In this document: positions 1 through 64,000 of the stretch, piece by piece
How the letters are laid out: every line of letters begins with the position of its first letter
Position numbering within the stretch: position 1 is the stretch's first letter
Assembly (NCBI GenBank): GCA_020634555.1
Contig: JACKBK010000018.1
Span: forward strand, 987-64,986
Origin: Caldilineae bacterium
GTDB lineage: Bacteria; Chloroflexota; Anaerolineae; JAAEKA01
Length of the DNA stretch: 64,000 bases
Direction: 5' to 3'
Program-made: the position numbers and the translations under genes
The notes under the pieces: model-generated
Seen by the model: only the letters and a program-made list of their open reading frames with translations
Told to the model about the DNA's origin: nothing
The model's database searches: none

Positions 1-542
1 ATGGCCTGGATGTTGTCGACCAACGCGGCTCGCAGCAAGTCATCGATTTCGGCGATGGACTTGCCGCGGTTGTCCGCTTCGGCCAGCAGGCGACTTTTAA
101 GCGGATAGGGCGCAGTGGCGACCTGCAGGGGCTGGCCGCGCCGGCAAGTGATCTGCCACACCTTCTCGCGGTCGCCTACGATCACATTGGGCACGTCCAG
201 GGTGCTGAAAATGCTGATGCTGGTAGCGCGCTGGGCAACGGCGGGCAGGTCGTGGTTGCCCACCAGCATGACCACCGGGATATCAGCGTCAGCCAGCCGT
301 TTCATGCGCCGGGCGAACTCGCGCTGGTAAGTGGGATTCGGATCGCGCGTCTTGTAGGCGTCGCCGGCGAAGATGACGACATCCACCTCGTTGTCCAGCG
401 CAAAGCTCACCGCGTCGCTCAGCCGGCGCAGGAAATCCATCACGCGGCCGTTGATGCCGGTCTGAGGATCAAGACGGCCATAGTTCTCCATGCCGATGTG
501 GATATCGGCGATGTGTAGCAATCGGATAGGTGGATACGTCAC
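1..542 (-). CDS. sbcD: SbcD/Mre11-type metallophosphoesterase nuclease subunit. The N-terminal part is present and the gene runs off the left edge.
   Basis: Absent from the ORF track because the window edge cuts it. My minus-strand translation from GTG at 542 reads VTYPPIRLLHIADIHIGMENYGRLDPQTGINGRVMDFLRRL..VDVVIFAGDAYKTRDP..IPVVMLVGNHDLP. This gives the DxH, GD and GNHD calcineurin-fold motifs in SbcD/Mre11 order. The plus-strand ORFs 115..330 and 252..518 are its antisense shadows. Confidence 0.7.
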   Translation of the reverse strand, partial: MTYPPIRLLHIADIHIGMENYGRLDPQTGINGRVMDFLRRLSDAVSFALDNEVDVVIFAGDAYKTRDPNPTYQREFARRMKRLADADIPVVMLVGNHDLPAVAQRATSISIFSTLDVPNVIVGDREKVWQITCRRGQPLQVATAPYPLKSRLLAEADNRGKSIAEIDDLLRAALVDNIQA

Positions 543-708
543 GGTTCGGATAATATCACCAACTTCTGTTCCGGCAAAGCCGTGTTTTTGGACTGCATCG
601 CTTCGCGCGGCTTAGCCGCCAACAAGCAGGATGGGGAGCAAGAGACTGTGCAACTTGACCTCTCGCGAGATCTCTCCAAATCTTTGTTTGATCAGTCAAC
701 AAAACCAG

Positions 709-2373
709 TCACGCGAGTTTGCCGGCGTCGTGAACGATTACGCCGTCGAAAATGGTCATCACCGGTCGCGTCCCTGCGATCTCTGCCGGTGGAACGGCGA
801 AAATGTCGCGGTCCAGCACCACCAGATCGGCCAGCTTGCCGGGCGTGATGCTGCCGAGGCGGTCCGACAAGCCCGTGGCGTAAGCCGGTCCGGCTGTGTA
901 GCCAGCGACGGCTTCGGCAACGGTCAGACGCTGTTCAGGATGCCAGCCGCCGGCCGGATGGTCGTTGAGCCGCTGGCGGGTCACAGCAGCGTGGAGACCC
1001 TCGAACGGATTGGGGCTGGCGACCGGACAGTCTGAACCCAGCGCCAGCACCGCGCCACCCTCAAGGAGCGTGCGGAAAGCATAGGTCCAGCGGGCGCGTT
1101 CCTCGCCGATGGCCCGCTCCACCAGACCGATGTCGTCCTCCATGTGGATCGGCTGCACCGACGCCACCAGGTCCAGCTCACCCAGCCGGCGCAGGTCCTC
1201 GGGATGGCTGTGTTGCACGTGTTCGATGCGGTGCGGCGCGCTTGGCTGCGTCGCCGCGGATGCCCGCGCGCGCGGCAAGACCTCGCTGAACACGTCCAGC
1301 AGCTCGCGGATGGCCCGATCTCCGATGGCGTGGATGGCGACCGAGATGCCAGCTTCATGGGCACGCTCCACCTTGTCCGCGATCACGTCCATAGGCACAA
1401 CCGGCAACCCGGCGCCGCCATCACGGTATGGATCCAGCATCCAGGCAGTGCGCGCGCCCAGCGACCCATCGGCGAAGAGCTTGATACCGCCCATACGCAG
1501 CCGGTCATCGCCGAATCCGGTACGCAGACCGAGATCGATGGCGCCATCCAGCGCGTCGCCGGCGATGTGGCTCCAGACGCGCAGGTTCAACTCGCCGCGC
1601 GCCCACAGCCGCTGCCACGTAGCCCACGCCGTCTGGCCCTCCGTGATGCCGGTGGAGCGAAAGTCGTGGACGCCGGTCAGACCTAAACGGTGCATCTCGG
1701 CAATCGCGTCACGCATAGCCGCGTCCACTTCGGCCTCCGTCGAGCGGGGGATGACAGCATCGACCCGCTTCATAGCCTCGTCGCGCAGGACACCGGTTGG
1801 CTGGCCGGCTGCGTCGCGGTCGATGACGCCGGCCGGAGGATCGGGCGTCGCGGCGTCGATGCCCGCCAGCCGCAACACCGCCGAGTTGGCCACAGCCAGG
1901 TGCAGGTCGCTGCGCAGCAAGTAAACCGGCACATCCGCGGCAACTGCGTCCAGGTCGTGGCGGGTCGGGAAGCGTTGTTCGGGCCAGTTAGTCTCGTTCC
2001 AGCCCTGGCCACGGACCCATTGGGCGGGTTGAGTGTCTTCCGCGGCAGCCGCCACCGCGTCGACTACGGCCGCCAACGACGGCAGGCCGGCCAACCGCAG
2101 ACGCGTCCGGCTCATGGCCCAGCCGCGGAAGTGAAAGTGCGCGTCGGTGAGACCTGGCAGCACGCGATGGCCGTCAAGGTCGATGACCAGGGAGCGGCTT
2201 GTGCGCAGCGAGCGGATGTCGTCGTCGCTGCCGACCGCCAGAAACCGGCCATCGCGAATTGCGACTGCGGTTGCGGCAGGCATAGCCAGGTCCTGGCTCC
2301 AAATCTGACCGTTGAGGAGGATGAGATCGGGCATGAGTTTCTCTATTTCAGGGGGAAGTGGCAAGACAGCCAC
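709..2373 (-). CDS. Amidohydrolase-family metal-dependent hydrolase (YtcJ-like / Amidohydro_3 type)
   Basis: 554-aa ORF. N-terminal LPGLTDAHFHF metal-binding motif, central HAIGDRA and C-terminal GSDCPV motifs typical of this family. Confidence 0.8.
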   Translation of the reverse strand: MAVLPLPPEIEKLMPDLILLNGQIWSQDLAMPAATAVAIRDGRFLAVGSDDDIRSLRTSRSLVIDLDGHRVLPGLTDAHFHFRGWAMSRTRLRLAGLPSLAAVVDAVAAAAEDTQPAQWVRGQGWNETNWPEQRFPTRHDLDAVAADVPVYLLRSDLHLAVANSAVLRLAGIDAATPDPPAGVIDRDAAGQPTGVLRDEAMKRVDAVIPRSTEAEVDAAMRDAIAEMHRLGLTGVHDFRSTGITEGQTAWATWQRLWARGELNLRVWSHIAGDALDGAIDLGLRTGFGDDRLRMGGIKLFADGSLGARTAWMLDPYRDGGAGLPVVPMDVIADKVERAHEAGISVAIHAIGDRAIRELLDVFSEVLPRARASAATQPSAPHRIEHVQHSHPEDLRRLGELDLVASVQPIHMEDDIGLVERAIGEERARWTYAFRTLLEGGAVLALGSDCPVASPNPFEGLHAAVTRQRLNDHPAGGWHPEQRLTVAEAVAGYTAGPAYATGLSDRLGSITPGKLADLVVLDRDIFAVPPAEIAGTRPVMTIFDGVIVHDAGKLA

Positions 2374-2469
2374 GATTATAGGTCAACGCACAAGGCAGGT
2401 CAAACGTCGCTGGCGTGATGCGATTGGCACTCTCTTGCGTGAAACAGCTCGGCGGTGAACCACGCGAAA

Positions 2470-2501
2470 GAAGCTCGACTTTGCGGAAAAAGTCGAGCTT
2501 C
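2470..2501. repeat. 32-nt palindromic hairpin element (GAAGCTCGACTTT-GCGGAA-AAAGTCGAGCTTC). It belongs to the same family as 47864..47895.
   Basis: Perfect 13-bp stem read directly. It lies 39 nt downstream of the stop of the minus-strand acyl-CoA dehydrogenase gene. A near-identical copy follows a cytochrome c gene. Confidence 0.7.
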
Positions 2502-2539
2502 GGGGAGGAATGCAATGCGTGATGAACGCTTCGGAAGGG

Positions 2540-3682
2540 CTACCGGAACAGCTCGCGGGCGATGATCACTCGCTGGATCTGCGATGTTCCTTCGTAGATC
2601 TGGTAGATCTTGGCGTCGCGCATCAGCTTTTCGACGGGATACTCGGCGCTGTAGCCGTAGCCGCCAAAGACCTGTACGGCGTCGGTGGTGGCTTTCATGG
2701 CCACATCGGCAGCAAATGCCTTGGCAAAAGCCGCTTCTTTGACGTTGTTCTCGCCGCGATCCACCAGCCAGGCCGACTTGTAGACCAGCAGGCGAGCCGC
2801 CTCGACGTTCATCGCCATTTCTGCCACCATGAAACTGACGCCCTGGTTGCTGGAGATTGGCTTGCCGAAGGCATAGCGCTCGTTGCCATAGCGAACAGCC
2901 TCGTCCAGTGCCCGCTGAGCAACACCCACCGCGGCGGCTGAAACAGTAGGACGGCTGCGGTCAAAAACCTTCATAGCGATGATGAACCCTTGTCCCTCCT
3001 CGCCCAACCGGTTCTCAACCGGCACCTCTACATCCTGCAAGAACACCTCACCTGTCCAGGCTGCGTGCTGGCCCAGTTTGTGAATGGGCTTGCCGGTGCT
3101 AACACCGGGCCAGTCCTTCTCCACCACAAAAACCGACATGCCGCGGTGGCGCGCGGTGGGATCGGTTTTAGCAAAGATCACGAAGTAATCAGCCACCGGT
3201 GCGTTGGTGATCCAGGTCTTGCTGCCGTTGAGAATGTAGGCGCCATTCTTGCGGATGGCGGTAGTCTTAATGCCTGCCACGTCAGATCCGGCAGCAGGCT
3301 CAGTCAGGCCATACGCGGCCATCTTGCCCTTGTCCATCAGCCATTCGCCGAGATACTTCTGTTTCTGAGCCTCGTTGCCAGCCAGAATTATCGGCCAGCT
3401 TGCCAGGCTATTGAGCATCATCGCGGTCTGGATGCCGGAGCAGCCCCAGGCCAACTCCTCGTTGACAATACACTCGCCCAGCACATCCAGGCCAGGGCCG
3501 CCATACTCTTCGGGAATATTGACGTTCATCAGGCCGAGCTGCAAGCCCTGGCGAATGATCGGCCAGGGATACTCGCCGCTGGTGTCGTAGTGCTCGGCGA
3601 CCGGCTTGATCTCCTTCTCGGCAAACTGGTGAGCCAGATCGCGCACCATGCGCTGTTCGTCGTTGAACTGGAAGTCTAGCAT
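2540..3682 (-). CDS. Acyl-CoA dehydrogenase
   Basis: The ORF track gives 2540..3811. I trim to the ATG at 3682 ([20 protein letters not shown]...), which is preceded by GAGGAGAACCAACG. Full-length ACAD-like sequence ending ...[16 protein letters not shown]. Confidence 0.9.
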
Positions 3683-3866
3683 CGTTGGTTCTCCTCTTTT
3701 GGCTGCCAGAAATAAGCTATGACGCGGTGTGTCAATTGGCCCAATTGTAACACTAGTGAGCCGTGAGCACAAGTGGAACGCTGAACCGTGAGTACTGCGC
3801 AGGCCACACATGAGAGCTGCTCACCTTGCCACTCACTGTCTACGTTCACATGATAGCAAGGACAGG

Positions 3867-3996
3867 GTAACTATTCAGCCTCAGACTTCGGAAGTCGCCG
3901 GTTCTATGTAACACCCAGCCCAACGCGGTTAGGGACGCTTCCTCCTTGCTTCGGCGACTTCCGAAGTCTATCGCTCCGTGTTGCCTGAATAGTTAC
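3867..3996. mobile_element. MITE-like composite palindromic element, about 130 bp
   Basis: Outer inverted repeat: GTAACTATTCAG (3867-3878) / CTGAATAGTTAC (3985-3996). Inner inverted repeat: AGACTTCGGAAGTCGCCG (3883-3900) / CGGCGACTTCCGAAGTCT (3952-3969). GGACAGG occurs on both flanks (3860-3866 and 3998-4004) and may be a target-site duplication. The element sits between divergent genes. Confidence 0.6.
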
Positions 3997-4112
3997 GGGA
4001 CAGGAATGTATTGCGCTTGACCTACATCTGTGGTATGCTGCGCGCCGCCTGCAATTGCGAACAAAACAACAGCTTCTACTTGTTCCGAAGCGAAAAGGAG
4101 CGCCAATACTAC

Positions 4113-5195
<1,083 letters not shown>

Positions 5196-5215
5196 GCACG
5201 CGTGTAATGGGCGCT

Positions 5216-5255
5216 GACGCGAAACGATCCGGGGTGTCCCGGATCGTTTCGCGTC
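5216..5255. terminator. Strong hairpin between convergent genes; candidate bidirectional terminator
   Basis: GACGCGAAACGATCCGGG-GTGT-CCCGGATCGTTTCGCGTC forms an 18-bp perfect stem. There is no clear U-tract on either side. Confidence 0.5.
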
Positions 5256-5348
5256 TATGTCAGGGCAATTTTGGCGCCGGGTATCAACGCGGCGTTGATC
5301 AGCACCACGGTGTCGGCGCGCCTGGCGAGCTACCGCACTGTCGCATTC

Positions 5349-5879
5349 TCACTGCGTGGCGGTTCCGTTGGTAGCCGGAGCGCCCAGCGCCAGGTTGATC
5401 TGCTCCAGGCTGTCGCCAGGTGTGCTGTCGGCGGCGCAAGCCATCTCCCAGGCAAGGCGGTCCATACTGGAGCGCAGCAACTGTGTGTCAACGCTCGTCA
5501 AATGATGTTTCTCACCGTGCCAGAACAGATCCCGGATCACTTCGGCCAACTCAACCGGCCGGGTAACCTTGATCCGTTCACGCACAGTGGCTTGCCGGCG
5601 CTTGTAGTCATCCGGCAACGAATTTGGCTCGCTGCGCAGCGTCTGCAGGACGTTTCCTAAGCGGTCACTAGACATAACTGAGCGAAGCCCCAGCCGATCC
5701 GCGCGCCGCACAGGGACACGCACGGTCAGGTTCTGCTCGTAGATGTCGATGACGTAGTAACGTCGAAAGCCGGCGATGGCAGCGTCAATCTGCTCAACGG
5801 CCGTAATCAGACCCGGTCCATGGGCAGGATGAACAACCCTGTCATAGACTGCGAATTCACCGTTGGAGCTGTCGTTCAT
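5349..5879 (-). CDS. carD: CarD/CdnL-family RNA-polymerase-binding transcriptional regulator
   Basis: ORF 5349..5912 trimmed to the ATG at 5879 (MNDSSNGEFAVYDRVVHPAHGPGLI...), preceded by AAGGAG. N-terminal Tudor-like segment (FxxGDxVVHPxHG type), YYVIDI and a C-terminal helical part. Confidence 0.85.
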   Translation of the reverse strand: MNDSSNGEFAVYDRVVHPAHGPGLITAVEQIDAAIAGFRRYYVIDIYEQNLTVRVPVRRADRLGLRSVMSSDRLGNVLQTLRSEPNSLPDDYKRRQATVRERIKVTRPVELAEVIRDLFWHGEKHHLTSVDTQLLRSSMDRLAWEMACAADSTPGDSLEQINLALGAPATNGTATQ

Positions 5880-5908
5880 AGTTACTCCTTGTGCAAGTTT
5901 GGGATGCG

Positions 5909-7138
5909 TCAAGCTATTACTTCTGGCTCACCTTCGACCCAGTCGATCACGACTGCTGGTTCCTGTGCTACGGTCTCCATGCCTTCGCCTTCGTCGCTGG
6001 CGCCGTCATCCTGCGGCACATCGCGCATGCTGAGGGCGATGCGCTGGCGGCCGGCATCGATGCCCACGACGCGCACCTGCACTGTGTCTCCCGGCGCGAC
6101 GACTTCTGATGGGTGGCTCACCGAGTGATCAGAGAGACGGCTGATGTGAATTAACCCCACCAGCCCCTGCTCAATACGGGCAAAGGCGCCAAACGGAGCG
6201 ACGTTGACAATAGTTGCCGACACGACCTGTCCGGCAAAGAGGCGGGAATAGATATCATCCCACGGCGACGGCAGAAGCTGCTTGATGCTCAGACCGATGC
6301 GTTCCCGCTCACGATCGAGCTTGATAACACGCACCCGCACTTCTTCACCAACCTGCAGGGCATCCTTGGGGTCGTTCACCATCTCGTGGCTGATCTCACT
6401 GATATGCACCAGCCCATCGGCGCCGCCAATGTCCACAAAGGCGCCGAAGCCAGCCAACGACGATATCTTGCCGCTGACCACATCCCCTACCGACAGGTTC
6501 GCCAGCAGCTCTTCACGGCGTTTGCGCCGATAGACCCGCTCGGCCTTGCGCTGGGACAGGACAAGCCGGCGCTTGGACTGGGAAACCTCCAGGAGCTTGA
6601 GGCGCAACACCTTGCCAGGCATGGCACGCAGCCAGTCAGACTTGTCCTGGTCAGACATGCCGCGCCTGTAATCGACCAAATGCGAGGCTGGCACGAAACC
6701 GGTCAACTGGTTAAAGGCGACCGTGACGCCGCCCGAGTTGTAGCCGCTGACCTGCAGTTCCAGCACCTCGTCTGCCTCCAGAAGGCGCTCGGCTTCCTGC
6801 CAGTCATCCAGTTCCTTACCCTTCGACAGCGAAAGAACCAGTTCGCCGGATGAGTTTTGCGCGCTCAATACAAACACCGGCACTTCATCGCCAACTGCCA
6901 AAGCAGCCAGTATCTCGTCATCCAGCCTGCCCAGATCACGGGCCGAGACAAATCCATCTCGTTTGGCGCCGATGTCGACCAGCACTGCCTCAGGCCGCAC
7001 CTCCAGGATCGTTCCCATGATCAAATCGCCTTGCTTTGGGCGCTTGTAGTCGTAATCCTCCTGCCACACCTCGCTCCAGTGTTGTCCTGGTTCGATCCCC
7101 GAAGTCAGATCAGCCTGATCGGCTGTGCTTTCTGTCAT
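5909..7138 (-). CDS. S1 RNA-binding-domain protein with four S1 repeats (ribosomal protein S1-like)
   Basis: 409-aa ORF with repeated GxxxxGxVxxxxxxGaFVdiG-type S1 modules, for example GDLIMGTILEV..VLVDIG, GDVVSGKISSLAGFGAFVDIG and GQVVSATIVNVAPFGAFARI. AAAGGAG lies 6 nt before the ATG. Confidence 0.85.
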   Translation of the reverse strand: MTESTADQADLTSGIEPGQHWSEVWQEDYDYKRPKQGDLIMGTILEVRPEAVLVDIGAKRDGFVSARDLGRLDDEILAALAVGDEVPVFVLSAQNSSGELVLSLSKGKELDDWQEAERLLEADEVLELQVSGYNSGGVTVAFNQLTGFVPASHLVDYRRGMSDQDKSDWLRAMPGKVLRLKLLEVSQSKRRLVLSQRKAERVYRRKRREELLANLSVGDVVSGKISSLAGFGAFVDIGGADGLVHISEISHEMVNDPKDALQVGEEVRVRVIKLDRERERIGLSIKQLLPSPWDDIYSRLFAGQVVSATIVNVAPFGAFARIEQGLVGLIHISRLSDHSVSHPSEVVAPGDTVQVRVVGIDAGRQRIALSMRDVPQDDGASDEGEGMETVAQEPAVVIDWVEGEPEVIA

Positions 7139-7302
7139 TCCACACTCCTTTTGTTGTGTTGATAGTCGAGTAATTTGGTAGACATAACCAAATTCATTAA
7201 CAAACGCCGAACCCGGAGTTCACGAGACTCCGCAACGCTGCATACCAATATACCCCCTGATATGTTGGAAGCCTGGCGCTGTTCAGGTTTTATGGCAGAG
7301 GG

Positions 7303-7331
7303 ATTATACCCCAGGTGAGCGCTTTCGTCAA
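7303..7331 (-). promoter_or_regulatory. Sigma-70-type promoter for the S1-domain gene
   Basis: The minus strand reads TTGACG, a 17-nt spacer, then TATAAT. This would give a 5' UTR of about 160 nt. Confidence 0.5.
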
Positions 7332-7371
7332 AAGCCTCCAGACCTCCCCGCACCCTTGGGTTGAGCTGTGG

Positions 7372-8319
7372 TCAGACGTCCAACGGCTCTTTAAAATCGA
7401 AGATACCGGCGCGCACGGGCCAGCGCCGTCCACAGTGTGTACAGTCCATCGACACACCGCCATCGGTCAACGAACCGCGGCATTCGGGACACTGAAAAAG
7501 GCTGGCTGGCAGAGCGGATGGCGCAGACCCGGGAACGCGGCAGCGCACGAAAACACTGGGGGTGAGCTTCCAGCGCGCGCCGATTCCCTGCACCGCGCCG
7601 TCAGCGGCTGCCAGGTAGCGAGCCGGAACCAGTTGCTTGAGAACTGCGATGCGGAAGTGCGACACAGCCAGTTCCTGCTCGATGGTGAGGCCCGCTGACC
7701 GGAACCGAGCGGTCATCCAGTCGGGGTGAAAGTCGAAGTTGAGGGGGACAAACTCATAGGGGTTCGAGTCGAAAGGACTCCACTGCTGGCGGCGCAAAGC
7801 GTAGCGCGCGATAGACTTGAGGTGGCGCTTGCTGGCGTACTCGGCCACCAGCGCGCCGCCCGGAGCGACCGTGCGACCGATCTCCGCCAGCGCGGCCGCG
7901 ACGTCAGCCAGATGGTGCATCACGCGCACAATGACACCGGTGTCGACAACACCGTCCACCAGCGGCAGCTTGTACAAATTAGCCGCCACAAAGACGAAGC
8001 GTTGGTCATGCCCCAAGCGCGCTTGAGCTTGCGCCAGCAGCGAGCGCGAGTAATCCAACAGGATCACCTGATCGTAGCCGCCGTAGAGGTCGGCCAAACG
8101 GCCAAAGGCCGCACCGAACTCGACCAGCCGCCGGCCGGCCGGCGGAACCAGCTTGCGCAGCGCTATGCGCTCGGCCCGATCCTCGTAATCGCGCTCGCCA
8201 CTGCCCCAGAACCGCTCCTGGTAGTCAGACCCCTCGTAATCCATAACCTCGGGAGGCGCGCCACCAGTGGTGTTTGCGGTGCCCTGAGAAACGTTTTTTG
8301 TATCGCTTTGCGTATTCAT
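7372..8319 (-). CDS. Class I SAM-dependent methyltransferase with a C-terminal Trm112-like zinc ribbon
   Basis: 315-aa ORF. LVEFGAAFGR motif-I-like segment. C-terminus CPECRGSL..CTHCGRRWPVRAGIFDF (CxxC..CxxC). Confidence 0.75.
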   Translation of the reverse strand: MNTQSDTKNVSQGTANTTGGAPPEVMDYEGSDYQERFWGSGERDYEDRAERIALRKLVPPAGRRLVEFGAAFGRLADLYGGYDQVILLDYSRSLLAQAQARLGHDQRFVFVAANLYKLPLVDGVVDTGVIVRVMHHLADVAAALAEIGRTVAPGGALVAEYASKRHLKSIARYALRRQQWSPFDSNPYEFVPLNFDFHPDWMTARFRSAGLTIEQELAVSHFRIAVLKQLVPARYLAAADGAVQGIGARWKLTPSVFVRCRVPGSAPSALPASLFQCPECRGSLTDGGVSMDCTHCGRRWPVRAGIFDFKEPLDV

Positions 8320-8489
8320 TGTTTCACGTGAAACACGGTTATGACAAACATGCGTGGATTCTACAGGCAGTCGTGTGTCGTGTGCATGGCCTGCCGCGCC
8401 AGCGATTATAGCACGGCTGGCGCGCTCGCACCAAGCGCCAAGCCGGATCGGGAAGGGTAACCCGCCGGATGGATGCCGCGCAAATCACC

Positions 8490-8518
8490 TTGTCATGGAA
8501 CAGCGCTTCAGGTAGAAT
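8490..8518 (+). promoter_or_regulatory. Sigma-70-type promoter for the moxR operon
   Basis: TTGTCA, a 17-nt spacer, then TAGAAT, about 110 nt upstream of the MoxR start. Confidence 0.45.
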
Positions 8519-8627
8519 ACCCGCAGCAGTATTTGCCCGCGGATGGGTAGCTCAAAGGAAACGCTGATATCTTCCTTTCTCGGCTCATCCGCGTCCTCCC
8601 CTATCTGCGAATCAGTGCTGCCCGCAG

Positions 8628-9623
8628 ATGACCATTAGAACGTCAACCAGAACAGGATCGCCTCCCATGCACTCTGTCGAAGACATTCAGTCGTTTGCCA
8701 GGCAGGTTACGGAGAACGTCGAGCGGGTGATCGTCAGCAAGAGCCAGGTCGTCGAGCTGCTGCTCGTGGCCTTGCTGTGCGATGGCCACGTTCTGCTGGA
8801 GGATGTGCCCGGCGTTGGCAAGACCATGCTGGCACGCTCGCTGGCAGTCAGCCTGGGCGTGACTTTCAAACGTGTCCAGTGTACGCCGGACCTGCTGCCC
8901 AACGACATTACCGGCGTGTCGGTCTTCAACCAGCAGACGCGCCAGTTCGAGTTCATGCCGGGGCCTGCCTTTGCGCACATTCTGCTGGCCGATGAGATCA
9001 ACCGGGCGACGCCCCGAACCCAGTCGGCGCTTCTGGAAGCCATGGGTGAGCGCCAGGTCACGGTAGACGGCGTGACGCGCGCACTGCCGCGGCCGTTCAT
9101 GGTGATGGCAACCCAGAACCCGATCGAGTACGAAGGTACCTTTCCACTGCCGGAGGCACAGTTGGACCGCTTTCTGCTCAAAGTAAGCCTGGGCTACCTG
9201 ACCGTTGAAGAGGAAAAAAACCTACTGCTGCACCTTCGCCGCCAGCACCCTATCGACACGCTACAGCCGGTGATCGACGGCGCGACAGTAGCAGACTTGA
9301 GCGAGGCCGTCTGGGAGGTACATGTCGACGACACGATCCGCGACTACATCGTGCGCCTGGTCGATGCCACGCGGCAGCATCCCGATCTGCTGCTGGGCGC
9401 CAGCCCGCGCGGCTCACTGGCCCTATATCGCAGCAGCCAGGCGTTGGCGGCGCTGCGGGGCCGCTCCTTTGTCCTGCCCGACGACGTCAAGCTGCTGGCG
9501 CCGCTGGCATTGGCGCACCGCTGTATTGTTCAGCCCGAAAGCGCGCTGCGCGGGCGCACCGCACAAGCCATCGTCAACGACCTGCTAGACCAGGTGGCGC
9601 TGGATATCGGCGAACTGTCCTGA
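8628..9623 (+). CDS. MoxR-family AAA+ ATPase
   Basis: Walker A LEDVPGVGKT, Walker B LLADEINRA, and the conserved MATQNPIEYEGTFPLPEAQLDRF segment. The start could instead be the internal ATG at 8667. Confidence 0.9.
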   Translation: MTIRTSTRTGSPPMHSVEDIQSFARQVTENVERVIVSKSQVVELLLVALLCDGHVLLEDVPGVGKTMLARSLAVSLGVTFKRVQCTPDLLPNDITGVSVFNQQTRQFEFMPGPAFAHILLADEINRATPRTQSALLEAMGERQVTVDGVTRALPRPFMVMATQNPIEYEGTFPLPEAQLDRFLLKVSLGYLTVEEEKNLLLHLRRQHPIDTLQPVIDGATVADLSEAVWEVHVDDTIRDYIVRLVDATRQHPDLLLGASPRGSLALYRSSQALAALRGRSFVLPDDVKLLAPLALAHRCIVQPESALRGRTAQAIVNDLLDQVALDIGELS

Positions 9624-9626
9624 ACC

Positions 9627-10868
9627 GTGCGTGATTTCTCGTATCTGCTGATTGCTCTCCTGGCGCTGGCCCTGCTGCTACGCCTGGACTTCGTGTTCTA
9701 CATTGTATATGTCGTTGGCGGCATCTGGCTGCTGGCGCGCTGGTCGACGCCGCGCAGCCTGGCAGCACTGCGAGTACGCCGCCAGTTCACCGACCATGCG
9801 TTTCTGGAGGAACGGATCGCCGTGTCGTTGGAACTCAGCAATTCCTCCTGGTTTCCCATCCCCTGGCTGCGTCTGACCGAAACGTTGCCGCTGGCGCTGG
9901 CGCCGTCGGAGCAGTTCAATCGGGTCTACACGCTGCGACCGCGCGAGCGGGTGGTGATCGACTACGAACTATACTGCACACGGCGCGGCTACTATCCGCT
10001 CGGTCCGCTGCACCTGAGTGTCGGCGACCTGTTTGGTTTTAGCGACGCGGCCGGGCGGGAAGATGCCCAACAGTATCTGACCGTCTATCCGCGCATCATC
10101 CCGCTGGTGCGTCTGGATCTTCCCTCCCCCCTGCCGCACGGCACACTGAGCGCGTCACGTCGCCTCTTCGAGGATCCGGCGCGGCTGCGCGGCGTTCGGA
10201 AGTATCAGGACGGCGACAACTTGCGCCGTATCCACTGGAAGGCCAGCGCACATGCCGACACGTTGCTCGTGAAACAGTTTTCTCCCTCGATCTCGCTGGA
10301 AAGCATGGTATTGCTCAATCTCAACGGGCGTGACTACCACCGCCAGCGCATCTACAGCGCCAGCGAATGGGCCATCGTAGTCGCAGCGTCGGTGGCGACC
10401 TATCTCGAAAGCATGCGCCAGGCGGTTGGACTGGCAACCAACGGCAGCGATCCGCTGAGCAGCACAGAAACAAGCGCGCCGGGAGGCACAACGCATCCCG
10501 CCGCGATCCCGCCCCGCCCCGGCCGCCAACATCTGATGAAGGCATTGGAGACCCTGGCGCGTGTCGAGGTAGCCGACCACGACGAATCGTTCGTCCATTG
10601 GGCGCAGAGCAGCGCCGTTTCTCTTGCGTGGGGAACAACCGTTCTAGTTATCACGCCCCTGGCCGACGAGACCGTCTGCCAGGGGTTCCACCGGTTGACG
10701 CGAGCCGGAATGAACGTCGTCCTGCTGGTGACAGAACCATACGTCAACTTCGGTCTCGTGCGCGAGCGGGCGCGCCGCCTGGGCTTGCGGGCCTACCAGA
10801 TGGCATCGGAGGAGGATCTGACCCGCCTGCAAGCGGTCTCGTCCCGCCCCGTCGGAGTAGCAGCCTGA
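9627..10868 (+). CDS. DUF58-domain protein (MoxR partner)
   Basis: 413-aa ORF starting 4 nt after the moxR stop. N-terminal TM segments and the DUF58 signature VRKYQDGDNLRRIHWKASAH. Confidence 0.85.
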   Translation: MRDFSYLLIALLALALLLRLDFVFYIVYVVGGIWLLARWSTPRSLAALRVRRQFTDHAFLEERIAVSLELSNSSWFPIPWLRLTETLPLALAPSEQFNRVYTLRPRERVVIDYELYCTRRGYYPLGPLHLSVGDLFGFSDAAGREDAQQYLTVYPRIIPLVRLDLPSPLPHGTLSASRRLFEDPARLRGVRKYQDGDNLRRIHWKASAHADTLLVKQFSPSISLESMVLLNLNGRDYHRQRIYSASEWAIVVAASVATYLESMRQAVGLATNGSDPLSSTETSAPGGTTHPAAIPPRPGRQHLMKALETLARVEVADHDESFVHWAQSSAVSLAWGTTVLVITPLADETVCQGFHRLTRAGMNVVLLVTEPYVNFGLVRERARRLGLRAYQMASEEDLTRLQAVSSRPVGVAA

Positions 10869-12532
10869 TGTCTGGTGACCTGGACCGCGCGCCGGCAACC
10901 GTTGAGGACCTGCGCGATTCAGCCTGGCAGAGTGAGATCGGCCGCCCGCTGCTGATCGCCATCCAGATGACCAGCCTGGTTGCCGGTCCGCTGGCCGTTG
11001 CCATCGCGATCACCGAGGATCCGCGGCTGCGTTTCGTGGCAGCGTTGGCGTTCCTGGCAGCATTGGCCGGAGTTTACAGCCACCAGTGGTTGTCGATGCC
11101 CTCACAGCGAGTGACCCGCAAGACCGCCTTCATGCTGGCCGAGCTGGTCGTGCTGGCACTGGTGCTGCGGGTGGCGACCTGGGCGCTGACCGGTGACTGG
11201 CCAACGGTCGAGACTTTGCGCGACTGGCTGCTGGACCCGTTTTCATTTCTGGACGGCTTCTACTTGATCGCGTTTCTGCTTTCGGCGCTGGCCTGGCAGC
11301 GGGCCGGAATCGTGGCCGAGCTGTTCTACCAACTGGCGCTGACGCCCGGCGAGCTGCGTTGGGTGGAGGAACAGCGACTCGGCTCCTGGTGGCGCGGCAG
11401 CCGCTCGACTGACCGCTCTCAGATATCGCGCCAGGAGATGGTCGATGGCTACATCACCCAATGGCTGATCGGCGGCTTCCTCCTGATCCTGTGTGCCGGC
11501 GCCACACGGGTCAGTATCGACAAGGACGCGGGCCTGCATCTCTTCAGCACCGGAGTCCCTGACCAGGTCATCGTGGCCACGGTCGTTTATTTCCTCACCG
11601 GGCTGCTGATGATCAGCCAGGCGCGGCTGGCGCAGATGCGCGCGCTCTGGTACTTCGACGGCGTTGAAGCGCCGCCGGGCCTGGTAAGCCGCTGGAACCG
11701 GCTAAGCCTTCTGGTCATCGTCGGTGTCGGCCTCGCTGCGTCATTGCTGCCGCTGGGATCTACCTGGCAGTTGGGATCGATCGTCAATCTGGTCGTCACA
11801 GTCGTCATGCAGATCGCGATCGGGATCGTCAGCCTGCTGGTTGCACTGTTCTCGTTGGTGCTGCTGTTGTTTGGAAAGCCGGTGGAGGAATTGCCGCAGC
11901 TTCCGATGACCCCCGCACAGGCGCCGCCACCGCCGCCGCCGGTGCCAACCCTTGATCTGCCAGCCTGGTTGGGCGGCGCAGGAGTCTGGCTGGCGGTGAT
12001 CGTGATGCTGATCCTGGTGCTGCGGTTCTTCATTGGCCCGGAGGGACTGGCGGTTACCAAGAATCGGCTACGCGCGCTGGCGCGACGGATATTCGCGCTG
12101 TTTGGCCGCTGGTGGGCTGGCGCAAAAGCAGCCGCGACCAGCCTGTCGGTGGTTGTACCACGACGGCGCGCTGCGGAAGACACAAAAGGTGGTGGGCTGC
12201 GGCTTCCCTGGCGTTTTGTGCGTCTCAACGCGCTGTCGCCGCGGGACCGCGTGCGCTACTTCTACCTCAGCACAGTCCATCGCGCGGCGAAGCAGGGCGC
12301 TGTTCGCCAGCCCAGCCAGACGCCTGTCGAGTTCCTGCACGATCTTGAGTCTACCTGGCCTGAGGCGGAGATGGACACATCGGCCCTGACGGAAGCATTC
12401 CTGGCCGCTCGCTACGACCGGGTTGAGATCACCCCGGACGACGCACAGGAAACCAAGACCGTCTGGGAGCGCGTCAAACGCGCTTTGAAGCAGCAACACG
12501 CGCCGCCAGACGAGTCAAAGGAGGATTCATAG
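10868..12532 (+). CDS. Polytopic membrane protein with a C-terminal DUF4129-like domain
   Basis: ORF 10367..12532 trimmed to the ATG at 10868, which overlaps the DUF58 stop (TGATG). Multiple hydrophobic segments, a PPPPPP linker, and a C-terminus RVRYFYLSTVHRAAKQG..TPVEFLHDL..AFLAARYDR. Confidence 0.7.
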   Translation: MSGDLDRAPATVEDLRDSAWQSEIGRPLLIAIQMTSLVAGPLAVAIAITEDPRLRFVAALAFLAALAGVYSHQWLSMPSQRVTRKTAFMLAELVVLALVLRVATWALTGDWPTVETLRDWLLDPFSFLDGFYLIAFLLSALAWQRAGIVAELFYQLALTPGELRWVEEQRLGSWWRGSRSTDRSQISRQEMVDGYITQWLIGGFLLILCAGATRVSIDKDAGLHLFSTGVPDQVIVATVVYFLTGLLMISQARLAQMRALWYFDGVEAPPGLVSRWNRLSLLVIVGVGLAASLLPLGSTWQLGSIVNLVVTVVMQIAIGIVSLLVALFSLVLLLFGKPVEELPQLPMTPAQAPPPPPPVPTLDLPAWLGGAGVWLAVIVMLILVLRFFIGPEGLAVTKNRLRALARRIFALFGRWWAGAKAAATSLSVVVPRRRAAEDTKGGGLRLPWRFVRLNALSPRDRVRYFYLSTVHRAAKQGAVRQPSQTPVEFLHDLESTWPEAEMDTSALTEAFLAARYDRVEITPDDAQETKTVWERVKRALKQQHAPPDESKEDS

Positions 12533-12539
12533 AACTGGT

Positions 12540-12776
12540 GTAACTGCTCACCCATCACTCCCGCGAAGCTCCCAATGCCATCACAGACAGCAGGCGCCGT
12601 GGTAAGAGACTTCTTCACTGTCCTTCTGAATGGATCAAACACGCGATCCGCACAAGGCCGAACCGATAATGAAGAATCTCTTCGTGGTCGTTTCTTGGCA
12701 AGCGGGAATCCAAGTCTGCGAGGAGTGGATTCCCGCCTTCGCGGGAATGACGCCACTCTGTCGGCTGAGTGGTTAC
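12540..12776. mobile_element. MITE-like repeat, copy A of the GTAAC-terminus / GTCATTCCCGCGGAG family
   Basis: Outer IR: GTAACTGCTCACCC (12540) / GGCTGAGTGGTTAC (12763-12776). Inner IR: ATCACTCCCGCGAAG (12554) / CTTCGCGGGAATGAC (12737-12751). By eye about 85 percent identical to copy 24703..24914. The ORFs predicted across it (12412..12795, 12575..12838, 12630..12860) are repeat-derived. Confidence 0.75.
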
Positions 12777-12841
12777 GAACCAAATCCCGTATCATTATGT
12801 CTACTAAGCATCATGTGGCGCAAGCGCCAAGGAGGTAACTT

Positions 12842-13798
12842 ATGGACTATGGAGCGTTGATTGGACGGGCCTGGCAGATCACATGGCGCTACAAGGTGCT
12901 GTGGATCTTCGGCATTCTGCTGGCGCTGACGGTCAGCGGCGGCGGAACTGTGGGCAGCGGTGGCGGGAACAGCGGCGGGTCGTCAGCGGCTATGGGATCG
13001 GCTGCGTTCGCTCCGATACTTGCCACCTTTCTGGTGCTCTGCTGCTGCGCGCTGCTGTTCTTCATCGTCGTGGCGGTCATCGTGCAATATGTGGCGCGCA
13101 CCGCGCTCTATCGCGGCGTGGACCAGATCGAGGAAGCGGGCGTTGGGCCGACCTGGCGCGAGGGCTTTCGGCTCGGGTGGAGCAACCGCGCCTTTCGTAT
13201 GTTCTTGCTGGACCTGATCATCGGCGTCGTGTTTGCCTTCGCGGCCATGCTGCTGATCGGGCTGGGCGCTCTGCCGCTGTTGCTGCTGATCTTCGACAAC
13301 GAGGCCGCGCGGATCATCGGAGTGGTGGCGACCGTCGGTCTGGAAATGATGGTCTTCTTCGGCTTGATGGTGGCGGGCGTCCTCATCAGCATCGGCGGCC
13401 AGTTCTGGCGGCGCGAGATCGCACTGGCAAACCGTGACATCGGCGCGGCGCTGAGTAGCGGCGTGGCGTTAGCCCGCAACAGCGCCGGCAACGTCGGCGT
13501 CATGTGGGTGATTCTGACCGCGATCGGCCTTGGGTTCGGCCTGGTGACGGCGATGGTGTTCTTCGCGCTGGGAATCATGGCCTTCGGCGCGGGCGGTGGA
13601 CTGGGATACGCGGTCTATGCGTTGACCGACTCGCCAGCGTTGGCGTTCCTGGTCGGCCTGCCGATCTTCCTGCTGATCACCGTAATACCGATGGCCATCG
13701 TGCGAGGCATCTACCTCGTCTTCGACTCCAGCGCCTGGACGTTGGTCTACCGCGAGGTCGCCGAAAGCGCGATGACGGATCTCGTGCCCGCCGCGTGA
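12842..13798 (+). CDS. Hypothetical polytopic membrane protein
   Basis: 318-aa ORF with a Gly-rich loop (GGGTVGSGGGNSGGSS) and at least 6 hydrophobic helices. No recognisable catalytic motif. Confidence 0.6.
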   Translation: MDYGALIGRAWQITWRYKVLWIFGILLALTVSGGGTVGSGGGNSGGSSAAMGSAAFAPILATFLVLCCCALLFFIVVAVIVQYVARTALYRGVDQIEEAGVGPTWREGFRLGWSNRAFRMFLLDLIIGVVFAFAAMLLIGLGALPLLLLIFDNEAARIIGVVATVGLEMMVFFGLMVAGVLISIGGQFWRREIALANRDIGAALSSGVALARNSAGNVGVMWVILTAIGLGFGLVTAMVFFALGIMAFGAGGGLGYAVYALTDSPALAFLVGLPIFLLITVIPMAIVRGIYLVFDSSAWTLVYREVAESAMTDLVPAA

Positions 13799-13803
13799 CG
13801 GCC

Positions 13804-15954
13804 ATGCCAACTTCTGCTGTGAACCTGACCGGGGCCCAGAGGGCCGTCGGCGCTGCGCCCTTCGACCGCACCATCTTCCTCGATGGGCCGGCCGGCGCGG
13901 GCAAGACCACCGCGGGCGTGCAGCGGCTGCTGAACCTGGTGCAAAGCGGCATCGCGGCCAGCTCGATCCTGGTGATGACGCCGGTGCGGCCGCTGGCCAG
14001 GCCGTACAGCGAGGCGTTGCGGCGCACCCGGCTGCGGCCGGGCAGCATCCCGGCGCTGGTCACCGCAGGCGGCCTGGCGCGGCGCAGTGTCGAGCTGTTC
14101 TGGCCGCTGGTCAGCCGAGAGGCCGGTTTCGCCCAGCCTGACAACCCGCCGGTCTTCCTGACACTGGAGACCGCGCAGTATCACATGGCGAGGATCGTCC
14201 GCCCGCTGCTGGAGGACGGCTACTTCGAGTCGGTGGCCATCGATCGCAACCGCATCTACAGCCAGATCATCGACAACCTCAACAAGGCTGCCGTGGTTGG
14301 CTTTCCATACACGGAGATCGGCGCTCGCTTGCACGGGGCATGGATGGGCGACGAGAGCCAGTTGCGTGTCTACCGCGACGCGCAGGAGTCCGCCAGCCGC
14401 TTCCGCGAGTATTGCCTGGACCACAACCTGCTGGACTTCTCGTTGCAGGTCGAGGTCTTCCGGCGCTATCTCTGGCCGTTGGCCGAGTGCCGCGAGTATC
14501 TGCAAGGCACGTACCGGCACCTGATCGTTGACAACCTGGAGGAGGACACACCCTTTACCCACGACCTGCTGCGCGACTGGCTGCCGCAGGTCGACTCGGC
14601 GCTGCTGATCTACGACCGAGAGGCGGGGTATCGCCAGTTTCTGGGCGCCGACCCGGATAGTGGCGCCGCGCTTAAGGTTCTCTGCACGGACTACGTAACC
14701 TTAAATGAGAGCTTCGTAGCGTCTCCAGCACTGCAAGTATTGGGAGCACACTTGGCGACCGCGCTCCGCCAGCCAGCGCCACCCGCACCGCCTGCCGAGC
14801 CTGCGGCCGTGCGCCAGACACTGCTGTTCGAGGAGAACATGCGCTTCTATCCACAGATGCTGGACTGGGTAGCCGCGCAGATCGTTGATCTGGTAGATGG
14901 CGGCGTCCTGCCGGGCGAGATCGTGGTGCTGGCGCCGTTCCTGTCCGACGCGCTGCGCTTCTCGCTGACCAACCGGCTGGCGCAGGCTGGCATCGCAGCC
15001 CGGTCGCACCGCCCATCGCGCGCGCTGCGGGATGAACCGGCGGCCCGCAGCCTGTTGACGCTGACCTCGCTGGCCCATCCCGACTGGCAGCGCCCACCGG
15101 CGCCGTTTGACGTGTCGTACGCGCTGATGCAGGCCATCGACGGGCTGGATCCGGTGCGCGCTCAACTGCTGACCAAGATCGTCTACCGCACCAAGGAGGG
15201 TTCACCCGGTTTCTCCTCCTTCGAGCAGATCAACCCCGACATGCACGAGCGCATCAGCTACGTGCTGGGCGGCCGGTTTGACACGCTGCGGGTCTGGCTG
15301 GCCGATCTACAACAGCGCCGTTCGCCCGCGACGCTGGACCACTTTCTCAGCCGGCTGTTCGGCGAGGTGCTTTCTCAGGCCGGTTTTGGCTTCCACGACA
15401 ATTTCGACGCGTCGCAGGCCGCGGCCAATCTGGTGGAGTCGGTGCAGAAGTTCCGGCAGGCGGTGGCGGAAGGGGACGGGGAAGAGGGAAGGGAAGGAAA
15501 AGAGAGCGGTGATTTGGGGCGCGAGTATCTGGATATGGTAGAGGACGGCGTGATCGCGGCGCAGTATGTGCGGGGTTGGCAGGAGGTGGATCGCAACGCG
15601 GTGCTGCTGGCGCCTGCCCACACCTTCCTGATGATGAACCGGCCGGTGGACTACCAGTTCTGGCTGGATATCGGCAGCCGCGGCTGGTACGAGCGCCTCT
15701 ATCAACCGTTGACGCACCCATATGTGCTGAGCCGTCACTGGCAGCCCGCCCGGCAGTGGGATCACGACGACGAGGACGCCGCCAACCAGGAGCGACTCTA
15801 CAAGCTGGCGGTCGGGTTGCTGCGCCGATGTCGCAAACAGGTTTTCTTGGGCTTGAGCGAGCTGGGCGAGCAGGGCTACGAACAGCGCGGCCCGCTGCTC
15901 TGGGCGTTCAACCACGTGCTGCGGCAGTTGGCAGTGTCGGAGAAAAGACAATAA
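13804..15954 (+). CDS. UvrD/AddB-like P-loop protein (degenerate helicase-like subunit with no nuclease domain)
   Basis: ORF 13504..15954 trimmed to the ATG at 13804 (MPTSAVNLTG...). Walker A LDGPAGAGKTT and a Walker-B-like HLIVDNLEED. The other SF1 motifs are weak or absent. Contains a purine-rich insert encoding EGDGEEGREGKESG. Confidence 0.65.
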   Translation: MPTSAVNLTGAQRAVGAAPFDRTIFLDGPAGAGKTTAGVQRLLNLVQSGIAASSILVMTPVRPLARPYSEALRRTRLRPGSIPALVTAGGLARRSVELFWPLVSREAGFAQPDNPPVFLTLETAQYHMARIVRPLLEDGYFESVAIDRNRIYSQIIDNLNKAAVVGFPYTEIGARLHGAWMGDESQLRVYRDAQESASRFREYCLDHNLLDFSLQVEVFRRYLWPLAECREYLQGTYRHLIVDNLEEDTPFTHDLLRDWLPQVDSALLIYDREAGYRQFLGADPDSGAALKVLCTDYVTLNESFVASPALQVLGAHLATALRQPAPPAPPAEPAAVRQTLLFEENMRFYPQMLDWVAAQIVDLVDGGVLPGEIVVLAPFLSDALRFSLTNRLAQAGIAARSHRPSRALRDEPAARSLLTLTSLAHPDWQRPPAPFDVSYALMQAIDGLDPVRAQLLTKIVYRTKEGSPGFSSFEQINPDMHERISYVLGGRFDTLRVWLADLQQRRSPATLDHFLSRLFGEVLSQAGFGFHDNFDASQAAANLVESVQKFRQAVAEGDGEEGREGKESGDLGREYLDMVEDGVIAAQYVRGWQEVDRNAVLLAPAHTFLMMNRPVDYQFWLDIGSRGWYERLYQPLTHPYVLSRHWQPARQWDHDDEDAANQERLYKLAVGLLRRCRKQVFLGLSELGEQGYEQRGPLLWAFNHVLRQLAVSEKRQ

Positions 15955-16308
15955 TGACCTCGGTCAACTTTTACATGAACACACTTCGCTGCTGTTCGCC
16001 GCCGCGCAAACTGTGGAGTAGGCATCCTCAGATGCCGGGTCACGACGCCGCGCACAGCCCGGCATCTGCCCACTCCGGAGTGCTTCGCAAAGGATGCTTA
16101 CTCAGCGACGCGAGGTGTCTTGATTGCCAGAAAATCAATTCTTGACACCACACTTCTGACCGAAGTCATGATTTCAGTGAAAACAAATTCTTGATCGGCT
16201 GCAACTGCCGAACCCTGGTTTCACGACTAACCTTAAATGCTTTTTGGGGCCTTCTTCTCATAGTCGTTGAGAGAATGTCGCCCGCAATGGATTTTTGACG
16301 AAACGCTT

Positions 16309-18603
16309 ATGCCACCAGAGTCCTTCATTCCTCGTCCCAAACAAGCCGAAGTGCTGGCCTACACCGGCGGCAAGATGGGCGTTTCGGCGGTGCCGGGCAG
16401 CGGCAAGACCGAAACGTTGTCCCGGCTGGCCGCGCAGCTCATCGCGGGCGGCAGCCTTGCCGGCCATCAGGAAGTGCTGGTGGTGACCCTGGTCAACTCG
16501 GCTGTGGACAACTTCTACCGGCGGGTCAGCAACCTGGTGAAGACGCGCGGGCTGCTGCCCCACGCGGGCTATCGGGTGCGCACGCTGCACGGCCTTTCCC
16601 ACGACATTGTGCGCGAGCGGCCGGCGCTGGTCGGCCTATCGGACAAGTTCGAGATCGTGGACGAGCGCAGCGCGGACGAAATACTGGGCGAGGCGGCCGC
16701 GGCCTGGCTGCGCGGCCATCCGTATACGCTGGAACGCTTCCTCGACCCGGCGCTGGAGTCCAGCAAGCTGGACTGGGTGCGGCGCGACCCACTGCTGGAC
16801 CAGGTCAAGGAGATCGCGCTGGCGTTCACCCGCATGGCCAAAGATCGCCAGTTGGCGCCGGAGCAGGTGCGTGACAAGTTGGATGGGCTGGTCAACCCGC
16901 TGCCGCTGGCCGAGATGGGCTGGGCGATTTACGCCGACTACCAGCGCGCGCTGGCTTACCGCGGCGCGGTGGACTTCGACGACCTGATCCGGCTGGCGCT
17001 GCTGGCGTTGCAGAGCGACGACAAAATGCTGGCCCGGCTGGGCGACCGCTGGCCCTTCGTTTTGGAGGATGAAGCTCAGGACAGCAGCCGCCTGCAGGAA
17101 CAGATTCTGCGCCTGCTCACCGGCCCCGATGGCAACTGGGTGCGGGTCGGCGATCCCAACCAGGCGATCTACGAGACGTTTACCACCGCCAGCCCGGACT
17201 ATCTGCGCGATTTTCTCGACGAAGAGGGTGTTGCCCGGCGGGAACTGCCCAACTCCGGCCGCTCCACCGAGAGCATCATCTGTCTGGCGAACCACCTGGT
17301 GACCTGGACGATGGACGAGCATCCGGTTCATGCGGTGCGTGATGCGCTGTCGCCGCCACCCATCCTGCCCGCGCCACCCGGCGACACGCAGCCCAATCCG
17401 CCCGACGACCCGGCGGCCATCTACTTGATGGGCAACAAGTTCAGCCCCGACGGCGAGTTGCGGGCCGTGGTCGAGTCGCTGGTGCGCTGGCTGCCGGAAC
17501 ACCCGGAAAGCACGGTGGCAGTGCTGACGCCGCGCAACAAGCGCGGCTTCGATGTGGTCGATGCTCTGCGGCAGCGCGATGTTGAGACGGTGGACAGCCT
17601 GCTGCGCAGCTCTACGTCGACCCGCAAGGCTGCCGGCGCACTGGCCAACGTGCTGCACCACCTGGCCGACCCGACCGCGCCGCAGCGGCTCGCCAGGGTC
17701 TTTCAGGTTTGGCGCCGCGCCGACCAGGAGGACCCGGAGGCGTGGCAGCATGTCTTGAAGCTCAGCAAGCTGTTGGCCGGTTGCCGTCAGGTGGAGGAAT
17801 ACGTCTGGCCGAGGGCAGGTCAGGACTGGCTGGCCGAGGCTGATCTCTCCGACGAGGACACGGCGTTGCTGGCGATGTTCCGCGGCGCCATCCAACGCTG
17901 GCAGGGAGCGATCGTGCTGCCGGTGGATCAACTGCTGCTGACGCTGGGCCAGGACCTCTTCACCGAGGCCAGCGACCTGGCGCTGACCCACAAGCTGGCG
18001 GTGACGCTGCGCCAGGCAGCCGAGCAGCATCCGCAGTGGCGCCTGCCGGAGTTGGCCGGCGAGCTGGCGGTCATCGCCCGCAACGAGCGCCGCTTCCTTG
18101 GGTTCAGCGACGAGGACAGCGGTTTTGATCCCAGCGCGTACAAGGGCAAGGTGGTGGTGGCGACGATGCACAAGGCGAAGGGGCTGGAGTGGGACCGGGT
18201 CTACCTGATGTCGGCCAACAGCTATGATTTCCCCTCCGGCCAACCCTACGACCAGTACATCGCCGAGAAATGGTTCGTGCGCGATGAATTGAATCTGGGC
18301 GCGGAGGCGCTGGCACAACTGGAGGCACTGTTGGATAATCAACTCATTTACCGCGAGGGCGATGCTACGGCGCAGGCGCGCCTGGATTACGTTCGCGAGC
18401 GGCTGCGACTGCTGTACGTCGGCATCACCCGGGCGAAGCAGGAACTTGTGGTGACGTGGAATTCTGGGCGTTCAGCAACCAGCAGGCCGGAGGCTGTTCA
18501 GGCGCTGCCCCTTGTTGCGTTGCAAAGCTATTGGGAACTGGGCGGCTGCCGGCAGGACGAGCCAGCGTACGCCGCTGAACCTGTCAAATTCAGGAGTGTT
18601 TGA
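16309..18603 (+). CDS. UvrD/Rep-type SF1 DNA helicase (AddA-like, lacking a RecB nuclease domain)
   Basis: ORF 16267..18603 opens on TTG; the first ATG is at 16309. Motif I AVPGSGKTETL, motif II FVLEDEAQDS, motif III VGDPNQAIY, motifs V/VI VATMHKAKGLEWDRVYL and LLYVGITRAKQEL. Confidence 0.9.
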   Translation: MPPESFIPRPKQAEVLAYTGGKMGVSAVPGSGKTETLSRLAAQLIAGGSLAGHQEVLVVTLVNSAVDNFYRRVSNLVKTRGLLPHAGYRVRTLHGLSHDIVRERPALVGLSDKFEIVDERSADEILGEAAAAWLRGHPYTLERFLDPALESSKLDWVRRDPLLDQVKEIALAFTRMAKDRQLAPEQVRDKLDGLVNPLPLAEMGWAIYADYQRALAYRGAVDFDDLIRLALLALQSDDKMLARLGDRWPFVLEDEAQDSSRLQEQILRLLTGPDGNWVRVGDPNQAIYETFTTASPDYLRDFLDEEGVARRELPNSGRSTESIICLANHLVTWTMDEHPVHAVRDALSPPPILPAPPGDTQPNPPDDPAAIYLMGNKFSPDGELRAVVESLVRWLPEHPESTVAVLTPRNKRGFDVVDALRQRDVETVDSLLRSSTSTRKAAGALANVLHHLADPTAPQRLARVFQVWRRADQEDPEAWQHVLKLSKLLAGCRQVEEYVWPRAGQDWLAEADLSDEDTALLAMFRGAIQRWQGAIVLPVDQLLLTLGQDLFTEASDLALTHKLAVTLRQAAEQHPQWRLPELAGELAVIARNERRFLGFSDEDSGFDPSAYKGKVVVATMHKAKGLEWDRVYLMSANSYDFPSGQPYDQYIAEKWFVRDELNLGAEALAQLEALLDNQLIYREGDATAQARLDYVRERLRLLYVGITRAKQELVVTWNSGRSATSRPEAVQALPLVALQSYWELGGCRQDEPAYAAEPVKFRSV

Positions 18604-19439
18604 TGCCTCTCCCCAGCGATTTTCAGTTCAGCCAGGGCAGTTTGCAGGATTTCGTCGACTGCAAGCGCCGCTTCCAGCTTCGCTACCTGCTCGAGATCGC
18701 CTGGCCGGCTGTGCCGGCCGAGCCATACCTTGAGAACGAGCAGCATCTGCGGCTGGGCGCGCTGTTTCACCTGATGGCGCAGCAGCACGTGCTGGGCGTG
18801 GACGAGGGGCGCTTGACAGCCATGGCGCAGGAGGAGCCGCTGGCCGGCTGGTGGCAGAACTTCCTGCAAGACCGGCCGGCGACGGCGGGCGCGCAGTACC
18901 CGGAGACGGTGCTGTCGATGCCTTTCGGCCAGGCAGCCGAACGCCGGTTGCTGGCGAAGATGGACCTGGTGGTAGTGGACAATGGCAGGGCGACGATCTA
19001 TGACTGGAAGACGTCGCGTCGCCGCCCGCCGCGCGCCTGGCTGGCGGAACGCATGCAGACGCGCGTCTATCCATATCTAATGATTCAGGCGGGAGCGGAG
19101 CTGAACGGCGGCCAGCCGTTCGCGCCCGAACAGGTCGAGATGGTCTATTGGTTCGCCGGTTTCCCCAACCGGCCGGAGCGTTTCAGCTACACGGCGGATC
19201 AGTTTGCAGAGGACGGCGCGTCGCTGGCTGGGCTGCTGGATCAGGCGGCGACGTTGAGCCTGAGCGATGCGCCCTTCCCGCTGACGCCTGACGAGAGCAA
19301 ATGCCGGTTCTGCGTCTATCGCTCGCTGTGCAACCGCGGTGTTGTTGCCGGCGATCTGAACGAGCTGGATTTCGACGACCCCGAACCGGCAGTTGAGTTC
19401 GATCTCGACTTTGAGCAGGTGGCAGAGGTTGAGTATTGA
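18603..19439 (+). CDS. PD-(D/E)XK (RecB/AddB/Cas4-type) nuclease with a 4-Cys Fe-S cluster signature
   Basis: The ATG overlaps the helicase stop (TGATG). Motifs DLVVVDNGRATIYDWKTS (D..D/ExK) and QTRVY (QxxxY). N-terminal Cys (FVDCKRRF) plus C-terminal CRFCVYRSLC (CxxCx5C). Confidence 0.85.
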   Translation: MPLPSDFQFSQGSLQDFVDCKRRFQLRYLLEIAWPAVPAEPYLENEQHLRLGALFHLMAQQHVLGVDEGRLTAMAQEEPLAGWWQNFLQDRPATAGAQYPETVLSMPFGQAAERRLLAKMDLVVVDNGRATIYDWKTSRRRPPRAWLAERMQTRVYPYLMIQAGAELNGGQPFAPEQVEMVYWFAGFPNRPERFSYTADQFAEDGASLAGLLDQAATLSLSDAPFPLTPDESKCRFCVYRSLCNRGVVAGDLNELDFDDPEPAVEFDLDFEQVAEVEY

Positions 19440-19458
19440 GCAAACCGCCGCGGATCCA

Positions 19459-19716
19459 CCGTGAATGAATTCACGGCCTGACACAGAGAAGCATGCTGAA
19501 GCAAGCTGCCGAATTCGGATCTCCGCAGCCTGCTTTGAGCAAGCTTTTCCGCTATCAGACGCCGGATTCATCCGGCGGGATGCCAGCCGCCAGCCGCCGT
19601 GAATGAATTCACGGTCTGACACGGAGAAGCATGCTGAAGCAAGCTGCCGGATATCGGACCGCCGCAGCCTGCTTTGAGCAGGCTTTCCGCTATCAGACGC
19701 CGGATTCATCCGGCGG
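19459..19716 (+). repeat. Two tandem 120-bp REP/BIME-like units (period 138 bp) immediately upstream of the RAYT gene
   Basis: Unit 1 is 19459-19578 and unit 2 is 19597-19716; they are near-identical. Each begins with the hairpin CCGTGAA-TGAA-TTCACGG and also contains AGCCTGC..GCAGGCT and GCCGGA-TTCA-TCCGGC hairpins. Confidence 0.85.
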
Positions 19717-19742
19717 AGCTCTGCAAGAAAGGTATTCCGCTC

Positions 19743-20246
19743 ATGCCATTTTGGCGCTCCTATTACCACATCGTCTGGGCAACCAAGAATCGCGAAGCCT
19801 TGATCCAGCCAGAACTCGAGCCGCGCCTCTTCGCATACATTGTCCGCAAGGCGGCAGAGCTGGACGCTTACATCTACGCGTTAAATGGATGGTTCGATCA
19901 TGTACACCTTGTCACCAGCATCCCTCCAAAGATAGCAGTCTCGCATTTCGTGAAGGATATCAAAGGCTCCAGTTCCCACGACTTGAATCTACAGGGACTT
20001 GAATACAGATTCGCATGGCAGCGTGGATATGGCGTGTTGACCCTCGGCCAAACCCAGCTCGCCAGAGCAATAGCCTATGTCAACGAGCAGAAACAACATC
20101 ATCGCGCCGAGACCGCGATCCCATGGCTAGAGCATTGCTCTGAGATCAACGAAGGCCCGGAGGACCACGGACTCACACGTTCCCACGTACCGGCGCTCAA
20201 GGAAGAGGCGCCGGTGTATAACATACTTGGCGATCCCGCGTTCTGA
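19743..20246 (+). CDS. REP-associated tyrosine transposase (RAYT; IS200/IS605-like Y1 HUH transposase)
   Basis: ORF 19674..20246 trimmed to the ATG at 19743. MPFWRSYYHIVWATKNRE, HUH motif DHVHLV and catalytic-Tyr region AIAYVNEQKQHH. More AT-rich than its neighbours. Confidence 0.85.
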   Translation: MPFWRSYYHIVWATKNREALIQPELEPRLFAYIVRKAAELDAYIYALNGWFDHVHLVTSIPPKIAVSHFVKDIKGSSSHDLNLQGLEYRFAWQRGYGVLTLGQTQLARAIAYVNEQKQHHRAETAIPWLEHCSEINEGPEDHGLTRSHVPALKEEAPVYNILGDPAF

Positions 20247-20255
20247 TCCCGCGCC

Positions 20256-22571
20256 ATGACCTCCTGGCAAGCCCTCCCTTCCATCACCGTTCCCGACGCG
20301 TTGTGCAACGCCGTTGGCGGCCACCCATTGGTGGCGGAACTGCTGGTGCAGCGCGGCATCCGGTCGCCTGACACCGCGCTGGCTTTTCTGGACCCTGATC
20401 GCTATGCCGCGGCGTCTCCGCACGAACTGCCGGATATGGATCGGGGCGTCGAGCGGTTGCAGCGGGCGATGCGCAACGGCCAGCGGATCGGCGTTTGGGG
20501 CGATTTCGACGTGGACGGGCAGACCTCCACGACCTTGCTGGTATCCACGCTCCAGTCACTGGGCGCGGACGTCACATTTCACATCCCGGTGCGCGACCTT
20601 GAGGGGCATGGCGTCACGGTTCCTGCCCTGCAACGTTTCCTCGATCAGGGTGTCGAGCTGGTGCTGACATGCGACACCGGCGTGGCGGCCCACGAGGCTG
20701 TGGCTTACGCAGCTGCCCGCGGCGTCGACTTTGTCATTACCGACCACCACGACCTGCCGGCGATGTTGCCGGATGCGGTCGCCATCATCAACCCGAAGCG
20801 GCTGGTGGGCGGTCACGCATTGGCAAACCTGCCCGGTGTAGGCGTAGCCTACAAGCTGGCCGAAGCTCTATTCACTGCTTTCGGGCGCGCCGGCGAGGAG
20901 ACACAACACCTTGACCTGGCAGCGCTGGGAATCATCGCCGACGTCGCCTTGCTGTCCGGTGACACACGGGCGCTGGCGCAGCGTGGCATCGCTGCGCTGC
21001 GCCAGCCGCAACGATTGGGCTTGCAGGTCATGATGGAATTGGCCGGGGTTAATCCCACCTGGCTGACTGAGGAGCACATCGGATTCGAGCTGGCGCCGCG
21101 GCTCAATGCGCTGGGCCGGCTGGACGATGCTAACCCGGCGGTCGAGTTTCTGACGACCGACGACCTTGGGCGGGCGAGAATCCTGGCTACACAGCTTGAG
21201 GGACTAAACGAGCGGCGCAAGCTGCTAACCGACCAGGTGTTTCGCGGCGTGCTGGCGCAACTGGAACGCGAGCCGGCGCTGCTGGAGTACGCCGCGCTGG
21301 TGCTGGCACATCCGCAGTGGCCGGCGGGCATCATCGGCATCGTTGCCAGCCGCCTGGTCGAACGCTACCGGCGGCCTGTGGTGCTTTTCAGCGCGCCGCC
21401 TGGCGAAGTTGCGCGCGGGTCAGCCCGCTCTGTCGATGGCTGTGACATCAGTGCAGCTATCGCGGCCCAGGCCGATTTGCTGTTCAGCTACGGCGGGCAC
21501 CCGATGGCTGCCGGGCTTTCCCTGCCCGCAGAGCGCATCCCGGAGTTCCGTCGCCGGCTTTCACGGACTGTCGATGAGATGCTCGGTCGGGCAGCGGAGG
21601 CAGAGCCGCTGGCGGTGGATGCCGAACTGCCGCTGGAAGACATGAGCCTGGCGCTGGCGCTGGAGATCGAACGACTGGCGCCCTTCGGAGCGGGCAACCC
21701 TGCGCCTGTGCTGGTCAGCCGGAATCACTCGCTATCCAGCAGCCGGACCGTTGGAAGGTACAGCGATCATCGTATCCTCGATCTTGAAGATGAAGCGGGC
21801 AACGTGCAGCGCGTGTTCTGGTGGCAGGGAGCAGGCTGGCCGCTGCCGCAAGGCCGTTTCGATCTGGCCTACCGTGTGCGCGCCAGCACCTACCGTGGCC
21901 AGCGCGCCGTTCAGTTTGAGTGGGTGGATGCACAGCCGGTGGTGGAGGGCGCCGCCGAGCTCAGCGCTCCCACCTTGCAGGTCCTCGATTGGCGGGCCGC
22001 GGCCGATCCACAGGCCAGCCTGTCTGAGTTGCGGCACACAGGCGACGTGATTGTCTGGGCCGAGGCCAGCCAACGCCGCCAGGTCAGCGGAGCGGACCGA
22101 ACACAACTGGAAAGCGCCATGACGCTGGTCGTCTGGACTGCGCCGGCCAGCCGCACCGATCTGTTGACGGCGCTGGAGCGGGTGCAGCCGCGGCAGGTCG
22201 TTTTGGTCGGCGTCGATCCGCAACTGGACGGGATGGAAGCGTTTCTGGCGCGGCTGGCCGGCTTGATCAAGCCGGTGTTGGCCAGCGACGGAGCGGTTTC
22301 GCTGGGTTTCCTGGCCGCAGCCATGGCTCAGCGCGAGGTGACGGTGCGCGCCGGGCTGCGCTGGCTGACTGAGCGGGGCCACCTTCGGATTCTCGAGGAG
22401 AGCGGTGATCGCCTTCAGCTTGCCCGCGGGGACGGCGTGACGTCCGGTGGCCTGGCCGCGGCCGCGGCTGATCTGCAAGCCCTGCTGAACGAGACAGCAG
22501 CCTATCGCCGTTTCTTTGCCCGCGCGGAACCGGCCTCGATCCTACCAGGAGTTAAAGCCCATGGACGTTGA
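20256..22571 (+). CDS. recJ: Single-stranded-DNA-specific exonuclease RecJ
   Basis: 771-aa ORF. DHH-family motifs IGVWGDFDVDGQTS, TCDTG and FVITDHHD, plus the DHHA1 region GGHPMAAG. Confidence 0.9.
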   Translation: MTSWQALPSITVPDALCNAVGGHPLVAELLVQRGIRSPDTALAFLDPDRYAAASPHELPDMDRGVERLQRAMRNGQRIGVWGDFDVDGQTSTTLLVSTLQSLGADVTFHIPVRDLEGHGVTVPALQRFLDQGVELVLTCDTGVAAHEAVAYAAARGVDFVITDHHDLPAMLPDAVAIINPKRLVGGHALANLPGVGVAYKLAEALFTAFGRAGEETQHLDLAALGIIADVALLSGDTRALAQRGIAALRQPQRLGLQVMMELAGVNPTWLTEEHIGFELAPRLNALGRLDDANPAVEFLTTDDLGRARILATQLEGLNERRKLLTDQVFRGVLAQLEREPALLEYAALVLAHPQWPAGIIGIVASRLVERYRRPVVLFSAPPGEVARGSARSVDGCDISAAIAAQADLLFSYGGHPMAAGLSLPAERIPEFRRRLSRTVDEMLGRAAEAEPLAVDAELPLEDMSLALALEIERLAPFGAGNPAPVLVSRNHSLSSSRTVGRYSDHRILDLEDEAGNVQRVFWWQGAGWPLPQGRFDLAYRVRASTYRGQRAVQFEWVDAQPVVEGAAELSAPTLQVLDWRAAADPQASLSELRHTGDVIVWAEASQRRQVSGADRTQLESAMTLVVWTAPASRTDLLTALERVQPRQVVLVGVDPQLDGMEAFLARLAGLIKPVLASDGAVSLGFLAAAMAQREVTVRAGLRWLTERGHLRILEESGDRLQLARGDGVTSGGLAAAAADLQALLNETAAYRRFFARAEPASILPGVKAHGR

Positions 22572-22986
22572 GATGGAAGTGATGGAGATCGTACACCGCA
22601 ACCTGCAAGCGATCTGGGATGCTGACCCGGACGCCTACAGTGAGACGTGCGCGCCCGACGTTTCCTTCTTCGAGTGGTATGTCACCACGCAGCGCATCGA
22701 CGGCATCGATTTTCACCTGCGCGAGATCCTGGTGCATGCCGGGGCGCTAGGCGGCAGCAGCGGCGCCCGCACGGAGCATGAAATCCTCCAGCCGCGGGTG
22801 CAGGTGTTCGGCGACACAGCAGTTGTCACCTACACGCTGCTGGTGCGATCCGTTCGCGATGGCGCCGTCAGCCGTACGCAGCAGAACGAGACGCGCGTCC
22901 TGCACCGCTTCGACGACGGCTGGAAACTGGTGCATTGCCACAAATCTCCCTGCTGGCGCGCACCCCACGACCCACCTGTGAGGTAA
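22561..22986 (+). CDS. SnoaL-like / DUF4440 (NTF2-fold) protein
   Basis: ORF 22516..22986 trimmed to the ATG at 22561; 22573 is also possible. The C-terminal pattern ..TRVLHRFDDGWKLVHCH is typical of the DUF4440/CaMKII-association fold. Confidence 0.6.
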   Translation: MDVEMEVMEIVHRNLQAIWDADPDAYSETCAPDVSFFEWYVTTQRIDGIDFHLREILVHAGALGGSSGARTEHEILQPRVQVFGDTAVVTYTLLVRSVRDGAVSRTQQNETRVLHRFDDGWKLVHCHKSPCWRAPHDPPVR

Positions 22987-22989
22987 ACG

Positions 22990-23388
22990 ATGGACACTAC
23001 GTTCCACCCCGGACTTGCCGGCTCGGCTTCCGTTCAGGTTACTTCGGCCAACACGGCCCAGGCGCTGGGCAGCGGGCTGGTGCCGGTGTTCGCCACACCC
23101 GCGCTGGTGGCCCTGCTGGAACAGGCGGCCGTCAACGCACTGACCGGCTCGTTGCTACCCGGCAGTACATCAGTCGGCACGCACATCGATGTGCGCCACA
23201 TGGCCGCCACACCGGTGGGGATGATGGTTACCGCCACCGCGACGTTGGTGGAGGCAGACGGGCGGCGGCTGTGTTTCGAGGTTGCCGCGCGTGACGACGC
23301 GGAACCCATCGCCGAGGGCATCCACGAGCGAGTCGTCGTGGACGAGCAGCGCTTCATGGATCGGGTTGAGGGAAAGCGCGCCGGGTAA
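22990..23388 (+). CDS. Hotdog-fold thioesterase
   Basis: 132-aa ORF. GSGLVPVFATPALVALLEQAA..GTHIDVRHMAATPVG..ATLVEADGRRLCFEV matches the small thioesterase-superfamily pattern. Confidence 0.7.
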   Translation: MDTTFHPGLAGSASVQVTSANTAQALGSGLVPVFATPALVALLEQAAVNALTGSLLPGSTSVGTHIDVRHMAATPVGMMVTATATLVEADGRRLCFEVAARDDAEPIAEGIHERVVVDEQRFMDRVEGKRAG

Positions 23389-23408
23389 GCCCAGGACAGC
23401 ACTGCTTC

Positions 23409-24335
23409 TTACTTGCCCGACCACGCGGGATGGGAATAACTTGCGTCGTCGGTGGTCAGGCGGCGCACGTTTTGGCCGTCAGCGCTCATGATGTACAAAC
23501 TCTGGGTCCCATCGCGGTCGGACGAAAAGACGATTTCCTTGCCATCGGGCGACCACGCCGGCTCGCCGTCGTTGGAGTCCGCCTGGCTAAGATGCGTCGC
23601 TTGGCCGCTCTTGACATCCAGTAGCCAGATGTTGGCCACTCCGGTCTCCAGGTCTTGATTCATGAACACAATCTGGCGCCCATCTGGTGACCAGGCGGGA
23701 GTCCATTGCCGGCCATCCACCGAGGCAGTAACGTTGGTTGCGGGCGCGTCCTCAACAGGCTCCTGCAACATGATGCGGATCTCGTCGGTTATTTCCTGCG
23801 ATGCCAACTGCTTGCCGTCAGGCGACCACGAAGGATAGAGTGACTGGTCCTCGTAGTTGCCTGTAACACGTCTCATGTTGCTGCCGTCTGCATTCATCAC
23901 CCAGATCTCGAAACCGGCCTCGACCAGTTGCCGTCCTCCCTCCATTGGCACTTCGTAACTGCGCGTAGATGCGAACGCGATCTGTTGGCCGTCGGGCGAC
24001 CAGGCCGGCATCAGGCTGGCATAGGTCGCATCGGTGAGTGGCCGTTGATCGCTGCCATCCGCGTTCATCAGCATGATTACCGGCGAGCCCAGCCGTTCAG
24101 ACGCAAAAGCTATCTGCGTCCCGTCAGGCGACCAGGCCGGCGTGCCATCCCAACCGGGGTCGTCGGTCAGGCGGGTCAACCCTGTCCCGTCGGGGTTCAT
24201 GATGTACACATCGCTGTTGTCGCTTTCTTCGCGCTCGAATGCCAGCCGGCCCGCGGGCTGTGTGTTTCCAATACCGCTGCAACCGGCAAGAAACAAGGTT
24301 ACTGCCAGGCCGGCAAGCGCCAATCGTCGTATCAT
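23409..24335 (-). CDS. Lipoprotein with TolB-like WD40/PD40 beta-propeller repeats
   Basis: Lipobox LFLAGCSG. Repeated (P/T)AWSPDG(T/Q/K)(Q/E)I(A/V)F units occur 6 times. Confidence 0.8.
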   Translation of the reverse strand: MIRRLALAGLAVTLFLAGCSGIGNTQPAGRLAFEREESDNSDVYIMNPDGTGLTRLTDDPGWDGTPAWSPDGTQIAFASERLGSPVIMLMNADGSDQRPLTDATYASLMPAWSPDGQQIAFASTRSYEVPMEGGRQLVEAGFEIWVMNADGSNMRRVTGNYEDQSLYPSWSPDGKQLASQEITDEIRIMLQEPVEDAPATNVTASVDGRQWTPAWSPDGRQIVFMNQDLETGVANIWLLDVKSGQATHLSQADSNDGEPAWSPDGKEIVFSSDRDGTQSLYIMSADGQNVRRLTTDDASYSHPAWSGK

Positions 24336-24384
24336 GTCACACCTTTTCTGCCGGATTCCGTCTGTCCCGGCATGTTGTTCTAGC

Positions 24385-24620
24385 GTAACTGCTCAACCTA
24401 TAGTGTGCCGTCATTCCCGCGGAGTTCCCAGTGCCATCACAGACGGCATGCGCCGTGGCAAGAAACTTCTTCGTTGTCATCCTGAGCGAGTGGAGCACGC
24501 GACTTCCTATACGGCGAATCGCCAGCGAAGGATCTCTCCGGGAAGTTTCTAGGCAGGCGGGAATCCAGGTCTGTGAGGAGTGGATTCCCGCCTCCGCGGG
24601 AATGACGGGTGAGTAGTTGC
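24385..24620. mobile_element. MITE-like repeat, copy B1
   Basis: Outer IR: GTAACTGCTCAAC / GGTGAGTAGTTGC. Perfect 15-bp inner IR: GTCATTCCCGCGGAG (24410-24424) / CTCCGCGGGAATGAC (24592-24606). Flanks are TTCTAGC and TTTTAGC. Confidence 0.8.
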
Positions 24621-24702
24621 GTTTTAGCAACGGGGATTATACGCCAGCAAGCGCGTTTGCAGAAACCTACCGCGGACCCACCGGTTCAGCTTGCAGACCA
24701 TC

Positions 24703-24914
24703 GTCATTCCCGCGGAGTTCCCAATGCCCTCACAGACGGCATGCGCCGCGGCAAGAAACTTCTTCACTGTCTTTCTGAATGGGTCAAGCACGCGATCCAC
24801 ACGAGGCCGAACCGCTAATGAAGAATCTCTCCGTGGCCGTTTCGAGGCAGGCGAGAATCCAATTCTGCGAGGAGTGGATTCCCGCCTCCGCGGGAATGAC
24901 GAGTGAGTAGTTAC
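24703..24914. mobile_element. MITE-like repeat, copy B2 (tandem to B1)
   Basis: Perfect inner IR: GTCATTCCCGCGGAG (24703-24717) / CTCCGCGGGAATGAC (24886-24900), followed by the outer terminus GAGTGAGTAGTTAC and the flank CTCTAGC. Confidence 0.8.
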
Positions 24915-24926
24915 CTCTAGCAAGGC

Positions 24927-24955
24927 TTTGTCCGGCGCGTTGGCTATGCTATAAT
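24927..24955 (+). promoter_or_regulatory. Promoter with an extended -10 (TGCTATAAT) directly in front of obg; predicts a leaderless or near-leaderless mRNA
   Basis: TTTGTC/TTGTCC -35-like hexamer, a 16-17 nt spacer, then TGcTATAAT ending at 24955. The obg ATG is at 24964 and has no Shine-Dalgarno sequence upstream. Confidence 0.45.
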
Positions 24956-24963
24956 TCCGAACA

Positions 24964-26247
24964 ATGACGAGAGACAACGAACTACTGATCGACGAAACGA
25001 CAATCAACGTGCAGGCAGGCGACGGTGGCAACGGCATCGTCGCCTTTCGCCGCGAGAAATTCTCACCGCGCGGCGGGCCGTATGGCGGCAACGGCGGCAA
25101 CGGCGGCAACGTCATCCTGCGCGTCGACAGGGGCCTCAACACGTTGCTGCCCTTTAAGTACAAGATTCATTTCAAGGCCGGCCGAGGCGGGCATGGCGGC
25201 AGCAAGAACAAACAGGGCCGCACCGGTGAGGATGTGATCGTCCCTGTCCCGATGGGAACGCTGGTCTACCTGCGCGACACAGAAGAGTTGGTTGCCGATT
25301 TGGTTGCCGACGGCCAGGAGGCCATCGTCGCCCGCGGCGGACGGGGCGGACGCGGCAACGCGGCCTTCAAGAGCTCCATCAACCAGGCGCCGCGCCTGGC
25401 CGAGCGCGGCGAGCCGGGCGAAGAGCGCTGGCTGCGGCTGGAGTTGAAGCTGATCGCGGATGTCGGCATCGTCGGCGTGCCTAACGCAGGCAAATCGACG
25501 CTGCTGTCGGTGGTCAGCCGCGCCAAGCCGAAGATCGCCGACTACCCGTTCACAACCCTGGCGCCCAACCTGGGTGTGGTGGTCGTCGATCACAAGGACT
25601 TCGTCATGGCCGACATCCCCGGCCTGATCGAGGGCGCACACACCGGCAGCGGGCTGGGGCACCGCTTTCTACGCCACATCGAGCGTACCCGAATGGTGAT
25701 TCACCTGTTGAACGGGCTCAGCCCTGACCCGCTGGGCGACTTCGAGGCCATCAACAGCGAGCTGGAACTTTTCAACCCGGCGCTGGCCGACAAGCCGCAA
25801 ATCGTCGTCTTCAACAAAATGGATCTGCCCGACGCACAGGTGCGGTGGCCGGAAGTTCGCGGCGCGTTGATTGCCCTGGGTGTGCAGGAGCCGTTGGCGA
25901 TCTCGGCCATCACCGGCGAGAACGTCCAGGCCTTGCTACACCGGGTGATTGGCGCCCTGGATGAGCTGCCGAAACCGACTCCGGTTGCCGCGCAGCCGGT
26001 TGTCTTCCGCCCGGAGATGGACGAGGACTATTTCGACATCGAGCAGGTGGGCGACCATTGGCGCGTCACCGGCGTCCGCATCGAGCGCGCCGCAGCCATG
26101 ACCAATTGGGACTACTACGAAGCTGAGATGCGCTTCCAACGAATCCTGGAAGCGATGGGCATCAGCCAGGCGCTGGAGGATGCCGGCGTGGAAGACGGCG
26201 AAGTCGTGGTCATCGGCAATACTGAGCTGGTCTGGGGCGAGCAGTAA
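24964..26247 (+). CDS. obg: GTPase Obg/CgtA
   Basis: Obg fold ([18 protein letters not shown], glycine-rich GGxGG repeats). G-domain motifs GVPNAGKST and [10 protein letters not shown]-terminal OCT-like domain. Confidence 0.95.
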
Positions 26248-26249
26248 CC

Positions 26250-26915
26250 ATGCAGTCGCGGCGATCCCTCTGGCTGCGCTGGGTCGGCGCCAATTCACTG
26301 GGGGAACTGCTGGGGCTGGGTGCGACCTTTGCCCTCGATATCCTGATCATCAGCCGCATTCAGAGCGGCGGCGCGGCGGCCGCTCTGCTGGGCATCGTGC
26401 TGATCGCCGCCACCGGCGCTGTGGAAGGCACGGTAGTCGGCCTGTTTCAGTGGACGGCGCTGCGCGGTTCGTTTCCAGGCATCGCACGCCGCGCCTGGGT
26501 AGGCGCCACGATCATTGGCGCAGTGGTGGCCTGGTTTCTGGGTAGCCTGCCCAGCACGTTGATGGACATGGGCGGGCAGGATGCGGCCGCGGCCGGCCAG
26601 GAACCCGCGACCGCTGTCGTGCTGCTGCTGGCAGCAGCCATGGGGGTCGTGCTGGGCGCGGTACTCAGCTTTCCGCAGTGGCTGGTGTTGCGGCGCCATA
26701 CGGCCGGCGCGTGGCTGTGGATACCGGCCAACTGCCTGGCCTGGGCCGCGGGCATGCCGGTGATCTTCGCCTCCGTCGACCGGGCCTATGCAGCCTATGA
26801 GTCCGGCTCGCTAGCCGGCACGCTGCTCATCTTCGCCGTTGCGCTGCTGCTGGCAGGCGCAGTCGTCGGCGCGATCCACGGGCTGGCGCTGGTGAGGCTG
26901 GCCGTTAACGATTGA
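26250..26915 (+). CDS. Hypothetical membrane protein
   Basis: 221-aa ORF beginning 3 nt after the obg stop, with six predicted hydrophobic helices. No recognisable motif. Confidence 0.55.
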   Translation: MQSRRSLWLRWVGANSLGELLGLGATFALDILIISRIQSGGAAAALLGIVLIAATGAVEGTVVGLFQWTALRGSFPGIARRAWVGATIIGAVVAWFLGSLPSTLMDMGGQDAAAAGQEPATAVVLLLAAAMGVVLGAVLSFPQWLVLRRHTAGAWLWIPANCLAWAAGMPVIFASVDRAYAAYESGSLAGTLLIFAVALLLAGAVVGAIHGLALVRLAVND

Positions 26916-26940
26916 CAAGACGTACGTAACCCCGTACAAT
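26912..26940 (+). promoter_or_regulatory. Sigma-70-type promoter of the yefM-yoeB module
   Basis: TTGACA, a 17-nt spacer, then TACAAT, ending 39 nt before the antitoxin ATG. Confidence 0.5.
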
Positions 26941-26978
26941 GCGCTCGGCGAATCGAAATAGCTGACCGGGAGAGCACG

Positions 26979-27221
26979 ATGACTGCAATTACAGCAACCA
27001 AGGCGCGATCATCCCTGTACCAACTTCTGGACAGCGTTGCCGAGTCTCATGAACCGGTATTAATCACTGGCAGGCGAAGCAATGCCGTATTGGTCTCGGA
27101 AGACGACTGGCGAGCGATCAATGAAACTCTCTATCTGCTCAGCATTCCAGGGATGCGCGAGTCAATTATCGAGGGGATGAACACGCCGTTTGATGAATGT
27201 AATGGCGAGGTTGAGTGGTGA
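26979..27221 (+). CDS. yefM: Type II antitoxin, Phd/YefM family
   Basis: 80 aa. KARSSLYQLLDSVAESHEPVLITGRRSNAVLVSEDDWRAINETLYLL is the canonical YefM pattern. It overlaps the toxin gene by 7 nt. Confidence 0.85.
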   Translation: MTAITATKARSSLYQLLDSVAESHEPVLITGRRSNAVLVSEDDWRAINETLYLLSIPGMRESIIEGMNTPFDECNGEVEW

Positions 27222-27499
27222 CGTGGCGCCTCGTGTTCACGAAGCAAGCAAAGAAAGACGCCAAGAAGCTGTCGGCATCAGGACTACGGTCGAAAGCGGA
27301 AGAACTGCTTGCGATCTTAGCCACAGATCCTTTTCAAAATCCACCCCCTTTTGAGAAACTGGTAGGCGATCTGGCAGGTGCTTACACACGCCGGATCAAC
27401 ATTCAACATCGCTTGGTTTACCAGGTCGATGAGGATGCGCGCGAAGTTAAAGCAATCCGCATGTGGACACACTACGAATGGCAGTATCCCTGTTGTTGA
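27215..27499 (+). CDS. yoeB: Type II toxin, YoeB/Txe family mRNA interferase
   Basis: 94 aa. ...YTRRINIQHRLVYQVDEDAREVKAIRMWTHYE matches the YoeB C-terminal catalytic region. Confidence 0.85.
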   Translation: MVTWRLVFTKQAKKDAKKLSASGLRSKAEELLAILATDPFQNPPPFEKLVGDLAGAYTRRINIQHRLVYQVDEDAREVKAIRMWTHYEWQYPCC

Positions 27500-27513
27500 G
27501 GAGATGATATCGG

Positions 27514-28917
27514 ATGACTAACACAACACACATTGCTCCTGATGCTCTGGAAGATCTACGCAAACAGATCGAAGGTTCCGTTTTCGCCCCGGGCGACTCC
27601 GGCTACGACAAAGCCCGCATGACCTGGAACCTGGCGGTACAACAGTTTCCGGCCGCGGTGGTGATGGCAACCAGCGACGCGGATGTCGTCGCGGCGGTGC
27701 GCTTCGCCGGCCAGCAAGGATTGAAGGTTGGCGTCCAGGCCACGGGCCACGGCGTGATCCGCCCGGCCGACGGCAGCCTGCTGATCAACACCGCGCAGAT
27801 GGCCGGCGTGGAAGTCGATGCCGCGACGCAGACGGCGCGGTTCGAGGCCGGCGCGCCGTGGGGCGCAGTGCTGGAAAAGGCGCAGGCTCATGGCCTGGCG
27901 CCGCTGCTGGGATCGTCGCCGAGCGTTGGTGCGGTGGCCTACTCGTTAGGTGGTGGGTTGGGCTGGCTGGCGAGAAAATACGGCCTGTCCGCGGACAGTG
28001 TTACCTCTTTCGATGTCGTGACGGCTAACGGACGCACCCTGCACGTCAGCGCCGACGAGAACACCGACCTGTTCTGGGGCATGCGCGGCGGCGGTGGCGG
28101 GTTTGCCATCGTTACCTCCATGGAGATCAAGCTGTACCCCGTGGCTGAGGTCTTCGGCGGCAACCTGGTCTACCCGGCCGCGCTGGCAGGCGAGATCCTG
28201 CGCCGCTACCGAGACTGGATCGCGACGCTGCCGCTGGAGTTCAGCACGTCGGTGGCGCTGATGAACCTGCCGCCGCTGCCCATGGTGCCCGAGTTTCTGC
28301 GCGGCAAGTCGGTAGCCATGGTGCGCGGCTGCTACTGCGGCCCGGTCGGGGAAGGCCAGGCATTGTTGCAGCCGTGGCTGGACTGGCAGGCGCCCATCGC
28401 CAACCTCTTCCATCCCATGACCTTCAGCAGCGTGGCCGAGGTCAGCAACGATCCGCACGACCCGGTACCGGGCGCGACCACCGGCGCATGGCTGAGCGAG
28501 TTGAGCGACACGGCCATCGATGCGCTGGTTCGCTATGGGGTTTCTATCAACGGCTCGTCGCCGTTTGTCCTGACCGAGGTGCGGCACGTAGGCGGTGCGA
28601 TGGCATCAGTGGATCACAACAGCAACGCCTTTCCGCACCGCGAGGAGTCGCTGCTGCTCGACGTGACCGGTATGGCGCCTACGCCGGAGGCCCACGCTTT
28701 CGTTGTCAACTACGCCCGCGAGTTCAAGAGCGCATTGGAGCCGGCCATCAGCGGTCTGTATGCAAACTTCACGGAGCGGGACGAAGCGCGCCACGCGGTT
28801 GCCCACAGCTTTCCCCCGGAAACCTTGCAGCGGCTGGCGGCGCTGAAGGCAAAGTACGACCCCGACAACCTGTTCGACTACAGCTATCAGCTCGGAGACG
28901 GCGCAGACGCATCATGA
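27514..28917 (+). CDS. FAD-linked oxidase (PCMH-type FAD-binding domain plus a BBE-like C-terminus)
   Basis: 467 aa. VVMATSDADVVAAVRFAGQQGLKVGVQATGHG and GGGLGWLARKYGL, with a C-terminal LAALKAKYDPDNLFDYSYQL BBE motif. Confidence 0.85.
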   Translation: MTNTTHIAPDALEDLRKQIEGSVFAPGDSGYDKARMTWNLAVQQFPAAVVMATSDADVVAAVRFAGQQGLKVGVQATGHGVIRPADGSLLINTAQMAGVEVDAATQTARFEAGAPWGAVLEKAQAHGLAPLLGSSPSVGAVAYSLGGGLGWLARKYGLSADSVTSFDVVTANGRTLHVSADENTDLFWGMRGGGGGFAIVTSMEIKLYPVAEVFGGNLVYPAALAGEILRRYRDWIATLPLEFSTSVALMNLPPLPMVPEFLRGKSVAMVRGCYCGPVGEGQALLQPWLDWQAPIANLFHPMTFSSVAEVSNDPHDPVPGATTGAWLSELSDTAIDALVRYGVSINGSSPFVLTEVRHVGGAMASVDHNSNAFPHREESLLLDVTGMAPTPEAHAFVVNYAREFKSALEPAISGLYANFTERDEARHAVAHSFPPETLQRLAALKAKYDPDNLFDYSYQLGDGADAS

Positions 28918-30140
28918 TCTACGACTTCGACCAGGAGATTAACCCGCACGGCACGAACTCCGTCAAGTGGGAGTGTGTGCCGAGTGATAACGGCCTCGTG
29001 CCGTGGGACAAGACCGATCCAGCGCTGGGCAATGACCGCGTGCTGCCGATGTGGGTGGCGGACATGGACTTCTGCAGCCCGCAGCCGGTGATCGACGCGC
29101 TGGTGGAGCGGGCGCGGCACGGCATCTTCGGCTATGCGGTACCGACGGAGAGGTACTATCAGGCCGTCGTGGACTGGATGGCGCGGCGCCACGGCTGGCA
29201 GGTCGAGCCGGATTGGATATGCACAACGCCCGGTGTGGTGCCGGCCCTCTACGTACTGGTGCGGACCTTCGTGGCACCCGGCCAGAAGGTGCTGGTCCAG
29301 CCGCCGGTATATCACCCGTTCTACCGGGCGATCACCGACAACGGCGGCGAGATCGTGCGCAATCCGTTGATCCTTGAAGACGGCCGGTACCGCATGGATT
29401 TTGATGATCTGGCCGGCAAGCTGGCCGATCCCAACCTGAAGCTGGCGATCCTGTGCAACCCGCACAACCCCATCGGGCGGGTGTGGCCGGCTGACGACCT
29501 GCGGCGCTTTGGCGAGCTGTGCGCCGAGCACGACGTGCTGGTGATAGCTGACGAAATCCACGGCGACCTGATCCTGCCCGGCGAGAGGTTCGTGCCCTTT
29601 GCCAGCCTGGGCCAGGACTTCGCCCGCAACAGCATCACCTGCACCGCGCCCAGCAAGACGTTCAACCTGGCCGGTCTGCATACGTCCAACATCATCGTGC
29701 CCGACGACGAACTGCGGAATCGCTTCCGCCAGGCGCTGAACGCCAGTGGCCTGCCGTGGCTGAACCCGTTCGGCATCACGGCGCTGGAGGCGGCGTATGC
29801 AAAAGGCGAGGACTGGTTGGCGCAGGTGCTGACTTATCTCAACGGCAACCTGGATACGCTGGATTCCTATCTGCGCGAGCGCCTGCCGGCCGTGAGGCTG
29901 ATCCGGCCGCAAGGCACCTACCTGGCCTGGCTGGACTGCCGCGGTCTGGGCCTTTCCGAGGAGCGGTTAAAACAGCTGATGCTGGACGAGGCCCGGTTGC
30001 TGGTTGAAGAGGGCAGCATCTTCGGTCCGGAAGGCGAGGGCTTTCTGCGGGTGAACATCGCCTGCCGTCGGACAACTCTGGTGGAAGCACTGGACCGGAT
30101 CGCAACAGCTTTGGCAGCCCGCGCTTCGGCGCCTGCGTGA
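28914..30140 (+). CDS. PLP-dependent C-S lyase / cystathionine beta-lyase of the PatB/MalY type (class I/II aminotransferase fold)
   Basis: ORF 28374..30140 trimmed to the ATG at 28914 (ATGA overlap with the upstream stop). MIYDFDQEINPHGTNSVKWE, NPHNPIGRVW and the PLP lysine motif APSKTFNLAGL. Confidence 0.85.
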   Translation: MIYDFDQEINPHGTNSVKWECVPSDNGLVPWDKTDPALGNDRVLPMWVADMDFCSPQPVIDALVERARHGIFGYAVPTERYYQAVVDWMARRHGWQVEPDWICTTPGVVPALYVLVRTFVAPGQKVLVQPPVYHPFYRAITDNGGEIVRNPLILEDGRYRMDFDDLAGKLADPNLKLAILCNPHNPIGRVWPADDLRRFGELCAEHDVLVIADEIHGDLILPGERFVPFASLGQDFARNSITCTAPSKTFNLAGLHTSNIIVPDDELRNRFRQALNASGLPWLNPFGITALEAAYAKGEDWLAQVLTYLNGNLDTLDSYLRERLPAVRLIRPQGTYLAWLDCRGLGLSEERLKQLMLDEARLLVEEGSIFGPEGEGFLRVNIACRRTTLVEALDRIATALAARASAPA

Positions 30141-30161
30141 GTGCATTAGCCTCACAAGAAA

Positions 30162-30803
30162 GTGTCCCCCATGCGACTTGGCATTCTTGGCGGTACCTTC
30201 GACCCAATCCACATCGGCCACCTGATTCTGGCAGAGGAGGCCTGGTATCAGCTTGGCCTGCAGAAAGTTCTGCTGGTGCCGGCCGGTGATCCGCCGCACA
30301 AGCGCGGACGGCGGCTGTCTCCCGTTGAGCATCGGGTGCGCATGATCGAGCTTGCCATCGCCGATAACCCACACCTGGAGTTGTCGCGGATCGACGTCGA
30401 TCGACCCGGCCCTCACTACACCATCGAAATGGTGCGCCAGCATCTGGAGCAATACGGCTACGGCACCGACCTCTACTTCCTGATGGGGCTCGACTCGCTG
30501 GCCGATCTGCCGAACTGGCACAAGCCGCAGGAGTTGGTGGAGCTGTGCAACCTGGTCGCGCTGAGCCGGCCCGACTCGGGGTTCGACTGGGACACGCTGG
30601 AGGAGAAGCTGCCGGGCGTGCGCTGGCGTGTGATCTTCCTGCCAATGCCGGAGCTTCAGATCTCCAGCACAATCCTCCAGCAGCGAGTGCGGCAAGGCCG
30701 GCCGCTGCGCTACCAGGTGGTGCCGCAGGTTGAGACCTATATTTGCGAGCAAGGGCTGTACCAGCAAGGATGGGAAGACGATCAACTGAAGCGTGAAACG
30801 TAA
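30162..30803 (+). CDS. nadD: Nicotinate-nucleotide adenylyltransferase
   Basis: [14 protein letters not shown] (HxGH motif) and [10 protein letters not shown] (ISST motif). The last codons and the stop lie inside a GAAACGT heptamer repeat. Confidence 0.9.
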
Positions 30804-30911
30804 AACGTGAGAGATGGCCTGGCGGGAAATATCACGGTTCACGGTTCACGACCGACTATCACACGAAACCCTGAAGAGTCAAAACCTACAGGAATAGCGA
30901 GGTTTACCTGA

Positions 30912-31484
30912 ATGTCTCCGGAGACAACGCTCTATACCGGCGTTGGCGATGACGGCTACACCGGTGTTCTGGGCCGCGAGCGCGTAGCGAAATACGACCT
31001 TCAACCGGTTGCATACGGCACGTTGGATGAGCTGTCAGCCGCGCTGGGGCTGGCGCGCACTGGAAGTAAACACCCGCGCAGCAACGACATCATCGTCGAG
31101 ATACAGCGCGATCTGTACCGGGCGATGGCAGACATGGCTACGACACCCGAAGCAGCGGAACGGACAGGCGCCTGGTTGCCGGCCGACCGCGTCGCCTGGG
31201 TGGAGGAGATCATCGCCGAGGTTGGCGGTCAGGTCGAGATACCGCCGGCCTTCATCGTCAGCGGTGACAGCTACGGCGGCGCGCTGCTGGATGTGGCGCG
31301 CACGGTATGCCGGCGCGCCGAGCGCCATGTGGCCAGGCTGCACCACCAAGGAATGCTGTCCAACATCGAGGCGCTGCGCTACCTGAACCGGCTGTCATCG
31401 CTGTTGTTTGCGTTGTCACGGTTGGAAGACAAAGCTGCCGGTGTGGAGCAGTTCACATTAGCAAGATTGGAGAGAGGTTCATGA
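30912..31484 (+). CDS. ATP:cob(I)alamin adenosyltransferase, PduO type
   Basis: 190 aa. LYTGVGDDGYTGVLG N-terminus, IQRDLYRAMADM and RTVCRRAER are typical of the PduO/MMAB family. Confidence 0.85.
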   Translation: MSPETTLYTGVGDDGYTGVLGRERVAKYDLQPVAYGTLDELSAALGLARTGSKHPRSNDIIVEIQRDLYRAMADMATTPEAAERTGAWLPADRVAWVEEIIAEVGGQVEIPPAFIVSGDSYGGALLDVARTVCRRAERHVARLHHQGMLSNIEALRYLNRLSSLLFALSRLEDKAAGVEQFTLARLERGS

Positions 31485-32335
31485 GTCCGGTATTGGGATC
31501 CCACGTGTCCGCCGCGGGCGGCGTCAGCAAAGCGTTCGAACGCGCTCAGTCCATCGGCTGCCAAACCATGCAGATATTTACCCGCAACCAGAACCGCTGG
31601 GCAAGCAAGCCACTGGATCCATCCGAGATCAAGAAGTGGCACGCCGCGGCGGAAGAAACCGGCATCACGCCGACCATCTCACACGCATCCTATCTGATCA
31701 ACCTTGGCTCACCCGACGATGCCCTGTGGGAAAAATCTATCGACGCGCTGGTTGACGAGCTGCAGCGAGCCGAGGCGCTGGGACTGCTGGGGGTGGTGTT
31801 GCATCCCGGCGCGCATATGCAAGAGGGTGAGGATGCGGGCATCGCCCGCGTGGCCGCTGGTCTGGATCGCGCCCATCTGGCCACCGACGGCTTCAAAACG
31901 CTGACGCTGCTGGAGATCACCGCCGGGCAAGGGACAACCCTGGGCTACAAGTTCGAACACCTGGCAGCCATGCGCGCCCAGGCGGCCAACCCGGAACGAT
32001 TGGCGGTTTGTTTCGACACCTGCCATGCTTTCGCTGCCGGTTACGACTTCCGCGAGCCGGCCGGTTATGCGGCGATGATGGATGAGTTCGACGGCACCAT
32101 CGGGCTGGATCTACTCGCCTGCTTCCATTTCAACGACAGCAAAGGTGGGTTGGGTAGCCGCAAGGACCGCCACGAACACATCGGCCAGGGAGCAATCGGC
32201 GTCAGTGGCTTTGCGCACATTCTCAACGACCCGCGCTTCGCCGCCATTCCAATGATTCTGGAGACCCCCAAGAGCAAGGACATGCACGAGGACGTGGAGA
32301 ACTTCCAGGTCTTGCGCAGCCTGCTTGAGGATTGA
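31481..32335 (+). CDS. nfo: Deoxyribonuclease IV (endonuclease IV)
   Basis: ORF 31307..32335 trimmed to the ATG at 31481 (ATGA overlap). Motifs SHASYLINLGSPD, VVLHPGAH, LLEITAGQG, CFDTCHAFAAGYD, FHFNDSK and DRHEHIGQG. Confidence 0.9.
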   Translation: MSPVLGSHVSAAGGVSKAFERAQSIGCQTMQIFTRNQNRWASKPLDPSEIKKWHAAAEETGITPTISHASYLINLGSPDDALWEKSIDALVDELQRAEALGLLGVVLHPGAHMQEGEDAGIARVAAGLDRAHLATDGFKTLTLLEITAGQGTTLGYKFEHLAAMRAQAANPERLAVCFDTCHAFAAGYDFREPAGYAAMMDEFDGTIGLDLLACFHFNDSKGGLGSRKDRHEHIGQGAIGVSGFAHILNDPRFAAIPMILETPKSKDMHEDVENFQVLRSLLED

Positions 32336-32518
32336 CCGCATCTGTTGATGCCAACACTCGTCGTCGAGTATGAGTTTCATCGAATTGTAATCCCTGCCAG
32401 ATAATCCATGTGCTATGCTGAAATTGGCGTGCGTTCTGGAAATTTGACAGCGAAGCGGGTTGAAAGCGGTCAACCTGTCCCGGAACTCAAATAATGGGTC
32501 CGCGGACCCGCTGATACA

Positions 32519-33619
32519 ATGCGCATCGTCTACGTTCTCCTTTCCCCCACATTCGGCATGCACCAGTACACAGCCGACCTGGTGAACCGGTTAGCCGAGC
32601 AGGGACATGACGCAGCGCTGGTGACAACAACAACCTTGGCGCGCGATCGCTACAGCCCCGCTGTTCGAGTTGTCACCCCGATCACCACGCATAGTACCGG
32701 CTTTAGGGTTGAAGGGCTGCGCGTCTGGCAACTTCGGCGAGTAACGCAGGCAATCGATGCTCTGAAGCCCGAGGTTGTCCACATCACCGGTGTACATGCG
32801 TGGAACGTCCCTCTGGTGCGTTGGCTGCGAAGGAAGGGTATCCCCACAGTGCATACCCTACACGACCTGGATCCACATGCCGGTGTGCGCTTTAGTTCGC
32901 TGATCCGGCATTGGAATCGCCTGATTATTCGTTCTGTGGATCACCTGCTGGTCCATGGCAAGGTCTATGCACAACGATTGCTGGCGTCGGGATGCGATTC
33001 CAGCCGCGTTACCAGTGTGCCGTTGTTGCATCTTTTTCTCAGTTATGATGGATTTGCCAGCCTGGTCAACCGTGAAGTAAACTACAACGCGTGGGGCCTC
33101 TTTTTTGGCCGTTTTGAGAGTTACAAGGGCGTATCACAACTCATCGCAGCAGAGGACATGCTGGTCAAGTCTGATGCCGGCGTGAATCTTGTGCTTGCTG
33201 GAAAAGGGGTCCTGAACGCTGATGTTGCAGCCATCCCGACGGTGGAGGTTCGCAACCATCTCATCGGCGACGACGAAGCCGTGGCTCTCTTCCAGGATTG
33301 TGGAGTTTTAATCTTGCCTTATCTTGACGCGTCTCAGTCTGCACTGGTTGCAGCAGCCTACTTCTTTGCAAAGCCGGTCATCGTGACTGACGTCGGCGCT
33401 TTGGCCGAGTACGTTCAGCAAGGAGTAACAGGCTGGGTCGTTCCCGCCGGAGACTCCCGCGCGTTGGCCGACGCGTGGCGTGATGCACTGGCTGATACAG
33501 AGCGACTGCGACACATGGGTGAGTTAGGAAGAGCGTGGTACAACACTCAGCGGCAGCAGGAAGAGGCAGCGTTGATCGCTATGTACCTTGGGATGAGAAA
33601 AAAAGAGGATTTAGCATGA
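32519..33619 (+). CDS. Glycosyltransferase family 4 (GT-B fold)
   Basis: 366 aa. N-terminal MRIVYVL..GMHQY. C-terminal ..LILPYLDASQSALVAAAYFFAKPVIVTDVGALAEYV resembles the EX7E-region pattern. Confidence 0.8.
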   Translation: MRIVYVLLSPTFGMHQYTADLVNRLAEQGHDAALVTTTTLARDRYSPAVRVVTPITTHSTGFRVEGLRVWQLRRVTQAIDALKPEVVHITGVHAWNVPLVRWLRRKGIPTVHTLHDLDPHAGVRFSSLIRHWNRLIIRSVDHLLVHGKVYAQRLLASGCDSSRVTSVPLLHLFLSYDGFASLVNREVNYNAWGLFFGRFESYKGVSQLIAAEDMLVKSDAGVNLVLAGKGVLNADVAAIPTVEVRNHLIGDDEAVALFQDCGVLILPYLDASQSALVAAAYFFAKPVIVTDVGALAEYVQQGVTGWVVPAGDSRALADAWRDALADTERLRHMGELGRAWYNTQRQQEEAALIAMYLGMRKKEDLA

Positions 33620-35091
33620 AGCTGGAGACAACGGTTGTGAAACAACGCAACCAAACCCAGCGACGGCGGATAAGCTTGCCGCGGCTGAGAATCCGCACAT
33701 CAGAGCGCAAGATATTCCTTTTCTTGGTGGACATTCTGATCGTCAACCTGTCGTTGGCCATATCCTGGTTGCTGGCCGCCGACAGCGGCTTCACAGTCGA
33801 GACGATCACTGCCCCGTACAAGTGGTACCTCACGCTGACACTCGTCTGGTGCATCAGCGCCTTCATTTTCGACGTCTACAACCTGGCGCGGTCAGCCAGC
33901 ACCACCAACATCGTCCGCAACATCGCACTGGCCGGGGTGACTGCCGTGCTGGTCTACACGCTGATCCCCGTCCTCACACCGCCGCTTCAGAATCGAAGGC
34001 TGTTGTTCGTGTTCAGCGCGTTGGTAGTCGGCGGGCTGATTGCCTGGCGGATCGTCTATGCCCAATTGTTTGTGCAGCCACATTTTCGCCAGCGGGCCTT
34101 GGTAATCGGCGCCGGCTGGGCCGGGCGCACCCTCGTCGAGATGTTGAGCAGCGTCACCCACGACGCCAACCCATTCCGGGGTACCGGCTACGATCTGGTC
34201 GGGTTCATCGACGACAATCAGAAGCTGACGGGAACCACTGTTGCTGGTATACCGGTGTTGGGAGGGCGCAATGTGCTGGCACCTATGGCCAACGCGCTGC
34301 ACATCGACGAAGTGATTCTCGCTATCACACAGCGCCATGCCATCGCCGACGACCTGTTCGACGAGATGTTGCGCTGTCGCGAGCTGGGCATCCAGGTGAC
34401 GACCATGTCCAGTGTGTACGAGAAACTGACCGGTCGGGTGCCGGTGCAACATGTGGGACGCGATCTGTATCTGGCGCTTCCGTCGGGCGATCGTGCATCG
34501 GAACGAATTTACTTGGGCATGAAGCGGCTGATTGATCTGGCTATTGCGGCGCTGGGACTGGTGGTCTTGGCGATTGTAGCCGCGGGAGTTTGGGTCGGCA
34601 ACCGCCTCCGCTCCCCAGGCCCGTTGCTCTATCGCCAGGAGCGAGTCGGGAAAGGAGGCCGGTGCTATCAGGTCTACAAGTTTCGTTCCATGATTCCAGA
34701 TGCGGAGGCGACCACCGGCGCGATCTGGGCAACGGCTGACGACAACCGCATCACTCCTGTAGGACGCTTCCTGCGCAAGACACGCCTGGACGAGTTGCCA
34801 CAGTTGATCAACGTACTCAAGGGTGAGATGAGCCTGATCGGGCCACGCCCCGAGCGTCCGGAGTTCGTGGACCACCTGGCTGACACCATTCCGTTCTACC
34901 GTGCTCGGCATGCTGTGCGCCCCGGCATTACCGGCTGGGCGCAGGTTTGCTACCGCTATGGAAGTTCACCGGACGACGCCCGGATCAAGCTGGAGTACGA
35001 CCTGTACTACGTCAATCGCATGAGTCCGCTGCTCGACATTCGCATCATCCTAAGAACCGTTCAGGTCATGCTTGAACTCAAGGGACAGTAA
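33616..35091 (+). CDS. Polyprenyl-phosphate sugar-phosphate transferase (large WbaP/EpsB-type initiating phosphoglycosyltransferase)
   Basis: ORF 33535..35091 trimmed to the ATG at 33616 (ATGA overlap with the GT4 stop). N-terminal TM bundle and Rossmann-like ALVIGAGWAGR. C-terminal catalytic domain YKFRSM..DELPQLINVLKGEMSLIGPRPERPEF. Confidence 0.9.
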   Translation: MKLETTVVKQRNQTQRRRISLPRLRIRTSERKIFLFLVDILIVNLSLAISWLLAADSGFTVETITAPYKWYLTLTLVWCISAFIFDVYNLARSASTTNIVRNIALAGVTAVLVYTLIPVLTPPLQNRRLLFVFSALVVGGLIAWRIVYAQLFVQPHFRQRALVIGAGWAGRTLVEMLSSVTHDANPFRGTGYDLVGFIDDNQKLTGTTVAGIPVLGGRNVLAPMANALHIDEVILAITQRHAIADDLFDEMLRCRELGIQVTTMSSVYEKLTGRVPVQHVGRDLYLALPSGDRASERIYLGMKRLIDLAIAALGLVVLAIVAAGVWVGNRLRSPGPLLYRQERVGKGGRCYQVYKFRSMIPDAEATTGAIWATADDNRITPVGRFLRKTRLDELPQLINVLKGEMSLIGPRPERPEFVDHLADTIPFYRARHAVRPGITGWAQVCYRYGSSPDDARIKLEYDLYYVNRMSPLLDIRIILRTVQVMLELKGQ

Positions 35092-35096
35092 TTTGT

Positions 35097-35381
35097 ATGA
35101 GTAATATCGACATCCGCAGACCAATTCATCATCCCTCCACTGCATCACGAGTCTTCGGCAGCGACGCGGTGGTCATTAGCCCAACCGAGAACATGGTGCG
35201 TATGTTGAACCCCGTCGGCTCGCGCATCTGGCAACTGACCGATGGCAGCAACACCATCGAAGATATTGCGGTCACATTGACCCAGGAGTTCGAGGTAGAC
35301 CTCCCACACGCGCGGCAAAGTGTTGCCGGCTTTGTCGAAGACCTGGTGGATAGAAATCTACTGGACTGGTCGGAGTCTTGA
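35097..35381 (+). CDS. PqqD-family protein (RiPP recognition element / peptide chaperone type)
   Basis: 94 aa, beginning 5 nt after the sugar-transferase stop. RMLNPVGSRIWQLTDGSNTIEDIAVTLTQEFEVDLPHARQSVAGFVEDLVDRNLLD follows the PqqD consensus. Confidence 0.8.
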   Translation: MSNIDIRRPIHHPSTASRVFGSDAVVISPTENMVRMLNPVGSRIWQLTDGSNTIEDIAVTLTQEFEVDLPHARQSVAGFVEDLVDRNLLDWSES

Positions 35382-35397
35382 GCCTGAGTATTGCACT

Positions 35398-37047
35398 TTG
35401 ACAACTGAACAGCTTACAATCTCTCCACTTCCGTCGGTTCGTCGCTTTGAAGCAGTGCTGGAGTGGCTGGCCAATCGCCCACCAATCGTGTGGCGGCTGC
35501 TGGCGTTTGGCCTTGTGGCCGCGATGACCGTCCTGGCGATCCGTCAGGCCAGCATCAGTATCGACGGCGTTCGCTACTTCTGGCTCGACGACGACCAGAT
35601 GATCTCGATGCGCTATGCGCGCAATCTGGCTGAGGGACACGGGTTAGTCTGGAACCCCGGTGAGCGCGTTGAGGGCTACAGCAACTTCCTGTGGACGCTG
35701 GTTATGGCGGGTGTGCATTTGTTGCCGCTGCCGGACGCCACCACCTCGTTGGCCGTCAAGCTGATCAACCTGGGGCTGGCGTTCGCCGTGTTGCTGCTGG
35801 CTGAGCAGTTGCTACGGCGCTTCCTGCCCAAACCTGGTCTGGCGCTGCCGGCTGTGCTGCTGACCCTGGCCTTGTGCGGTGACCTGTTGTACTGGTCAGC
35901 CAACGGTTTTGAGACAACACTGCTGACGGTCATCTTTCTGGCTGTTGTGGTTCGCTTGCTGGACGAGGAGCAGACCGGCCAGCCGCGGCTGTTAACCTAC
36001 CTGTTGATGGGGCTGCTGCCGCTGGTGCGCAGCGATGCCCTGCACATCTGGCTTGGGACAGCGATTCTGGCCTTCGGGATCAGTGGGAATCGGAAGAAGA
36101 CTGTGGTCTTTCTGGCTGTATCCCTTGTCTTGCCGGTACTGCAGGTGGTGGGGCGGCGATGGTACTACGGCGACTGGCTGCCGAACACGTATTATCTGAA
36201 GGTGTACGGCATCGAAGGGCTACCGCGCATCGGCATCGGTTACGTGCGTTTTTTCGTTCATAACTATGCAGTCGCCCTGTTGTTAGCGGTTTTGGGAGCT
36301 TTTCTGGCAGCGCAGCGACGTTGGTGGCTGTTGTTGGCCGGCGTCGGCATCAGCATGGGCTACAGCGTCATGATCGGTGGCGACATCTTTGAGTTCTCGC
36401 GTTTTCTGGCCCATGAGGTTCCAGTGATTCTGGTGCTGGCGGCAGTGGCCGCAGTGCAGTTTGGAGCACGTTGGAACTTGATCGGTTCGTTTCTCGTCCT
36501 GGCAGCGTTATCGATCGCTACACTGGCTGGCGCCGGCGTGGTCTATCCTGACAAGCTGTACTCCAGAAACGGCGGCCTGGAGTACTCAACTGTCGCCGGA
36601 GTTCTGATCGATCGTTATTCGGCCCCGGAGTCCAGTGTTGCAGTAATTGCGGCAGGCGGTATACCGTATTTCAGCCATCGCTACAGCATTGACCTGCTGG
36701 GAAAATCGGATCCTGTTATTGCTCACCGCGCCCCAGTCTGTTGCAACGATGTAATCGGACACAACAAATTTGATGTGGACTACAGTTTGAGCAAGAAACC
36801 GGACATGTTTGTGCCCTTGCTGCCCGATGAGTTGAATCAGTTCGACTGGTGGCTTGATTACCAGGAGCGCGAGTTCGGTGTGTCGTATAACTCAACAATC
36901 GTCAGGAATCCGATATTTCGCAAGGAGTACCTGTCTAACCCAGTTCAGATCGACTTTTTGCTAGAGAAAATGCCCATCTACGTTCGTAGCTCGTCAAGCG
37001 AGATGGAGACACTTTCACTGTGGCAAGCGCCACAGGTTTCCCGCTAA
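35398..37047 (+). CDS. Polytopic GT-C-like membrane glycosyltransferase (arabinofuranosyltransferase-like)
   Basis: ORF 35320..37047. The ATG at 35320 overlaps the PqqD-family gene by 62 nt, so TTG 35398 or GTG 35455 are the likelier starts (uncertain). The first loop carries YFWLDDDQMISMRYARNLAEGHGLVWNPGERVEGYSNFLW, an acidic DDD motif as in GT-C enzymes. More than 10 TM helices. Confidence 0.65.
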   Translation: MTTEQLTISPLPSVRRFEAVLEWLANRPPIVWRLLAFGLVAAMTVLAIRQASISIDGVRYFWLDDDQMISMRYARNLAEGHGLVWNPGERVEGYSNFLWTLVMAGVHLLPLPDATTSLAVKLINLGLAFAVLLLAEQLLRRFLPKPGLALPAVLLTLALCGDLLYWSANGFETTLLTVIFLAVVVRLLDEEQTGQPRLLTYLLMGLLPLVRSDALHIWLGTAILAFGISGNRKKTVVFLAVSLVLPVLQVVGRRWYYGDWLPNTYYLKVYGIEGLPRIGIGYVRFFVHNYAVALLLAVLGAFLAAQRRWWLLLAGVGISMGYSVMIGGDIFEFSRFLAHEVPVILVLAAVAAVQFGARWNLIGSFLVLAALSIATLAGAGVVYPDKLYSRNGGLEYSTVAGVLIDRYSAPESSVAVIAAGGIPYFSHRYSIDLLGKSDPVIAHRAPVCCNDVIGHNKFDVDYSLSKKPDMFVPLLPDELNQFDWWLDYQEREFGVSYNSTIVRNPIFRKEYLSNPVQIDFLLEKMPIYVRSSSSEMETLSLWQAPQVSR

Positions 37048-37159
37048 GACAGCACCTGAACGTGTTCGCTGGTATTGTCTAGCCTTGATCTCTACCGCTA
37101 TTTGCTGGCAAAATAACCGGAGCATCGGAAGTCTGTCTTGAGAAGGCAACGCCCGGCTA

Positions 37160-37188
37160 TTGACACTTTCTCTTGCACATGCTAGAAT
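37160..37188 (+). promoter_or_regulatory. Sigma-70-type promoter for the radical SAM + peptide unit
   Basis: TTGACA, a 17-nt spacer, then TAGAAT, about 60 nt upstream of the rSAM start. Confidence 0.55.
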
Positions 37189-37249
37189 TGCCCCGCGCAA
37201 TGGAGTATGTTTCTTGAAAACACGATGGACTGGAGTGGCTTGAAACAAC

Positions 37250-38473
37250 GTGTATAAGCAAACGAGGCAAACCGTTGAGGTGGCTTTCGCAGGGTGCGAG
37301 CTTCCTGGCCCATCAGACGATCCTTATGAAGCCCTGCTGTTTCGCCTTAAGCAAGAGTTTGTTCCGCTGACCGTTCTGTGGGAGTTAACACACAAATGCA
37401 ACCTAGATTGCATCATGTGCTACAATGTCCCACTAGGCCAGTCTGAGTTGACCACGGTTGAATGTTTTAACGTTCTGGAGCAACTTGCGTCTGCAGGCAC
37501 TCTATACCTGACATTTACTGGTGGTGAGATTCTATCGAGGCGAGATTTTTTTCAGATTGCCCAGCATGCGCGATCTCTTGGATTTGCCGTCAGCCTCAAA
37601 ACCAATGGCACGTTGATTACGCCCGAAAAGGCCGATCAAATCGCCGCTCTCGCACCATTGCGGGTTGACATCAGTTTACTTGGCGCGACTGAAAAGACCT
37701 TCGATGCCATTGCCGGCAGCAAGGACACATTGCGACGAGTGTTGCGTGGTGTGAGGTTGTTGCAGGAACGCAACGTACGTGTAAAGCTTCTGTCGTTGCT
37801 GATGGACTTGAACATGCCCGAGCGCGAGCAGATGATCGACCTGGTGATGGAACTGGGCGTAGACTACGAGCAAGCGTTCAAGATATCCACGGCTGACGAT
37901 GGCACAGACAAAGCAGGTGATCATCAACTCTCCCGTGAACAGATGACAGAGGTTCTTGCGGTGGACCACACGCCATTCAGGCCACGGACCGTGAATGCGA
38001 CCTCGCGTACTTGTTCGGTAAGTCTGAGTTCATGTCTGGTGGATCCGTACGGCAACTTGTTGCCTTGCATCGAGTTGCGTATCCCTGCGGGCAATCTGCG
38101 AAATAAGCCGTTCTCCGAGCTATGGTCTAACGGCGGGATTTTCCGTCAACTGCGAAATCAGCATGTCATGAAGAACCTGCCCGATTGCTGGATATGTCCA
38201 ATCAACCGCTATTGCGAAGGGCGCTGTTCTGGATTGGCTCTTAAGGAACACGGAGACCTTTATGGCGGCCATCTGTTGGCGTGCCAGCAGGCACAGGCCC
38301 GTTTTGCATCGATCTTTCCCAATGAACGGGTCCCAGTAACGCCGCTTCAAACACGCCTGCACGGCTCAACAGTCAAGCGACCCGGATCACCACAAGTCGG
38401 CCAACCGATTCCGCTGTTAGAAGGGGTCAACGTTCACCCAACCTTCTTTATGGAAACGAACGGGTCAGTATAG
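37250..38473 (+). CDS. Radical SAM enzyme with a C-terminal SPASM domain (peptide-maturase type)
   Basis: 407 aa with a GTG start. CNLDCIMC (CxxxCxxC) followed by TFTGGEILSRRDF. SPASM cysteines CSVSLSSCLVDPYGNLLPC .. CWICPINRYCEGRC .. C. Confidence 0.85.
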   Translation: MYKQTRQTVEVAFAGCELPGPSDDPYEALLFRLKQEFVPLTVLWELTHKCNLDCIMCYNVPLGQSELTTVECFNVLEQLASAGTLYLTFTGGEILSRRDFFQIAQHARSLGFAVSLKTNGTLITPEKADQIAALAPLRVDISLLGATEKTFDAIAGSKDTLRRVLRGVRLLQERNVRVKLLSLLMDLNMPEREQMIDLVMELGVDYEQAFKISTADDGTDKAGDHQLSREQMTEVLAVDHTPFRPRTVNATSRTCSVSLSSCLVDPYGNLLPCIELRIPAGNLRNKPFSELWSNGGIFRQLRNQHVMKNLPDCWICPINRYCEGRCSGLALKEHGDLYGGHLLACQQAQARFASIFPNERVPVTPLQTRLHGSTVKRPGSPQVGQPIPLLEGVNVHPTFFMETNGSV

Positions 38474-38498
38474 CACTCAAAAGTCAAAGGAGCATACC

Positions 38499-38693
38499 AT
38501 GAAGACTTTCGATTATTCGACCAACAACCATTCCGTTCAGCGCGCTCCTCAGCCGTGGCAAGAGCCAGCCATCGCCTTCGAACGTTCGCTGATGGCGGAA
38601 GCCCAGGATGGCATCGGTCCTCGCAATGCACCTTCCGGTATCTTGGGGCCGCTTGCCACATCCGGGAGTACTACCACCTCCACTTGTCTTTAG
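38499..38693 (+). CDS. Small 64-aa ORF; candidate RiPP precursor peptide
   Basis: Starts 25 nt after the rSAM stop, with a strong AAAGGAG 6 nt before the ATG. Sequence MKTFDYSTNNHSVQRAPQPWQEPAIAFERSLMAEAQDGIGPRNAPSGILGPLATSGSTTTSTCL, with a Ser/Thr-rich C-terminus and a single Cys. No homology evidence is available. Confidence 0.5.
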   Translation: MKTFDYSTNNHSVQRAPQPWQEPAIAFERSLMAEAQDGIGPRNAPSGILGPLATSGSTTTSTCL

Positions 38694-38709
38694 TACAGTT
38701 TGGCTGCGC

Positions 38710-38762
38710 CTGATCCAGACCTACCTGAACAGTGCTAGGTGGTTCTACCAGGTCTGGATCAG
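38710..38762. other. Long hairpin downstream of the small ORF; possible terminator or processing site
   Basis: CTGATCCAGACCT (38710-38722) pairs perfectly with AGGTCTGGATCAG (38750-38762). The loop is 27 nt and there is no U-tract. Confidence 0.4.
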
Positions 38763-38907
38763 ATAGCGTAGCTCTCTTTAGATTCGCTGAAATCGGCTGA
38801 TGCCAGACCAAGCCGTGTCGCTCCTTCAACGACATGGCTTTTTTGTATGGCTGCAAAGGTTTATAGGATTGTAACAAATCGTCCCCAGGCGCTATGGTAT
38901 AATTATC

Positions 38908-39012
38908 GTAACAGCTCAGCCCTCACTGCTGCGTCCCTCCCGCCTCCGCGGGAGTCTAGTGCCCGCGAAGCCTTGATTCCTGCTTCCGCGGGAATGACGG
39001 GTGAGCAGTTGC
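38908..39012. mobile_element. Short (105 bp) variant of the GTAAC-terminus MITE family, copy D
   Basis: Termini GTAACAGCTCAGCCC / GGGTGAGCAGTTGC. The interior retains CTCCGCGGGA and TTCCGCGGGAATGAC modules. It lies in the 5' region of the C25 peptidase gene. Confidence 0.7.
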
Positions 39013-39072
39013 TAGTTAACGAATAACAACGGCAAACACTGAATAGTCTAAGGCTCGATTAAGGAATACATC

Positions 39073-42000
39073 ATGCGATCACAATTCTGGAAGTCCCTCT
39101 TTCTAATTGCCGTAGTGGCAACGTTGGCAGGAATTCCCCCTGCAACCGATGCTCAGGTAAGCCAACAGGTTACGAAGCGCCGCATTCAAACTCCACTGTA
39201 TGATCTTTCGTCTACCGGGCTTTCAGTTCCCGACAGTGCCACGAACAATGTACCCGGTGCACCGCAGTTGCCTGTCAAAGGCTTTACTGTTCAAGTGCCC
39301 ATGGCAGAAAGCTGGGCTGTGACATTTGAGTCGACAGGAAGCCAGATCTTGCCGGACTCCGTGGTTATCCCCTCAGTTCCAGTGCCCGACCTGAATTTGA
39401 ATACACCAGCAAACTGGTCAAGTGACCTGGACAGTTTGCCATCAGCCGTTCCTGTCGTTGATCAACCTGATGCGTCGATCTATGCTGTCAACGCATTCTA
39501 TCCCGAATCACCGGTCGTTGTGGGTGAGGCGCAGATTCAAAATGGTCAAAAGGTGTTACCGGTTCGCGTCTTCCCTTTCCAGTACAATCCGATTACACAC
39601 CAGGTCCGTTATCATCCCGACATAGAGGTCACTGTCACGGTATCAGGAGCAGGAGTCCCGGAAACAACCGCCACCGTTGCGGAGGATTATAGTGGTCAGG
39701 CTGTGCCGGAGACCGCAGGAAGGGTTCTGCGTATTCACACTGAACAGCGTGGCTTTTACCATCTTACCTATGATGATTTGTTGGCTGCTGGGGTTACAGT
39801 GGGGCCGGGCGGGAGGAACCCAAACAACTTCGCGATGGTGTACAAAGGCGATCCGATCGACATCCAGTTGACCGGAGCTGATGACAACAGCTTCGACCAG
39901 GGTGATTTGGTAGTTTTTTACGCTGTGCCGTATGACCTGGGTCGATACCAGGACTACAACGTCTACTATTTCCTCGAGGACGGAGCTGCGTATGCGTCAC
40001 AAATCGCCTCCCGGCCTGTCACCGCGAGCTTCACACCGACCACTGCTTCAGCTATCACGCAGACATTGCATGTGGAACAGAACCTGGACTATCGCTCAAC
40101 CTATGAACGCCCTAAGCGTGACGATCATTTCTTTGATACTGCGGTTTTTGCCAACGTGTCTACTCCAGTGGTCACGCGTACCTACGCATTAACGCTTGAT
40201 GATCCATTGGCGGTTTCCGGCGACGCTAAGCTTTCTGCGGTGATACACGGCGGCGACGATAGCAACGTCACCTTCAACCCGGACCAGTCGATGCGCCTGC
40301 GATTCAACAACCAGGACATCGGTATGTATCAATGGGACGGCAGTGTGGACTATACTGTTGATGAGATTGTGCCGGCCGCCTCGCTCCAGACAAACTCCTC
40401 TGTCGACTTGACTGTTGCCCTCAACCAGCTCCCCGGTATCACAAGCTATTGGGTATCTCCCGATTGGGTCGAGTTGACCTATCCGGCCCTGGCCGACGCA
40501 GAGAACGACCGTATGTTCATCGAGGGTGTTGTCGCCGGCGGCGGCAACATCGTCACGACTGGCTTCTCGACCAGCAGCGTATCAGTTTATGACGTGCGCG
40601 ACCCGATCGCTCCCAAACTCCTGAGCGGGGTCGGCGCTCAACTTGACGGGTCTTCCTATTCGATCTACTGGACAGAGACCGAAGCGCAACCAGCTTACTT
40701 TCTCACCACAGAAACCGCCATACTCGCGCCGATCGCTATCGAAGTTGACCAACCATCAGGCTGGCGTTCACCCACAAACGACTTCGATTACATCGCCATT
40801 ATTGGAACTGAGCGCAATGCGACCGGCACGACATCGCTAGGCGCAGAGCTAGGCAATGCCGTTCAACCGCTGCTGGACCATCGCAGCGCCGAGGGGCTTC
40901 TGGTGGCCAAGGTAAACCTGCAGGATGTCTACGACGAGTTCAGTAACGGGTTCGTCGATCCGGATGCAATCCGCGCTTTTCTCACCTATGCATACAACAA
41001 TTGGCAGCGACAACCACGTTACGTTCTCCTTGTAGGGGATGGACATTATGCATTCCGTAACGAAGTTTCAACTGCTTTGCACAACACTTTACCCCCCTAT
41101 CTAGTGCATGTTGACCCTTGGATCGGTGAGGTTCCGGCTGACTCTCGCTTCGTGAGTGTGGATGGAGAGGACGACTATCTACCGGAGATGGCTATCGGCC
41201 GCATTCCGGCCAACAGCGCGGCAGACGTGACCGCTGTTGTCAACAAGACACTGGCATATGAAGACGCCGTGGCAACACCGGACGGCGACTGGAACCTGCG
41301 TTCCGTCTACGTCGCTGACAACTATTCGGATCCTGCCGGAGACTTTCATGCCTTGAGCGACAACGTGCGTCTCAACTGGCTGCCTTCTTTGTACACCGGC
41401 CAACAGGTCTACTACCGTATGGACCCGGACCACGATACCGGCCCTGAAATGCGCACAGCTATCAAGAATGCGTTCAACCAGGGAGCCGTATTTTTACAGT
41501 GGTTCGGTCATGGTTCCACAGTTCGCTGGGGATCAGTCAGCATGTACAACATTCTGGACCCAGCCAATTTAACTCCAACCGGACAAACACCCCTTACCAT
41601 GCACAATGCCTGCTGGACCGGTTACTTCGCGGTTTTGTCTAACAACTACCAGGCCCTCGGAGAGACATTGGTGAGCGTTCCCAATAAAGGTTCCGTCGCC
41701 GACTACTCCCCCAGCGGGCTGCATATCGGCGCGGCGCTTCTGACGCTGGACCAAGGCATGCACAAGGCTATGTTCAAGGACCGGATCCCGCGAGCCGGCG
41801 ACGTCGTCAAGGCCAGCAAGGACTACTTCTTCGCCAACAGCCTCGCCTACCACGACCTGATCGACTCGATGATCTTCTTCGGCGATCCGGCTCTGGAATT
41901 GCGTCTGCCTACTGCGGACTTCTCTGATTCCACCATGGAAGTTAGCGAGACGACGGCCGACCCTGGTGACACACTGAACTACACCGTCACGCTTACCAAC

Positions 42001-42825
42001 ACCAGCGTGTTTACAGCACCAAATGTCATCCTGACTGCTGATTATCCGCAGAATCTGGTGACAGTGGTCGACGCAGGCGGCGCAGTTGACAACGGCGACA
42101 CGTTGACGTGGACTCTCTCAGACGTGCGGACTGCGGATGCCGATTCAGCGGTCAAGACGTTCTCATTGGCTGTCAACTCTGGCCTCGCGCCCGGACTGTA
42201 CAACGTGACTGTTCCTGGGCAGATTACCAGCGACATCTCATCGCCTGCCGATCTTCAGGTCAACACCGAGGTAAACGCCGCGCCGCTCATGGTCAACTCG
42301 ACATTGCTTGCCCAGCGCGCCTGGATTCCACCCGGCATGCCTGTCACCGTAACCGCAATGCTGCTGAACTACGGCACCGCTCCCTCTCTGGGGACCCAAG
42401 TCACGCTCACCTTGCCCTCTGAACTGGGTGAGCCAACGTGGATGGCTGCCTCAACAGGTTCGACTCCTGTCTACGACGCCGGCGCCCGCCAGGTCCTTTG
42501 GTCCGGTGATATACTAATAGGCGGCGACGAGACAGTATCATTCAGCAGCATTGTGTCTCCCACCCTGACGGCCTGCGGTACTTTCACGGTGACAGGAGAA
42601 GTGACCGACACCCTTGGCGTGCTGACACCGCTCGATGTGGCCGTCAACCTGGCTGTGCCTGACGTCAACTGTACCGGCAGCGTGAACGTGGTGGATGTCC
42701 AACTCGTCGCTGGCCGCTGGGGAGCGACTCTCGGCCAGCCCGAATACCTGTACGAGTATGACCTGAACGGCAACGACGCCATCGATGTCAACGACATCAT
42801 CATCGCCGCCAATCACTGGGAGTGA
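39073..42825 (+). CDS. Secreted 1250-aa peptidase C25 (gingipain-like) family protein with Ig-like/CARDB-type repeats and a C-terminal dockerin-like module
   Basis: Signal peptide MRSQFWKSLFLIAVVATLAGIPPATDAQ. C25 core VLLVGDGHY, His region WFGHGS and Cys region MHNACWTGYF. C-terminal DVNCTGSVNVVDVQLVAGRWG..YDLNGNDAIDVNDIIIAANHWE forms a duplicated Ca-binding dockerin-type segment. Confidence 0.8.
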   Translation: MRSQFWKSLFLIAVVATLAGIPPATDAQVSQQVTKRRIQTPLYDLSSTGLSVPDSATNNVPGAPQLPVKGFTVQVPMAESWAVTFESTGSQILPDSVVIPSVPVPDLNLNTPANWSSDLDSLPSAVPVVDQPDASIYAVNAFYPESPVVVGEAQIQNGQKVLPVRVFPFQYNPITHQVRYHPDIEVTVTVSGAGVPETTATVAEDYSGQAVPETAGRVLRIHTEQRGFYHLTYDDLLAAGVTVGPGGRNPNNFAMVYKGDPIDIQLTGADDNSFDQGDLVVFYAVPYDLGRYQDYNVYYFLEDGAAYASQIASRPVTASFTPTTASAITQTLHVEQNLDYRSTYERPKRDDHFFDTAVFANVSTPVVTRTYALTLDDPLAVSGDAKLSAVIHGGDDSNVTFNPDQSMRLRFNNQDIGMYQWDGSVDYTVDEIVPAASLQTNSSVDLTVALNQLPGITSYWVSPDWVELTYPALADAENDRMFIEGVVAGGGNIVTTGFSTSSVSVYDVRDPIAPKLLSGVGAQLDGSSYSIYWTETEAQPAYFLTTETAILAPIAIEVDQPSGWRSPTNDFDYIAIIGTERNATGTTSLGAELGNAVQPLLDHRSAEGLLVAKVNLQDVYDEFSNGFVDPDAIRAFLTYAYNNWQRQPRYVLLVGDGHYAFRNEVSTALHNTLPPYLVHVDPWIGEVPADSRFVSVDGEDDYLPEMAIGRIPANSAADVTAVVNKTLAYEDAVATPDGDWNLRSVYVADNYSDPAGDFHALSDNVRLNWLPSLYTGQQVYYRMDPDHDTGPEMRTAIKNAFNQGAVFLQWFGHGSTVRWGSVSMYNILDPANLTPTGQTPLTMHNACWTGYFAVLSNNYQALGETLVSVPNKGSVADYSPSGLHIGAALLTLDQGMHKAMFKDRIPRAGDVVKASKDYFFANSLAYHDLIDSMIFFGDPALELRLPTADFSDSTMEVSETTADPGDTLNYTVTLTNTSVFTAPNVILTADYPQNLVTVVDAGGAVDNGDTLTWTLSDVRTADADSAVKTFSLAVNSGLAPGLYNVTVPGQITSDISSPADLQVNTEVNAAPLMVNSTLLAQRAWIPPGMPVTVTAMLLNYGTAPSLGTQVTLTLPSELGEPTWMAASTGSTPVYDAGARQVLWSGDILIGGDETVSFSSIVSPTLTACGTFTVTGEVTDTLGVLTPLDVAVNLAVPDVNCTGSVNVVDVQLVAGRWGATLGQPEYLYEYDLNGNDAIDVNDIIIAANHWE

Positions 42826-42848
42826 TATCCGCGACACTCACACAAAAA

Positions 42849-42877
42849 GCCCCGGCCGATCTGGCCGGGGCTTTTTT
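42849..42877 (+). terminator. Rho-independent terminator of the C25 gene
   Basis: GCCCCGGCC-GATCT-GGCCGGGGC followed by TTTTTT. Confidence 0.85.
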
Positions 42878-42918
42878 ATACGTCGGTTGGATCAACAATC
42901 GCCGCGACTGGTCGTGGT

Positions 42919-43006
42919 GGACTTCGGAAGTCGCTGATTGCTCATCACGACCAGCCTACAACTGTTGAATGCCCTTCGGCTGTTGGCTCGGCGACTTCCG
43001 AAGTCC
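42919..43006. repeat. Inverted pair of the GACTTCGGAAGTC palindromic repeat family
   Basis: GGACTTCGGAAGTCGC (42919-42934) and GCGACTTCCGAAGTCC (42991-43006). The core is the same as the inner arms of the 3867..3996 element. Confidence 0.7.
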
Positions 43007-43035
43007 CGTTGGGTGGCTTTTCAAACAGTATCTCA

Positions 43036-44691
43036 TCACGCCTCCAGGATCGCAGTAACGATCAGCGGCTTGCGGCCGGTGCGGTCGTAGAAGTAGCGCC
43101 CCAACGTCTCCCGGCTCACCTCGTCCAGACCGCGCTTGCTGACGCGGCTGGTCTGACGCAACGCTGCCACCAACCGTTCTTGGGCACCACGTAACAGCTC
43201 ACCGGCTTCCTTCTCATAAACAAACCCGCGCGACACAATCTCCGGCTCGCCGGCCAGCTCGCGGGTCGCGAAGTTCCAGGCAAATGCAACGCTGACGAAG
43301 CCATAGCTCGCCAGAATTTCCCGGTCACGCAGCACAGCAGGTCCAACGTCGCCGATGCCGCTGCCGGCCACAAAGACATAGCCGCCCGGCAGCCGTTCGC
43401 CGACCACCGCGCCCGCCTCATCGAACTCCAGCACGACACCGTTCTCGATAAGCAGGATATACTCTTCGGGAATGCCCAGCCCGCGTGCCAGGCGTGCATG
43501 TGCGTGGAGGTGGCGCAGCTCTCCGTGGATGGGTACGAAATACTCTGGCTTGGTCAGCGCCAGCAGCAGTTTCATCTCTTCCTGGCTGGCGTGCCCGCTG
43601 ACGTGAACGTCGGCCAGTGGCGGATAAATCACGTCTGCGCCGCGGCGAATCAGCCGGTTGATCATCGCAGAAACAACTTCTTCGTTGCCGGGGATCGGCG
43701 TTGAACTGAGGATAACCGTGTCACCCGCTACCACGTCTATATCGCGGTGCCGACCGGTTGCCATGCGCGCAAGTGCTGCCTCCGGCTGCCCCTGAGCCCC
43801 GGTTGTGATGATCACCTGTTTGTCCGGAGCGATTCCCTTGATCTTGTCGAAGTTCACCAGCGTGCCGCGCGGCACATCGAGATAGCCCAGCTTGCGGGCC
43901 GTCTCGACGTTCTTGCGCATGCTGTAGCCCGCCAGCGCTACCTTGCGGCGATGTTGATGTGCGATGTTGAGAATGAGTTGCACTCGGCCCAGCGACGACG
44001 AGAAACTGGAAACAATGACTCGTCCCGGCGCATCGCGGAAGATGGCGTCGAACGCGCCGGCGATGCTGGACTCAGGTGGTGTCCAGCCAGGCCGCTCGGC
44101 GCCGGTGGAGTCGGCCAGCAGCACCATGACGCCCTCGCTGCCCAGCTCCGCCAGCCGGCCGAAGTCAGGTCCATAGCCTTGTACGGGAGTATAGTCGAAC
44201 TTGAAGTCGCCGGTGTGCAGCGCCAACCCAACCGGGGTGCGGATCGCCACCGCCATGCCGTCGGGGATGGAATGCGTCACCGCGATAAATTCGGCTTCAA
44301 ACGGGCCGATGGCTACCTGTTCACCCTCGCTCACAGTGACCCGTTCGCAAACCTTTTGTAAACCGGCTTCCTTGAGTTTGTGCTCGATCATGCCCTGCAC
44401 CAGCCGCGAGGCGTAGATCGGGACCGACAGATTGAGATCCTTCAAGAGGAAGGGCAAGCCACCTATGTGGTCTTCGTGACCATGGGTGATCACCAAACCG
44501 ATGATACGGTCAACCTTGTCGCGCAGATAACTCCAGTCGGGCAGTACCAGGTCCACACCCAGCATGTCGTTGTCCGGGAACATCACGCCGCAATCGACGA
44601 TCAATATCTGATCGTCGTATTCAAACAGGGTCATGTTCTTCCCGATCTCGCCAAGCCCGCCAAGGGGGATTATTCTTAAACTTGTTGTCAT
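43036..44691 (-). CDS. rnj: Ribonuclease J
   Basis: 551 aa. The metallo-beta-lactamase motif VITHGHEDHIGG with a beta-CASP and C-terminal domain architecture is typical of RNase J. Confidence 0.9.
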   Translation of the reverse strand: MTTSLRIIPLGGLGEIGKNMTLFEYDDQILIVDCGVMFPDNDMLGVDLVLPDWSYLRDKVDRIIGLVITHGHEDHIGGLPFLLKDLNLSVPIYASRLVQGMIEHKLKEAGLQKVCERVTVSEGEQVAIGPFEAEFIAVTHSIPDGMAVAIRTPVGLALHTGDFKFDYTPVQGYGPDFGRLAELGSEGVMVLLADSTGAERPGWTPPESSIAGAFDAIFRDAPGRVIVSSFSSSLGRVQLILNIAHQHRRKVALAGYSMRKNVETARKLGYLDVPRGTLVNFDKIKGIAPDKQVIITTGAQGQPEAALARMATGRHRDIDVVAGDTVILSSTPIPGNEEVVSAMINRLIRRGADVIYPPLADVHVSGHASQEEMKLLLALTKPEYFVPIHGELRHLHAHARLARGLGIPEEYILLIENGVVLEFDEAGAVVGERLPGGYVFVAGSGIGDVGPAVLRDREILASYGFVSVAFAWNFATRELAGEPEIVSRGFVYEKEAGELLRGAQERLVAALRQTSRVSKRGLDEVSRETLGRYFYDRTGRKPLIVTAILEA

Positions 44692-44707
44692 TTTGTTTTT
44701 CCTTCTC

Positions 44708-45637
44708 TCAACCGACCAAATCGCTCTCGGCCAGCTTCAACTTTACAAAAATCAATGGCGCCACACCAATAGCCGTCAGACCAACCAGGGCATAGCGCGC
44801 CATGCGGACGGACTGTTCCAGCATCCATGGCTCCAGGTCAGGCACGAAGCGGCCGCCGACATAGACCAACCCCACCAGTGCGATGCCAACAATGTAACGC
44901 AGCACGCGCCGGCCCAGGGAACCTTCGACTCGGAAACCCACCCAGCGCGCCTCGATGATCGATCCAAATCCTGCCCCCATCAAGATACCGCCAACCACAG
45001 CGCCAAACGAATTCGGATACTGGCCGGCCCGATCCGGCGGCAGCAGCAGCACCAACACTACCGGTCCCAACACACTCAACGCCAGCTTGCCTGCAACTGA
45101 CAGACCGGCCCAGCGCGCAGCCAGCCGCTCCTCGTAGCGCAACCATAAGATCAGTATCAATCCGCCCAGCAGCCAGCCGGCCAGCACATCCTGGGGAAAA
45201 TGAGCGCCCAGGTAGAGGCGCGAAACGCTGATCAACAGCGCCATAATCACGGCAAGTATGGTGAACCAGCCGCGCCGCACCTGGACGGCGAGATAGCCCC
45301 ACAGCACGACGCCGGTGGTCTGGGCGTGGTTGCTGGGCAGCCCGTAGGTCGGTTCCTCGACCAGTTGCCGCACCCGGGCCGGATCGGGCCGTGGCAGTTT
45401 GAGCAGCGACTTGACAAATTCGTTGGCCCAGGATGACAGCATCATCAGCACCAGCAGCCGGATCCCCCAGCGCCGGTTGATGCACCAATAGACCAGCGTC
45501 AGCATCACCATGTACGCTTCCGCGTTGCCTAACCAGGTGACAGCCAGGAAGAACGCGTCCAACAGCCCACCGCTGAACGCCTGAATCCAAAGAATGACGT
45601 CCGTACCCCAGGTCTGCAGGCCGAGGAACTGTTCCAT
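44708..45637 (-). CDS. PAP2-family (type 2 phosphatidic acid / undecaprenyl-PP type) membrane phosphatase
   Basis: Motifs KSLLKLPRP, PSNH and SRLYLGAHFPQDV (C1-C3 acid phosphatase motifs), plus additional C-terminal TM helices. Confidence 0.85.
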   Translation of the reverse strand: MEQFLGLQTWGTDVILWIQAFSGGLLDAFFLAVTWLGNAEAYMVMLTLVYWCINRRWGIRLLVLMMLSSWANEFVKSLLKLPRPDPARVRQLVEEPTYGLPSNHAQTTGVVLWGYLAVQVRRGWFTILAVIMALLISVSRLYLGAHFPQDVLAGWLLGGLILILWLRYEERLAARWAGLSVAGKLALSVLGPVVLVLLLPPDRAGQYPNSFGAVVGGILMGAGFGSIIEARWVGFRVEGSLGRRVLRYIVGIALVGLVYVGGRFVPDLEPWMLEQSVRMARYALVGLTAIGVAPLIFVKLKLAESDLVG

Positions 45638-46726
45638 TTACACCGCCATCCGGCGCACCACCGCCAGCAGCAACTCCGTGCCAGCAGCCATATCGGCAAC
45701 CGCGATGTGCTCGTTGGGAGTGTGGACATCCTCCATGCCGGTGCTGATGACCACGCAGGCAATGCCGGTCGCGTTGTAGATGTTGCCATCGGTACCGCCG
45801 CCGCTGCTGCGTAGCATGACTTCATAGCCCAGCTCGCGGGCCGAGGTAGCTGTCGCCTGCACAATGGGCGTCTGCTCCGGCAGCCGGTAGGCATCGTAGG
45901 CCCGGGTCACGTCGCAGTCGACGCGGGTGTTGTGCCTGGCCGCAGCTCCGTTGAACGCGTCGAGGATCGATGCCGTCAGCATTTCCAGCTTCTTTGCGTC
46001 GCGGCTGCGCGCCTCACCAACCACCCGCACCCGGTCGGGCACAATGTTGCGCGCCGTCCCGCCCTCGATAATGCCGATATTCGACGTGGTTTCGAAGTCG
46101 ATGCGCCCCAGTGGCATGGCAGCGATGGCCTCAGAGGCGACGCGGATGGCGTTGATGCCGCGCTCCGGCTCGGAACCGGCGTGCGAACTGACGCCGTGAA
46201 CCGTGAATACCAGACTGTCCTGGCCGGGCGCCGCGACCACAAGATGGCCGGTCGGGCCGCCGGCGTCCAGAATCACACCATGGCGGGCGCGCAGCTTGCC
46301 GGTGTCCATGTTGCGCGCACCATACAGCCCCAGTTCCTCGCCAACGCTGATGACGACCTCCAGCGGCGGATGTGCCAGGTCATGCTCGCGCAGCGTTTGC
46401 AGCACCTCCAGAATCGCTGCGACACCCGACTTGTCATCGCCGCCGAGAATCGTGTCGCCCGCGCTGTAGATCACGCCATCGCGAATCACCGGTTCGATGC
46501 CAATGTCAGTGCCGACGGTGTCCATGTGCGCGCTGAGCAACAACCAGTCGTCGCCAACGCTGTTAGTTCGACCAACGAGGTTGCCGATCTCGTCGAATTC
46601 GGTCTCCAGGCCCAACGCTTGTAGGCGCCCGGCCAGATGGCGGCCGATCGCGGCTTCCTGCCCACTAGGACTGTCGATGCGTACCAGTTCCAGAAATGTA
46701 TTGACAAGGCGATCTTGGTTGATCAC
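45638..46726 (-). CDS. M20-family metallopeptidase (PepT-like tripeptidase type)
   Basis: 362 aa. LLLSAHMDTV, ILGGDDKSGVAAILE and GGTDGN motifs. Confidence 0.8.
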   Translation of the reverse strand: MINQDRLVNTFLELVRIDSPSGQEAAIGRHLAGRLQALGLETEFDEIGNLVGRTNSVGDDWLLLSAHMDTVGTDIGIEPVIRDGVIYSAGDTILGGDDKSGVAAILEVLQTLREHDLAHPPLEVVISVGEELGLYGARNMDTGKLRARHGVILDAGGPTGHLVVAAPGQDSLVFTVHGVSSHAGSEPERGINAIRVASEAIAAMPLGRIDFETTSNIGIIEGGTARNIVPDRVRVVGEARSRDAKKLEMLTASILDAFNGAAARHNTRVDCDVTRAYDAYRLPEQTPIVQATATSARELGYEVMLRSSGGGTDGNIYNATGIACVVISTGMEDVHTPNEHIAVADMAAGTELLLAVVRRMAV

Positions 46727-46855
46727 GAAATTACCTCAGAAGAATATAGTTGAGAAGGGGGAGGACCGGGCGCGGGTACTCTACAACAGCGGGATTATAA
46801 CACAGGAACGGTTTGCGGCCAACGAAAACTCGTGTCCGCTTCCGGTCCCGGTGGT

Positions 46856-46892
46856 AAAAAAACGCCCCTGCCATCTCGTGCTGACAGGGGCG
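46856..46892 (-). terminator. Rho-independent terminator of the cytochrome operon
   Basis: The minus strand reads CGCCCCTG..loop..CAGGGGCG followed by TTTTTTT, 32 nt after the cytochrome c stop. Confidence 0.8.
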
Positions 46893-46923
46893 CTCGAATT
46901 TAGAAGCGTCGTCTGCTGCTGGC

Positions 46924-47760
46924 TTACGACTCCGGTGTCTTGCGCCCAGAGAACCAGATCACCAGCACGATGAGGGCGACAACCAACAACAACAGCAGTA
47001 GAATTAGCAGCCAGTTTGTGCCGCCACTGTCAGTTGCCTCTGAAGGCGCGGGCGTTGCAGTTGCTTGCGCTGGCTGCGCCGCCTGCAGGCTGATGATGTA
47101 GGCAGAGATATCGTCAATCTCGGCGTCACTCAGCGGGCCGCCGTTGGCCTGACTCCAGGCCGGCATAGCTGTGCCACTGATGCCGGTGGCGACAGTAGCA
47201 CGCACAAACTGCTGCGGATTGATGCTGGCGAAAGCTTTATTAAGATTTGCGCCAACCCGTCCCTGCCCCTGGTCGCCATGGCACATAGCACAGTTCTCGA
47301 CAAACAGCACATGGCCAGTGCTGGGATCACCGCTCACACCCGGCACCGTTGGTACCGGCGTCACCGGCAGCGGAGTCGCCGTTGGCGCCATAGGGCTGCG
47401 TCCGCCGCTGAGGCTCACCACAAAAGCCGACACGTCGGCGATCTCCTGGTCGGTCAGCGGTCCGCCATGCGCCTGGCTCCACGGTGGCATGGCCGTACCT
47501 GCAATACCCTGCTCTACGACCGACTGCACAAAGGCGTTGGGATCCAGCGCCGGGAAGTCGGACGACAGGTTCAGACCAAGCCGCCCCTGCCCTTCCGCCC
47601 CGTGACAGACCGCGCAGTTGGCGTCGTAGATCTGCGAGCCGCGCGTGATGTCACCCTCCTGAGCCGCGGCAGCGGCAGTGAACAGGATCAACAGCAGGGC
47701 AGTCAGTAGAACAACGATGGATATGCGTGCTACGTGGCGATGCGGGTGGTACGCTGGCAT
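46924..47760 (-). CDS. Membrane-anchored dihaem c-type cytochrome
   Basis: Two CxxCH motifs (CAVCHG, CAMCHG). N-terminal signal/TM and a C-terminal TM anchor NWLLILLLLLLVVALIVLVIW. Confidence 0.85.
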   Translation of the reverse strand: MPAYHPHRHVARISIVVLLTALLLILFTAAAAAQEGDITRGSQIYDANCAVCHGAEGQGRLGLNLSSDFPALDPNAFVQSVVEQGIAGTAMPPWSQAHGGPLTDQEIADVSAFVVSLSGGRSPMAPTATPLPVTPVPTVPGVSGDPSTGHVLFVENCAMCHGDQGQGRVGANLNKAFASINPQQFVRATVATGISGTAMPAWSQANGGPLSDAEIDDISAYIISLQAAQPAQATATPAPSEATDSGGTNWLLILLLLLLVVALIVLVIWFSGRKTPES

Positions 47761-47863
47761 ATCGCCTCCTTTGGGTAAACAACGAGGGCTGACAAAGCAA
47801 CTGGCCGGGCGGCGGGTGGCCAGCCCGGCCAGTCATGAGGGTCAGAATAGGCGTGTGCGTCAA

Positions 47864-47895
47864 GAAGTTCGACTTTTCGGAAAAAGTCGAACTTC
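47864..47895. repeat. 32-nt palindromic hairpin element, second copy of the 2470..2501 family
   Basis: GAAGTTCGACTTTT-CGGA-AAAAGTCGAACTTC, 9 nt downstream of the cytochrome c stop at 47904. Confidence 0.7.
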
Positions 47896-47903
47896 TGCAC
47901 GGT

Positions 47904-48704
47904 CTATTGCAACGTCAGCAGGTATTGGATCAACCCGTTCAACTCAGCCTCGGAAAGGGTGCTGCCGAACGTCTGCGGCATCAGGTTCGGCGAACATGGA
48001 CCAGTTGGACACTCAGGCACGATAAAGGCGTTGGGATCCACGATAGACTGATGGATGTATTCCTCAGCCGACAGTCCGGCGACCTCCGTTCCGGCGCGAG
48101 TCGCGATGCCACCCAGGTTCGGGCCGATGATTCCTGCGCCACCTGGCTCGCCGTGACAGCCTGCGCAACCGTTGGCCGCGTAGACCGCCATGCCGATCTC
48201 GACCGGATCAGCGTTGGGATCGATGACAACTTCTTCGGTAGGAGTAGCTTCGCCGCCGCCTACCGCCGTGGCCTCCCAGTTCAGGATGAAATCAGCCAGA
48301 TCGCGTACCTGGTCGGGCCGCAACGGACCGCCATATTCCTCACCCCAGGTCGGCATAACCGCTGAGTAGTTGCCGCTGCCCACCGGCCTGCCGGACGCAA
48401 TGGTCAGTTCAATGTAGCTTTGCAGCGTACCGGCGTAACCGACTTCCTGCAAGCGGCCATCGAAGAAATTCGCGCTGTTCAGCGCCGGCGCCACGCCGGG
48501 AATGCCCTGTCCCTGCACACCGTGACAGCCAATGCAGTTGGTCTCGAAGAGCTTGGCGCCGTTCTCAATCGAACGTCCTGCAAAATTAGCCTCGCGTTCA
48601 GAAAGGCGATTAAGCTCGCGGAAGCCAACAATGGAGGTTGCCAGAGCGATGCCGAGAACGGCCAGGATGCCAATTGTGATCTTCAATAAGGTGTTGTTTC
48701 TCAT
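47904..48704 (-). CDS. Dihaem c-type cytochrome
   Basis: Two CxxCH motifs (CIGCHG, CAGCHG) and an N-terminal TM/signal sequence. Confidence 0.85.
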   Translation of the reverse strand: MRNNTLLKITIGILAVLGIALATSIVGFRELNRLSEREANFAGRSIENGAKLFETNCIGCHGVQGQGIPGVAPALNSANFFDGRLQEVGYAGTLQSYIELTIASGRPVGSGNYSAVMPTWGEEYGGPLRPDQVRDLADFILNWEATAVGGGEATPTEEVVIDPNADPVEIGMAVYAANGCAGCHGEPGGAGIIGPNLGGIATRAGTEVAGLSAEEYIHQSIVDPNAFIVPECPTGPCSPNLMPQTFGSTLSEAELNGLIQYLLTLQ

Positions 48705-48709
48705 GGCCG

Positions 48710-50326
48710 CTACTCGCCGTATCCGGCTTCTTCATGAATGAAGAAGGTCTTTTCAAAGGTCTGTTCGTCGACGCCTTCAGGCTGCCAGAAGATTCTCATG
48801 GTGATCTTCTTCAAGCCGTCTTGCCATTCTTCGATGATCATCTTGCCGTAACCATTGGGCAGCCCTTCGTCGAGCCCCTTTTCGTAGGCTTTCACGTCTT
48901 CTTGGACGATATGCTGGGCCATTTCCTCCATCAGCCCTTGCATGACCGGGTTGGCGACGCTGTCCGGATCGCCCGGCACATCAACGCGCGTGTCCCATTC
49001 GCCAAGCTGCAGCTCAGCCCAGGGGGTTTCCCGCACGGGACCGGCCTCCTCTTCTGGCAGCATCAACTGCACGACCTCCTCGGCGGGCGGCGATGCAACC
49101 TTGAAGAACGGCGTTCCCATCCAGGTCAGGATCACGAACACAGCGAGTGCTAGCATCCACGCCGACAAGGCGAAACGCCGATCCTTGGCGCGGCGGCTGG
49201 GATTGAAGTCGATGTATGGCATGATGAACAGGAAGCCAAACACAATGGTGGGCACGACCACCCCCATGATCGTCGGATCGCCCAGCTTGAGCAGGCCCTG
49301 GATCCACAGGAAATACCACGGCGCCTTGGTGTGCAACGGCGTCTTGTTTGGATTGGCGTGGTGTTCCAGCGGCGCACCTGGATATACGTTCAGCACAATC
49401 AGCGCCAGCAGGATGAAGGTGATCAGCGCCAGCAACAACATCTCGTCGGTAAACACATCGGGCAGATAGTAGCGGCGCCTGTCAGCCGGCACACGCTTGG
49501 CTGTGTCCTGCCCAATCTCTTCCTCCGACGAGGGTAGGGAAATACCAACCCGCACCACCTTGTAGTAGTGGATGAAGAACACGAAGATCACCAGCAACGG
49601 CACGAAGAGCACATGCAACAGGTAAAAACGCAGCAAACCGGCCGGCCCGATAGCCGGCGCACCCAACAGGATAAGCTGCGTTGTCTTGCCGAGGACAGGC
49701 GGCGGCGCTTTGTCGATCATGCTGCCGCCGATGGTCACCGCCCAATAGGCCAACTGGTCCCACGGCAACAGATAGCCGCTGAAGCTGAGGAACAGGGTCG
49801 CCAGCAGAAGAACCACGCCCGTCAACCAGGTAAACTGGCGCGGCTTCTTGTACGATCCTGTTAAGAACGTACGCACCATGTGTAAGAAGACGACGATCAC
49901 CATTCCTTCCGCGGTCAGGCGGTGGACGTCGCGAATAAGTTCGCCGAAGGGCACGTTGGTGAGGATGTTCAGCATGTCGCCGTATGCCCGCTGAGGCGTC
50001 GGCGCATAGTAGATCATCAGAAAAATACCGGTCACCAGCTCGATGAAGAAGAAATACGTGCTCAATAACCCCAGCCGGAAGGTATGCGTCAGCTTGGTTA
50101 CAGACTGGTGGTAGTAGCTCGGCTTGATGTGAAACCAGAACGACTCCGAGTGAACCGTCAATCGGGGGTTGGGACGCCGCGGGTCATCGCCCCGGGCCAA
50201 CCCGCGCAGGTCGTTCCAGTTCAGCCCGGTGGTGAGCTTGGTTATCAGAACATCCAACTGTCTGAGCAGCCAGGAGATGACGCCCTCTGTGCGTATTTCC
50301 CGGGCAACGTTGTTGATAACACCCAT
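48710..50326 (-). CDS. Cytochrome b (fused b6 plus subunit IV-like protein) with an extra soluble C-terminal extension
   Basis: 538 aa. VHRLTAEGMVIVVFLHMVRTF, FSGYLLPWDQLAYWAVTIG and PLHTKAPWYFLWIQGLL. About 125 residues follow the last TM helix. Confidence 0.85.
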   Translation of the reverse strand: MGVINNVAREIRTEGVISWLLRQLDVLITKLTTGLNWNDLRGLARGDDPRRPNPRLTVHSESFWFHIKPSYYHQSVTKLTHTFRLGLLSTYFFFIELVTGIFLMIYYAPTPQRAYGDMLNILTNVPFGELIRDVHRLTAEGMVIVVFLHMVRTFLTGSYKKPRQFTWLTGVVLLLATLFLSFSGYLLPWDQLAYWAVTIGGSMIDKAPPPVLGKTTQLILLGAPAIGPAGLLRFYLLHVLFVPLLVIFVFFIHYYKVVRVGISLPSSEEEIGQDTAKRVPADRRRYYLPDVFTDEMLLLALITFILLALIVLNVYPGAPLEHHANPNKTPLHTKAPWYFLWIQGLLKLGDPTIMGVVVPTIVFGFLFIMPYIDFNPSRRAKDRRFALSAWMLALAVFVILTWMGTPFFKVASPPAEEVVQLMLPEEEAGPVRETPWAELQLGEWDTRVDVPGDPDSVANPVMQGLMEEMAQHIVQEDVKAYEKGLDEGLPNGYGKMIIEEWQDGLKKITMRIFWQPEGVDEQTFEKTFFIHEEAGYGE

Positions 50327-50350
50327 TCGATCCTGCTCCTTGCCAGTTGT

Positions 50351-51067
50351 CTAGTGCGGTTGGCCCTTGAGGATTTGGCCAGTATCGACAATGACTTCCG
50401 CGTTGGGATATTGGGCAGCCGGCAGCGGCTCGCCGCCCTCGGTTATATCGGCGACCTTCTGCCCGTTTTCTTCCAGAACAGCATAGAACTGATCCAACGA
50501 TCGCGGGGCCGGTCCTTCGATGTATTTGCCTGTCTTCTGGAACTTGGAACCGTGGCACGGGCACTCGAAGCGGAAGGTCTGGTCTTTCCACTCGTACAGG
50601 CAGCCCAGGTGCGTGCAGACGCGATAGAGCGCCCGGAAGCCGTCCGCATCGTTGCTTGTCCAGAACTTGCCGTCCAGATTCGAAATCGGTGGGCCGTCTA
50701 CCGGTGGCAGGCTGGAGAAGGTTCCCAGGTTGAACAAGCCGCCGAATTCGCCTTCCTTGAATCGCGGTACGGTGAACAAAAAGCCAGCGATGCCCGCCTC
50801 CACCAACACCACGCCCAAGGCCGCGCCCCATGCGTAGTTCAGGAACTCGCGGCGGCTGACAGCCTCGCTTTCAGGTTTGGCTGCTTTCTTTGCCGCTTTC
50901 TTCTCTTCTTTCTGCTGGCGGCCAGATTTGAGGTACTCGCCGCTGTCACTTTGGAAGGTTTGGCCGGCAGCGGCGTCCTGCTGGCGCTGCTGCTCCTTGG
51001 TCTCTTGAAACTTTTGTTGTTCGGGGCTTAGCTCGTCGCCCGCTCCTGAAGACTTCTGGTTTGCCAT
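50351..51067 (-). CDS. Rieske [2Fe-2S] subunit of a cytochrome bc-type complex
   Basis: CTHLGC and CPCHGS boxes, an N-terminal Lys/Glu/Gln-rich region and a TM anchor. Confidence 0.9.
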   Translation of the reverse strand: MANQKSSGAGDELSPEQQKFQETKEQQRQQDAAAGQTFQSDSGEYLKSGRQQKEEKKAAKKAAKPESEAVSRREFLNYAWGAALGVVLVEAGIAGFLFTVPRFKEGEFGGLFNLGTFSSLPPVDGPPISNLDGKFWTSNDADGFRALYRVCTHLGCLYEWKDQTFRFECPCHGSKFQKTGKYIEGPAPRSLDQFYAVLEENGQKVADITEGGEPLPAAQYPNAEVIVDTGQILKGQPH

Positions 51068-51210
51068 AGGCTATCAGTTTCCTTACGTGCTACTGGGATC
51101 GCCATGATCCACATAGTCAATTTGCAACCAGGGGATTACGGACGCACCAGGTAACGTGGATACAACTACGGGAAGGTTATACTGTAATGGGGGCAGAAAA
51201 CACAGGCGTG

Positions 51211-51239
51211 ATTATAGCATGTGGGTATACCCTTGTCAA
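51211..51239 (-). promoter_or_regulatory. Consensus sigma-70-type promoter of the Rieske/cytochrome b/cytochrome c operon
   Basis: The minus strand reads TTGACA, a 17-nt spacer, then TATAAT (perfect hexamers), about 140 nt upstream of the Rieske ATG. Confidence 0.6.
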
Positions 51240-51244
51240 AAAGT

Positions 51245-51685
51245 TCACATTTCTCCCGACGAATCTGGTGGCCGGCGTCGCTGCTTGGTTTGAGCCCGCC
51301 GCCGTTTGGCATCCAGGCGTCGCTGGCGGGCGGCTGCGCCGGGACGGGTCGGTTTGCGCCGCTTGCGCGGTTTCAGCGCTGCGGCCAGCAGCCGCCGGAA
51401 GCGCTCAGTCACGTCGGCACGGTTCTCAGCCTGGCTGCGGCCTGCTTGCGAGGTCAGATGCAACACGCCGTCGCTGTCCAGCCGGCTGGCCAGACGTGAC
51501 AGAGCCAGGGCGCGCTGCTCGTCGCCCAAACTGGGCGAGTTGGTGAGATCAAACAGCAGCTCCACCTTTGTCTCTGTCCGCTGGACATGCTGGCCGCCAG
51601 GCCCGCCGCCGCGCGCAAAGCGAAAGCTCAGCTCGCTAAGCGGAATGGCAACCTGCTCGTTGATGATCAGCGTATCTTCAGTCAC
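51245..51685 (-). CDS. arfB: Alternative ribosome-rescue factor ArfB (GGQ-domain peptidyl-tRNA hydrolase)
   Basis: 146 aa. GPGGQHVQRTETKVEL with a basic C-terminal tail KPRKRRKPTRPGAAARQRRLDAKRRRAQTKQRRR. Confidence 0.85.
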   Translation of the reverse strand: MTEDTLIINEQVAIPLSELSFRFARGGGPGGQHVQRTETKVELLFDLTNSPSLGDEQRALALSRLASRLDSDGVLHLTSQAGRSQAENRADVTERFRRLLAAALKPRKRRKPTRPGAAARQRRLDAKRRRAQTKQRRRPPDSSGEM

Positions 51686-51762
51686 AAGGTTTCACAACTT
51701 CCCGGAGGTTCTTGCTGCTTTGGCCGGTCTCCAGCCCCAGCCAGCGCTCGCAGTCTCTCTGC

Positions 51763-52695
51763 TCAAGGTGTCGCTGTGCTGGGCGCAGTTCCGGTCAGTG
51801 GTTCGGTAGCCGTTAGCGGCAGGGTCGATGTGACTGTCCCTGTAACTGTCGGCGGTGGAATGATGACCGGTGGCGGGTCCAGGCGTTCGATGCGCAGCGA
51901 GCGCGTTAACTCATTGTAGCCCGCGCACGTTGGCTCCGAATACTGCAAGTTTCGGTTGCGAAAAAGCGACACCTCGTACAGCGCGCCGCTGTGCGACAGC
52001 AGGTCGTCCTCGCCGGGATACAGGGTAATCGTCTCGTTGCGCCAGCGTACCTCCAGCGGCAAAACCTGCCGGCTGGCAACGCAGGGATTGCTGGAAACGG
52101 GAACAGCAGGACACTCACCGTCAACGTTGGTTAACTCGATGTCCAGTGGATCGTCGCGCAGGTCGGTGTCGGTCAGTCCCAGAAACAACAATCCTGCATC
52201 GTCGAAGATCTGCAGGCCGTAGCTGCGCGCATCTGGCAACGTCTGGGCGGCCGGAGTCGCCGTATCCGCTGGCACTGGCGACAGCGAGCCAGAGGAAATG
52301 TCTGCCCACGCCACCAGCCGATACGACTGGTCCACGGCCAGCGGCGGCGGGTCTCCCTGATAGTCCAGCGTCAACGTGATGCCCTCGGCGGCCTCGGCCA
52401 GGATGAAGCGCCGATGCGGCGCGCGCGCCGGGTCGTCGTCCTGCCCCACCACGCGTGCCTGAAATTCGATCACCTGTCCGGCGCGGTAGGCCGTGGTCAG
52501 GTCGGTCTCCGGTGGATCCAGCGGCAGCAGCAGCCAGGTCTGCGGCGCGCCGTCTCCGCGGCACTGCGCCGGCAGGTCGATCTGCGCCTCTGGCGCGGTA
52601 TCGGGCACGCCAGGCTCCGGCGCGATCTGCGGCGCGCTGCAACCAGCCAGGGCGACTATCAGACCGATCAGCAAAGCAAAGCGTAATCTGTTCAT
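51763..52695 (-). CDS. Hypothetical lipoprotein
   Basis: Lipobox LIVALAGCSAP. No recognisable domain. Confidence 0.55.
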   Translation of the reverse strand: MNRLRFALLIGLIVALAGCSAPQIAPEPGVPDTAPEAQIDLPAQCRGDGAPQTWLLLPLDPPETDLTTAYRAGQVIEFQARVVGQDDDPARAPHRRFILAEAAEGITLTLDYQGDPPPLAVDQSYRLVAWADISSGSLSPVPADTATPAAQTLPDARSYGLQIFDDAGLLFLGLTDTDLRDDPLDIELTNVDGECPAVPVSSNPCVASRQVLPLEVRWRNETITLYPGEDDLLSHSGALYEVSLFRNRNLQYSEPTCAGYNELTRSLRIERLDPPPVIIPPPTVTGTVTSTLPLTATEPLTGTAPSTATP

Positions 52696-52726
52696 GGTGG
52701 AGAGGAACTGTCTGACGGCATGCTTG

Positions 52727-52790
52727 CCACGAATTACACGAATTGTTCGAATCCCTGACGACTGCTTCGTGGAATTCGTCCAATTCGTGG
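52727..52790. repeat. Imperfect hairpin built from CACGAAT-type heptamer units, downstream of valS
   Basis: CCACGAATTACACGAATTGTTCGAAT .. TTCGTGGAATTCGTCCAATTCGTGG. The outer 9 bp (CCACGAATT/AATTCGTGG) pair perfectly. Confidence 0.6.
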
Positions 52791-52800
52791 CATCTCTGGT

Positions 52801-55584
52801 CTAGCCTTCCAGCGCCGCCAGCCGCTCCTCGATCTGCGTCTGCTTGGCCTGCCACTCGGCCAACTGCTGGCGCGCGCCGGCGATCACGTTCTCAGGAGCG
52901 TTGTTGACGAAGCCGGGATTGGCCAGGCGCGCGGCGGTGCTGGTCGCCATCTTCTGCGCGTTGGCCAGCTCCTTTCGCAGCCGCGCCAGCTCCACGTCGA
53001 TGTCCACCAGATCCGCCAGCGGCAGCGCGACCGTGACGCCGCCGGCCACGGAAGACGCCGCCTTGGCCGGTATCTCCAGGCTCTCGGCTACGCTGGTGTG
53101 TTCCAGGTCCAGCCCGGCCAGCCCGGCGATCACCGGCAGCTCGCGCTGCACCAACTCGGCGTGCTTGCCGGCGCTGAACAGCGCGCCGATGCGCCGTCCC
53201 GGCGACACGTTGTATTCAGCACGCGCGTTGCGTATCGCCCGCACGATCTCCTGGATGCGCTCAAAGTCGGCCTCGATACGCTTGGTCCGCTTGCCAGTCT
53301 GTGGCCACGATGCGATGATCAACGCCTCCGGCCAATCGCCATCGCCAGACGGAACACCGGTGGCCAACGCACCCGCCCGCAACTGCTGCCAGATGTCCTC
53401 GGTCACGAACGGGATGAAGGGATGCAGCAGGCGCAGCGTCTGGTCCAGCACGCGCACCAGCAGGTGCGCCGTCTGCCAGGCCGTGTCGCCGCCGGCATCG
53501 AACTGGCTCTTGGCGATCTCGATGTACCAGTCGGCCACCTCGCCCCAGAGAAACTCATACGCCTGCCGGCCCGCCTCGCCGTACTGGTACGAGTCGAACA
53601 GCCGCGTCACCTCGGCGATCGTGTGGTTAAGCCGGCTCTCGATCCAGCGATCGGCGAGCGTCGGAGTCTCAGAGATCAGAGAGTCAGAGGTCAGAAGGTC
53701 AGAAGTCAGAGACTCAGAGACTGCCTGTCCTTCTGCTCCTCTGTCCCTCTGCTCCTCTGCCATCCTGCCCAAATTCGCCAGCGTGAAGCGGGTCGCGTTC
53801 CATATCTTGTTGGCGAAGTTGCGGTTGGCGCGCACCCGGTCGATGCTCAGGTTCATGTCGTTGCCGGGCGTCGAGCCGGTCAGCAGAGTGAAGCGCAGCG
53901 CGTCGGCGCCGAACTCGTCCATCACCTCGATGGGATCGATGACGTTGTTGAACGTCTTGGACATCTTGCGTCCCTGCTCATCTCTGACAAGGCCGTGCAG
54001 ATAGACGGTGTGGAAGGGGATGTCGTTGGTGTAGAGCAGCCCCTGCATGATCATCCTCGCCACCCAGAAGAACAGGATGTCATAGCCGGTCTCCAGCACA
54101 TCGGTGGGATAGTAGCGGCGCAGGTCGTCGGTGTCGTCGGGCCAGCCCAGCGTGCTGAACGGCCACAGTCCCGAGCTGAACCATGTGTCGAGCACATCGG
54201 GATCCTGCTCCAGCGCCGCCGGCTTGCCGTAGTGTTTGGTCGCCTGTTCCTGTGCTTCCTCTTCGCTGCGGGCCACAAACACCGTTCCGTCCGGCCCGTA
54301 CCAGGCAGGGATGCGGTGTCCCCACCAAAGCTGGCGGCTGATGCACCACGGACGCAGGTTCTCCAACCAGTGGTAATACACCTTGGTGAAGCGCTCAGGC
54401 ACGATCTGGATGGCGCCGCTGCGCATGGCTGCCAGCCCCAGCGCGGCCATGCCGTCGGTGTTGACGAACCACTGCTTGCTGATCAGCGGCTCGATGATCT
54501 CGCCGCCGCGCTGGGCGCGCGGCACGGTCAGTGCATACGGCTCTTCTTTGATCACCAGCCCGGCGGCGCGCATGTCTTCCCACAGCTTGCGGCGCGCCTC
54601 GAAACGCTCCATCCCGGCGTACGGCCCGGCCTCGGCGTTGAGCGTGGCGTCCTTGTTCATCACGTTGATGATCGCCAGTCCGTGGCGCTGGCCGATCTCG
54701 AAGTCGTTGGGATCGTGGCCGGGGGTGATCTTCAGCGCGCCGGTGCCGAAGTCGGTGGACACATAGGTGTCGTGGATCACCGGGATGGTGCGGTTGAGCA
54801 TCGGCACCAGACAGGTGCTGCCGATCAGGTGGCGGTAGCGATCGTCGTCGGGATGCACGGCCACGGCGGTGTCGCCCAGGATCGTCTCAGGGCGAGTGGT
54901 AGCCACGGGGATATAGCCCTTGCCCGGCCCTTCGTCCAGGCTATGGCCGGCCAGCGGGTATTTGAAGTAGTAGAGCGTTCCCTGCTCTTCGCTGTACTCC
55001 ACCTCCACGTCGCTGACGGCAGTCTGCAGCCCGGGCGACCAGTTGACGATGTACTCGCTCTGGTAGATGAGACCCATCCGGTGCAGGCGCACGAACGCCT
55101 CGGCCACCGCTCGGCTCAGCCCCTCGTCCAGGGTGAAGCGCTCGCGGTCCCAGTCGCAGCTCGCGCCCAGCCGGCGGATCTGGCCGGTGATGCCGCTGTG
55201 CTTCTCGTCCTTCCATGCCCAGCAGGCCTCCAGAAAGCGCTCGCGACCGAGTTCCTCGCGGCTGGTGCCCTCGTTGCGCAGCTTGCGCTCGACCTGAAGC
55301 TGGGTCGCGATGCCGGCGTGATCGGTGCCGGGCACCCACAGCGCTGCCTTGCCCTGCATCCGCGCGTAGCGGATCATCAGGTCCTCCAGAGCGACGAAGA
55401 GCGCGTGTCCCTGGTGCAGGACGCCGGTCACGTTGGGCGGCGGGATGGAGATCACGAACGGTTTGGCGTCCGGGCCGGCAACCTCCGGCTTGAACCAGCC
55501 GTTCTGCTCCCACCAGTCATACAGCCGCCCCTCCGCGGCATCGAAGTCGTAGGTTTTGGGCATGTCAAATGGGTTGTTGGTCAT
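52801..55584 (-). CDS. valS: Valine--tRNA ligase
   Basis: 927 aa. HIGH-type motif PPPNVTGVLHQGH, the KMSKS motif (RKMSKTF), an editing domain and a C-terminal coiled coil. A low-complexity insert lies in the loop before LADRWI. Confidence 0.95.
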   Translation of the reverse strand: MTNNPFDMPKTYDFDAAEGRLYDWWEQNGWFKPEVAGPDAKPFVISIPPPNVTGVLHQGHALFVALEDLMIRYARMQGKAALWVPGTDHAGIATQLQVERKLRNEGTSREELGRERFLEACWAWKDEKHSGITGQIRRLGASCDWDRERFTLDEGLSRAVAEAFVRLHRMGLIYQSEYIVNWSPGLQTAVSDVEVEYSEEQGTLYYFKYPLAGHSLDEGPGKGYIPVATTRPETILGDTAVAVHPDDDRYRHLIGSTCLVPMLNRTIPVIHDTYVSTDFGTGALKITPGHDPNDFEIGQRHGLAIINVMNKDATLNAEAGPYAGMERFEARRKLWEDMRAAGLVIKEEPYALTVPRAQRGGEIIEPLISKQWFVNTDGMAALGLAAMRSGAIQIVPERFTKVYYHWLENLRPWCISRQLWWGHRIPAWYGPDGTVFVARSEEEAQEQATKHYGKPAALEQDPDVLDTWFSSGLWPFSTLGWPDDTDDLRRYYPTDVLETGYDILFFWVARMIMQGLLYTNDIPFHTVYLHGLVRDEQGRKMSKTFNNVIDPIEVMDEFGADALRFTLLTGSTPGNDMNLSIDRVRANRNFANKIWNATRFTLANLGRMAEEQRDRGAEGQAVSESLTSDLLTSDSLISETPTLADRWIESRLNHTIAEVTRLFDSYQYGEAGRQAYEFLWGEVADWYIEIAKSQFDAGGDTAWQTAHLLVRVLDQTLRLLHPFIPFVTEDIWQQLRAGALATGVPSGDGDWPEALIIASWPQTGKRTKRIEADFERIQEIVRAIRNARAEYNVSPGRRIGALFSAGKHAELVQRELPVIAGLAGLDLEHTSVAESLEIPAKAASSVAGGVTVALPLADLVDIDVELARLRKELANAQKMATSTAARLANPGFVNNAPENVIAGARQQLAEWQAKQTQIEERLAALEG

Positions 55585-55602
55585 GATGAGTCCTTGAATC
55601 GA

Positions 55603-56367
55603 TTATTTCGGGCTGTTACCAACCAGCCGCACTTCCCAGTCACACGACAACTCGCGCACGTTGCTCAAGCCGGCTGCCTCCATCAGTTCTATCACCTCCG
55701 CGCGCCGCCACATGCGGTAGCGCAGCGGATACACCTCCGTCTGCCAGCCGTCGGCGCTTTCCTGCGAGAAGAAGACCTCGAACGTCACCAGCGGATCGTC
55801 GTAGCTCCACAGGTCCCACAACACCGTACGCAGGCCGGGAGCAGGCGCGTCCTTGTGTTCGTGACGGAATCGGAAACGCGGCCGCTCGGTGGCAATGGCA
55901 TCCCAGTCGCGCTGGCCGACGATGACCAGCCCGCCGGGCCGCGTCTGGTCCACCATCTGGCGCAACGCGGCCTGCATATCGGTCTCGGTCAACAGATGTG
56001 GCAACGAGTTGCCCAGCGACACCACGGCGTCGAACGGGCCGGCGAACGGGACGCGGTCCAGAAAACGCACGTCGGCGCGGTGCCACATCACGGACACACC
56101 AAACTCCGCTGCCCCACGCTGCGCCACGGCCAGGTTCTCGTCGCTGAGATCGCTGGCCGCCACATCATAGCCGTTCAGCGCCAGGGCAATAGCCTGAGTG
56201 CCGATGCCGCAGGTGCAGTCCAGCACGTTGCGAACGCCGAACGGGCGCAGAATCCCGTCCAGCCAGGCGCCCTCCTGTTTCATGTAGGCGTGCCAGTCGC
56301 GGTAGAACAGCCGGTGCCGGTTGGCCACCGCGTCGTAGAAGGTCTCGCTGTTGGTTGCTAAAGCCAC
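55603..56367 (-). CDS. Class I SAM-dependent methyltransferase (small-molecule N-methyltransferase-like)
   Basis: 254 aa with a GTG start. VLDCTCGIGTQAIALALNGYDVAASDLS (motif I plus the acidic residue). The ORF ends 18 nt before the valS start. Confidence 0.8.
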   Translation of the reverse strand: MALATNSETFYDAVANRHRLFYRDWHAYMKQEGAWLDGILRPFGVRNVLDCTCGIGTQAIALALNGYDVAASDLSDENLAVAQRGAAEFGVSVMWHRADVRFLDRVPFAGPFDAVVSLGNSLPHLLTETDMQAALRQMVDQTRPGGLVIVGQRDWDAIATERPRFRFRHEHKDAPAPGLRTVLWDLWSYDDPLVTFEVFFSQESADGWQTEVYPLRYRMWRRAEVIELMEAAGLSNVRELSCDWEVRLVGNSPK

Positions 56368-56388
56368 GATTGCCTGCCTTGTCGATCC

Positions 56389-57156
56389 CTAAAGTTTCTT
56401 TGCCACGATCACCAGCCGGCTGTTGAACGGCTCGAATGGGTTTTCGTCCAGCGGCGTGGCCAGATTGCCGTAATAGGCTATCGGTTCCAGCCCGGCTGCT
56501 TGCAGCATCGCCGTCAGTTCGGTAGCGGTGTACAGGTGAACCCGGAAGTACAAACTCTGCCGCTCGCCCCGATCATCGCTCCACAGCCAAAACTCGGTGT
56601 TGGTTCCACCGATCGCGTCGAACTCGCGGCTGACGCAGACCAATAGATCGTCCACCTCGAACCAGTCGGTGGGACGGTAGTTGTGTACCACTGCATCGCG
56701 CTGCGCGAGGTCGATGACGAAAACACCGCCCGGCCGCAGCACCCGCGCCACCTCAGCCAGCACCTGCTGGTTATCGTCCGGTTCGTCGAAGTAGCCAAAG
56801 GCCGAGAACATGTTGAGCACCGCGTCGAACTTGCTGGACCAGTCCGCCGGCAGAGTACGCATGTCGCCTTCCTGCCATGTGACATCGAGGCCGGCCCGCG
56901 CGGCCGCGGTTTGAGCCTGATCCAGCAAGAACACCGACAGGTCGGAGCCGGTCACGCGATGACCGGCCTGTGCCAGCGGCAGTGCAATACGCCCGTAGCC
57001 ACACGCCAGGTCAAGCACACTGGCTGCATCGCCGCAGTGCTGCTCCAGCAGGACCAGCAGCGCCTCGACTTCCTGGTCGGTGCGCAGCGGCGGCCGCGCC
57101 TCGGCGAACATGCGCAGGTATTTCTCATCAAACAGGTCTTGCCACCAGTGGGTCAT
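56389..57156 (-). CDS. Class I SAM-dependent methyltransferase
   Basis: 255 aa. VLDLACGYGRIALPLAQAGHRVTGSDLS and LRPGGVFVID. First gene after the T-box leader. Confidence 0.8.
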   Translation of the reverse strand: MTHWWQDLFDEKYLRMFAEARPPLRTDQEVEALLVLLEQHCGDAASVLDLACGYGRIALPLAQAGHRVTGSDLSVFLLDQAQTAAARAGLDVTWQEGDMRTLPADWSSKFDAVLNMFSAFGYFDEPDDNQQVLAEVARVLRPGGVFVIDLAQRDAVVHNYRPTDWFEVDDLLVCVSREFDAIGGTNTEFWLWSDDRGERQSLYFRVHLYTATELTAMLQAAGLEPIAYYGNLATPLDENPFEPFNSRLVIVAKKL

Positions 57157-57170
57157 GGGTCTTCCTTGCG

Positions 57171-57279
57171 GTGATCGGTGTTCAGTGACCAGTGATCAGT
57201 TATCAGTAGCCAGCCAGCAGATGGTCGACATCTCTGCACCATTCACCGTTCACCATTAACTATTAACCATTAACCAATT
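57171..57279. repeat. Two heptanucleotide tandem arrays in the spacer between the T-box terminator and the first methyltransferase gene
   Basis: 57171-57220 reads GTGATCG GTGTTCA GTGACCA GTGATCA GTTATCA GTAGCCA GCCAGCA. 57238-57279 reads ACCATTC ACCGTTC ACCATTA ACTATTA ACCATTA ACCAATT. Confidence 0.8.
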
Positions 57280-57602
57280 AAAAACCCCTTCCATCACAAG
57301 GACGAAAGGGGAGTTCGCGGTACCACCTTGTTTGGCAGCCGGCGCCAGCCAACTGCCCACTCATGCGCTGTAACGGGCGTTCCCGGGATGGCCTGCCCGG
57401 TATTCGGTAATCCGTATTCGGTGATCGGAGGTCTTTTTCCGATTACTGTTTACCGATCACCGTTCACCGATTGAGCCACCCGACTCCCCGGCGACCTTCG
57501 GCGGTGCTCACGTCCGGGCAGGCTTTCAGTCGCTGACCTGCCCTCCCTGGTGACGGCGTGCCGCCTACTCCTCCGGTTCACAGTCGTTGCTGGTTTTCGA
57601 TT
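57280..57602 (-). promoter_or_regulatory. T-box riboswitch leader with an intrinsic terminator; predicted Val (GUC) specifier
   Basis: The minus strand contains the T-box sequence AAGGUGGUACCGCGAACUCCCCUUUCGUCC (GGUGGUACCGCG at 57316-57327). It is followed by the terminator CCCCUU..AAGGGG plus UUUUU (A-run at 57280-57284). Stem I elements: AGGAGUA, an AGCGA bulge motif and UGAAAG. The specifier-loop 3' side GAAGGUCG places GUC (57493-57495) directly before the closing helix. Confidence 0.8.
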
Positions 57603-57608
57603 GCCTCG

Positions 57609-57637
57609 ATTATAGCCTGAACAACGTTGGCTGTCAA
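57609..57637 (-). promoter_or_regulatory. Consensus sigma-70-type promoter of the T-box/valS operon
   Basis: The minus strand reads TTGACA, a 17-nt spacer, then TATAAT (perfect hexamers). Confidence 0.65.
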
Positions 57638-57962
57638 CCCGTAAATGCTCGGCAAAGCCGCATGCCAAGAAGAACTCGTCGCGATTTTTCTATGGAAGCG
57701 ACCTGTGAGAAAATTGGGGAGATCACAGGCTGTTTGTATCACCCTGCCAGCGCCGATGAGATCACCGAGTTCAATCGCCGCGTCAAGACGCTCGAAGACA
57801 GAATGCGCAGCTCCGGCGAGCTTTGAAAATTGCGAGCAGCCAGGCGCACAAAGTGTACCAGGGCAGACGACCATCGGATGTCTTGGCTGAACAACGAAAC
57901 TGGTCAGGTAAGGGTGAAGCTGTCACCCCCGTTCTCTCTCTAGTCTTACCTACAACGCTTCC

Positions 57963-58916
57963 ATGGTTTTCCTGACTGCCTTCTCAAAAGTTCTCCCTGT
58001 CTTCCTGCTGATCCTGCTGGGCGTGCTGCTGCGGCGCATCCGGTTGGTGCGGCCGGAGTCCATCGCCGACATCAAGAAACTGGTGGTCAACGTCACACTG
58101 CCGGCTGCGTTGTTTTTGGCGTTCACGCAGGTGACCATCGAGTTGCACTACCTGCTGATCGTCGTCACGGTCTTCGTCGCCTGCTGGCTGGTGCTGTTGC
58201 TGGGACGCCGGCTGCACGGCGTGCTTCACATCGACTCGCCGTTCATGCCGCCGCTGTTAACCGGCTTCGAGGCCGGGATGATGGGCTACGCTATCTACGG
58301 CGCGGTCTACGGCACCGATAACATCTGGCGCTTCGGCATCATCGATCTCGGCCAGGTGCTGTTCGTCTTCTTCGTGCTGGTGCCCGGCCTGAAGCGCCTG
58401 TCCACCGGAGCGACCTCGTTCCGCGAGACATTGCTGGGCTTCCTCAAGACGCCGGTGATCCTGGCCATCCTGGCCGGCCTGCTTGCCGGCCAAATCGGCC
58501 TAAACGATCTGCTTGCCGAGTCGTCCATCGGCGAAAGCGTCCTCGAAACCCTGCGGCTGATCGGCAGCATGACCACGCCACTGGTGGCCATCGCCATCGG
58601 CTACGAGCTGCAACTGCGGGCCGGCGAGATCGGCCGGCCGCTACGTACCATCGCCGTACGCCTGTTGATCTGGGTTCCGGCCGGTGTGGCCTTCAGCCTG
58701 CTGGTGGTCGGGCGCCTGCTGAACCTGGACCCGGCGTTCCAGGCTGCCGTGCTGACCATGGCTATCCTGCCGCCGCCTTTTGTCATCCCCCTGTTCATGC
58801 CCAACGCCGAGGAAGCGGACGTCAACTTCGTGGTCAACGCGCTGACCCTCGCGATCCTGGTGACGCTGGTTGCCTACCCGCTGATCCCCGCCCTGTTCCC
58901 ACCGGCGGTTGGATAA
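57963..58916 (+). CDS. AEC (auxin efflux carrier) family transporter
   Basis: 317 aa with about 10 TM helices. The N-terminus VLPVFLLILLGVLLRR is typical of the AEC/membrane transport family. Confidence 0.75.
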   Translation: MVFLTAFSKVLPVFLLILLGVLLRRIRLVRPESIADIKKLVVNVTLPAALFLAFTQVTIELHYLLIVVTVFVACWLVLLLGRRLHGVLHIDSPFMPPLLTGFEAGMMGYAIYGAVYGTDNIWRFGIIDLGQVLFVFFVLVPGLKRLSTGATSFRETLLGFLKTPVILAILAGLLAGQIGLNDLLAESSIGESVLETLRLIGSMTTPLVAIAIGYELQLRAGEIGRPLRTIAVRLLIWVPAGVAFSLLVVGRLLNLDPAFQAAVLTMAILPPPFVIPLFMPNAEEADVNFVVNALTLAILVTLVAYPLIPALFPPAVG

Positions 58917-59076
58917 CCGCTTTTATACATAACGCGCCATCAATTCGCTATTTTTCGCAATATGACTATAATAATCCCTCGTTGCGCCCGACGACGGAGC
59001 GCGACACAAAGCAAAACCTGTAGATATTCGGGCTGAGAGTGCGACTTGGCTCACAGGAGTCAAGGAGTACTCCCAT

Positions 59077-60351
59077 ATGAAATTCGAACAACTATCCCTG
59101 GACGCGCGCGTCCTGGCCGGCGTCAAAGCGGCCGGCTATACCTCCCCCACCCCCATTCAGGAACAAGCGATACCGGTCGTCATGCAGGGACGTGACGTTC
59201 TCGGGCTGGCACAGACCGGCACCGGCAAGACAGCCGCGTTCATGCTGCCCATCCTGCACCGCCTGGCGACCCAGCGCGGTCCGCGCGGTGTGCGCGCGCT
59301 GATCCTGGCGCCAACCCGCGAGCTGGCGGAGCAGATCCACCAGGCCACTGCCGACTATGGCCGGCAGACACGGCTGCGAAGCGTCACCATCTACGGCGGC
59401 GTCAACCCAAGGCCGCAAATTGAAGCGCTGCGGCGCGGCGTCGAGATCGTCGTCGCCTGCCCCGGACGTCTGCTGGACCACATCAGCGCCGGCGCTATCG
59501 ATCTCTCCAAGGTCGAGGTACTGGTACTGGACGAGGCCGATCGTATGTGCGACATGGGCTTCCTGCCCGACGTTCGGCGTATCCTGAAGCACGTGCCGGC
59601 CCGCCGCCAGACGCTCTTCTTCTCGGCCACCATGCCCGACGAGATCCGCACCCTGGCCAACGACATTCTGAAGAACCCGGTAACGGTGCAGATCGGCATG
59701 ATCGCCCCGGCCAAGACGGTCTCGCACGCGCTGTATCCGGTGTCCGACAAGCGCAAGAAGGACCTGCTGCTGGCCATGCTGGAAAGCACCGCCACCGCCC
59801 GCGTGCTGGTTTTTACCCGCACCAAGTGGCGAGCGCGCAACCTGGCGCGGGACCTGGAGAAGCGCGGCTATCGCGCCTCGGCGCTGCAGGGCAACATGAC
59901 GCAGAACCGCCGCCAACAGGCTATCGACGGCTTCCGCGATGGCAAGTACGACATCCTGGTGGCCACCGACATCGCCGCGCGCGGCATCGACGTGTCAGAG
60001 ATCTCGCACGTGATCAACTTCGACATGCCGGACACCGTGGACGCCTACACCCACCGCATCGGCCGCACGGGTCGCGCCCACCAGTCGGGCGAAGCGTTCA
60101 CCTTTGTCTCCCAGAACGACGAGGCCATGGTGCGCAGCCTGGAGCGTCTACTGGGCGATCCCATCGAACGCCGCCACCTGCCAGGCTTTGACTATGGTGT
60201 AGCTGTCGCTGACAGCCGGCCACAGCCGGAGCAGCATAGCCGGCAGCCCCAACGCCCGCCCTCCCATAGCTCGACCACCCGCCAAAAGCCGGCCAACACA
60301 TCCCGCCCGCGCCGCAGACAACCGCGCCGCCGCTACACGACGCAGGGCTAA
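59077..60351 (+). CDS. DEAD-box ATP-dependent RNA helicase
   Basis: Q-motif region GYTSPTPIQ, AQTGTGKT, PTRELA, the DEAD box (VLDEADRM), SAT (FSATMP) and HRIGRTGR. Basic C-terminal tail. Confidence 0.95.
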   Translation: MKFEQLSLDARVLAGVKAAGYTSPTPIQEQAIPVVMQGRDVLGLAQTGTGKTAAFMLPILHRLATQRGPRGVRALILAPTRELAEQIHQATADYGRQTRLRSVTIYGGVNPRPQIEALRRGVEIVVACPGRLLDHISAGAIDLSKVEVLVLDEADRMCDMGFLPDVRRILKHVPARRQTLFFSATMPDEIRTLANDILKNPVTVQIGMIAPAKTVSHALYPVSDKRKKDLLLAMLESTATARVLVFTRTKWRARNLARDLEKRGYRASALQGNMTQNRRQQAIDGFRDGKYDILVATDIAARGIDVSEISHVINFDMPDTVDAYTHRIGRTGRAHQSGEAFTFVSQNDEAMVRSLERLLGDPIERRHLPGFDYGVAVADSRPQPEQHSRQPQRPPSHSSTTRQKPANTSRPRRRQPRRRYTTQG

Positions 60352-60356
60352 CGCGC

Positions 60357-60390
60357 AGAAGTCCGGCTTCCCGGAAGAAGCCGGACTTCT
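60357..60390. terminator. Hairpin at the end of the DEAD-box helicase gene; candidate terminator
   Basis: AGAAGTCCGGCTTC-CCGGAA-GAAGCCGGACTTCT forms a 14-bp perfect stem. No U-tract. Confidence 0.45.
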
Positions 60391-60397
60391 CAAACTG

Positions 60398-60424
60398 AAC
60401 GCCCCGCCGATCTGGCGGGGCGTT
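60398..60424. terminator. Second hairpin between convergent genes; candidate terminator
   Basis: AACGCCCCGCC-GATCT-GGCGGGGCGTT, the same architecture and GATCT loop as the terminator at 42849. Confidence 0.5.
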
Positions 60425-60441
60425 GTGATTCGGGAGGCGAC

Positions 60442-60696
60442 TCAGAAGCGGAAGTGGACGAAAATGCGGCCGTGGTTGCGGTCGTCCTTCTCGAGACGAT
60501 GATACTGTGCCTTGATGTGCGGCTGGTTGAGGAAACGCAACACGTGCTTCTTCAACTGCCCGCTGCCCTTGCCGGGAATGATCTCCACCAGCGTGATGCG
60601 TTTATCCACCGCTTCTTCGATGACGCGGTTCAGCTCCGCGTCAATGGTCGCGCCGCGGTTGTAGATGTCGTGCAGGTCGAGTTTCAGCTTTGCCAT
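60442..60696 (-). CDS. Smr-domain protein
   Basis: 84 aa. LKLDLHDIY..VEIIPGKGSGQLKKHVLRFL resembles the Smr (MutS2 C-terminal) domain LDLHG..hGkG pattern. Confidence 0.65.
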   Translation of the reverse strand: MAKLKLDLHDIYNRGATIDAELNRVIEEAVDKRITLVEIIPGKGSGQLKKHVLRFLNQPHIKAQYHRLEKDDRNHGRIFVHFRF

Positions 60697-60738
60697 AGAG
60701 TTCTTGAAAATGAGAGATTTCTGATGTGGAGAGCCTTC

Positions 60739-61167
60739 CTAATTCTCAGCCGCAAGCTTTATCCACGATTGATTGACCACGTTAACCAGACGTCGATCCG
60801 CTGTCCAGAGATCGCAGCCTCGCAGTTCTGCCGCCGCCAGATAGAAGCTGTCGTACGCTGCAGCTCGCCCCAACCGCCTGGTCCAGTCGAACGCCCGACG
60901 CGATTGATCTTCATCAGGCTCAATCAATTGCACGCCCATTCGATACACAATCGACAAGCCTGAGCGCGCTTCATCCTCACGCAGGCTACCAAAATGAACC
61001 GCCTTGGCAAATATGGACGTCACTTCATAAAGCCACAACGCGGGCGCGCAGAGCCGCAAATCCTCTTGGCTCCACCGGCGAAAGAGTTGCTGAATATAGC
61101 CCCGTTGCGGATTTGGAACCAGTAGATTGAAGGCAACTCCAGAATCAATCACCACGTAAGTAGTCAT
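60739..61167 (-). CDS. vapC: PIN-domain toxin (VapC type)
   Basis: ORF 60739..61245 trimmed to the ATG at 61167 (MTTYVVIDSGVAFNLLV...). Acidic residues in PIN order: VIDSG, YEVTS, AYDSFYLAAA and WTADRR. Confidence 0.75.
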   Translation of the reverse strand: MTTYVVIDSGVAFNLLVPNPQRGYIQQLFRRWSQEDLRLCAPALWLYEVTSIFAKAVHFGSLREDEARSGLSIVYRMGVQLIEPDEDQSRRAFDWTRRLGRAAAYDSFYLAAAELRGCDLWTADRRLVNVVNQSWIKLAAEN

Positions 61168-61471
61168 GCTGCGCCTCCTGGTCAGCCTTTTCCGCAGCAA
61201 GGATTGCCTCAGTATCCACCTGCGCGCCGTGCAACCGATCGGCAATTCGGGCCACCAACCGATTGCTTTCTACCAACCACGCTTCTTGTTTGCTTTGGTT
61301 TCTAACGGCTGCGTCCTGTACCAGGTACTCATAATCTTCGATGCTCACAATCGCAGCCTTTGGCTTTCCGCGCGACGTTAGCACAACACGCTCACCACCA
61401 TATGCCACCCTATTGATGAGATGAGAAATATCTCGTTTCACCTCACCTATGCTCACATGTAGTTCGTCCAT
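61145..61471 (-). CDS. Type II antitoxin (Phd/YefM-fold, VapB partner)
   Basis: 108 aa. VSIGEVKRDISHLINRVAYGGERVVLTSRGKPKAAIVSIEDYEYL. It overlaps the toxin start by 23 nt. Confidence 0.75.
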   Translation of the reverse strand: MDELHVSIGEVKRDISHLINRVAYGGERVVLTSRGKPKAAIVSIEDYEYLVQDAAVRNQSKQEAWLVESNRLVARIADRLHGAQVDTEAILAAEKADQEAQHDYLRGD

Positions 61472-61506
61472 GGTGCCATCCTTATTGCAATTTCCTGATA
61501 GACATC

Positions 61507-61535
61507 ATTTTACACAACTTGCATTACCCTGTCAA
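61507..61535 (-). promoter_or_regulatory. Sigma-70-type promoter of the vapBC-like module
   Basis: The minus strand reads TTGACA, a 17-nt spacer, then TAAAAT, about 35 nt upstream of the antitoxin ATG. Confidence 0.5.
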
Positions 61536-61629
61536 TCAAATGGATGCATCGGATTATGATGTGTATCATTGGCCCGTAATACTTCTTGTGCTAGGATTCG
61601 ACCAACAACCAGCGACAAGGAGGTCGCCA

Positions 61630-63840
61630 ATGACTGTCCCACCCTCGACCAGTCACGTTTCTCGTTTCACGTTTCACCCCTCGCCTGGCCAGACTCCCGG
61701 CGAGACAGGGTCCCCCCTCGACGCGTTCTTCAACCCGGCCGGCGTCGCGGTCATCGGCGCATCGGCCAATCCCAACAAACTCAGCCACGGCGTCCTGCGC
61801 AACCTGATCAGCTTTGGCTACCGCGGCGCTGTCTACCCGGTCAACCCGGGACGCAAGGAAATCCTGGGCCTGCCCTGTTACCCGACCATCACCGCTGTCC
61901 CCGATCCGCTGGACCTGGCGGTAATCGTCGTGCCGGCGCCGGTCTGTCCGGCTGCGCTGCACGAATGCGGCGTGCGCGGCATCAAGTCTGCCATCGTCAT
62001 CTCCGGCGGCTTTCGCGAGACGGGACCGGACGGCCTGGCGCTGGAACAGGAGCTGCTGGACATCGCCCGCCAGCACAACATGCGCCTCATCGGCCCCAAC
62101 TGTGTCGGCACGCTGGACGCCTACAGCGGCCTGGACACCAGCTTCATCCGCACCATGCCCGAACCGGGCGACATCGCCTTCATCAGCCAGTCGGGGGCGA
62201 TCTGCGGCGGGATTCTGGAGTGGACGGCCGGTAAGGGAGTGGGATTCAGCCGTTTTGCGACGCTGGGCAACGCGGCCGATGTCACCGAGACCGACCTGAT
62301 CGAGGCGCTGGCCGATGACCCGCGCACCAAGGTTATCGTCGCATACATCGAGGCCATCAAGGACGGGCCGCGCTTCATCGACGTAGCCAGCCGCGTGACG
62401 CCCCACAAGCCGATCCTCGTCATCAAGGCCGGCGCCACCGAAGCCGGCACGCGCGCCGTCTCGTCGCACACCGGCAGCCTGGCCGGCGCGATGGCCGCCT
62501 ACGACGCAGCGTTCAGGCAGAGCGGCGTGATCCGTGTCGACGATGTGGAGGATCTGTTCAACTTCGCGCTGGCATTGGCTTACGGTCCCTTGCCGCGCGG
62601 CCACCGGGTCGCGATCGTCACTAACGCCGGCGGGCCGGCCAGCCTGGCCGCCGATGCGCTGGAAGAAGCCGGTCTGACCATGCCATCTCCTTCCGTTGAA
62701 ACGCGCGACTACCTGGCCGCCCACACTTGCTCGGAAGCCCAGCTTGGCAATCCTATCGACATGCTGGGCGGCGCTGACGCGGCGGACTACGAGATGGCCG
62801 TGCGCGCGCTGCTGGCGGACCCCGCCTACGATGCGGTGTTGCCGATCCTGGTACCGCAGGCGCTGGTCAGCCCGGCGGCCGTTGCGGAAGCCATCGGCCG
62901 CGCGTCGGCAGACTTCCCCGATAAGCCGGTGGTGACGTGCTTCATGGGCGACGAAGCAGTGCGCGAGCCGATGATCGCGCTGCACCGCCACCGCATCGCG
63001 CTGTACCAATTTCCGAAGCAGGCGGCGCGGGCGTTGGGCGTGATGTGGCGATATGCGGAAGGAAGAGAGGGAAAGGAAGGAAATAAGGGAAAAGGGGAAA
63101 GAAGGAATGCGGTGGCATCGAGCGAAAACCGCCGTCCAGCGATCGACGTCCCGGAGGGCAGAACACACCTGGGCGAGGCGGAGGCGCGGCCGCTGCTGGC
63201 AGCTTATGACATACCGCAGCCGCGGGCCGAGTTAGCGCGGTCACCTGACGAAGCAGCGCGGCTGGCAGCCGGTCTGGGGTTCCCCGTGGTACTGAAGATC
63301 GTTTCGCCCGACGCCTTCCACAAGTCGGAGGTGGGGGGCATCGCCCTGAATCTGGGCAGCGAGGACAAGGTACGCGACGCGTATGTCGCCATGCTGGAAC
63401 GGGTTCGTGAACACCGCCCCAATGCCCGCATCGACGGCGTTCTGGTAACGCAGATGGCCCCGCCCGGCCATGAGTTGATCGTCGGGATGCGCCGTGACCC
63501 GCAGTTCGGCCCGCTGCTGATGTTCGGACTGGGCGGAATCTACGTCGAACTTCTCAAGGATGTCGCCTTCCGCGTCGCGCCGTTCGACCGGGCTGAAACG
63601 CTGGCGATGATCGGCGAGACCCACGCCGGCAAACTGCTACAAGGGCTGCGCGGCCAGCCACCGGCCGATATCGACGCGGTGGCCGAGGTCATCGAACGCG
63701 TTGCCAGGCTCGCGCTGGACTATCCGCGGATCCAGGAGATCGACATCAACCCGCTGATCGTGTACGCGGCCGGGCACGGCGCGCTGGCGGTGGACGTACG
63801 CATGGTGATCGATCAACTGAACGGTGCGTTGGGCGCGTGA
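61630..63840 (+). CDS. ADP-forming acetyl/acyl-CoA synthetase (fused CoA-binding, CoA-ligase and ATP-grasp domains)
   Basis: ORF 61519..63840 trimmed to the ATG at 61630, preceded by AAGGAGG. FFNPAGVAVIGAS..KLSHGVLRNL, IGPNCVG, SQSGAICGG and the C-terminal ATP-grasp FPVVLKIVSPDAFHKSEVGGI. A purine-rich insert sits in the inter-domain linker. Confidence 0.85.
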   Translation: MTVPPSTSHVSRFTFHPSPGQTPGETGSPLDAFFNPAGVAVIGASANPNKLSHGVLRNLISFGYRGAVYPVNPGRKEILGLPCYPTITAVPDPLDLAVIVVPAPVCPAALHECGVRGIKSAIVISGGFRETGPDGLALEQELLDIARQHNMRLIGPNCVGTLDAYSGLDTSFIRTMPEPGDIAFISQSGAICGGILEWTAGKGVGFSRFATLGNAADVTETDLIEALADDPRTKVIVAYIEAIKDGPRFIDVASRVTPHKPILVIKAGATEAGTRAVSSHTGSLAGAMAAYDAAFRQSGVIRVDDVEDLFNFALALAYGPLPRGHRVAIVTNAGGPASLAADALEEAGLTMPSPSVETRDYLAAHTCSEAQLGNPIDMLGGADAADYEMAVRALLADPAYDAVLPILVPQALVSPAAVAEAIGRASADFPDKPVVTCFMGDEAVREPMIALHRHRIALYQFPKQAARALGVMWRYAEGREGKEGNKGKGERRNAVASSENRRPAIDVPEGRTHLGEAEARPLLAAYDIPQPRAELARSPDEAARLAAGLGFPVVLKIVSPDAFHKSEVGGIALNLGSEDKVRDAYVAMLERVREHRPNARIDGVLVTQMAPPGHELIVGMRRDPQFGPLLMFGLGGIYVELLKDVAFRVAPFDRAETLAMIGETHAGKLLQGLRGQPPADIDAVAEVIERVARLALDYPRIQEIDINPLIVYAAGHGALAVDVRMVIDQLNGALGA

Positions 63841-63913
63841 CGCGGCGCGCCTGGGAGTGCCGCTCCCAGGCACGCTTAACCCCGATCGTTTGCTTCGGAA
63901 ACTGCCCCGCCTC

Positions 63914-64000
63914 TCAACCGTCGTGCGGCGCGGTCAACTCCACCTGGATGTTGTCTGGGTCACGGAACGCCAGCACGTAGATACCGAACGGCTGAAGATT
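63914..64000 (-). CDS. C-terminal end of a glyoxalase/VOC-family protein; the gene continues beyond the right edge
   Basis: My minus-strand translation reads ..NLQPFGIYVLAFRDPDNIQVELTAPHDG-stop. The FRDPDGxxxEL-type ending is typical of VOC proteins. Only 28 codons are visible. Confidence 0.4.
   Translation of the reverse strand, partial: NLQPFGIYVLAFRDPDNIQVELTAPHDG

Follow-up and report, generated by a model that had tools for sequence, protein, structure and literature searches.

Does the locus studied here hold the pieces of a dismantled recombination machine, or a machine in its own right? In recombinational repair, the committed step is end resection, which in bacteria is thought to use RecBCD, AddAB, AdnAB, or RecQ/UvrD with RecJ. 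The window (64,000 nucleotides of contig JACKBK010000018.1, from a Caldilineae bacterium) carries three co-oriented genes that an earlier note, based on the sequence alone, had read as AddB split into two genes that flank an addA lacking its nuclease. All three genes are confirmed at the positions given there, and are followed by recJ (Table 1).

Table 1. Features of the module and its interruptions, numbered from the first nucleotide of the window
Feature	Position	Strand	Length	Assignment and basis
g1	13804-15954	+	716 aa	degenerate UvrD-family (SF1A) pseudo-helicase; translation, Pfam, AF2, Foldseek
g1-g2 spacer	15955-16308	+	354 nt	
g2	16309-18603	+	764 aa	motif-complete UvrD-type SF1A helicase without nuclease domain; Pfam
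g3	18603-19439	+	278 aa	stand-alone four-Cys iron-staple PD-(D/E)XK nuclease; Pfam, AF2, Foldseek
REP-like units	19456-19716	+		two tandem 138-bp hairpin-rich repeats between g3 and recJ
RAYT / IS200-like Y1 transposase gene	19743-20246	+	167 aa	PF01797 at 5.6e-26
recJ	20256-22571	+	771 aa	long RecJ paralogue; Pfam domains

The three helicase and nuclease proteins

The first protein, g1, is an inactivated helicase domain that, like AddB, keeps Walker A and little else. Specifically, Walker A is intact (GPAGAGKT, residues 28-35, with K34), while motif II, in a register set against g2 by hhalign, falls within VDNLEED (residues 242-248) and reads D243-N244 where Asp-Glu is expected; neither the Gln of motif III nor the Arg of motif IV is present. 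Pfam returned only a borderline N-terminal match to UvrD-helicase (PF00580, 22.6 bits vs a cut-off of 23) and no nuclease domain, and NCBIfam gave no match to the AddB family model. The AF2 model (pLDDT 90) has the complete four-subdomain SF1A fold, such that g1 is borderline for the UvrD/Rep/PcrA family in score, with the fold present. These motifs, domain searches and fold bear out the description of g1 in the earlier note as a Walker A protein that is otherwise degenerate and devoid of a nuclease. We propose, from the residues retained, that g1 may still bind nucleotide, with the catalytic Glu lost.

By comparison with g1, the second protein is complete. All seven SF1A motifs are present in g2, among them I (VPGSGKT), II (LEDEAQD), III (VGDPNQAIYETF), IV (NSGRST), V (TMHKAKGLEWD) and VI (VGITRAK), and the residues at the core of these motifs do not vary among 60 orthologues. 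The Pfam scores place it in the UvrD/Rep/PcrA family above cut-off (UvrD-helicase PF00580, 1.8e-40, 139.8 bits; UvrD_C PF13361, 1.2e-18, 68.1 bits), and its sequence matches in the PDB are UvrD, Rep, PcrA and AddA. No PD-(D/E)XK domain was found in g2 by Pfam, the matches stopping at residue 719 of 764. Hence, the earlier reading of a complete UvrD-type helicase without a nuclease stands, although its length is 764 and not 765 aa, and g2 is presumed to be a 3'-5' motor.

The third protein, g3, matches PDDEXK_1 over the whole profile (PF12705, 3e-27, 96.6 bits vs a cut-off of 22, positions 1-247 of 247). It has the full signature of an iron-staple nuclease (an N-terminal Cys plus CxxCx5C, D...D/ExK and QxxxY), represented by C20, D121, D134-W-K136, Q152xxxY156 and C234xxC237x5C243, and these residues are invariant in 54 orthologues, save D134 (at least 90%). 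Pfam and these residues agree with the earlier account of a stand-alone Fe-S nuclease whose ATG overlaps the g2 stop (TGATG at 18601-18605). Foldseek matched its AF2 model (pLDDT 88) to ACE1/Cas4, the AdnA nuclease domain (TM 0.62-0.64, rmsd 4.2), Exo5, Dna2 and AddB, with the best TM-score for the AdnA domain and the best E-values for Argonaute-associated Cas4-family proteins. The models for CRISPR Cas4 were not reached (TIGR00372, 23.7 vs 65 bits; PF01930, 18.1 vs 22.7), and no cas genes were seen in the neighbourhood of the module. We propose that g3 is an intact, predicted active nuclease of the AddB/AdnA/Cas4/Dna2 type.

A conserved module and its proposed role

The gene order g1-g2-g3-recJ recurs in 80 species-level Chloroflexota loci and is, therefore, not due to chance. 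Specifically, g2 comes after g1 in 66/66 loci, with g3 in 54/61 (absent from the neighbourhood in 7) and recJ in 39/55 (absent in 16), and the median intergenic gaps are 17, 17.5 and 26 nt, with frequent overlaps, including between g1 and g2. Of the Anaerolineae sampled, 28/29 have the single-copy g1, as do 2 of ~220 other Chloroflexota; among 25 relatives searched for g1, a g3-like nuclease accompanies it in 11 of 13 genomes, whereas the 12 without g1 all lack such a nuclease. The trio, whose recurrence in other genomes the earlier note had left as a check, is thus a conserved cluster that is class-wide in Anaerolineae. All of the named database members that we saw are annotated as "hypothetical protein", and our literature searches found no description of the module.

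The link to recJ, which had been suggested from its closeness downstream, proved real and stronger than claimed, as judged by synteny, co-occurrence and a separate RecJ clade. The recJ product combines DHH, DHHA1 and RecJ_OB domains with a conserved C-terminal extension of ~210 aa, in which Pfam found no known domain, and the catalytic Asp/His motifs that mark it as a RecJ (D83, D85, D140, D163-H164-H165, D229 and G413-G414-H415) are unchanged across 35 orthologues. A second, short RecJ is encoded on another contig of the same genome (C62), and the long and the short, housekeeping forms are split at 100/100 support, the long clade including copies away from the module. Further, the long form occurs in 14/15 module-bearing genomes and in 0/13 module-free ones. 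A bacterial helicase and recJ do not usually share one operon; here, the long RecJ completes the module as its fourth member.

Our main reading, to which we assign a probability of roughly 60%, is that the four proteins act together in recombinational repair, generating 3' single-stranded tails from DNA ends or from other 5'-strand substrates. By analogy with AddA, AdnB and RecB, g2 would be the ATP-driven SF1A motor, tracking 3'-5' on the 3'-ended strand, and g1 would act as a non-motor scaffold, comparable to the helicase-like portion of AddB, AdnA or RecC. This AddB-like role of g1 is suggested by analogy, since g1 resembles ordinary UvrD helicases at least as much as AddB. The displaced 5'-ended strand would be cut by g3, the Fe-S nuclease domain of AdnA being one that cuts the 5' strand, and the long RecJ would digest the same strand 5'-3'. 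None of the module subunits has a nuclease of the AddA/RecB type that would act on the 3' strand, and thus we propose that 3' tails would be made directly, without a Chi-type switch. The cutting of a single strand, as suggested in the earlier note, is likewise a prediction. We infer complex formation, strand polarity, Chi-independence and a repair role, the physical association of the subunits being suggested by operon structure and co-occurrence.

Overall, we regard the module as a hitherto undescribed form of a familiar type of machine. A bolder formulation, which we hold tentatively and at less than even odds, is that it may represent a fourth architectural class of bacterial end-resection machine beside RecBCD, AddAB and AdnAB, in which an active motor of the UvrD type is combined with a UvrD paralogue that was inactivated independently, a free iron-staple nuclease and a long RecJ of its own. 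Such a machine would act on the 5' strand only, with no Chi-like signal, in parallel to AddAB where both exist and as the sole machine in lineages like the present one. A class-wide module mixing both logics, that is, the pseudo-helicase and iron-staple nuclease of AddAB style with its own RecJ and no 3'-strand nuclease, would show how resection machines assemble and re-assemble in evolution. If true, it would also be a natural Chi-independent design that is easily dissected, given that nuclease and scaffold are separate proteins.

Canonical AddAB is also encoded by many relatives, and hence the substrate of the module may differ from double-strand ends. The four proteins could instead cooperate, as a complement to AddAB, on stalled or reversed forks, post-replicative gaps, the removal of flaps or blocked 5' ends, or mismatch-repair excision, a reading that we consider unlikely. 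The module has a RecJ paralogue of its own, which favours such a role, and RecJ in known systems processes gaps and forks in addition to resecting ends. In the same direction, UvrD-type helicases are reported to work alongside RecJ when Deinococcus repairs breaks (PMC2806897). The sequence, however, offers nothing to tell the possible substrates apart. Further, to our knowledge, the pairing of a pseudo-helicase with an Fe-S nuclease is so far known only from the end-resection machines AddAB and AdnAB and from Dna2, which argues against a non-end substrate.

Relation to AddAB and other known machines

A second alternative is the literal version of the earlier proposal, in which AddB became g1 plus g3, AddA without its nuclease became g2, and the disassembled set replaced AddAB in this lineage. 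Profile alignments give this reading some appeal. Residues 24-600 of g1 are collinear with AddB 56-635, g3 aligns to AddB 821-1099 (hhalign against the C-terminal nuclease of Anaerolineae AddB, E 4.1e-7, 228 columns, all four Cys), and g2 aligns to the helicase part of AddA (E 2.5e-32, 661 columns). The g3 profile did not align to the AddA nuclease (probability 8%); the two results for g3 support the attribution of this nuclease to the AddB kind. The present genome (75% complete) yielded no AddA, AddB or RecB-size protein, as is likewise true of at least 9 of 11 near-complete family members. A search of the genome for RecB and SF1B helicases did not point to RecBCD either, as it returned no RecB-size UvrD-helicase or PDDEXK_1 protein, and the sole SF1B helicase found is of the RecD2 type, on another contig. 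Two family exceptions were observed: one genome with 7% contamination (G002) has an AddB-like gene on a short contig, and another (G009) has a UvrD-Cas4 fusion and no AddAB pair.

Closer comparison makes this disassembly unlikely. The UvrD/PcrA of the same genome is a better match for the g1 profile (E 2.6e-11) than is AddB (E 4.6e-7), and Foldseek ranks UvrD/PcrA/Rep above AddB for the g1 model (UvrD, E 2e-20; AddB, E 5.5e-16; AdnB, TM 0.64-0.66). For g2, BLASTP favours UvrD over AddA (69 vs 46 bits), as does NCBIfam, and the AddA model TIGR02785 scores 76 bits vs a cut-off of 708. In gene order, g2 sits between g1 and g3, the would-be halves of AddB. In the 150 best-matching of the 594 family clusters, no form of g1 fused to a nuclease occurs, and the full-length entries span ~660-775 aa in all but one case; the lone long entry (1419 aa) matches through its C-terminal part only. 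Finally, 12 of 13 AddAB-bearing relatives carry the module in addition to a canonical addB-addA pair elsewhere in the genome. Thus, the check for canonical AddAB had a mixed outcome, with none in the present genome or most of its family but coexistence in nearly all of the relatives that have it. Because g1 and g2 are closer to UvrD and AddAB pairs coexist with the module, sequence comparison indicates that the module is a separate, old system and not this class's AddAB in pieces, and, on the same basis, that no recent split of AddAB has taken place. What survives of the earlier proposal is its AddAB-like logic of a live motor, a decayed partner and an iron-staple nuclease.

This logic is best seen against known machines. 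AddAB (RexAB) of the B. subtilis type (PDB 3U44/3U4Q/4CEH-4CEJ) likewise joins an active SF1A motor with an inactivated UvrD-like partner; in B. subtilis AddB, as in g1, only motif I (Walker A) and a nearby Asp remain of the helicase motifs (PMC3321194), and its PD-(D/E)XK nuclease is, as in g3, stapled around an Fe-S cluster by one N-terminal and three C-terminal Cys. The module deviates in that the SF1A helicase of AddA carries a RecB-type nuclease at its C-terminus and AddB holds its helicase-like part and Fe-S nuclease in a single polypeptide, whereas g2 has no nuclease and the Fe-S nuclease is a separate protein from its own gene. Unlike AddB, g1 has no specific AddB sequence affinity beyond the common fold, and, unlike AddAB, the module has a dedicated RecJ paralogue, coexists with true AddAB in many genomes and gives no pointer to Chi recognition, a function of the helicase-like domain in AddB. 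Mycobacterial AdnAB (PDB 6PPR, 6PPU, 7SJR, 9NP6) gives the best TM-scores for the g1 and g3 models and also pairs a lead motor with a secondary motor-like subunit, which there carries the Fe-S nuclease. However, both AdnAB subunits are motor-nuclease fusions and AdnA retains Walker B (PMC3321194), whereas the module has one unfused nuclease, with no nuclease domain in g1 or g2, and g1 reads Asp-Asn at motif II, without the Walker B Glu.

RecQ/UvrD with RecJ (the RecF pathway) and the eukaryotic Sgs1/BLM-Dna2 resemble the proposed module in combining a helicase with a 5'-strand nuclease, with no 3'-strand nuclease and no Chi, and the nuclease of Dna2 belongs to the same iron-staple class (PMC3321194). 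These systems lack the pseudo-helicase subunit that the module has, and, unlike either, the module combines an iron-staple nuclease with a RecJ paralogue. Hudaiberdiev et al. 2017 (PMC5704561) described operons of unfused UvrD and Cas4-like (pfam12705) genes in non-defence contexts and suggested a role in repair. There, as here, a UvrD-like helicase gene lies beside a separate pfam12705 nuclease gene, but those operons are mostly from Clostridiales and represent a two-gene link for which no pseudo-helicase or RecJ paralogue was reported; the likeness is drawn from the published description only.

Constraint, neighbourhood and local layout

Were the genes co-transcribed but independent, forming no complex, g1 could be a decaying relic, in keeping with the loss of its catalytic residues; we consider this very unlikely. 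In fact, g1 is under strong constraint: ~100 columns are invariant in 73 orthologues (55-93% identical to g1), including blocks outside the motifs (e.g. SHRPSRALR) and, within the motifs, G28, G31, G33, T35 and N244, with K34 in at least 90%. Further, the 594 clusters of the g1 family (at 50% identity) are nearly all full length, and g2 is its constant neighbour, often overlapping it.

The module is probably not a defence system: an anti-phage or anti-plasmid role of the helicase-plus-nuclease type (cf. UvrD-Cas4 fusions, Gabija and Hachiman), which the earlier note had kept in view and which PADLOC matches of g2 to GajB models and of g3 to Cas4 models, the Argonaute-associated Foldseek matches of g3 and the link of UvrD-Cas4 fusions with defence loci (PMC5704561) might favour, is very unlikely, given that the PADLOC matches reflect generic UvrD/Cas4 similarity (any UvrD-like protein would match GajB models as g2 does) with no GajA, HamA, Argonaute or OLD/TOPRIM partner among the neighbours, that these neighbours are MoxR/DUF58/DUF4129/DUF7544, RecJ and a TolB-like gene with no defence genes seen, that g1 is single-copy class-wide, unlike patchy defence islands, and that a RecJ paralogue is linked and LexA-type boxes occur in some lineages. 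Such boxes precede g1 in 7/73 loci, compared with 13/591 control windows; the present window has none upstream of g1, and a near-match in the g1-g2 spacer is at chance level.

Two features of the local layout depart from the compact arrangement of the module elsewhere. First, g3 ends 816 nt before recJ starts, with the REP-like repeats and the RAYT gene, whose stop lies 9 nt ahead of recJ, in between. This insertion is lineage-specific: in the closest relative with recJ in view (L008), it is absent, and only a few nt separate the annotated g3 end from the recJ match. Second, the g1-g2 spacer is atypically long relative to the median gap there. An Rfam search of this spacer gave no match; a promoter-like site was seen at 15928-15955, and a conserved block at ~16229-16285 is shared with the two closest relatives.

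Gene layout, motif states and spread of the module

The best-supported reading of our results is a multi-protein 5'-strand resection module, comprising a pseudo-helicase gene (g1), a UvrD-type helicase gene (g2), a PD-(D/E)XK iron-staple nuclease gene (g3) and a linked long recJ. ORF listing and translation agree with the three co-oriented genes that the earlier note had described, and its account of their domains fits the Pfam results. Specifically, the only match of g1 is to UvrD-helicase, N-terminal and borderline (22.6 bits, against a cut-off of 23); g2 matches UvrD-helicase and UvrD_C in full and lacks a nuclease domain; and PDDEXK_1 covers the whole of g3 (3e-27), which stays below the cut-offs of the Cas4 models. 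NCBIfam assigned neither AddA nor AddB; for g2, the addA_Gpos score was 76 bits (cut-off 708), and g1 was without a relevant match. On the 5' side of g1 lie MoxR/DUF58/DUF4129/DUF7544-type genes.

Features of the module (g1, g2 and g3 from ORF listing and translation; positions are those of the window unless a related locus is named)
Feature	Position	Strand	Remarks
g1	13804-15954	+	716 aa
g2	16309-18603	+	764 aa, counted from the ATG common to close relatives
g3	18603-19439	+	278 aa; start codon overlaps the g2 stop codon (TGATG)
Pair of tandem 138-bp units with several hairpins in each	19456-19716		3' of g3
IS200/RAYT-type Y1 transposase gene	19743-20246		between the 138-bp units and recJ; stops 9 nt short of recJ
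recJ (long form)	20256-22571		after the transposase gene
Counterpart g1-g2 spacer, related locus L007	12158-12526		
Counterpart g1-g2 spacer, related locus L008	12179-12549		

Motif states were read from alignments of 73 g1, 60 g2 and 54 g3 orthologues. The SF1A motif core residues of g2 are invariant, as are all four cysteines (C20, C234, C237 and C243) and the catalytic D121, K136, Q152 and Y156 of g3. The g1 Walker A motif has invariant glycines and an invariant Thr, and its K34 is conserved at 90% or more. Motif II of g1 is D243-N244; N244 never varies and, in a profile alignment with g2, falls on the catalytic Glu. The motif III Gln and motif IV Arg are missing from g1. The protein is nevertheless strongly constrained, with ~100 invariant columns that include family-specific blocks such as SHRPSRALR. 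This motif pattern is the same as that reported for Bacillus subtilis AddB, in which motif I and a nearby Asp alone survive and nucleotide binding stabilizes Chi recognition (PMC3321194). Separately, purine-rich DNA at ~15466-15504 (g1 residues ~555-567) encodes EGDGEEGREGKES, a stretch that looks variable, as the alignment consensus has no majority residue there; the confidence of the predicted g1 model dips in this part (10-residue block means of 61-76 around residues 551-570) and is also low, at 67, in blocks 581-600.

The g1 family is large, with >5,000 proteins in a word-indexed search, relatives encoded in at least 582 stretches of a species-representative genome collection and 594 clusters at 50% identity (E <=1e-30); all of the named members that we looked up are annotated "hypothetical protein". 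Nearly all of the closest homologues, and of the 80 loci with a g1 relative that we retrieved, carry a Chloroflexota label, in most cases Anaerolineae, Anaerolineales or Caldilineales; the other labels, across a contig scan and the best 150 of the 594 clusters, were one Acidimicrobiales cluster member and a short contig whose title is Arcobacter. Co-occurrence of the trio in other genomes, on which the earlier note had made its case depend, is borne out: when the window's proteins were searched against the 80 loci by tblastn, g2 followed g1 in 66/66 loci with room for it, g3 followed within 10 kb in 54/61 and recJ in 39/55. Median gaps were 17 nt (g1-g2), 17.5 nt (g2-g3) and 26 nt (g3-recJ), and overlaps were frequent.

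Against this compact arrangement, the window carries two interruptions. The block of transposase gene and hairpin-rich units (19456-20246) sits exactly in the g3-recJ junction and is absent from L008, the closest of the relatives in which recJ is in view; there, the annotated g3 end lies only a few nucleotides from the start of the recJ match, and the block is thus a lineage-specific insertion. The g1-g2 spacer (15955-16308) is unusual at 354 nt, compared with the median of 17 nt elsewhere, and is common only to the two closest relatives, in which a block at ~16229-16285 is conserved; L008 has an extra MITE of ~200 nt between this block and the g2 start. The spacer also holds TGACC-N-GGTCA-like palindromes at 15954-15967 and 16157-16168. 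An Rfam scan of 12400-22700, spacer and insertion included, gave no credible RNA and nothing in the spacer; its sole match, a plant miRNA family on the hairpin-rich units (E 0.06), was treated as chance. Across the 80 loci, junctions of >300 nt occurred at 18/73 g1-g2, 15/56 g2-g3 and 10/43 g3-recJ boundaries, a pattern suggesting frequent insertion of small mobile elements between module genes that leaves the cluster unbroken.

Fold and ancestry relative to AddAB

PDB sequence searches with g1 retrieved P-loop matches only, from either a single sequence or a profile, and those with g3 retrieved nothing useful from a single sequence and weak ACE1 matches only from a profile, so that fold comparison was needed. 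The predicted g1 model is confident (pLDDT 90, pTM 0.87) and matched complete four-subdomain SF1A helicases over ~730-750 columns. By E-value, UvrD, PcrA and Rep came top (2e-20); by TM-score, AdnB was best (0.64-0.66), followed by AddB (E 5.5e-16, TM 0.57-0.60), RecB and AddA. The g3 model (pLDDT 88) matched several iron-staple and related nucleases, with Argonaute-associated Cas4-family proteins top by E-value and the AdnA nuclease domain best by TM-score (0.62-0.64, rmsd 4.2), followed by Cas4, Exo5, Dna2 and AddB.

The earlier note had proposed that an AddB was split into g1 and g3, and that AddA had lost its nuclease to become g2. For comparison, we used profiles of canonical addB-addA pairs found in Anaerolineae relatives (AddB ~1020-1140 aa, AddA ~1100-1160 aa, with AddB and AddA as their best NCBIfam matches). 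Residues 24-600 of g1 are collinear with AddB 56-635 (E 4.6e-7), but the g1 profile is closer to the UvrD/PcrA of the window's own genome (E 2.6e-11), and its alignment with AddA (E 7.7e-8) covers a shorter stretch. The helicase part of AddA aligns with g2 (E 2.5e-32), but UvrD, Rep and PcrA score above AddA by BLASTP and NCBIfam. The g3 profile matched the C-terminal AddB nuclease across 228 columns, with all four cysteines included (E 4.1e-7), and gave no alignment with the AddA nuclease (probability 8%). Overall, the split is not supported as proposed: g3 belongs to the AddB/AdnA/Cas4 iron-staple class, and g1 and g2 are divergent members of the UvrD family for which we can show no specific descent from AddB or AddA.

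A fusion of g1 to a nuclease would reveal the docking partner of g3. None was found among the best 150 of the 594 clusters, in which full-length g1 relatives measure ~660-775 aa and none is of nuclease-fusion length; one 1419-aa entry, which matches only via its C-terminal part, was left aside. A 973-aa open frame in another relative's genome (G029) was rejected as a fusion, as it holds a g1 of ordinary length and its tblastn match spans only the last ~690 residues.

A dedicated RecJ and coexistence with AddAB

The link to recJ that the earlier note had drawn from proximity proved stronger than proposed. The window's own genome encodes two RecJ proteins: the long form in the window and a short form on another contig (C62). 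Among 28 relatives (15 with the module, 13 without), short (~570-640 aa) and long (~760-850 aa) forms occurred together in 13/15 module-bearing genomes, and all 13 module-free genomes had the short form only. The short, housekeeping RecJ was present in every Anaerolineae genome checked except one module-bearing genome (G126), which has the long form only; the long form is otherwise additional and was seen only with the module. A maximum-likelihood tree split long from short RecJ with 100/100 support, and long copies away from the module grouped with the linked ones. In the long form, every catalytic motif of DHH and DHHA1 is intact, and the C-terminus bears a conserved extension of ~210 aa that matches nothing in Pfam. 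As a distinct paralogue found only in module-bearing genomes, it is a fourth, dedicated component rather than an incidental neighbour.

The data show the domains, motif states, folds, gene order and co-occurrence; complex formation, strand polarity and a role in repair are our inference. In such a complex, g2 would be the motor, g1 a nucleotide-binding, non-hydrolysing scaffold, g3 an iron-staple nuclease acting on the 5' strand and the long RecJ a processive 5'-3' exonuclease. Because the module has no 3'-strand nuclease, a Chi switch would not be needed.

PDDEXK_1 was used to scan the genomes of 40 relatives (completeness 90% or higher), of which 25 were then searched for g1. A protein of canonical AddB size, usually with AddA adjoining, was present in 13 genomes, 12 of which also carry g1; in one 100%-complete genome (G017), addB-addA and g1-g2-g3-recJ lie on separate contigs, and another (G039) is similar. 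A g3-like nuclease was found in 11/13 genomes with g1, compared with 0/12 without it. Given the coexistence with AddAB, the module may act on a substrate other than double-strand ends, for example forks, gaps or blocked ends. The defence alternative kept in the earlier note is unlikely given the gene context and the distribution, with g1 in 28/29 Anaerolineae compared with only 2 of ~220 other Chloroflexota in a sample spread evenly over the phylum.

The earlier note had also asked whether canonical recBCD or addAB genes lie elsewhere in the genome; the window's own assembly (92 contigs, only 75% complete) showed no protein of AddA, AddB or RecB size. Within its family, an AddA or AddB-size protein is absent from at least 9/11 near-complete genomes; one exception, in G002, lies on a short contig, and that genome has 7% contamination. 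A long protein in another genome of the family (G009) was rejected as AddAB: it is a 977-aa UvrD-Cas4 fusion that adjoins a 1474-aa sacsin-like P-loop ATPase (contig C76; locus L092, 2413-9809), a pair that is probably defence-type and unrelated to the module. The own assembly also encodes a 763-aa RecD2-type SF1B helicase (contig C49; locus L006, 481-2772) with HHH_RecD2, OB_YrrC and SH3_13 domains and no RecB or RecC partners, and a small solo Cas4-like ORF (contig C37, 4904-5290). Versions of the latter of ~178-260 aa recur in most relatives scanned, with partial PDDEXK_1 matches (E 1e-6 to 1e-12), and may correspond to the "solo-Cas4 of many Chloroflexi" (PMC5704561).

Our literature searches found no paper describing the module. 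The nearest published mention is of operons of unfused UvrD and pfam12705 nuclease, mostly in Clostridiales and in non-defence contexts, for which a role in repair was suggested (Hudaiberdiev et al. 2017, PMC5704561).

Regulatory signals

In the window, 5 nt separate g1 from the gene before it, no LexA-type box lies on the 5' side of g1, and GAAC-N4-GTTC, at <=1 mismatch, occurs at chance frequency; a near-match in the g1-g2 spacer (16210-16221) was rejected, being not conserved. A promoter-like site lies at the g1 end (15928-15955), and the gaps between module genes hold no + strand terminator-like sites. A relaxed LexA-like box, G-N-AC-N4-GT-N-C, is enriched 5' of g1 in other lineages only (7/73 loci, compared with 13/591 coding control windows). 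In six related loci (L031, L049, L056, L038, L021 and L070), such boxes precede g1 by 1-112 nt, with examples being GAACACTTGTGC, GAACATTTGTAC (overlapping TATAAT), GTACAATTGTTC and GCACAAATGTTC, and they are consistent with possible SOS control in part of the class.

Follow-up and report, generated by a model that had tools for sequence, protein, structure and literature searches.

A candidate radical SAM peptide-modification cassette with a secreted C25 peptidase conserved across Chloroflexota

PorU, GPI transamidase and butelase are transpeptidases belonging to peptidase clan CD. Amongst peptide-derived redox cofactors, mycofactocin is both trimmed by a peptidase and glycosylated, and the mycofactocin and PQQ pathways share with the locus described here a PqqD-type chaperone, a radical SAM (rSAM)/SPASM enzyme, a small peptide, a peptidase and a glycosyltransferase as types of part. 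The GT-C enzyme AftB extends a polysaccharide, a peptide not being its substrate, and enzymes of this type take as donor the polyprenyl-monophosphate sugars made by GT2 enzymes, which is not the kind of donor that an initiating polyprenyl-phosphate glycosylphosphotransferase (PGT) and a GT4 enzyme would make. In lasso peptide pathways, HPr-kinase homologues phosphorylate a Ser of the precursor and a nucleotidyltransferase then puts a hexose on the phosphate (PMC8498205).

The DNA analysed here (the window) is a stretch of 64,000 nt from a Caldilineae bacterium (GCA_020634555.1, contig JACKBK010000018.1, forward strand 987-64,986). On balance, we lean towards the view that it carries one variant of a conserved and uncharacterised four-gene peptide-modification cassette made up of PqqD, an rSAM/SPASM enzyme, a precursor peptide and a secreted Peptidase_C25 protein (Table 1), and judged from sequence the cassette is most likely an uncharacterised RRE-dependent rSAM peptide pathway. 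The cassette is supported by gene presence, folds, conservation, purifying selection and synteny. Its small peptide gene, rSAM gene, PqqD gene and gene for a PorU/gingipain-like protease were found in about fifty Chloroflexota genomes, and these four form the invariant core of the related loci. All 48 orthologous loci are labelled Chloroflexota, amongst them Anaerolineales, Caldilineales, Thermoflexales, Ardenticatenaceae, Ca. Amarolinea and Litorilinea, with rSAM identities to the window of 49-76%. Each of the 52 loci having upstream sequence has a PqqD orthologue ahead of the rSAM gene, 49 of the 52 related loci whose sequence runs at least 450 nt past the rSAM gene contain a homologous peptide ORF, and C25 is found in all 30 loci that extend 6 kb or more downstream. 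These counts bear out the initial annotation, which had proposed peptide, rSAM and PqqD as a RiPP-type unit and whose sequence features (the ATGA overlap, PqqD, the GT-C-like DDD motif, the promoter, rSAM/SPASM and the 64-aa ORF) all lie where it placed them; the unit as it was drawn lacked the universal fourth partner, the downstream secreted C25. Its remark that the combination is not a described class is consistent with our searches, in which no curated NCBIfam model covered the cassette and no paper describing it was found in the literature searched.

Table 1. Positions, in window coordinates, of the cassette genes and of neighbouring features.
Feature	Coordinates	Strand	Basis
GT4 glycosyltransferase	32519..33619	+	Pfam Glyco_trans_4_4 1.8e-20, Glycos_transf_1
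Initiating polyprenyl-phosphate glycosylphosphotransferase (PGT)	33616..35091	+	Pfam Bac_transf 6.2e-65; NCBIfam TIGR03025 375 bits
Stand-alone PqqD-family protein, presumed RRE	35097..35381	+	Pfam PqqD 6.9e-16
GT-C-fold membrane glycosyltransferase	35398..37047 (or from 35320)	+	AlphaFold + Foldseek
Sigma-70-like promoter upstream of rSAM gene, consensus match only	37160..37188	+	TTGACA-17-TAGAAT
Radical SAM/SPASM enzyme, presumed peptide maturase	37250..38473	+	Pfam Radical_SAM 2e-22, SPASM 9.6e-7
Shine-Dalgarno AAAGGAG	38486..38492	+	Read from sequence; 6 nt ahead of peptide ATG
64-aa precursor peptide	38499..38693	+	Homologous ORF in 49/52 related loci
Long hairpin (38702-38773), then terminator-like hairpin (38810-38840) and U-run	38702..38846	+	RNA fold
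Secreted 1250-aa Peptidase_C25 protein (PorU/gingipain-like)	39073..42825	+	Pfam Peptidase_C25 8.4e-73

The rSAM protein has the cluster motif C50-x3-C54-x2-C57 and a full SPASM signature (C255-x12-G-x4-C273, C313-x2-C316-x5-C322-x3-C326 and C345), and all of the cluster cysteines are invariant amongst 29 homologues. In profile searches its closest solved relatives were PqqE (6c8v, 5.6e-22) and SkfB (6efn, 4.3e-18), and its closest full-length relatives, PqqE, SkfB, StsB, MftC and AlbA, act on peptides. No NCBIfam model was reached at its cutoff. Identification as AhbD/NirJ was rejected since that match covered only the N-terminal half and scored 145 bits against a cutoff of 500; the enzyme is a member of no curated non-RiPP family, a prospect that the initial annotation had raised. 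The putative promoter ahead of the gene matches 11 of 12 consensus positions and has a TG extension, being the best site within 32-43 kb, a region in which promoter-like sites are no more numerous than in shuffled sequence. The PqqD protein, whose ORF begins 5 nt past the PGT stop, is presumed to be the peptide-recognition element, and its best NCBIfam match was ScmD (4.6e-11, under the ScmD cutoff). Since PqqE and MftC are amongst the best full-length rSAM matches, PqqD stands alone as do MftB and PqqD of the cofactor pathways, and trimming by a peptidase together with glycosylation also occurs in the Mft pathway, the locus might be thought to produce a peptide-derived redox cofactor of the mycofactocin or PQQ kind. 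We regard this as very improbable, because the scores are far under the family cutoffs (MftC, 115 versus 265 bits; PqqE, 112 versus 381 bits), the neighbourhoods are without MftD/E/F, PqqB/C or a partner dehydrogenase, the peptidase and the GT-C work outside the cytoplasm, and the conserved peptide residue is a Cys rather than a C-terminal Tyr or a Glu/Tyr pair.

The peptide ORF begins 25 nt past the rSAM stop and ends in ...LATSGSTTTSTCL. Its leader reads W20-Q-E-P-A-I-A-F-E-R-S-L and its C-terminal block G-P-L-A-T-S-G-S-T-T-T-S-T-C-L, in keeping with the leader W-E-x-P-x-I-x-L-E-R and the block G-P-L-x-x-S…C retained across the homologous peptides, where at least 90% of the 46 sequences aligned keep each of W, P, E-R, G-P-L, S and C. 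With dN/dS of 0.07-0.43 in the 18 pairs having unsaturated dS, the ORF is a real gene under purifying selection, and the conservation beside rSAM homologues that the initial annotation had made the test of its proposal is present. Searches of Pfam, NCBIfam and Rfam gave no match to the peptide, and short ORFs are frequent in the G+C-rich DNA of the window, both of which would suit a non-functional ORF arising by chance or serving as a regulatory leader for the C25 gene. Such a reading is scarcely credible, and is effectively refuted by the conservation data: the amino acid sequence is conserved in 49 of 52 loci with invariant motifs, dN/dS is well under 1, the Shine-Dalgarno sequence is strong, a terminator-like hairpin separates the peptide gene from C25, and duplicates have been kept in L005 and L012, where two old paralogous copies are identical from the leader W on. 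The RNA fold of 38694-38860 has an energy of -66.8 kcal/mol (z = -4.5 versus shuffles), and the hairpin region is likely to be the end of the rSAM-peptide transcript; a simple terminator scan missed the hairpin because its loop is 9 nt long. In other phyla, rSAM homologues of 30-37% identity retain the HprK-like/PqqD/rSAM order, and the precursors encoded next to them carry (K/R)x(Y/W)-E-K-P-x-I leaders, whose likeness to the present leader is statistically non-significant (HMM E about 1), and multi-Cys cores, an indication of Cys chemistry.

The C25 protein comprises a signal peptide, a C25 propeptide-like region, the catalytic domain (residues ~592-943), a DUF11/CLIPPER repeat and a dockerin-like C-terminus. 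Its top PDB match was PorU (6za2, 3.3e-13), followed by RgpB. The His of GHGS aligned with the GHG motif of both PorU and RgpB, and the Cys of NACWTG aligned with the RgpB Cys and was one column off that of PorU, so that the His/Cys dyad is retained along with the signal peptide. All orthologues have signal-peptide-like N-termini, and loci of Planctomycetota and Actinomycetota (L064, L072-L074) likewise have C25 next to the cassette. These proteins are multidomain and 750-1,440 aa long, a size and domain number atypical for a leader peptidase. C25 is probably the extracellular processing enzyme of the peptide. It has also to be considered that the locus may serve surface conjugation or sorting instead of yielding a free natural product. 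C25 would then act as a transpeptidase in the manner of PorU, GPI transamidase and butelase, joining the rSAM-modified peptide, or cargo proteins through the peptide, to a glycan or glycolipid made by PGT, GT4, Wzz and GT-C. In that case the peptide itself would serve the Chloroflexota cell envelope or exopolysaccharide as a structural adaptor. The PDB and NCBIfam searches do place C25 nearest to PorU, it is the one partner that is universal, and in the window it has the dockerin-like terminal module; in 19 of 38 loci the cassette has PGT, GT4 or Wzz genes in its operon or neighbourhood, and in L018, L025 and L047 these directly adjoin the RiPP genes; the set of C25, HprK-like, PqqD, rSAM, NTP_transf_5 and Wzz recurs in the Planctomycetales locus L074; and in L020 the peptide gene, although 7.3 kb from the rSAM gene, remains directly upstream of C25. 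We nevertheless consider conjugation unlikely, since the NCBIfam PorU score (1.3e-52, 179 bits) is far under the cutoff of 420 bits, neither PorV, PorZ nor any other T9SS component was seen, roughly one third of the loci (the minimal type) are without glycan genes within 10 kb, and no peptide exporter is apparent.

Under the favoured reading of a peptide-modification pathway, and by family knowledge, PqqD would bind the leader strand W-E-x-P-x-I-x-L-E-R-x-L-E and offer the C-terminal block G-P-L-x-T/A-S-G-x...C to the SPASM enzyme, which would then modify the core. The likeliest reaction would link the one invariant Cys with a residue upstream of it, giving a thioether of the sactionine or ranthionine type. 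A Cys thioether is probably the chemistry of the cassette, but with one Cys this is a guess, the acceptor residue not being identifiable, and the Ser-to-Cys spacing ranges from 3 to about 10 residues, which is unusual for a defined ring. Given their strict co-occurrence, the exported peptide may next be processed by C25, through either leader removal or transpeptidation. As a counterpoint, the active sites of C25 and GT-C are extracytoplasmic, the peptide is without a signal sequence, and no conserved exporter was found in the cassette neighbourhoods of related loci.

GT4 is the first gene of a tightly packed GT4-PGT-PqqD-GT-C run; its orthologue holds the equivalent position in L001, L004, L040 and L167. 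The PGT exceeds the TIGR03025 cutoff of 295 bits, and in 13 loci the 10 kb upstream of the cassette contain a PGT gene. The polytopic protein had been called GT-C-like in the initial annotation and gave no Pfam match, but its AlphaFold model (pLDDT 93, pTM 0.92) agrees with that call, and the protein has a true GT-C fold because the model matches AftB (9dlh, E 8e-8, TM 0.58) and then STT3, AglB, PglB, ALG9 and ArnT. Its start is uncertain, TTG at 35398 giving the 549 aa typical of homologues and GTG at 35320 giving 575 aa, and its first loop contains YFWLDDDQM, in which the DD motif is more than 90% conserved. GT-C is found between PqqD and rSAM in one clade only (the window, L001, L004, L040 and L166-L168) and is therefore a lineage-specific insert outside the conserved system, to which the initial annotation had assigned it. 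Neither is the Ser/Thr-rich tail a general feature of the peptide, as had been supposed: it is limited to this clade, where all six readable tails are of this type (five are SGSTTT or SGTTIT, and that of L166 is SGGTQPT), and is replaced elsewhere by a Gly-rich tail.

A glycan link of the cassette is plausible, and glycosylation of the peptide in the window's clade is, going by gene content, probable. GT-C might glycosylate the Thr-rich tail outside the membrane with a sugar that might come from the co-operonic PGT and GT4. The AftB-type donor is made by a GT2 enzyme, and none is present in the window's cluster. A less favoured but serious possibility is that GT4, PGT and GT-C are not directed at the peptide and instead make a glycolipid or polysaccharide, or attach O-glycans to the secreted C25, the adjacency of PqqD being due to co-regulation or to a chance insertion in one clade. 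AftB, the nearest structural relative, is no peptide-modifying enzyme, the association of GT-C with the Thr-rich tail rests on one clade and so on one evolutionary event, and three of five close GT-C homologues are in ordinary or polysaccharide contexts. The coupling of GT-C to PqqD and a peptide proposed by the initial annotation holds in this clade but fails for the wider GT-C family, which is near PqqD or a peptide in 1 of 80 loci, 79 of the 80 metagenome loci being without PqqD nearby. Against this alternative, the PqqD-rSAM slot of the window's clade always holds glycan genes and has gained them repeatedly (GT-C, with GT87 in L166 and an SGNH/AlgX-like gene in L168), their presence goes together with that of the Thr-rich tail, PqqD sits tightly within the run (with the ATGA overlap of GT4 and PGT and its own 5-nt gap), and the equivalent place in other clades holds a different peptide-glycosylating pair. 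This pair, an HPr-kinase-like (HprK-like) and an NTP_transf_5 protein, has a precedent in phospho-glycosylated lasso peptides; if it acts as in paeninodin and pseudomycoidin, the kinase would phosphorylate the near-invariant Ser, which NTP_transf_5 would then glycosylate. Of the five close GT-C homologues, the remaining two belong to lasso-like loci containing PqqD and NTP_transf_5, one of which also has ScmC.

The initial annotation had proposed a PqqD-like protein, a GT-C membrane glycosyltransferase, a radical SAM (rSAM) enzyme and a small peptide, encoded between 35097 and 38693, as a RiPP-like system that might be glycan-modified. All of the sequence features it listed were borne out by the ORF list, translations, raw sequence and profile scans (see the table), but comparison with related loci redrew the unit itself. 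The rSAM protein had 289 relatives at E ≤ 1e-10 in a large protein collection, nearly all of them either without a label or labelled Chloroflexi/Anaerolineae. When each GTDB species was represented by a single genome, the scan yielded 79 rSAM loci, of which the first 48 were all labelled Chloroflexota (rSAM identity 49-76%) and included Anaerolineales, Caldilineales, Thermoflexales, Ardenticatenaceae, Ca. Amarolinea and Litorilinea. Beyond the 48th locus, identity dropped abruptly to 37% or less and the loci belonged to other phyla. The loci were searched by tblastn with the window proteins and all their ORFs were clustered; with six further loci, counts were obtained over 54. PqqD lay upstream of the rSAM gene wherever upstream sequence was available (52/52 loci), a homologous small ORF was found in 49 of the 52 loci with at least 450 nt downstream of the rSAM gene, and a C25 catalytic domain was present in 30/30 loci with at least 6 kb downstream. 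The peptide ORF mostly started within 450 nt of the rSAM stop, the exceptions being loci L009, L020 and L029. Since the GT-C gene was confined to the window and six other loci among the 54 (L001, L004, L040, L166, L167 and L168; the GT-C clade), these counts indicate that the conserved unit is PqqD, rSAM, peptide and C25. The C25 gene thus falls just outside the interval first proposed, and GT-C is not a core member.

Features of the cassette region, in window positions
Feature	Position	Remarks
GT4 glycosyltransferase	32519-33619	ATGA overlap with PGT
Initiating polyprenyl-phosphate glycosylphosphotransferase (PGT)	33616-35091	Bac_transf 6e-65 (Pfam); TIGR03025 (NCBIfam) exceeds cutoff
PqqD, 94 aa	start 35097, 5 nt past PGT end	Pfam 6.9e-16
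Polytopic GT-C-fold protein	TTG 35398 (or GTG 35320) start	YFWLDDDQM in first loop
Putative promoter TTGACA-17-TAGAAT	37160-37188	11/12 consensus positions plus TG extension
rSAM/SPASM gene	37250-38473	Pfam Radical_SAM and SPASM
Shine-Dalgarno AAAGGAG	38486-38492	Precedes peptide ORF
64-aa peptide ORF	38499-38693	25 nt beyond rSAM gene; C-terminus ...LATSGSTTTSTCL
Long hairpin	38702-38773	3' of peptide gene
Terminator-like hairpin and U-run	38810-38846	3' of long hairpin
C25 gene	39073-42825 (+)	Peptidase_C25 (Pfam) 8.4e-73

Since both hairpins lie past the peptide gene, the rSAM and peptide genes look like a single transcription unit. The putative promoter was the top-ranked site within 32-43 kb, a region in which promoter-like sites were as numerous as in shuffled sequence. 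The RNA fold 3' of the peptide gene had a z of -4.5 against shuffles; an Rfam scan of 35.0-39.2 kb matched no family, and an RNA element was therefore rejected as the explanation. The cob(I)alamin adenosyltransferase (30912-31484) and endonuclease IV (ending at 32335) genes upstream are syntenic with loci L166 and L167, so the position of the cassette is stable inside the clade. The G+C content is 0.53-0.59 over the cassette (32000-42000), against about 0.60-0.65 in most of the remaining window.

The candidate precursor proved to be well defined. In a clean alignment of 46 sequences, a variable N-terminus is followed by the invariant leader (R/K)xxW-E-x-P-x-I-x-L-E-R-x-L-E-x-x-A-Q, then by a Pro/Gly-rich linker of variable length and finally by the block G-(F/L)-L-G-P-L-x-(T/A)-S-G-G-x-G-x-C with 0-10 residues after it. 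The single Cys near the C-terminus is conserved in at least 90% of the sequences. The initial annotation had looked for an S/T-rich tail with a Cys beside the rSAM homologues; the leader and the Cys are indeed conserved, but the Ser/Thr-rich tail (SGSTTTxxC) is restricted to the GT-C clade, with a Gly-rich tail in all other sequences. The dN/dS ratio (Nei-Gojobori) was 0.07-0.43 in all 18 pairs with unsaturated dS, and with its presence in 49/52 loci this upholds the proposal of a small ORF that is conserved next to the rSAM gene and under purifying selection. Two loci each carry two precursor genes (L005, 9180-9368 and 11155-11382; L012, 9145-9333 and 11189-11377), one upstream of PqqD and the other after the rSAM gene, and within each pair the peptides differ in their N-termini but have the same sequence from the leader Trp through to the end. 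This identity despite a dS of 0.83 (dN 0.11) between the copies argues that both are maintained. Pfam and NCBIfam scans of the peptide gave no model at cutoff. A 64-aa ORF without function is nevertheless effectively excluded, since the alignment motifs, the dN/dS values and the retained duplicates together argue for a real gene under selection. A reading of the ORF as a regulatory uORF was also rejected, on its conservation, its dN/dS and the terminator between it and the C25 gene.

The rSAM enzyme has a C50-x3-C54-x2-C57 cluster motif that is invariant in 29 homologues (Pfam Radical_SAM, 2e-22) and a full seven-Cys SPASM signature for two auxiliary clusters (C255-x12-G-x4-C273, C313-x2-C316-x5-C322-x3-C326 and C345; Pfam SPASM, 9.6e-7), all cysteines of which are invariant in the same set. 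No NCBIfam model was reached at its cutoff. The top scores were those of AhbD (145 bits against a 500-bit cutoff, residues 42-236) and NirJ (120 against 515 bits), but these matches cover just the N-terminal radical SAM half and lie far under cutoff, and a heme-synthase reading was rejected. Full-length matches were to the peptide maturases StsB, MftC, AlbA and PqqE, and a PDB profile search was led by PqqE (5.6e-22) and then SkfB (4.3e-18). Neither AhbD/NirJ nor the anaerobic sulfatase maturases gave a full-length match above cutoff, which places the enzyme outside these curated non-RiPP families, in agreement with the initial annotation. Judged by these profiles, it is a typical peptide-modifying SPASM enzyme of no assigned family. 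The window PqqD matched PF05402 with 58.8 bits against a cutoff of 23.4 (profile positions 2-67 of 67), and we hold with high confidence that PqqD recruits the peptide as substrate for the rSAM enzyme.

The closest parallels in overall design are the sactipeptide and ranthipeptide pathways (AlbA/subtilosin, SkfB, CteB/SCIFF, PapB/freyrasin), which share with the cassette an rSAM enzyme with a full SPASM domain, an adjacent short precursor with a leader, Cys in the core and a PqqD-type recognition element. Unlike in those pathways, the RRE of the cassette is a separate protein and not an N-terminal domain, the core has one Cys, the associated protease is a large C25 enzyme that is secreted, and the scores against the respective models are below cutoff (StsB 116/625 bits, AlbA 53/850, SkfB 55/300). 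Thioether chemistry is favoured for the rSAM step with moderate to low confidence, mainly because Cys-containing cores occur throughout the wider group.

A rival reading would be a cofactor pathway, for which mycofactocin (MftA-F) and PQQ (PqqA, D, E) provide the models: both combine a stand-alone PqqD-family protein, an rSAM/SPASM enzyme and a small peptide, the W-x-x-P motif in the cassette leader resembles that of PqqA, and mycofactocin likewise requires a peptidase and a glycosyltransferase. However, the rSAM enzyme scores only 115 against 265 bits for MftC and 112 against 381 bits for PqqE, no MftD/E/F or PqqB/C partner genes were found in the cassette neighbourhoods, the peptidase and glycosyltransferase of the cassette are extracytoplasmic, and a conserved Cys stands in place of the Tyr or Glu-Tyr chemistry. 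The theme of HprK-like protein, PqqD and rSAM/SPASM is shared with SynChlorMet (ScmC/D/E/F) and HPr-rel-A, systems whose functions are predicted only. ScmD is the best match of the window PqqD, and the HprK-like protein of the sister clades matches ScmC, HprK_rel_A and HprK_rel_B. All of these matches are far under cutoff (43 against 100 bits; 31 against 125 bits), with the window at 43/100 bits for ScmD, 77/400 for ScmE and 66/400 for ScmF, and unlike SynChlorMet the 64-kb window has no ScmC-like/HprK-like gene. Among the NCBIfam and Pfam models searched, none for SynChlorMet or HPr-rel-A covers the C25 or the peptide family.

Beyond Chloroflexota, rSAM homologues with 30-37% identity were found in Elusimicrobia, Omnitrophota, Dehalococcoidia, Planctomycetota, Actinomycetota, Nitrospirae and others, and these distant relatives reached no NCBIfam model at its cutoff. 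Their loci retain the order HprK-like/PqqD/rSAM, often with NTP_transf_5, Wzz or PGT. The small ORFs adjoining the distant rSAM genes have between two and six Cys, match no NCBIfam model and read like (K/R)x(Y/W)-E-K-P-x-I-x-x-E-K-I-x-E-T-x-A-L-A-C-G-K-C.... When searched with a profile built from the Chloroflexota peptides, such candidate precursors from other phyla were recovered only at E of about 1, and we treat the likeness of the leaders across phyla as a resemblance without claiming homology.

ORF clustering and profile scans identified the neighbours that recur within Chloroflexota. An HprK-like protein is encoded in 25 loci (best matches ScmC, HprK_rel_A and HprK_rel_B), NTP_transf_5 in 20 (Pfam, 1.6e-50), Wzz/BY-kinase in 13, PGT in 13 and a small protein with an S24/S26-like GTSMxPTL motif in 11; GT4 genes are also recurrent. 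The HprK-like, NTP_transf_5, S24-like and Wzz genes are all absent from the entire 64-kb window. Three layouts can be distinguished: the minimal layout A, PqqD-rSAM-peptide-C25; layout B, (PGT-GT4-Wzz)-NTP_transf_5-(S24-like)-HprK-like-PqqD-rSAM-peptide-C25, whose genes are often contiguous (e.g. loci L018, L025 and L047); and layout C, that of the window's clade, GT4-PGT-PqqD-GT-C-rSAM-peptide-C25. Polysaccharide genes occur at 19/38 loci with at least 8 kb upstream. In close relatives of the window, glycan-modifying genes seem to insert preferentially between PqqD and rSAM, as at a hot spot. Besides GT-C, this slot holds an extra GT87-family gene in locus L166 (2958-4385) and an extra SGNH/AlgX-like gene in L168 (2135-3322).

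Lasso peptides offer an analogy for layout B. HPr-kinase homologues phosphorylate a C-terminal Ser in lasso precursors, and for pseudomycoidin a nucleotidyltransferase then attaches a hexose to the Ser phosphate (PMC8498205). The sister clades likewise have an HPr-kinase homologue and NTP_transf_5 beside PqqD, as in the paeninodin and pseudomycoidin pathways, and the cassette peptide has a near-invariant Ser. By this analogy layout B may phospho-glycosylate that Ser, and layout C, where GT-C replaces the kinase/nucleotidyltransferase pair, may arrive at a glycosylated peptide in another way. Unlike lasso pathways, the Chloroflexota cassettes are without a lasso cyclase (Asn_synthase) and without a B2 protease.

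The GT-C protein had no Pfam match and only a weak AftB-like match in NCBIfam (4.5e-7). An AlphaFold model built with 32 homologues (pLDDT 93, pTM 0.92) matched AftB first in a Foldseek search of the PDB (E 8e-8, TM 0.58-0.60), followed by the STT3, AglB and PglB oligosaccharyltransferases and then ALG9 and ArnT (E to 1e-3), and the membrane protein, as modelled, has a GT-C fold. The acidic D65/D66 motif in its first extracytoplasmic loop is at least 90% conserved. Since the homologues are about 549 aa long, translation probably starts at TTG 35398 rather than GTG 35320. With AftB, PglB/AglB/STT3, ArnT and PMT it shares the fold (TM 0.5-0.6), the DD in the first outer loop and a polytopic topology; unlike these enzymes it has at most 19% identity to any of them, belongs to no Pfam family and is encoded in an unusual place, between PqqD and rSAM genes. 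The initial annotation had suggested that a PGT and GT4 enzymes make its lipid-linked donor. The donor of AftB is a polyprenyl-monophosphate sugar, which PGT and GT4 would not make, and the donor first suggested is therefore no more than a candidate.

GT-C does not accompany PqqD throughout its own family. Its wider family is large (1,328 matches), and among 80 metagenome loci of this family one had PqqD with NTP_transf_5 and another a weak HprK-like match only. Since only 1/80 had PqqD, the pairing is not a property of the family. Two of five close homologues (48-51% identity) lie in lasso-type loci and three in unrelated or polysaccharide contexts. One lasso-type locus, that of homologue P0159, has PqqD, Transglut_core3, Asn_synthase and NTP_transf_5. 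GT-C is thus no constant partner but an occasional recruit to PqqD-guided peptide pathways. The other, the locus of homologue P0137 (JGI 3300041966), is a lasso-like cluster with PqqD, Transglut_core3, Asn_synthase, NTP_transf_5, ScmC, a PrmA-like gene, Wzz and Wzy_C; locus L083 is a lasso-peptide-like cluster with a close GT-C homologue, PqqD, Transglut_core3, Asn_synthase and NTP_transf_5. Together these two suggest that peptides guided by PqqD are associated with polysaccharide genes more widely, in a way that has not been described.

That GT-C glycosylates the peptide is held with low confidence. The rival view is that the glycan genes act on a target other than this peptide. The swap between HprK-like/NTP_transf_5 and GT-C, which comes with a changed peptide tail, is a natural experiment on peptide glycosylation.

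The fourth member of the unit is secreted. All 30 full-length C25 orthologues have a signal-peptide-like start, and Pfam and PDB profile searches of the window protein found a propeptide-like region, a DUF11/CLIPPER repeat and a dockerin-like C-terminus. PorU was the top match both in the PDB (3.3e-13) and in NCBIfam (1.3e-52), and a His/Cys-dyad catalytic domain, a propeptide-like N-terminal region and a secreted multi-domain architecture are shared with PorU and the gingipains (Peptidase_C25, clan CD). In the alignment, the GHGS His falls at the GHG motif of both PorU and RgpB; the NACWTG Cys coincides with the equivalent Cys in RgpB and is one column off that of PorU. The NCBIfam score was 179 bits against a 420-bit cutoff, no T9SS genes (PorV/PorZ, CTD cargo) were seen in the cassette neighbourhoods, and on its sequence the enzyme is PorU-like and not a PorU orthologue. 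We know of no T9SS in Chloroflexota. A further difference from PorU and the gingipains is the proposed coupling to an rSAM-modified peptide, and in the literature searched no C25 enzyme is described as so coupled.

In the split cassette of locus L020, the precursor gene (18304-18513) lies 7.3 kb downstream of the rSAM gene and immediately upstream of C25, so that the peptide stays with C25. C25 genes also turn up next to distantly related cassettes, namely in Planctomycetota, in Actinomycetota and in another Anaerolineales locus (L064, L072-L074). Both arrangements argue that the link has a functional side beyond mere synteny. That C25 acts on the peptide is proposed with moderate to low confidence. 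The dockerin-like C-terminus hints that the enzyme may dock to another surface protein; the segment at 42634-42822 (residues 1188-1249) matches a cellulosomal dockerin-type segment (PDB 2b59_B, E 6e-4). Downstream ORFs that single-linkage clustering had grouped as "C25fam" were rejected as paralogues: some match the window C25 outside its catalytic region and are fragments created by frameshifts in long-read assemblies, whereas the remainder (e.g. a 513-aa protein in locus L080) showed no match to it at E 1e-5.

On the evidence, the cassette is best read as an uncharacterised peptide pathway built on an rSAM/SPASM enzyme and dependent on an RRE. A clan CD peptidase would act on the product extracellularly, and the glycosylation modules that decorate it would differ from clade to clade. 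The main gap is export: no exporter is conserved in the cassette and the peptide is without a signal sequence, yet C25 and the active site of GT-C lie outside the membrane. A rival goes further and sees a PorU-like conjugation system: C25, acting as a transpeptidase, would attach the rSAM-crosslinked peptide covalently and extracellularly to a glycan or a lipid-linked polysaccharide, the glycan coming from the adjacent PGT/GT4/Wzz/GT-C genes or from HprK-like/NTP_transf_5 phospho-glycosylation. The PorU-like catalytic domain and the polysaccharide neighbours are consistent with it, the below-cutoff PorU score and the lack of T9SS genes in the neighbourhoods are not, and we consider it distinctly improbable. 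If it were true, the product would be a peptide-polysaccharide conjugate or a sorting adaptor of the Chloroflexota envelope, C25 would have a sortase-like role outside type IX secretion, and a RiPP would be a structural part of the cell surface.

Chloroflexota are abundant in sludge, soils and sediments and their cell envelope is poorly understood. Since the cassette is repeatedly embedded in polysaccharide loci, the peptide pathway may have a role at the cell surface. The outcome is a defined, testable family with a four-gene core that is conserved across about 50 Chloroflexota genomes at the species level. Its precursor motif is clear, its accessory genes fall into three architectures, and relatives can be recognised in several other phyla. 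RiPP enzymology gains from it an rSAM/SPASM enzyme with a single-Cys candidate substrate and a separate RRE, as well as the first candidate case in which a clan CD (PorU/gingipain-type) peptidase is linked to an rSAM-modified peptide. Literature searches combining rSAM, PqqD or SPASM with C25, gingipain, PorU, SynChlorMet or exopolysaccharide found no description of such a system; other searches turned up unrelated reviews, general BGC surveys or the lasso-peptide precedent for tailoring. At least one survey of Anaerolineae metagenomes counts cluster types of this kind only as generic "RRE-containing" or RiPP (including "ranthipeptide") and uncharacterised. The component parts are known in kind; the family, its precursor motif and the coupling to C25 and polysaccharide genes appear to be undescribed.

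Some minor variations were also seen. In Ca. Amarolinea and a relative, a small gene pair is inserted between the rSAM and precursor genes (L009, 11182-11767; L032, 1027-1611); their N-termini (MKLIFEWDA.KARANL.KH...) are toxin-antitoxin-like, and by eye we take the pair to be BrnT/BrnA-like. In the minimal-type cassette of locus L080, a PrmA-like methyltransferase gene (8475-9461) overlaps the PqqD start, and a PrmA-like gene also adjoins ScmC in the P0137 locus. In the window itself, a TolB/PD40-like beta-propeller is encoded on the other strand, some 8 kb before GT4 (23469-24251, -), with 29% identity (E 9e-18) to a family found inside the type-B cassettes of 10 other loci.

Follow-up and report, generated by a model that had tools for sequence, protein, structure and literature searches.

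Which role does a very small open reading frame play that is squeezed between a radical SAM gene and the gene of a secreted cysteine peptidase, in the middle of a polysaccharide locus? We met this question in Caldilineae bacterium (Chloroflexota, Anaerolineae; contig JACKBK010000018.1 of assembly GCA_020634555.1), from which a stretch of 64,000 nucleotides, referred to as the window, was analysed. The frame encodes MKTFDYSTNNHSVQRAPQPWQEPAIAFERSLMAEAQDGIGPRNAPSGILGPLATSGSTTTSTCL, and a preliminary description had proposed it to be the precursor of a modified peptide. The features discussed below are compiled in Table 1.

Table 1: Features of the peptide locus in positions of the window, with the data on which each assignment is based.
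Feature	Positions	Strand	Basis or remark
GT4-family glycosyltransferase	32519..33619	+	Pfam Glyco_trans_4_4, Glyco_trans_1_4, Glycos_transf_1; syntenic in relatives
WbaP-type initiating transferase (polyprenyl-phosphate glycosyl-1-phosphate transferase)	33535..35091	+	Pfam Bac_transf 218.5 bits; syntenic
Discrete PqqD-family RRE, 94 aa	35097..35381	+	PF05402 58.8 bits vs cut-off 23.4
GT-C-fold membrane glycosyltransferase, longest ORF 575 aa	35320..37047	+	AlphaFold2 model, pLDDT 90
Promoter-like site TTGACA, 17 nt, TG-TAGAAT	37160..37188	+	ahead of radical SAM gene; consensus match at 11/12 positions
Radical SAM/SPASM enzyme, 407 aa	37250..38473	+	Pfam Radical_SAM 80.6 bits, SPASM 29.4 bits
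Shine-Dalgarno sequence AAGGAG of peptide gene	38487..38492	+	6 nt ahead of ATG; direct sequence reading
Precursor peptide gene (very probable)	38499..38693	+	ATG-started ORF, 64 aa and stop
Conserved leader block, residues 20-36, WQEPAIAFERSLMAEAQ	38556..38606	+	holds the WxxPxI motif, predicted to bind the RRE
Core motif GPLATS, residues 50-55	38646..38663	+	GP(L/F)x(T/A)S; common to Cys-containing and Cys-less members
Codon of Cys63, the only Cys, candidate radical SAM target	38685..38687	+	co-occurrence with radical SAM gene
Hairpin with 13-bp perfect arms, no T-run	38710..38762	+	CTGATCCAGACCT (38710-38722) pairs with AGGTCTGGATCAG (38750-38762)
Intrinsic-terminator-like hairpin	38810..38845	+	stem 38810-38840 (11 bp, 9-nt loop), then TTTTTT
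Secreted PorU-like C25 cysteine peptidase, 1250 aa	39073..42825	+	Pfam Peptidase_C25 246 bits

To begin with the reality of the gene, the frame, its Ser/Thr-rich tail with the single Cys and the 13-bp hairpin behind it are all present in the sequence as first described. It follows the radical SAM gene after a gap of 25 nt in which no terminator is predicted. The contrast drawn between the ribosome-binding sites of the two genes holds for the AAGGAG of the peptide gene, while the remark that the radical SAM gene had no obvious Shine-Dalgarno sequence has to be qualified: a GGAG approximately 13 nt upstream of its GTG start is the sole element of this kind. We found about 77 homologous peptides with a length of 54–85 aa, seven of them close homologues of the window peptide, and all that could be located belong to Chloroflexota/Anaerolineae MAGs. 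Confident matches are present in 20 of 101 related genomes and in 16 of 18 from the same family, and a profile search against 1.84 billion representatives returned 69 further peptide clusters, again of 54–85 aa. Neither Pfam nor NCBIfam gave any match to the window peptide or to ten diverse homologues, even at E ≤ 10. Small homologous ORFs occupy the same position in every related locus examined, and instead of being disrupted in relatives the reading frame is under purifying selection (pS 0.73; pN/pS 0.32 overall). Because of these syntenic homologues and the selection on the frame the ORF is more than a chance occurrence, and we regard it as almost certainly a real, translated gene.

The promoter-like site ahead of the radical SAM gene is the sole one within 34900–39300 and was recognised by its consensus match only. 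The region of the first hairpin downstream of the peptide gene folds more stably than shuffled sequences (z = −5.4), and it is possible that this hairpin is an RNA-stabilising or attenuating structure. It is unique in the window, has no Rfam match and is not conserved in relatives; a repeat element or a known RNA were rejected as explanations, and we treat it as a local structure of the transcript end. The second hairpin looks like a true intrinsic terminator, which had been missed by a terminator pattern scan allowing loops of up to 8 nt.

Two proteins that could act on such a peptide are encoded upstream. The PqqD protein has ScmD, lasso PqqD and PqqD as its best NCBIfam matches, all of them under the cut-off, and it is found in most complete related loci and is absent from orphan pairs of peptide and C25 peptidase. 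The radical SAM enzyme contains the C50-x3-C54-x2-C57 motif and the conserved SPASM cysteines 255, 273, 313, 316, 322, 326 and 345. Among its best 25 of 61 NCBIfam matches none reached the cut-off, the best one being AhbD with 145 vs 500 bits, and membership in AhbD/NirJ, PqqE, MftC, StsB/AlbA/SkfB or the Scm enzymes was rejected as the scores were far under the respective cut-offs. Its nearest solved sequences and folds are SkfB, PqqE, SuiB and anSME, with SkfB, a thioether former, being the nearest structure by sequence (E = 2.7e-13) as well as by fold, and CteB being absent from the PDB sequence matches at E ≤ 1e-5. As these neighbours are peptide-modifying SPASM enzymes the radical SAM enzyme looks like a peptide maturase, but the fold searches with its model do not discriminate between thioether, C–C, epimerase and formylglycine chemistry. 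The gene order PqqD, radical SAM/SPASM, peptide and C25 peptidase recurs across genera and families. An RRE and a modifying enzyme stand beside the peptide, as expected for an RRE-dependent RiPP precursor, with synteny in about 32 loci.

The peptide itself shows a leader and a core, as had been proposed, and their anatomy differs from the hydrophilic N-terminus and hinge of the preliminary description. The N-terminal residues 1–19 are variable and the least conserved region, and the recognition block is formed by residues 20–36 with the pattern W-x-x-P-x-I..ER.L...AQ, represented by W20-Q-E-P23-A-I25 in the window peptide. In the 77 peptides W and P are invariant (77/77 each), followed by L+11 (76/77), A+15 (75/77), E+8 and R+9 (74/77), Q+16 (74/77) and I (67/77). 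A Gly/Pro spacer separates this block from the GP(L/F)x(T/A)S motif, of which G50, P51 and S55 reach at least 90% conservation in an alignment of 69 sequences and which also occurs in most Cys-less peptides. The peptide ends with the tail LATSGSTTTSTCL, holding eight Ser/Thr and C63. Selection follows this division with a pN/pS of 0.16 for residues 20–41 and 0.30 for residues 42–64, and the leader block is far more conserved than the core, which is of low complexity and made of Gly, Ser and Thr. From crystallography and mutagenesis it is known that a [Y/W]xxPx[LVIFA] leader motif is bound by discrete PqqD-type RREs and that W/Y is located at −15/−16 from the cleavage site in lasso and LPP leaders (Popov et al., Nat Commun 2026, PMC13381572). 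The window peptide carries exactly such a [Y/W]xxPx[L/V/I/F/A] motif, and because of the −15/−16 spacing the boundary between leader and core probably lies after the near-invariant A35-Q36 and not at the Gly/Pro hinge. With the motif, the PqqD and radical SAM/SPASM genes nearby and the small homologues at the same position, the idea of a precursor is well borne out, and we consider it very probable that the peptide is bound by an RRE.

What could be modified in this precursor? A single Cys is present in 68 of the 69 Cys-containing peptides; in 54 of 69 it stands at the very C-terminus or one residue before it, and it follows GPL at a spacing of 7 to 12, with one case of 15. Where a radical SAM gene immediately precedes the peptide gene, in approximately 32 distinct loci, the peptide always has this C-terminal Cys. 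The Cys-less peptides (13 of 13) are immediately preceded by PqqD and lack the radical SAM gene; for four of these 13 loci this was predicted from the tail sequence alone and then confirmed. About ten further pairs of Cys peptide and C25 have neither an adjacent radical SAM gene nor PqqD and therefore action in trans must be assumed; in five of six genomes with such extra pairs one radical SAM orthologue is encoded elsewhere. The co-variation of Cys and radical SAM gene amounts to only two independent contrasts on the C25 tree in an independent-pairs test, so that no significance can be claimed for it. Nevertheless, since the two go together, C63 is the likely target of the radical SAM enzyme as judged from sequence. 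The more specific proposal of a ranthipeptide-type Cys-to-Thr thioether is not supported: the peptide has one Cys instead of several, the tail Thr residues show no conservation within the family and no curated maturase family is reached. A thioether of some kind would still be our suggestion for the modification, made at slightly less than even odds.

Directly downstream of the peptide gene lies the C25 peptidase, and the adjacency of the two is the most invariant feature of the system, being observed in nearly every locus that extends far enough to include the pair and persisting in the absence of the radical SAM gene and PqqD. In the window's genus the hairpin and the terminator are located between both genes, and in some relatives they are only about 40 nt apart. 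The peptidase shows a signal peptide and the catalytic residues His (in WFGHGS) and Cys (in HNACWTG), together with a DUF11 repeat and a C-terminus that resembles a dockerin, and due to the signal peptide and the intact His/Cys dyad it is apparently a secreted and active enzyme. It matches the NCBIfam PorU sortase model NF033707 over residues 215–969 with 178.7 bits and does not reach the cut-off of 420. That C25 processes the peptide is a tentative assumption with somewhat less than an even chance; the locus contains neither an exporter nor a cytoplasmic leader peptidase, and the peptide has no signal sequence whereas C25 is secreted.

The surroundings are those of polysaccharide biosynthesis. 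The GT4 gene is the first of the polysaccharide block, which lies ahead of the cassette in most related loci, and the WbaP-type transferase, whose true start is probably downstream of 33535, exceeds the cut-off of NCBIfam TIGR03025 (375.5 vs 295.55 bits). Loci of relatives also hold genes for Wzc-like and PMT_2 proteins, an HprK-like kinase and a PF14907 nucleotidyltransferase. The membrane protein between PqqD and the radical SAM enzyme, whose gene probably starts near 35386 (approximately 553 aa), could be assigned to the GT-C enzymes, as its model matched STT3/PglB, AftB (TM 0.56), ArnT (TM 0.54–0.57) and ALG9 in a Foldseek search against the PDB with a probability of 1.0 and as the fold is polytopic and its first external loop carries an acidic motif (DDD, residues 91–93, with D91-D92 at least 90% conserved). 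At this position in the cassette the gene is found only in the window's genus, and its family comprises more than 1200 homologues from several phyla. A peptide-specific enzyme was rejected, as the family is widespread and homologues occur in three other contexts without PqqD or radical SAM neighbours, and the GT-C enzyme may serve the polysaccharide alone. As it is encoded inside the cassette, and the cassette inside a polysaccharide locus, glycosylation of the Ser/Thr tail of the peptide is possible.

Taken together we propose, with a probability of roughly 0.7, that the ORF encodes the precursor of an uncharacterised RRE-dependent peptide-maturation pathway that, within the sampling available, occurs only in Anaerolineae (Chloroflexota). 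The radical SAM and the peptide gene would be co-transcribed from the promoter-like site at 37160, with the much stronger ribosome-binding site favouring the peptide and most transcripts ending at the hairpin/terminator pair (38710–38845). The stand-alone PqqD would then bind the leader block of residues 20–36 through W20-x-x-P23-x-I25, as suggested by the motif and by what was found experimentally for the RREs of lasso peptides and LPP. The radical SAM enzyme would act on C63, a target supported by the co-occurrence described above. The most likely reaction might be an intramolecular S–C bond (thioether) with one of the residues of the Gly/Ser/Thr-rich stretch that follows GPL, giving a small C-terminal ring, with this chemistry being a guess. 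Finally the leader would be removed, probably after A35-Q36, and the product would act together with the PorU-like C25, in the simplest version by C25 processing the exported peptide.

One could also think of an ordinary secreted RiPP of the sactipeptide or ranthipeptide type with an antimicrobial or signalling function, for which C25 would be an extracellular leader protease like NisP, the leader protease of nisin, or just an unrelated neighbour. A radical SAM/SPASM enzyme with SkfB as the nearest solved maturase, an RRE and a small Cys peptide in one locus would fit to this, and so would the hairpin 3′ of the structural gene, a common feature of RiPP operons. However, most characterised sactipeptides and ranthipeptides contain several Cys and not one, the cut-offs of the curated maturases are not reached and neither transporter nor immunity genes are present in the locus. 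Moreover, the Cys-less paralogues without radical SAM gene retain PqqD and C25, and therefore the cross-link is not the common denominator of the system; a leader much more conserved than a low-complexity Gly/Ser/Thr core is also unlike typical bacteriocin cores. We thus regard an ordinary RiPP as unlikely.

Also improbable, in our opinion, is that the peptide is primarily a dedicated partner of C25 instead of a free natural product. After its maturation and a possible glycan attachment the peptide would take part in a transpeptidation of the sortase type on the cell surface, in which it could be the substrate, the acceptor nucleophile or a linker and by which proteins or the peptide itself would be tied to the polysaccharide made by the WbaP-type, GT4 and GT-C enzymes. 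The invariant adjacency of peptide and C25, the match to the PorU sortase model and the polysaccharide genes around the pair, including the additional ones of the relatives, speak for such a partnership. Furthermore, PorU of P. gingivalis joins the C-termini of its cargo to a glycan-borne amine whose synthesis requires WbaP, and it uses free peptides as nucleophiles if that acceptor is missing (PMC4560394). On the other hand the PorU score is far under the cut-off, neither a cargo with a cleavable C-terminal domain nor an export route for the peptide was identified, the sequence does not separate transpeptidation from simple hydrolysis, and the association with polysaccharide genes could reflect inheritance of a neighbourhood within one class. 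The most far-reaching version, which we mention as a speculation and hold to be quite improbable, would be that peptide and C25 form the core of an unrecognised, T9SS-independent system for cell-surface assembly in Chloroflexota. The PqqD-bound peptide would be ring-closed at its Cys by the radical SAM enzyme or, in sister clusters, phospho-glycosylated by the HprK-like kinase and the nucleotidyltransferase, possibly loaded with or onto the polyprenyl-linked glycan of the WbaP-type, GT4 and GT-C enzymes, and would serve the PorU-like sortase as substrate or amine-bearing linker. If true, it would be a ribosomal counterpart of the linking sugar of the A-LPS in P. gingivalis.

Small inhibitors encoded beside secreted cysteine proteases are known, and as every C25 paralogue of this type is directly preceded by a peptide of its own, the peptide might be a cytoplasmic inhibitor or chaperone of C25, comparable to staphostatin or prodomain-like inhibitors, with PqqD and the radical SAM enzyme being secondary. 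This is very improbable, as the invariant part of the peptide is the RRE-binding motif and not a protease-binding surface, PqqD immediately precedes the peptide gene in all Cys-less loci, C25 has a propeptide-like region of its own and other C25 paralogues in the same genome have no such peptide. A chance open frame in the 3′ UTR of the radical SAM gene, to which the shortness of the ORF and its missing Pfam and NCBIfam matches would fit, is effectively refuted by the strong Shine-Dalgarno sequence, the number of homologous ORFs of similar length, the frame-specific purifying selection and the conserved position.

RRE-dependent radical SAM peptides as such are already known, but no curated model covers this family and the literature searched contained no paper on it, where queries for PqqD/radical SAM/C25 peptidase systems, SPASM precursors of Anaerolineae, PorU in Chloroflexi and SynChlorMet led to none. 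Its features have not been described together: a WxxP leader of the lasso/LPP type, a single C-terminal Cys tracking the radical SAM gene, a large secreted PorU-like cysteine peptidase as an almost obligatory partner, a location inside polysaccharide loci, and sister clusters with kinase and glycosylation genes in place of the radical SAM enzyme. Little is known about the envelope biology of Anaerolineae, filamentous bacteria that are abundant in sludge, sediments and soils, and if peptide and peptidase cooperate this would be a new way to build or decorate their cell surface. It would also offer a testable function for the lasso/LPP-like tailoring modules of capsule loci, for which no biological role has been established so far (PMC13381572). 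The variant of the window is compact, with radical SAM enzyme, PqqD and peptide comprising less than 600 codons, and thus convenient for heterologous reconstitution.

How does the system relate to known ones? It is distant from the PQQ and mycofactocin pathways with scores of 111.6 vs 381 bits for PqqE, 33.8 vs 46 for PqqD and 115 vs 265 for MftC, and the peptide ends with TCL and has no E-x3-Y core, whereas PqqA needs E-x3-Y and MftA a C-terminal VY. SynChlorMet consists of the same kinds of parts (the HprK-like ScmC, the PqqD-like ScmD and the radical SAM/SPASM enzymes ScmE and ScmF), ScmD being the best NCBIfam match of the window PqqD and ScmC matching the kinase-like genes of the relatives. 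The scores nevertheless stay low (ScmD 42.8 vs 100, ScmE 77 vs 400, ScmF 65.6 vs 400), the window has one radical SAM gene instead of two and no ScmC-like gene, and we found no described link of SCM to C25.

With the thioether maturases SkfB, AlbA and StsB of sactipeptides and CteB and PapB of ranthipeptides the window enzyme shares the radical SAM core with a full SPASM domain, and the system would also share the Cys-containing ribosomal substrate and the dependence on an RRE, both predicted here from sequence. It differs from them in having the RRE as a separate protein and not as an N-terminal domain and in a precursor with one C-terminal Cys. The scores for StsB (116 vs 625 bits), SkfB (55 vs 300) and AlbA (53 vs 850), together with the separate RRE gene, speak against membership in the sactipeptides, and the predominance of single-Cys peptides (68/69) and the absence of any SCIFF-type model among the best 25 of 61 NCBIfam matches against membership in the ranthipeptides. 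Like PorU, the window C25 is secreted, its catalytic C25 domain is accompanied by an Ig-like and propeptide-like region at the N-terminus, it can be aligned over approximately 750 residues, and its gene is linked in the genome to a glycan pathway of the WbaP type. In contrast to the T9SS sortase it stays under the family cut-off (178.7 vs 420), carries a dockerin-like C-terminus instead of the T9SS C-terminal domain and is paired with a small, predictedly modified peptide, which has not been described for PorU. No T9SS is known from Chloroflexota.

Parallels for the leader come from Bacillota. The paeninodin-type (phosphorylated) lasso peptides have a WxxP leader and a discrete RRE with a hydrophobic Trp pocket as here, and their tailoring set of HprK-like kinase, nucleotidyltransferase and sulfotransferase also occurs in the loci of the relatives. 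Neither a macrolactam synthetase (asparagine-synthetase-like cyclase) nor a B2 transglutaminase-type peptidase was present in the loci examined, and the window's system has the radical SAM enzyme and C25 instead of cyclase and B2. From LPP (LppA, LppB RRE, LppK, LppS, LppD, LppN) the locus differs by its phylum, its radical SAM/SPASM enzyme, the W-type and not Y-type leader, the GP(L/F)x(T/A)S...C core and the obligatory C25 neighbour, and within 32519–42825 it is without kinase, SipW-like signal peptidase, nucleotidyltransferase and MsbA-like exporter; the kinase of the relatives as query had no match in the whole, 75%-complete genome. Nevertheless, LPP and the window's system both combine a small precursor with a [Y/W]xxPx(hydrophobic) leader and a discrete PqqD-type RRE, their cores are linear and contain Ser, their clusters are located inside capsular or exopolysaccharide loci (PMC13381572), and relatives of the window cassette in other genera carry the HprK-like kinase together with the PF14907 nucleotidyltransferase.

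Several lines of evidence show that the peptide ORF is a genuine gene. Seven homologues with 67–98% identity came from a word-indexed search, and their profile gave confident matches in 20 of 101 related genomes, including 16 of the 18 from the same family; four further genome matches were weak (E > 1e-3) and the two that were checked, one of them NuoH, were false. An exhaustive profile search among 1.84 billion representative proteins yielded 70 matches, 69 of them peptides of 54–85 aa. The remaining match (P0016) was rejected as spurious: it is a repeat protein of low complexity (929 aa) with nine repeats containing NEFAIGFERTTMNEA, and its resemblance to the leader block looks like chance. 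Scanning species-representative genomes gave 23 loci, all in MAGs labelled Anaerolineae, Anaerolineales, Chloroflexi, Chloroflexia or Chloroflexota; the window's own genus is labelled Caldilineales by one source, and every organism with the peptide family is an uncultured MAG. Synonymous sites are almost saturated in a comparison of five close relatives (pS 0.73), and pN/pS is 0.57 for residues 1–19, 0.16 for 20–41 and 0.30 for 42–64. The homologous small ORF that the preliminary description had called for is present at syntenic loci. When 17-kb stretches surrounding the peptide matches were searched by tblastn with the window's proteins, the genes for PqqD (a discrete RiPP recognition element, RRE), radical SAM enzyme, peptide and C25 peptidase (PorU-like) showed one and the same order in different genera and families, often with GT4 and WbaP-type genes in front. 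The peptide has no match among Pfam or NCBIfam models, and the literature searched contained no paper on this combination of peptide, radical SAM/PqqD and C25. We class the peptide as an RRE-dependent radical SAM peptide whose coupling to a PorU-like peptidase and polysaccharide genes is unusual and puzzling.

Genes around the peptide in the window and in L094, a second locus of the same genome (positions within each stretch)
Locus	Feature	Position	Strand	Remark
Window	GT4 glycosyltransferase	32519-33619	+	
Window	WbaP-type initiating sugar-phosphate transferase	33535-35091	+	
Window	PqqD	35097-35381	+	
Window	575-aa membrane protein	ends 37047	+	
Window	Radical SAM/SPASM enzyme	37250-38473	+	407 aa
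Window	Peptide ORF	38499-38693	+	product MKTFDYSTNNHSVQRAPQPWQEPAIAFERSLMAEAQDGIGPRNAPSGILGPLATSGSTTTSTCL
Window	C25 peptidase	39073-42825	+	1250 aa; signal peptide, catalytic His and Cys, dockerin-like end
L094	C25 paralogue	11365-14466	-	further C25-like match nearby
L094	PqqD-like gene	15133-15486	+	divergent from C25 gene
L094	40-aa ORF	15677-15799	+	product MNQTAPVKKTYETPTLTKHQRLQKVTLGTVSTSPWLMPGQ
L094	HprK-like P-loop protein	15860-16999	+	
L094	Large ORF	17010-18674	-	putative radical SAM-like

The peptide gene has an ATG start with AAGGAG 6 nt before it and follows the radical SAM stop after 25 nt, with no terminator predicted between the two genes. The sole good sigma-70-like site in 34900–39300 (TTGACA-17-TGnTAGAAT, 37160–37188) lies just 5' of the radical SAM gene. 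A contrast in Shine-Dalgarno strength had been described for these two genes; the AAGGAG of the peptide bears this out, but the GTG start of the radical SAM gene still has a GGAG, though a distant one. The perfect 13-bp hairpin reported after the peptide stop could be confirmed (38710–38762); it has no Rfam match and no other copy in the window, and it is not kept in the relatives. A second hairpin followed by TTTTTT lies at 38810–38845, and the region 3' of the stop folds much more stably than its shuffles (z = -5.4). Further upstream, the longest ORFs for the WbaP-type transferase and the 575-aa membrane protein overlap the preceding genes by 85 nt (33535–33619) and 62 nt (35320–35381). For the latter, comparison with the close relative L001 suggests that the true start lies about 22 codons further in, only a few nt past the PqqD stop, which would mean tight translational coupling.

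Across 77 peptides a variable N-terminus, usually with basic residues at its end, precedes a conserved block W-[EQ]-[EA]-P-x-I-x-[LF]-E-R-x-L-x-x-x-A-Q, in which W and P occur in all 77 peptides, I in 67, E+8 and R+9 (relative to W) in 74, L+11 in 76, A+15 in 75 and Q+16 in 74. Next, a Gly/Pro-rich spacer that differs in length between peptides leads to the core motif GP(L/F)x(T/A)S (G50, P51 and S55 at least 90% conserved) and a Gly/Ser/Thr-rich stretch. The tail holds a Cys in 69 of the 77 peptides (exactly one in 68 of these). In 54 of them it is the final or penultimate residue, and it stands 7–12 residues past the L/F of GPL, with one exception at 15. The WxxPxI block fits the motif [Y/W]xxPx[L/V/I/F/A] of lasso peptides and linear polyphosphorylated peptides (LPPs), which is bound by discrete PqqD-type RREs as seen in crystal structures, pull-downs and NMR, and whose W/Y stands at -15/-16 from the cleavage site (PMC13381572). 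Counting 16 residues from W20 leads to Q36 of the near-invariant AQ, and the leader/core boundary is therefore put, as probable by this analogy, after Q36. Thus, the proposed organisation of leader and core holds, but the recognition part would be residues 20–36 and not the whole N-terminal two-thirds.

The radical SAM enzyme possesses the CxxxCxxC motif and the full set of conserved SPASM cysteines. Among the NCBIfam matches listed for it none reached its cut-off: the best general match was AhbD (145 vs 500) and the best peptide maturases were StsB (116 vs 625), MftC (115 vs 265) and PqqE (112 vs 381). SkfB and PqqE are its nearest solved sequences, and its AlphaFold2 model (pLDDT 81) most resembles SkfB, BlsE, PqqE, SuiB and anSME, which places it among the peptide-modifying SPASM enzymes without discriminating between their chemistries. 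Our preferred guess, with a probability of about 0.4–0.5, is a thioether from Cys63, the sole Cys of the window's peptide, to some residue of the Gly/Ser/Thr stretch. This guess rests on SkfB as the nearest neighbour and on thioethers being the best-known products of SPASM enzymes that act on peptide Cys residues. The ranthipeptide-type Cys-to-Thr link suggested earlier finds no support, since there is a single Cys and the family does not conserve the Thr residues of the tail.

The distribution of the Cys, which tracks the radical SAM gene, supports it as the likely target. Radical SAM stands immediately 5' of the peptide gene at about 32 distinct loci, and every such peptide has a C-terminal Cys. 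Nine loci from two genera contain PqqD, peptide and C25 without radical SAM, and their peptides lack Cys (tails such as FGPLSTTGF, FGPFSTTS and GPFGPLTS). Four more Cys-less representatives from the profile search were chosen by their tails alone before the contigs were checked; all four have PqqD directly upstream and no radical SAM gene, and the three contigs that extend far enough have C25 next to the peptide. Both cluster types occur together in several genomes of one genus. According to the C25 protein tree Cys was lost in two independent events, one of them in the clade sister to that of the window (support 100), and both coincide with absent radical SAM; the direction is perfectly consistent, but two events are too few for a statistical claim. 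About ten orphan pairs of Cys peptide and C25 have neither radical SAM nor PqqD nearby, and as five of six such genomes encode a single radical SAM orthologue elsewhere (60–62% identity), its action in trans is plausible.

The C25 gene is the most constant neighbour of the peptide; it comes immediately after the peptide gene at nearly every locus of sufficient length, also at those without radical SAM or PqqD. Some orphan pairs (among L056, L057, L063, L071 and L072) stand behind proteins of about 1000 aa with non-catalytic similarity to C25 genes (DUF11 and GEVED domains in the one scanned, L056), others behind Wzc-like tyrosine autokinase and PMT_2 genes, and several peptide-C25 units can be tandem on one contig. 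In L049 (G011:C54, 8508–9305) two tandem divergent peptides (leader WEDPGLTVER..., cores ...SPFVQSAAPPACTTP and ...SPFVNSTTIVCVIDF) lie by a C25 gene, and neither PqqD nor radical SAM is encoded nearby. The neighbours transcribed divergently encode a 548-aa protein that weakly matches BTAD, a Polysacc_synt_2 dehydratase, a product resembling nucleotidyltransferases by tblastn and a Wzc-like kinase. The window's C25 product is predicted to be secreted with its catalytic dyad present, and a conservative reading would make it an extracellular processing protease for the peptide. Its best curated match, below cut-off, is the T9SS sortase PorU (residues 215–969), which cuts its cargo and joins the new C-terminus to a glycan amine, the glycan synthesis needing WbaP; without that acceptor PorU uses peptides from the medium (PMC4560394). 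The window likewise has a WbaP-type gene, glycosyltransferases and a small, putatively matured peptide; the parallel is suggestive, and a sortase-like role would be a novel but improbable reading. Both the protease and the sortase reading are weakened by the lack of an exporter gene at the locus and of a signal sequence in the peptide.

The 575-aa membrane protein has a GT-C fold (model pLDDT 90) matching STT3/PglB, AftB, ALG9 and ArnT. As its family is widespread (>1200 members in several phyla) and has no peptide link elsewhere, it may serve the polysaccharide pathway rather than the peptide. In L001 an SGNH/GDSL (AlgX-like) gene (2135–3322), which the window lacks, lies between the GT-C and radical SAM genes, and a deltaproteobacterial GT-C homologue (L087) is also located between GDSL-type genes. 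In L028 of the same genus (G002:C15: 49000–66000) radical SAM, GT-C and C25 are in several frameshifted pieces and the peptide tail is altered to GPLCLVWEHRLHAVC, reflecting either locus decay or indel errors of a few-contig assembly.

In the relatives the interval from the WbaP-type gene to PqqD recurrently encodes HprK-related kinase-like proteins (weak NCBIfam HprK_rel_A/B and ScmC, Pfam ScmC), PF14907 nucleotidyltransferases, sulfotransferases, SIS-domain proteins, further glycosyltransferases, PMT_2-type GT-C proteins and Wzc-like tyrosine autokinases. The locus in the window's genus lacks kinase and nucleotidyltransferase and has the GT-C protein in their place. Two same-genus genomes have a further locus with a PF14907 nucleotidyltransferase, a C25 paralogue and an HprK-like kinase (L084, G003:C4; L085, G001:C10), where neither a peptide of this family nor an obvious WxxP/YxxP ORF turned up in a simple pattern search. 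Paeninodin-type lasso peptides and LPPs are also tailored by a set of kinase, nucleotidyltransferase and sulfotransferase; their kinase phosphorylates a core Ser, and their clusters are likewise found in capsule loci (PMC8498205; PMC13381572). The window's own genome holds a second cassette (L094, contig C23: 148000–167000, about 11365–18674), and YxxPxL..HQ.L in its 40-aa ORF closely fits the LPP leader consensus YxxPxVLxHQxI. Together with the WxxP peptide of the window, W-type and Y-type leaders thus exist in one genome, both by PorU-like genes, which recalls the leader discrimination described in PMC13381572.
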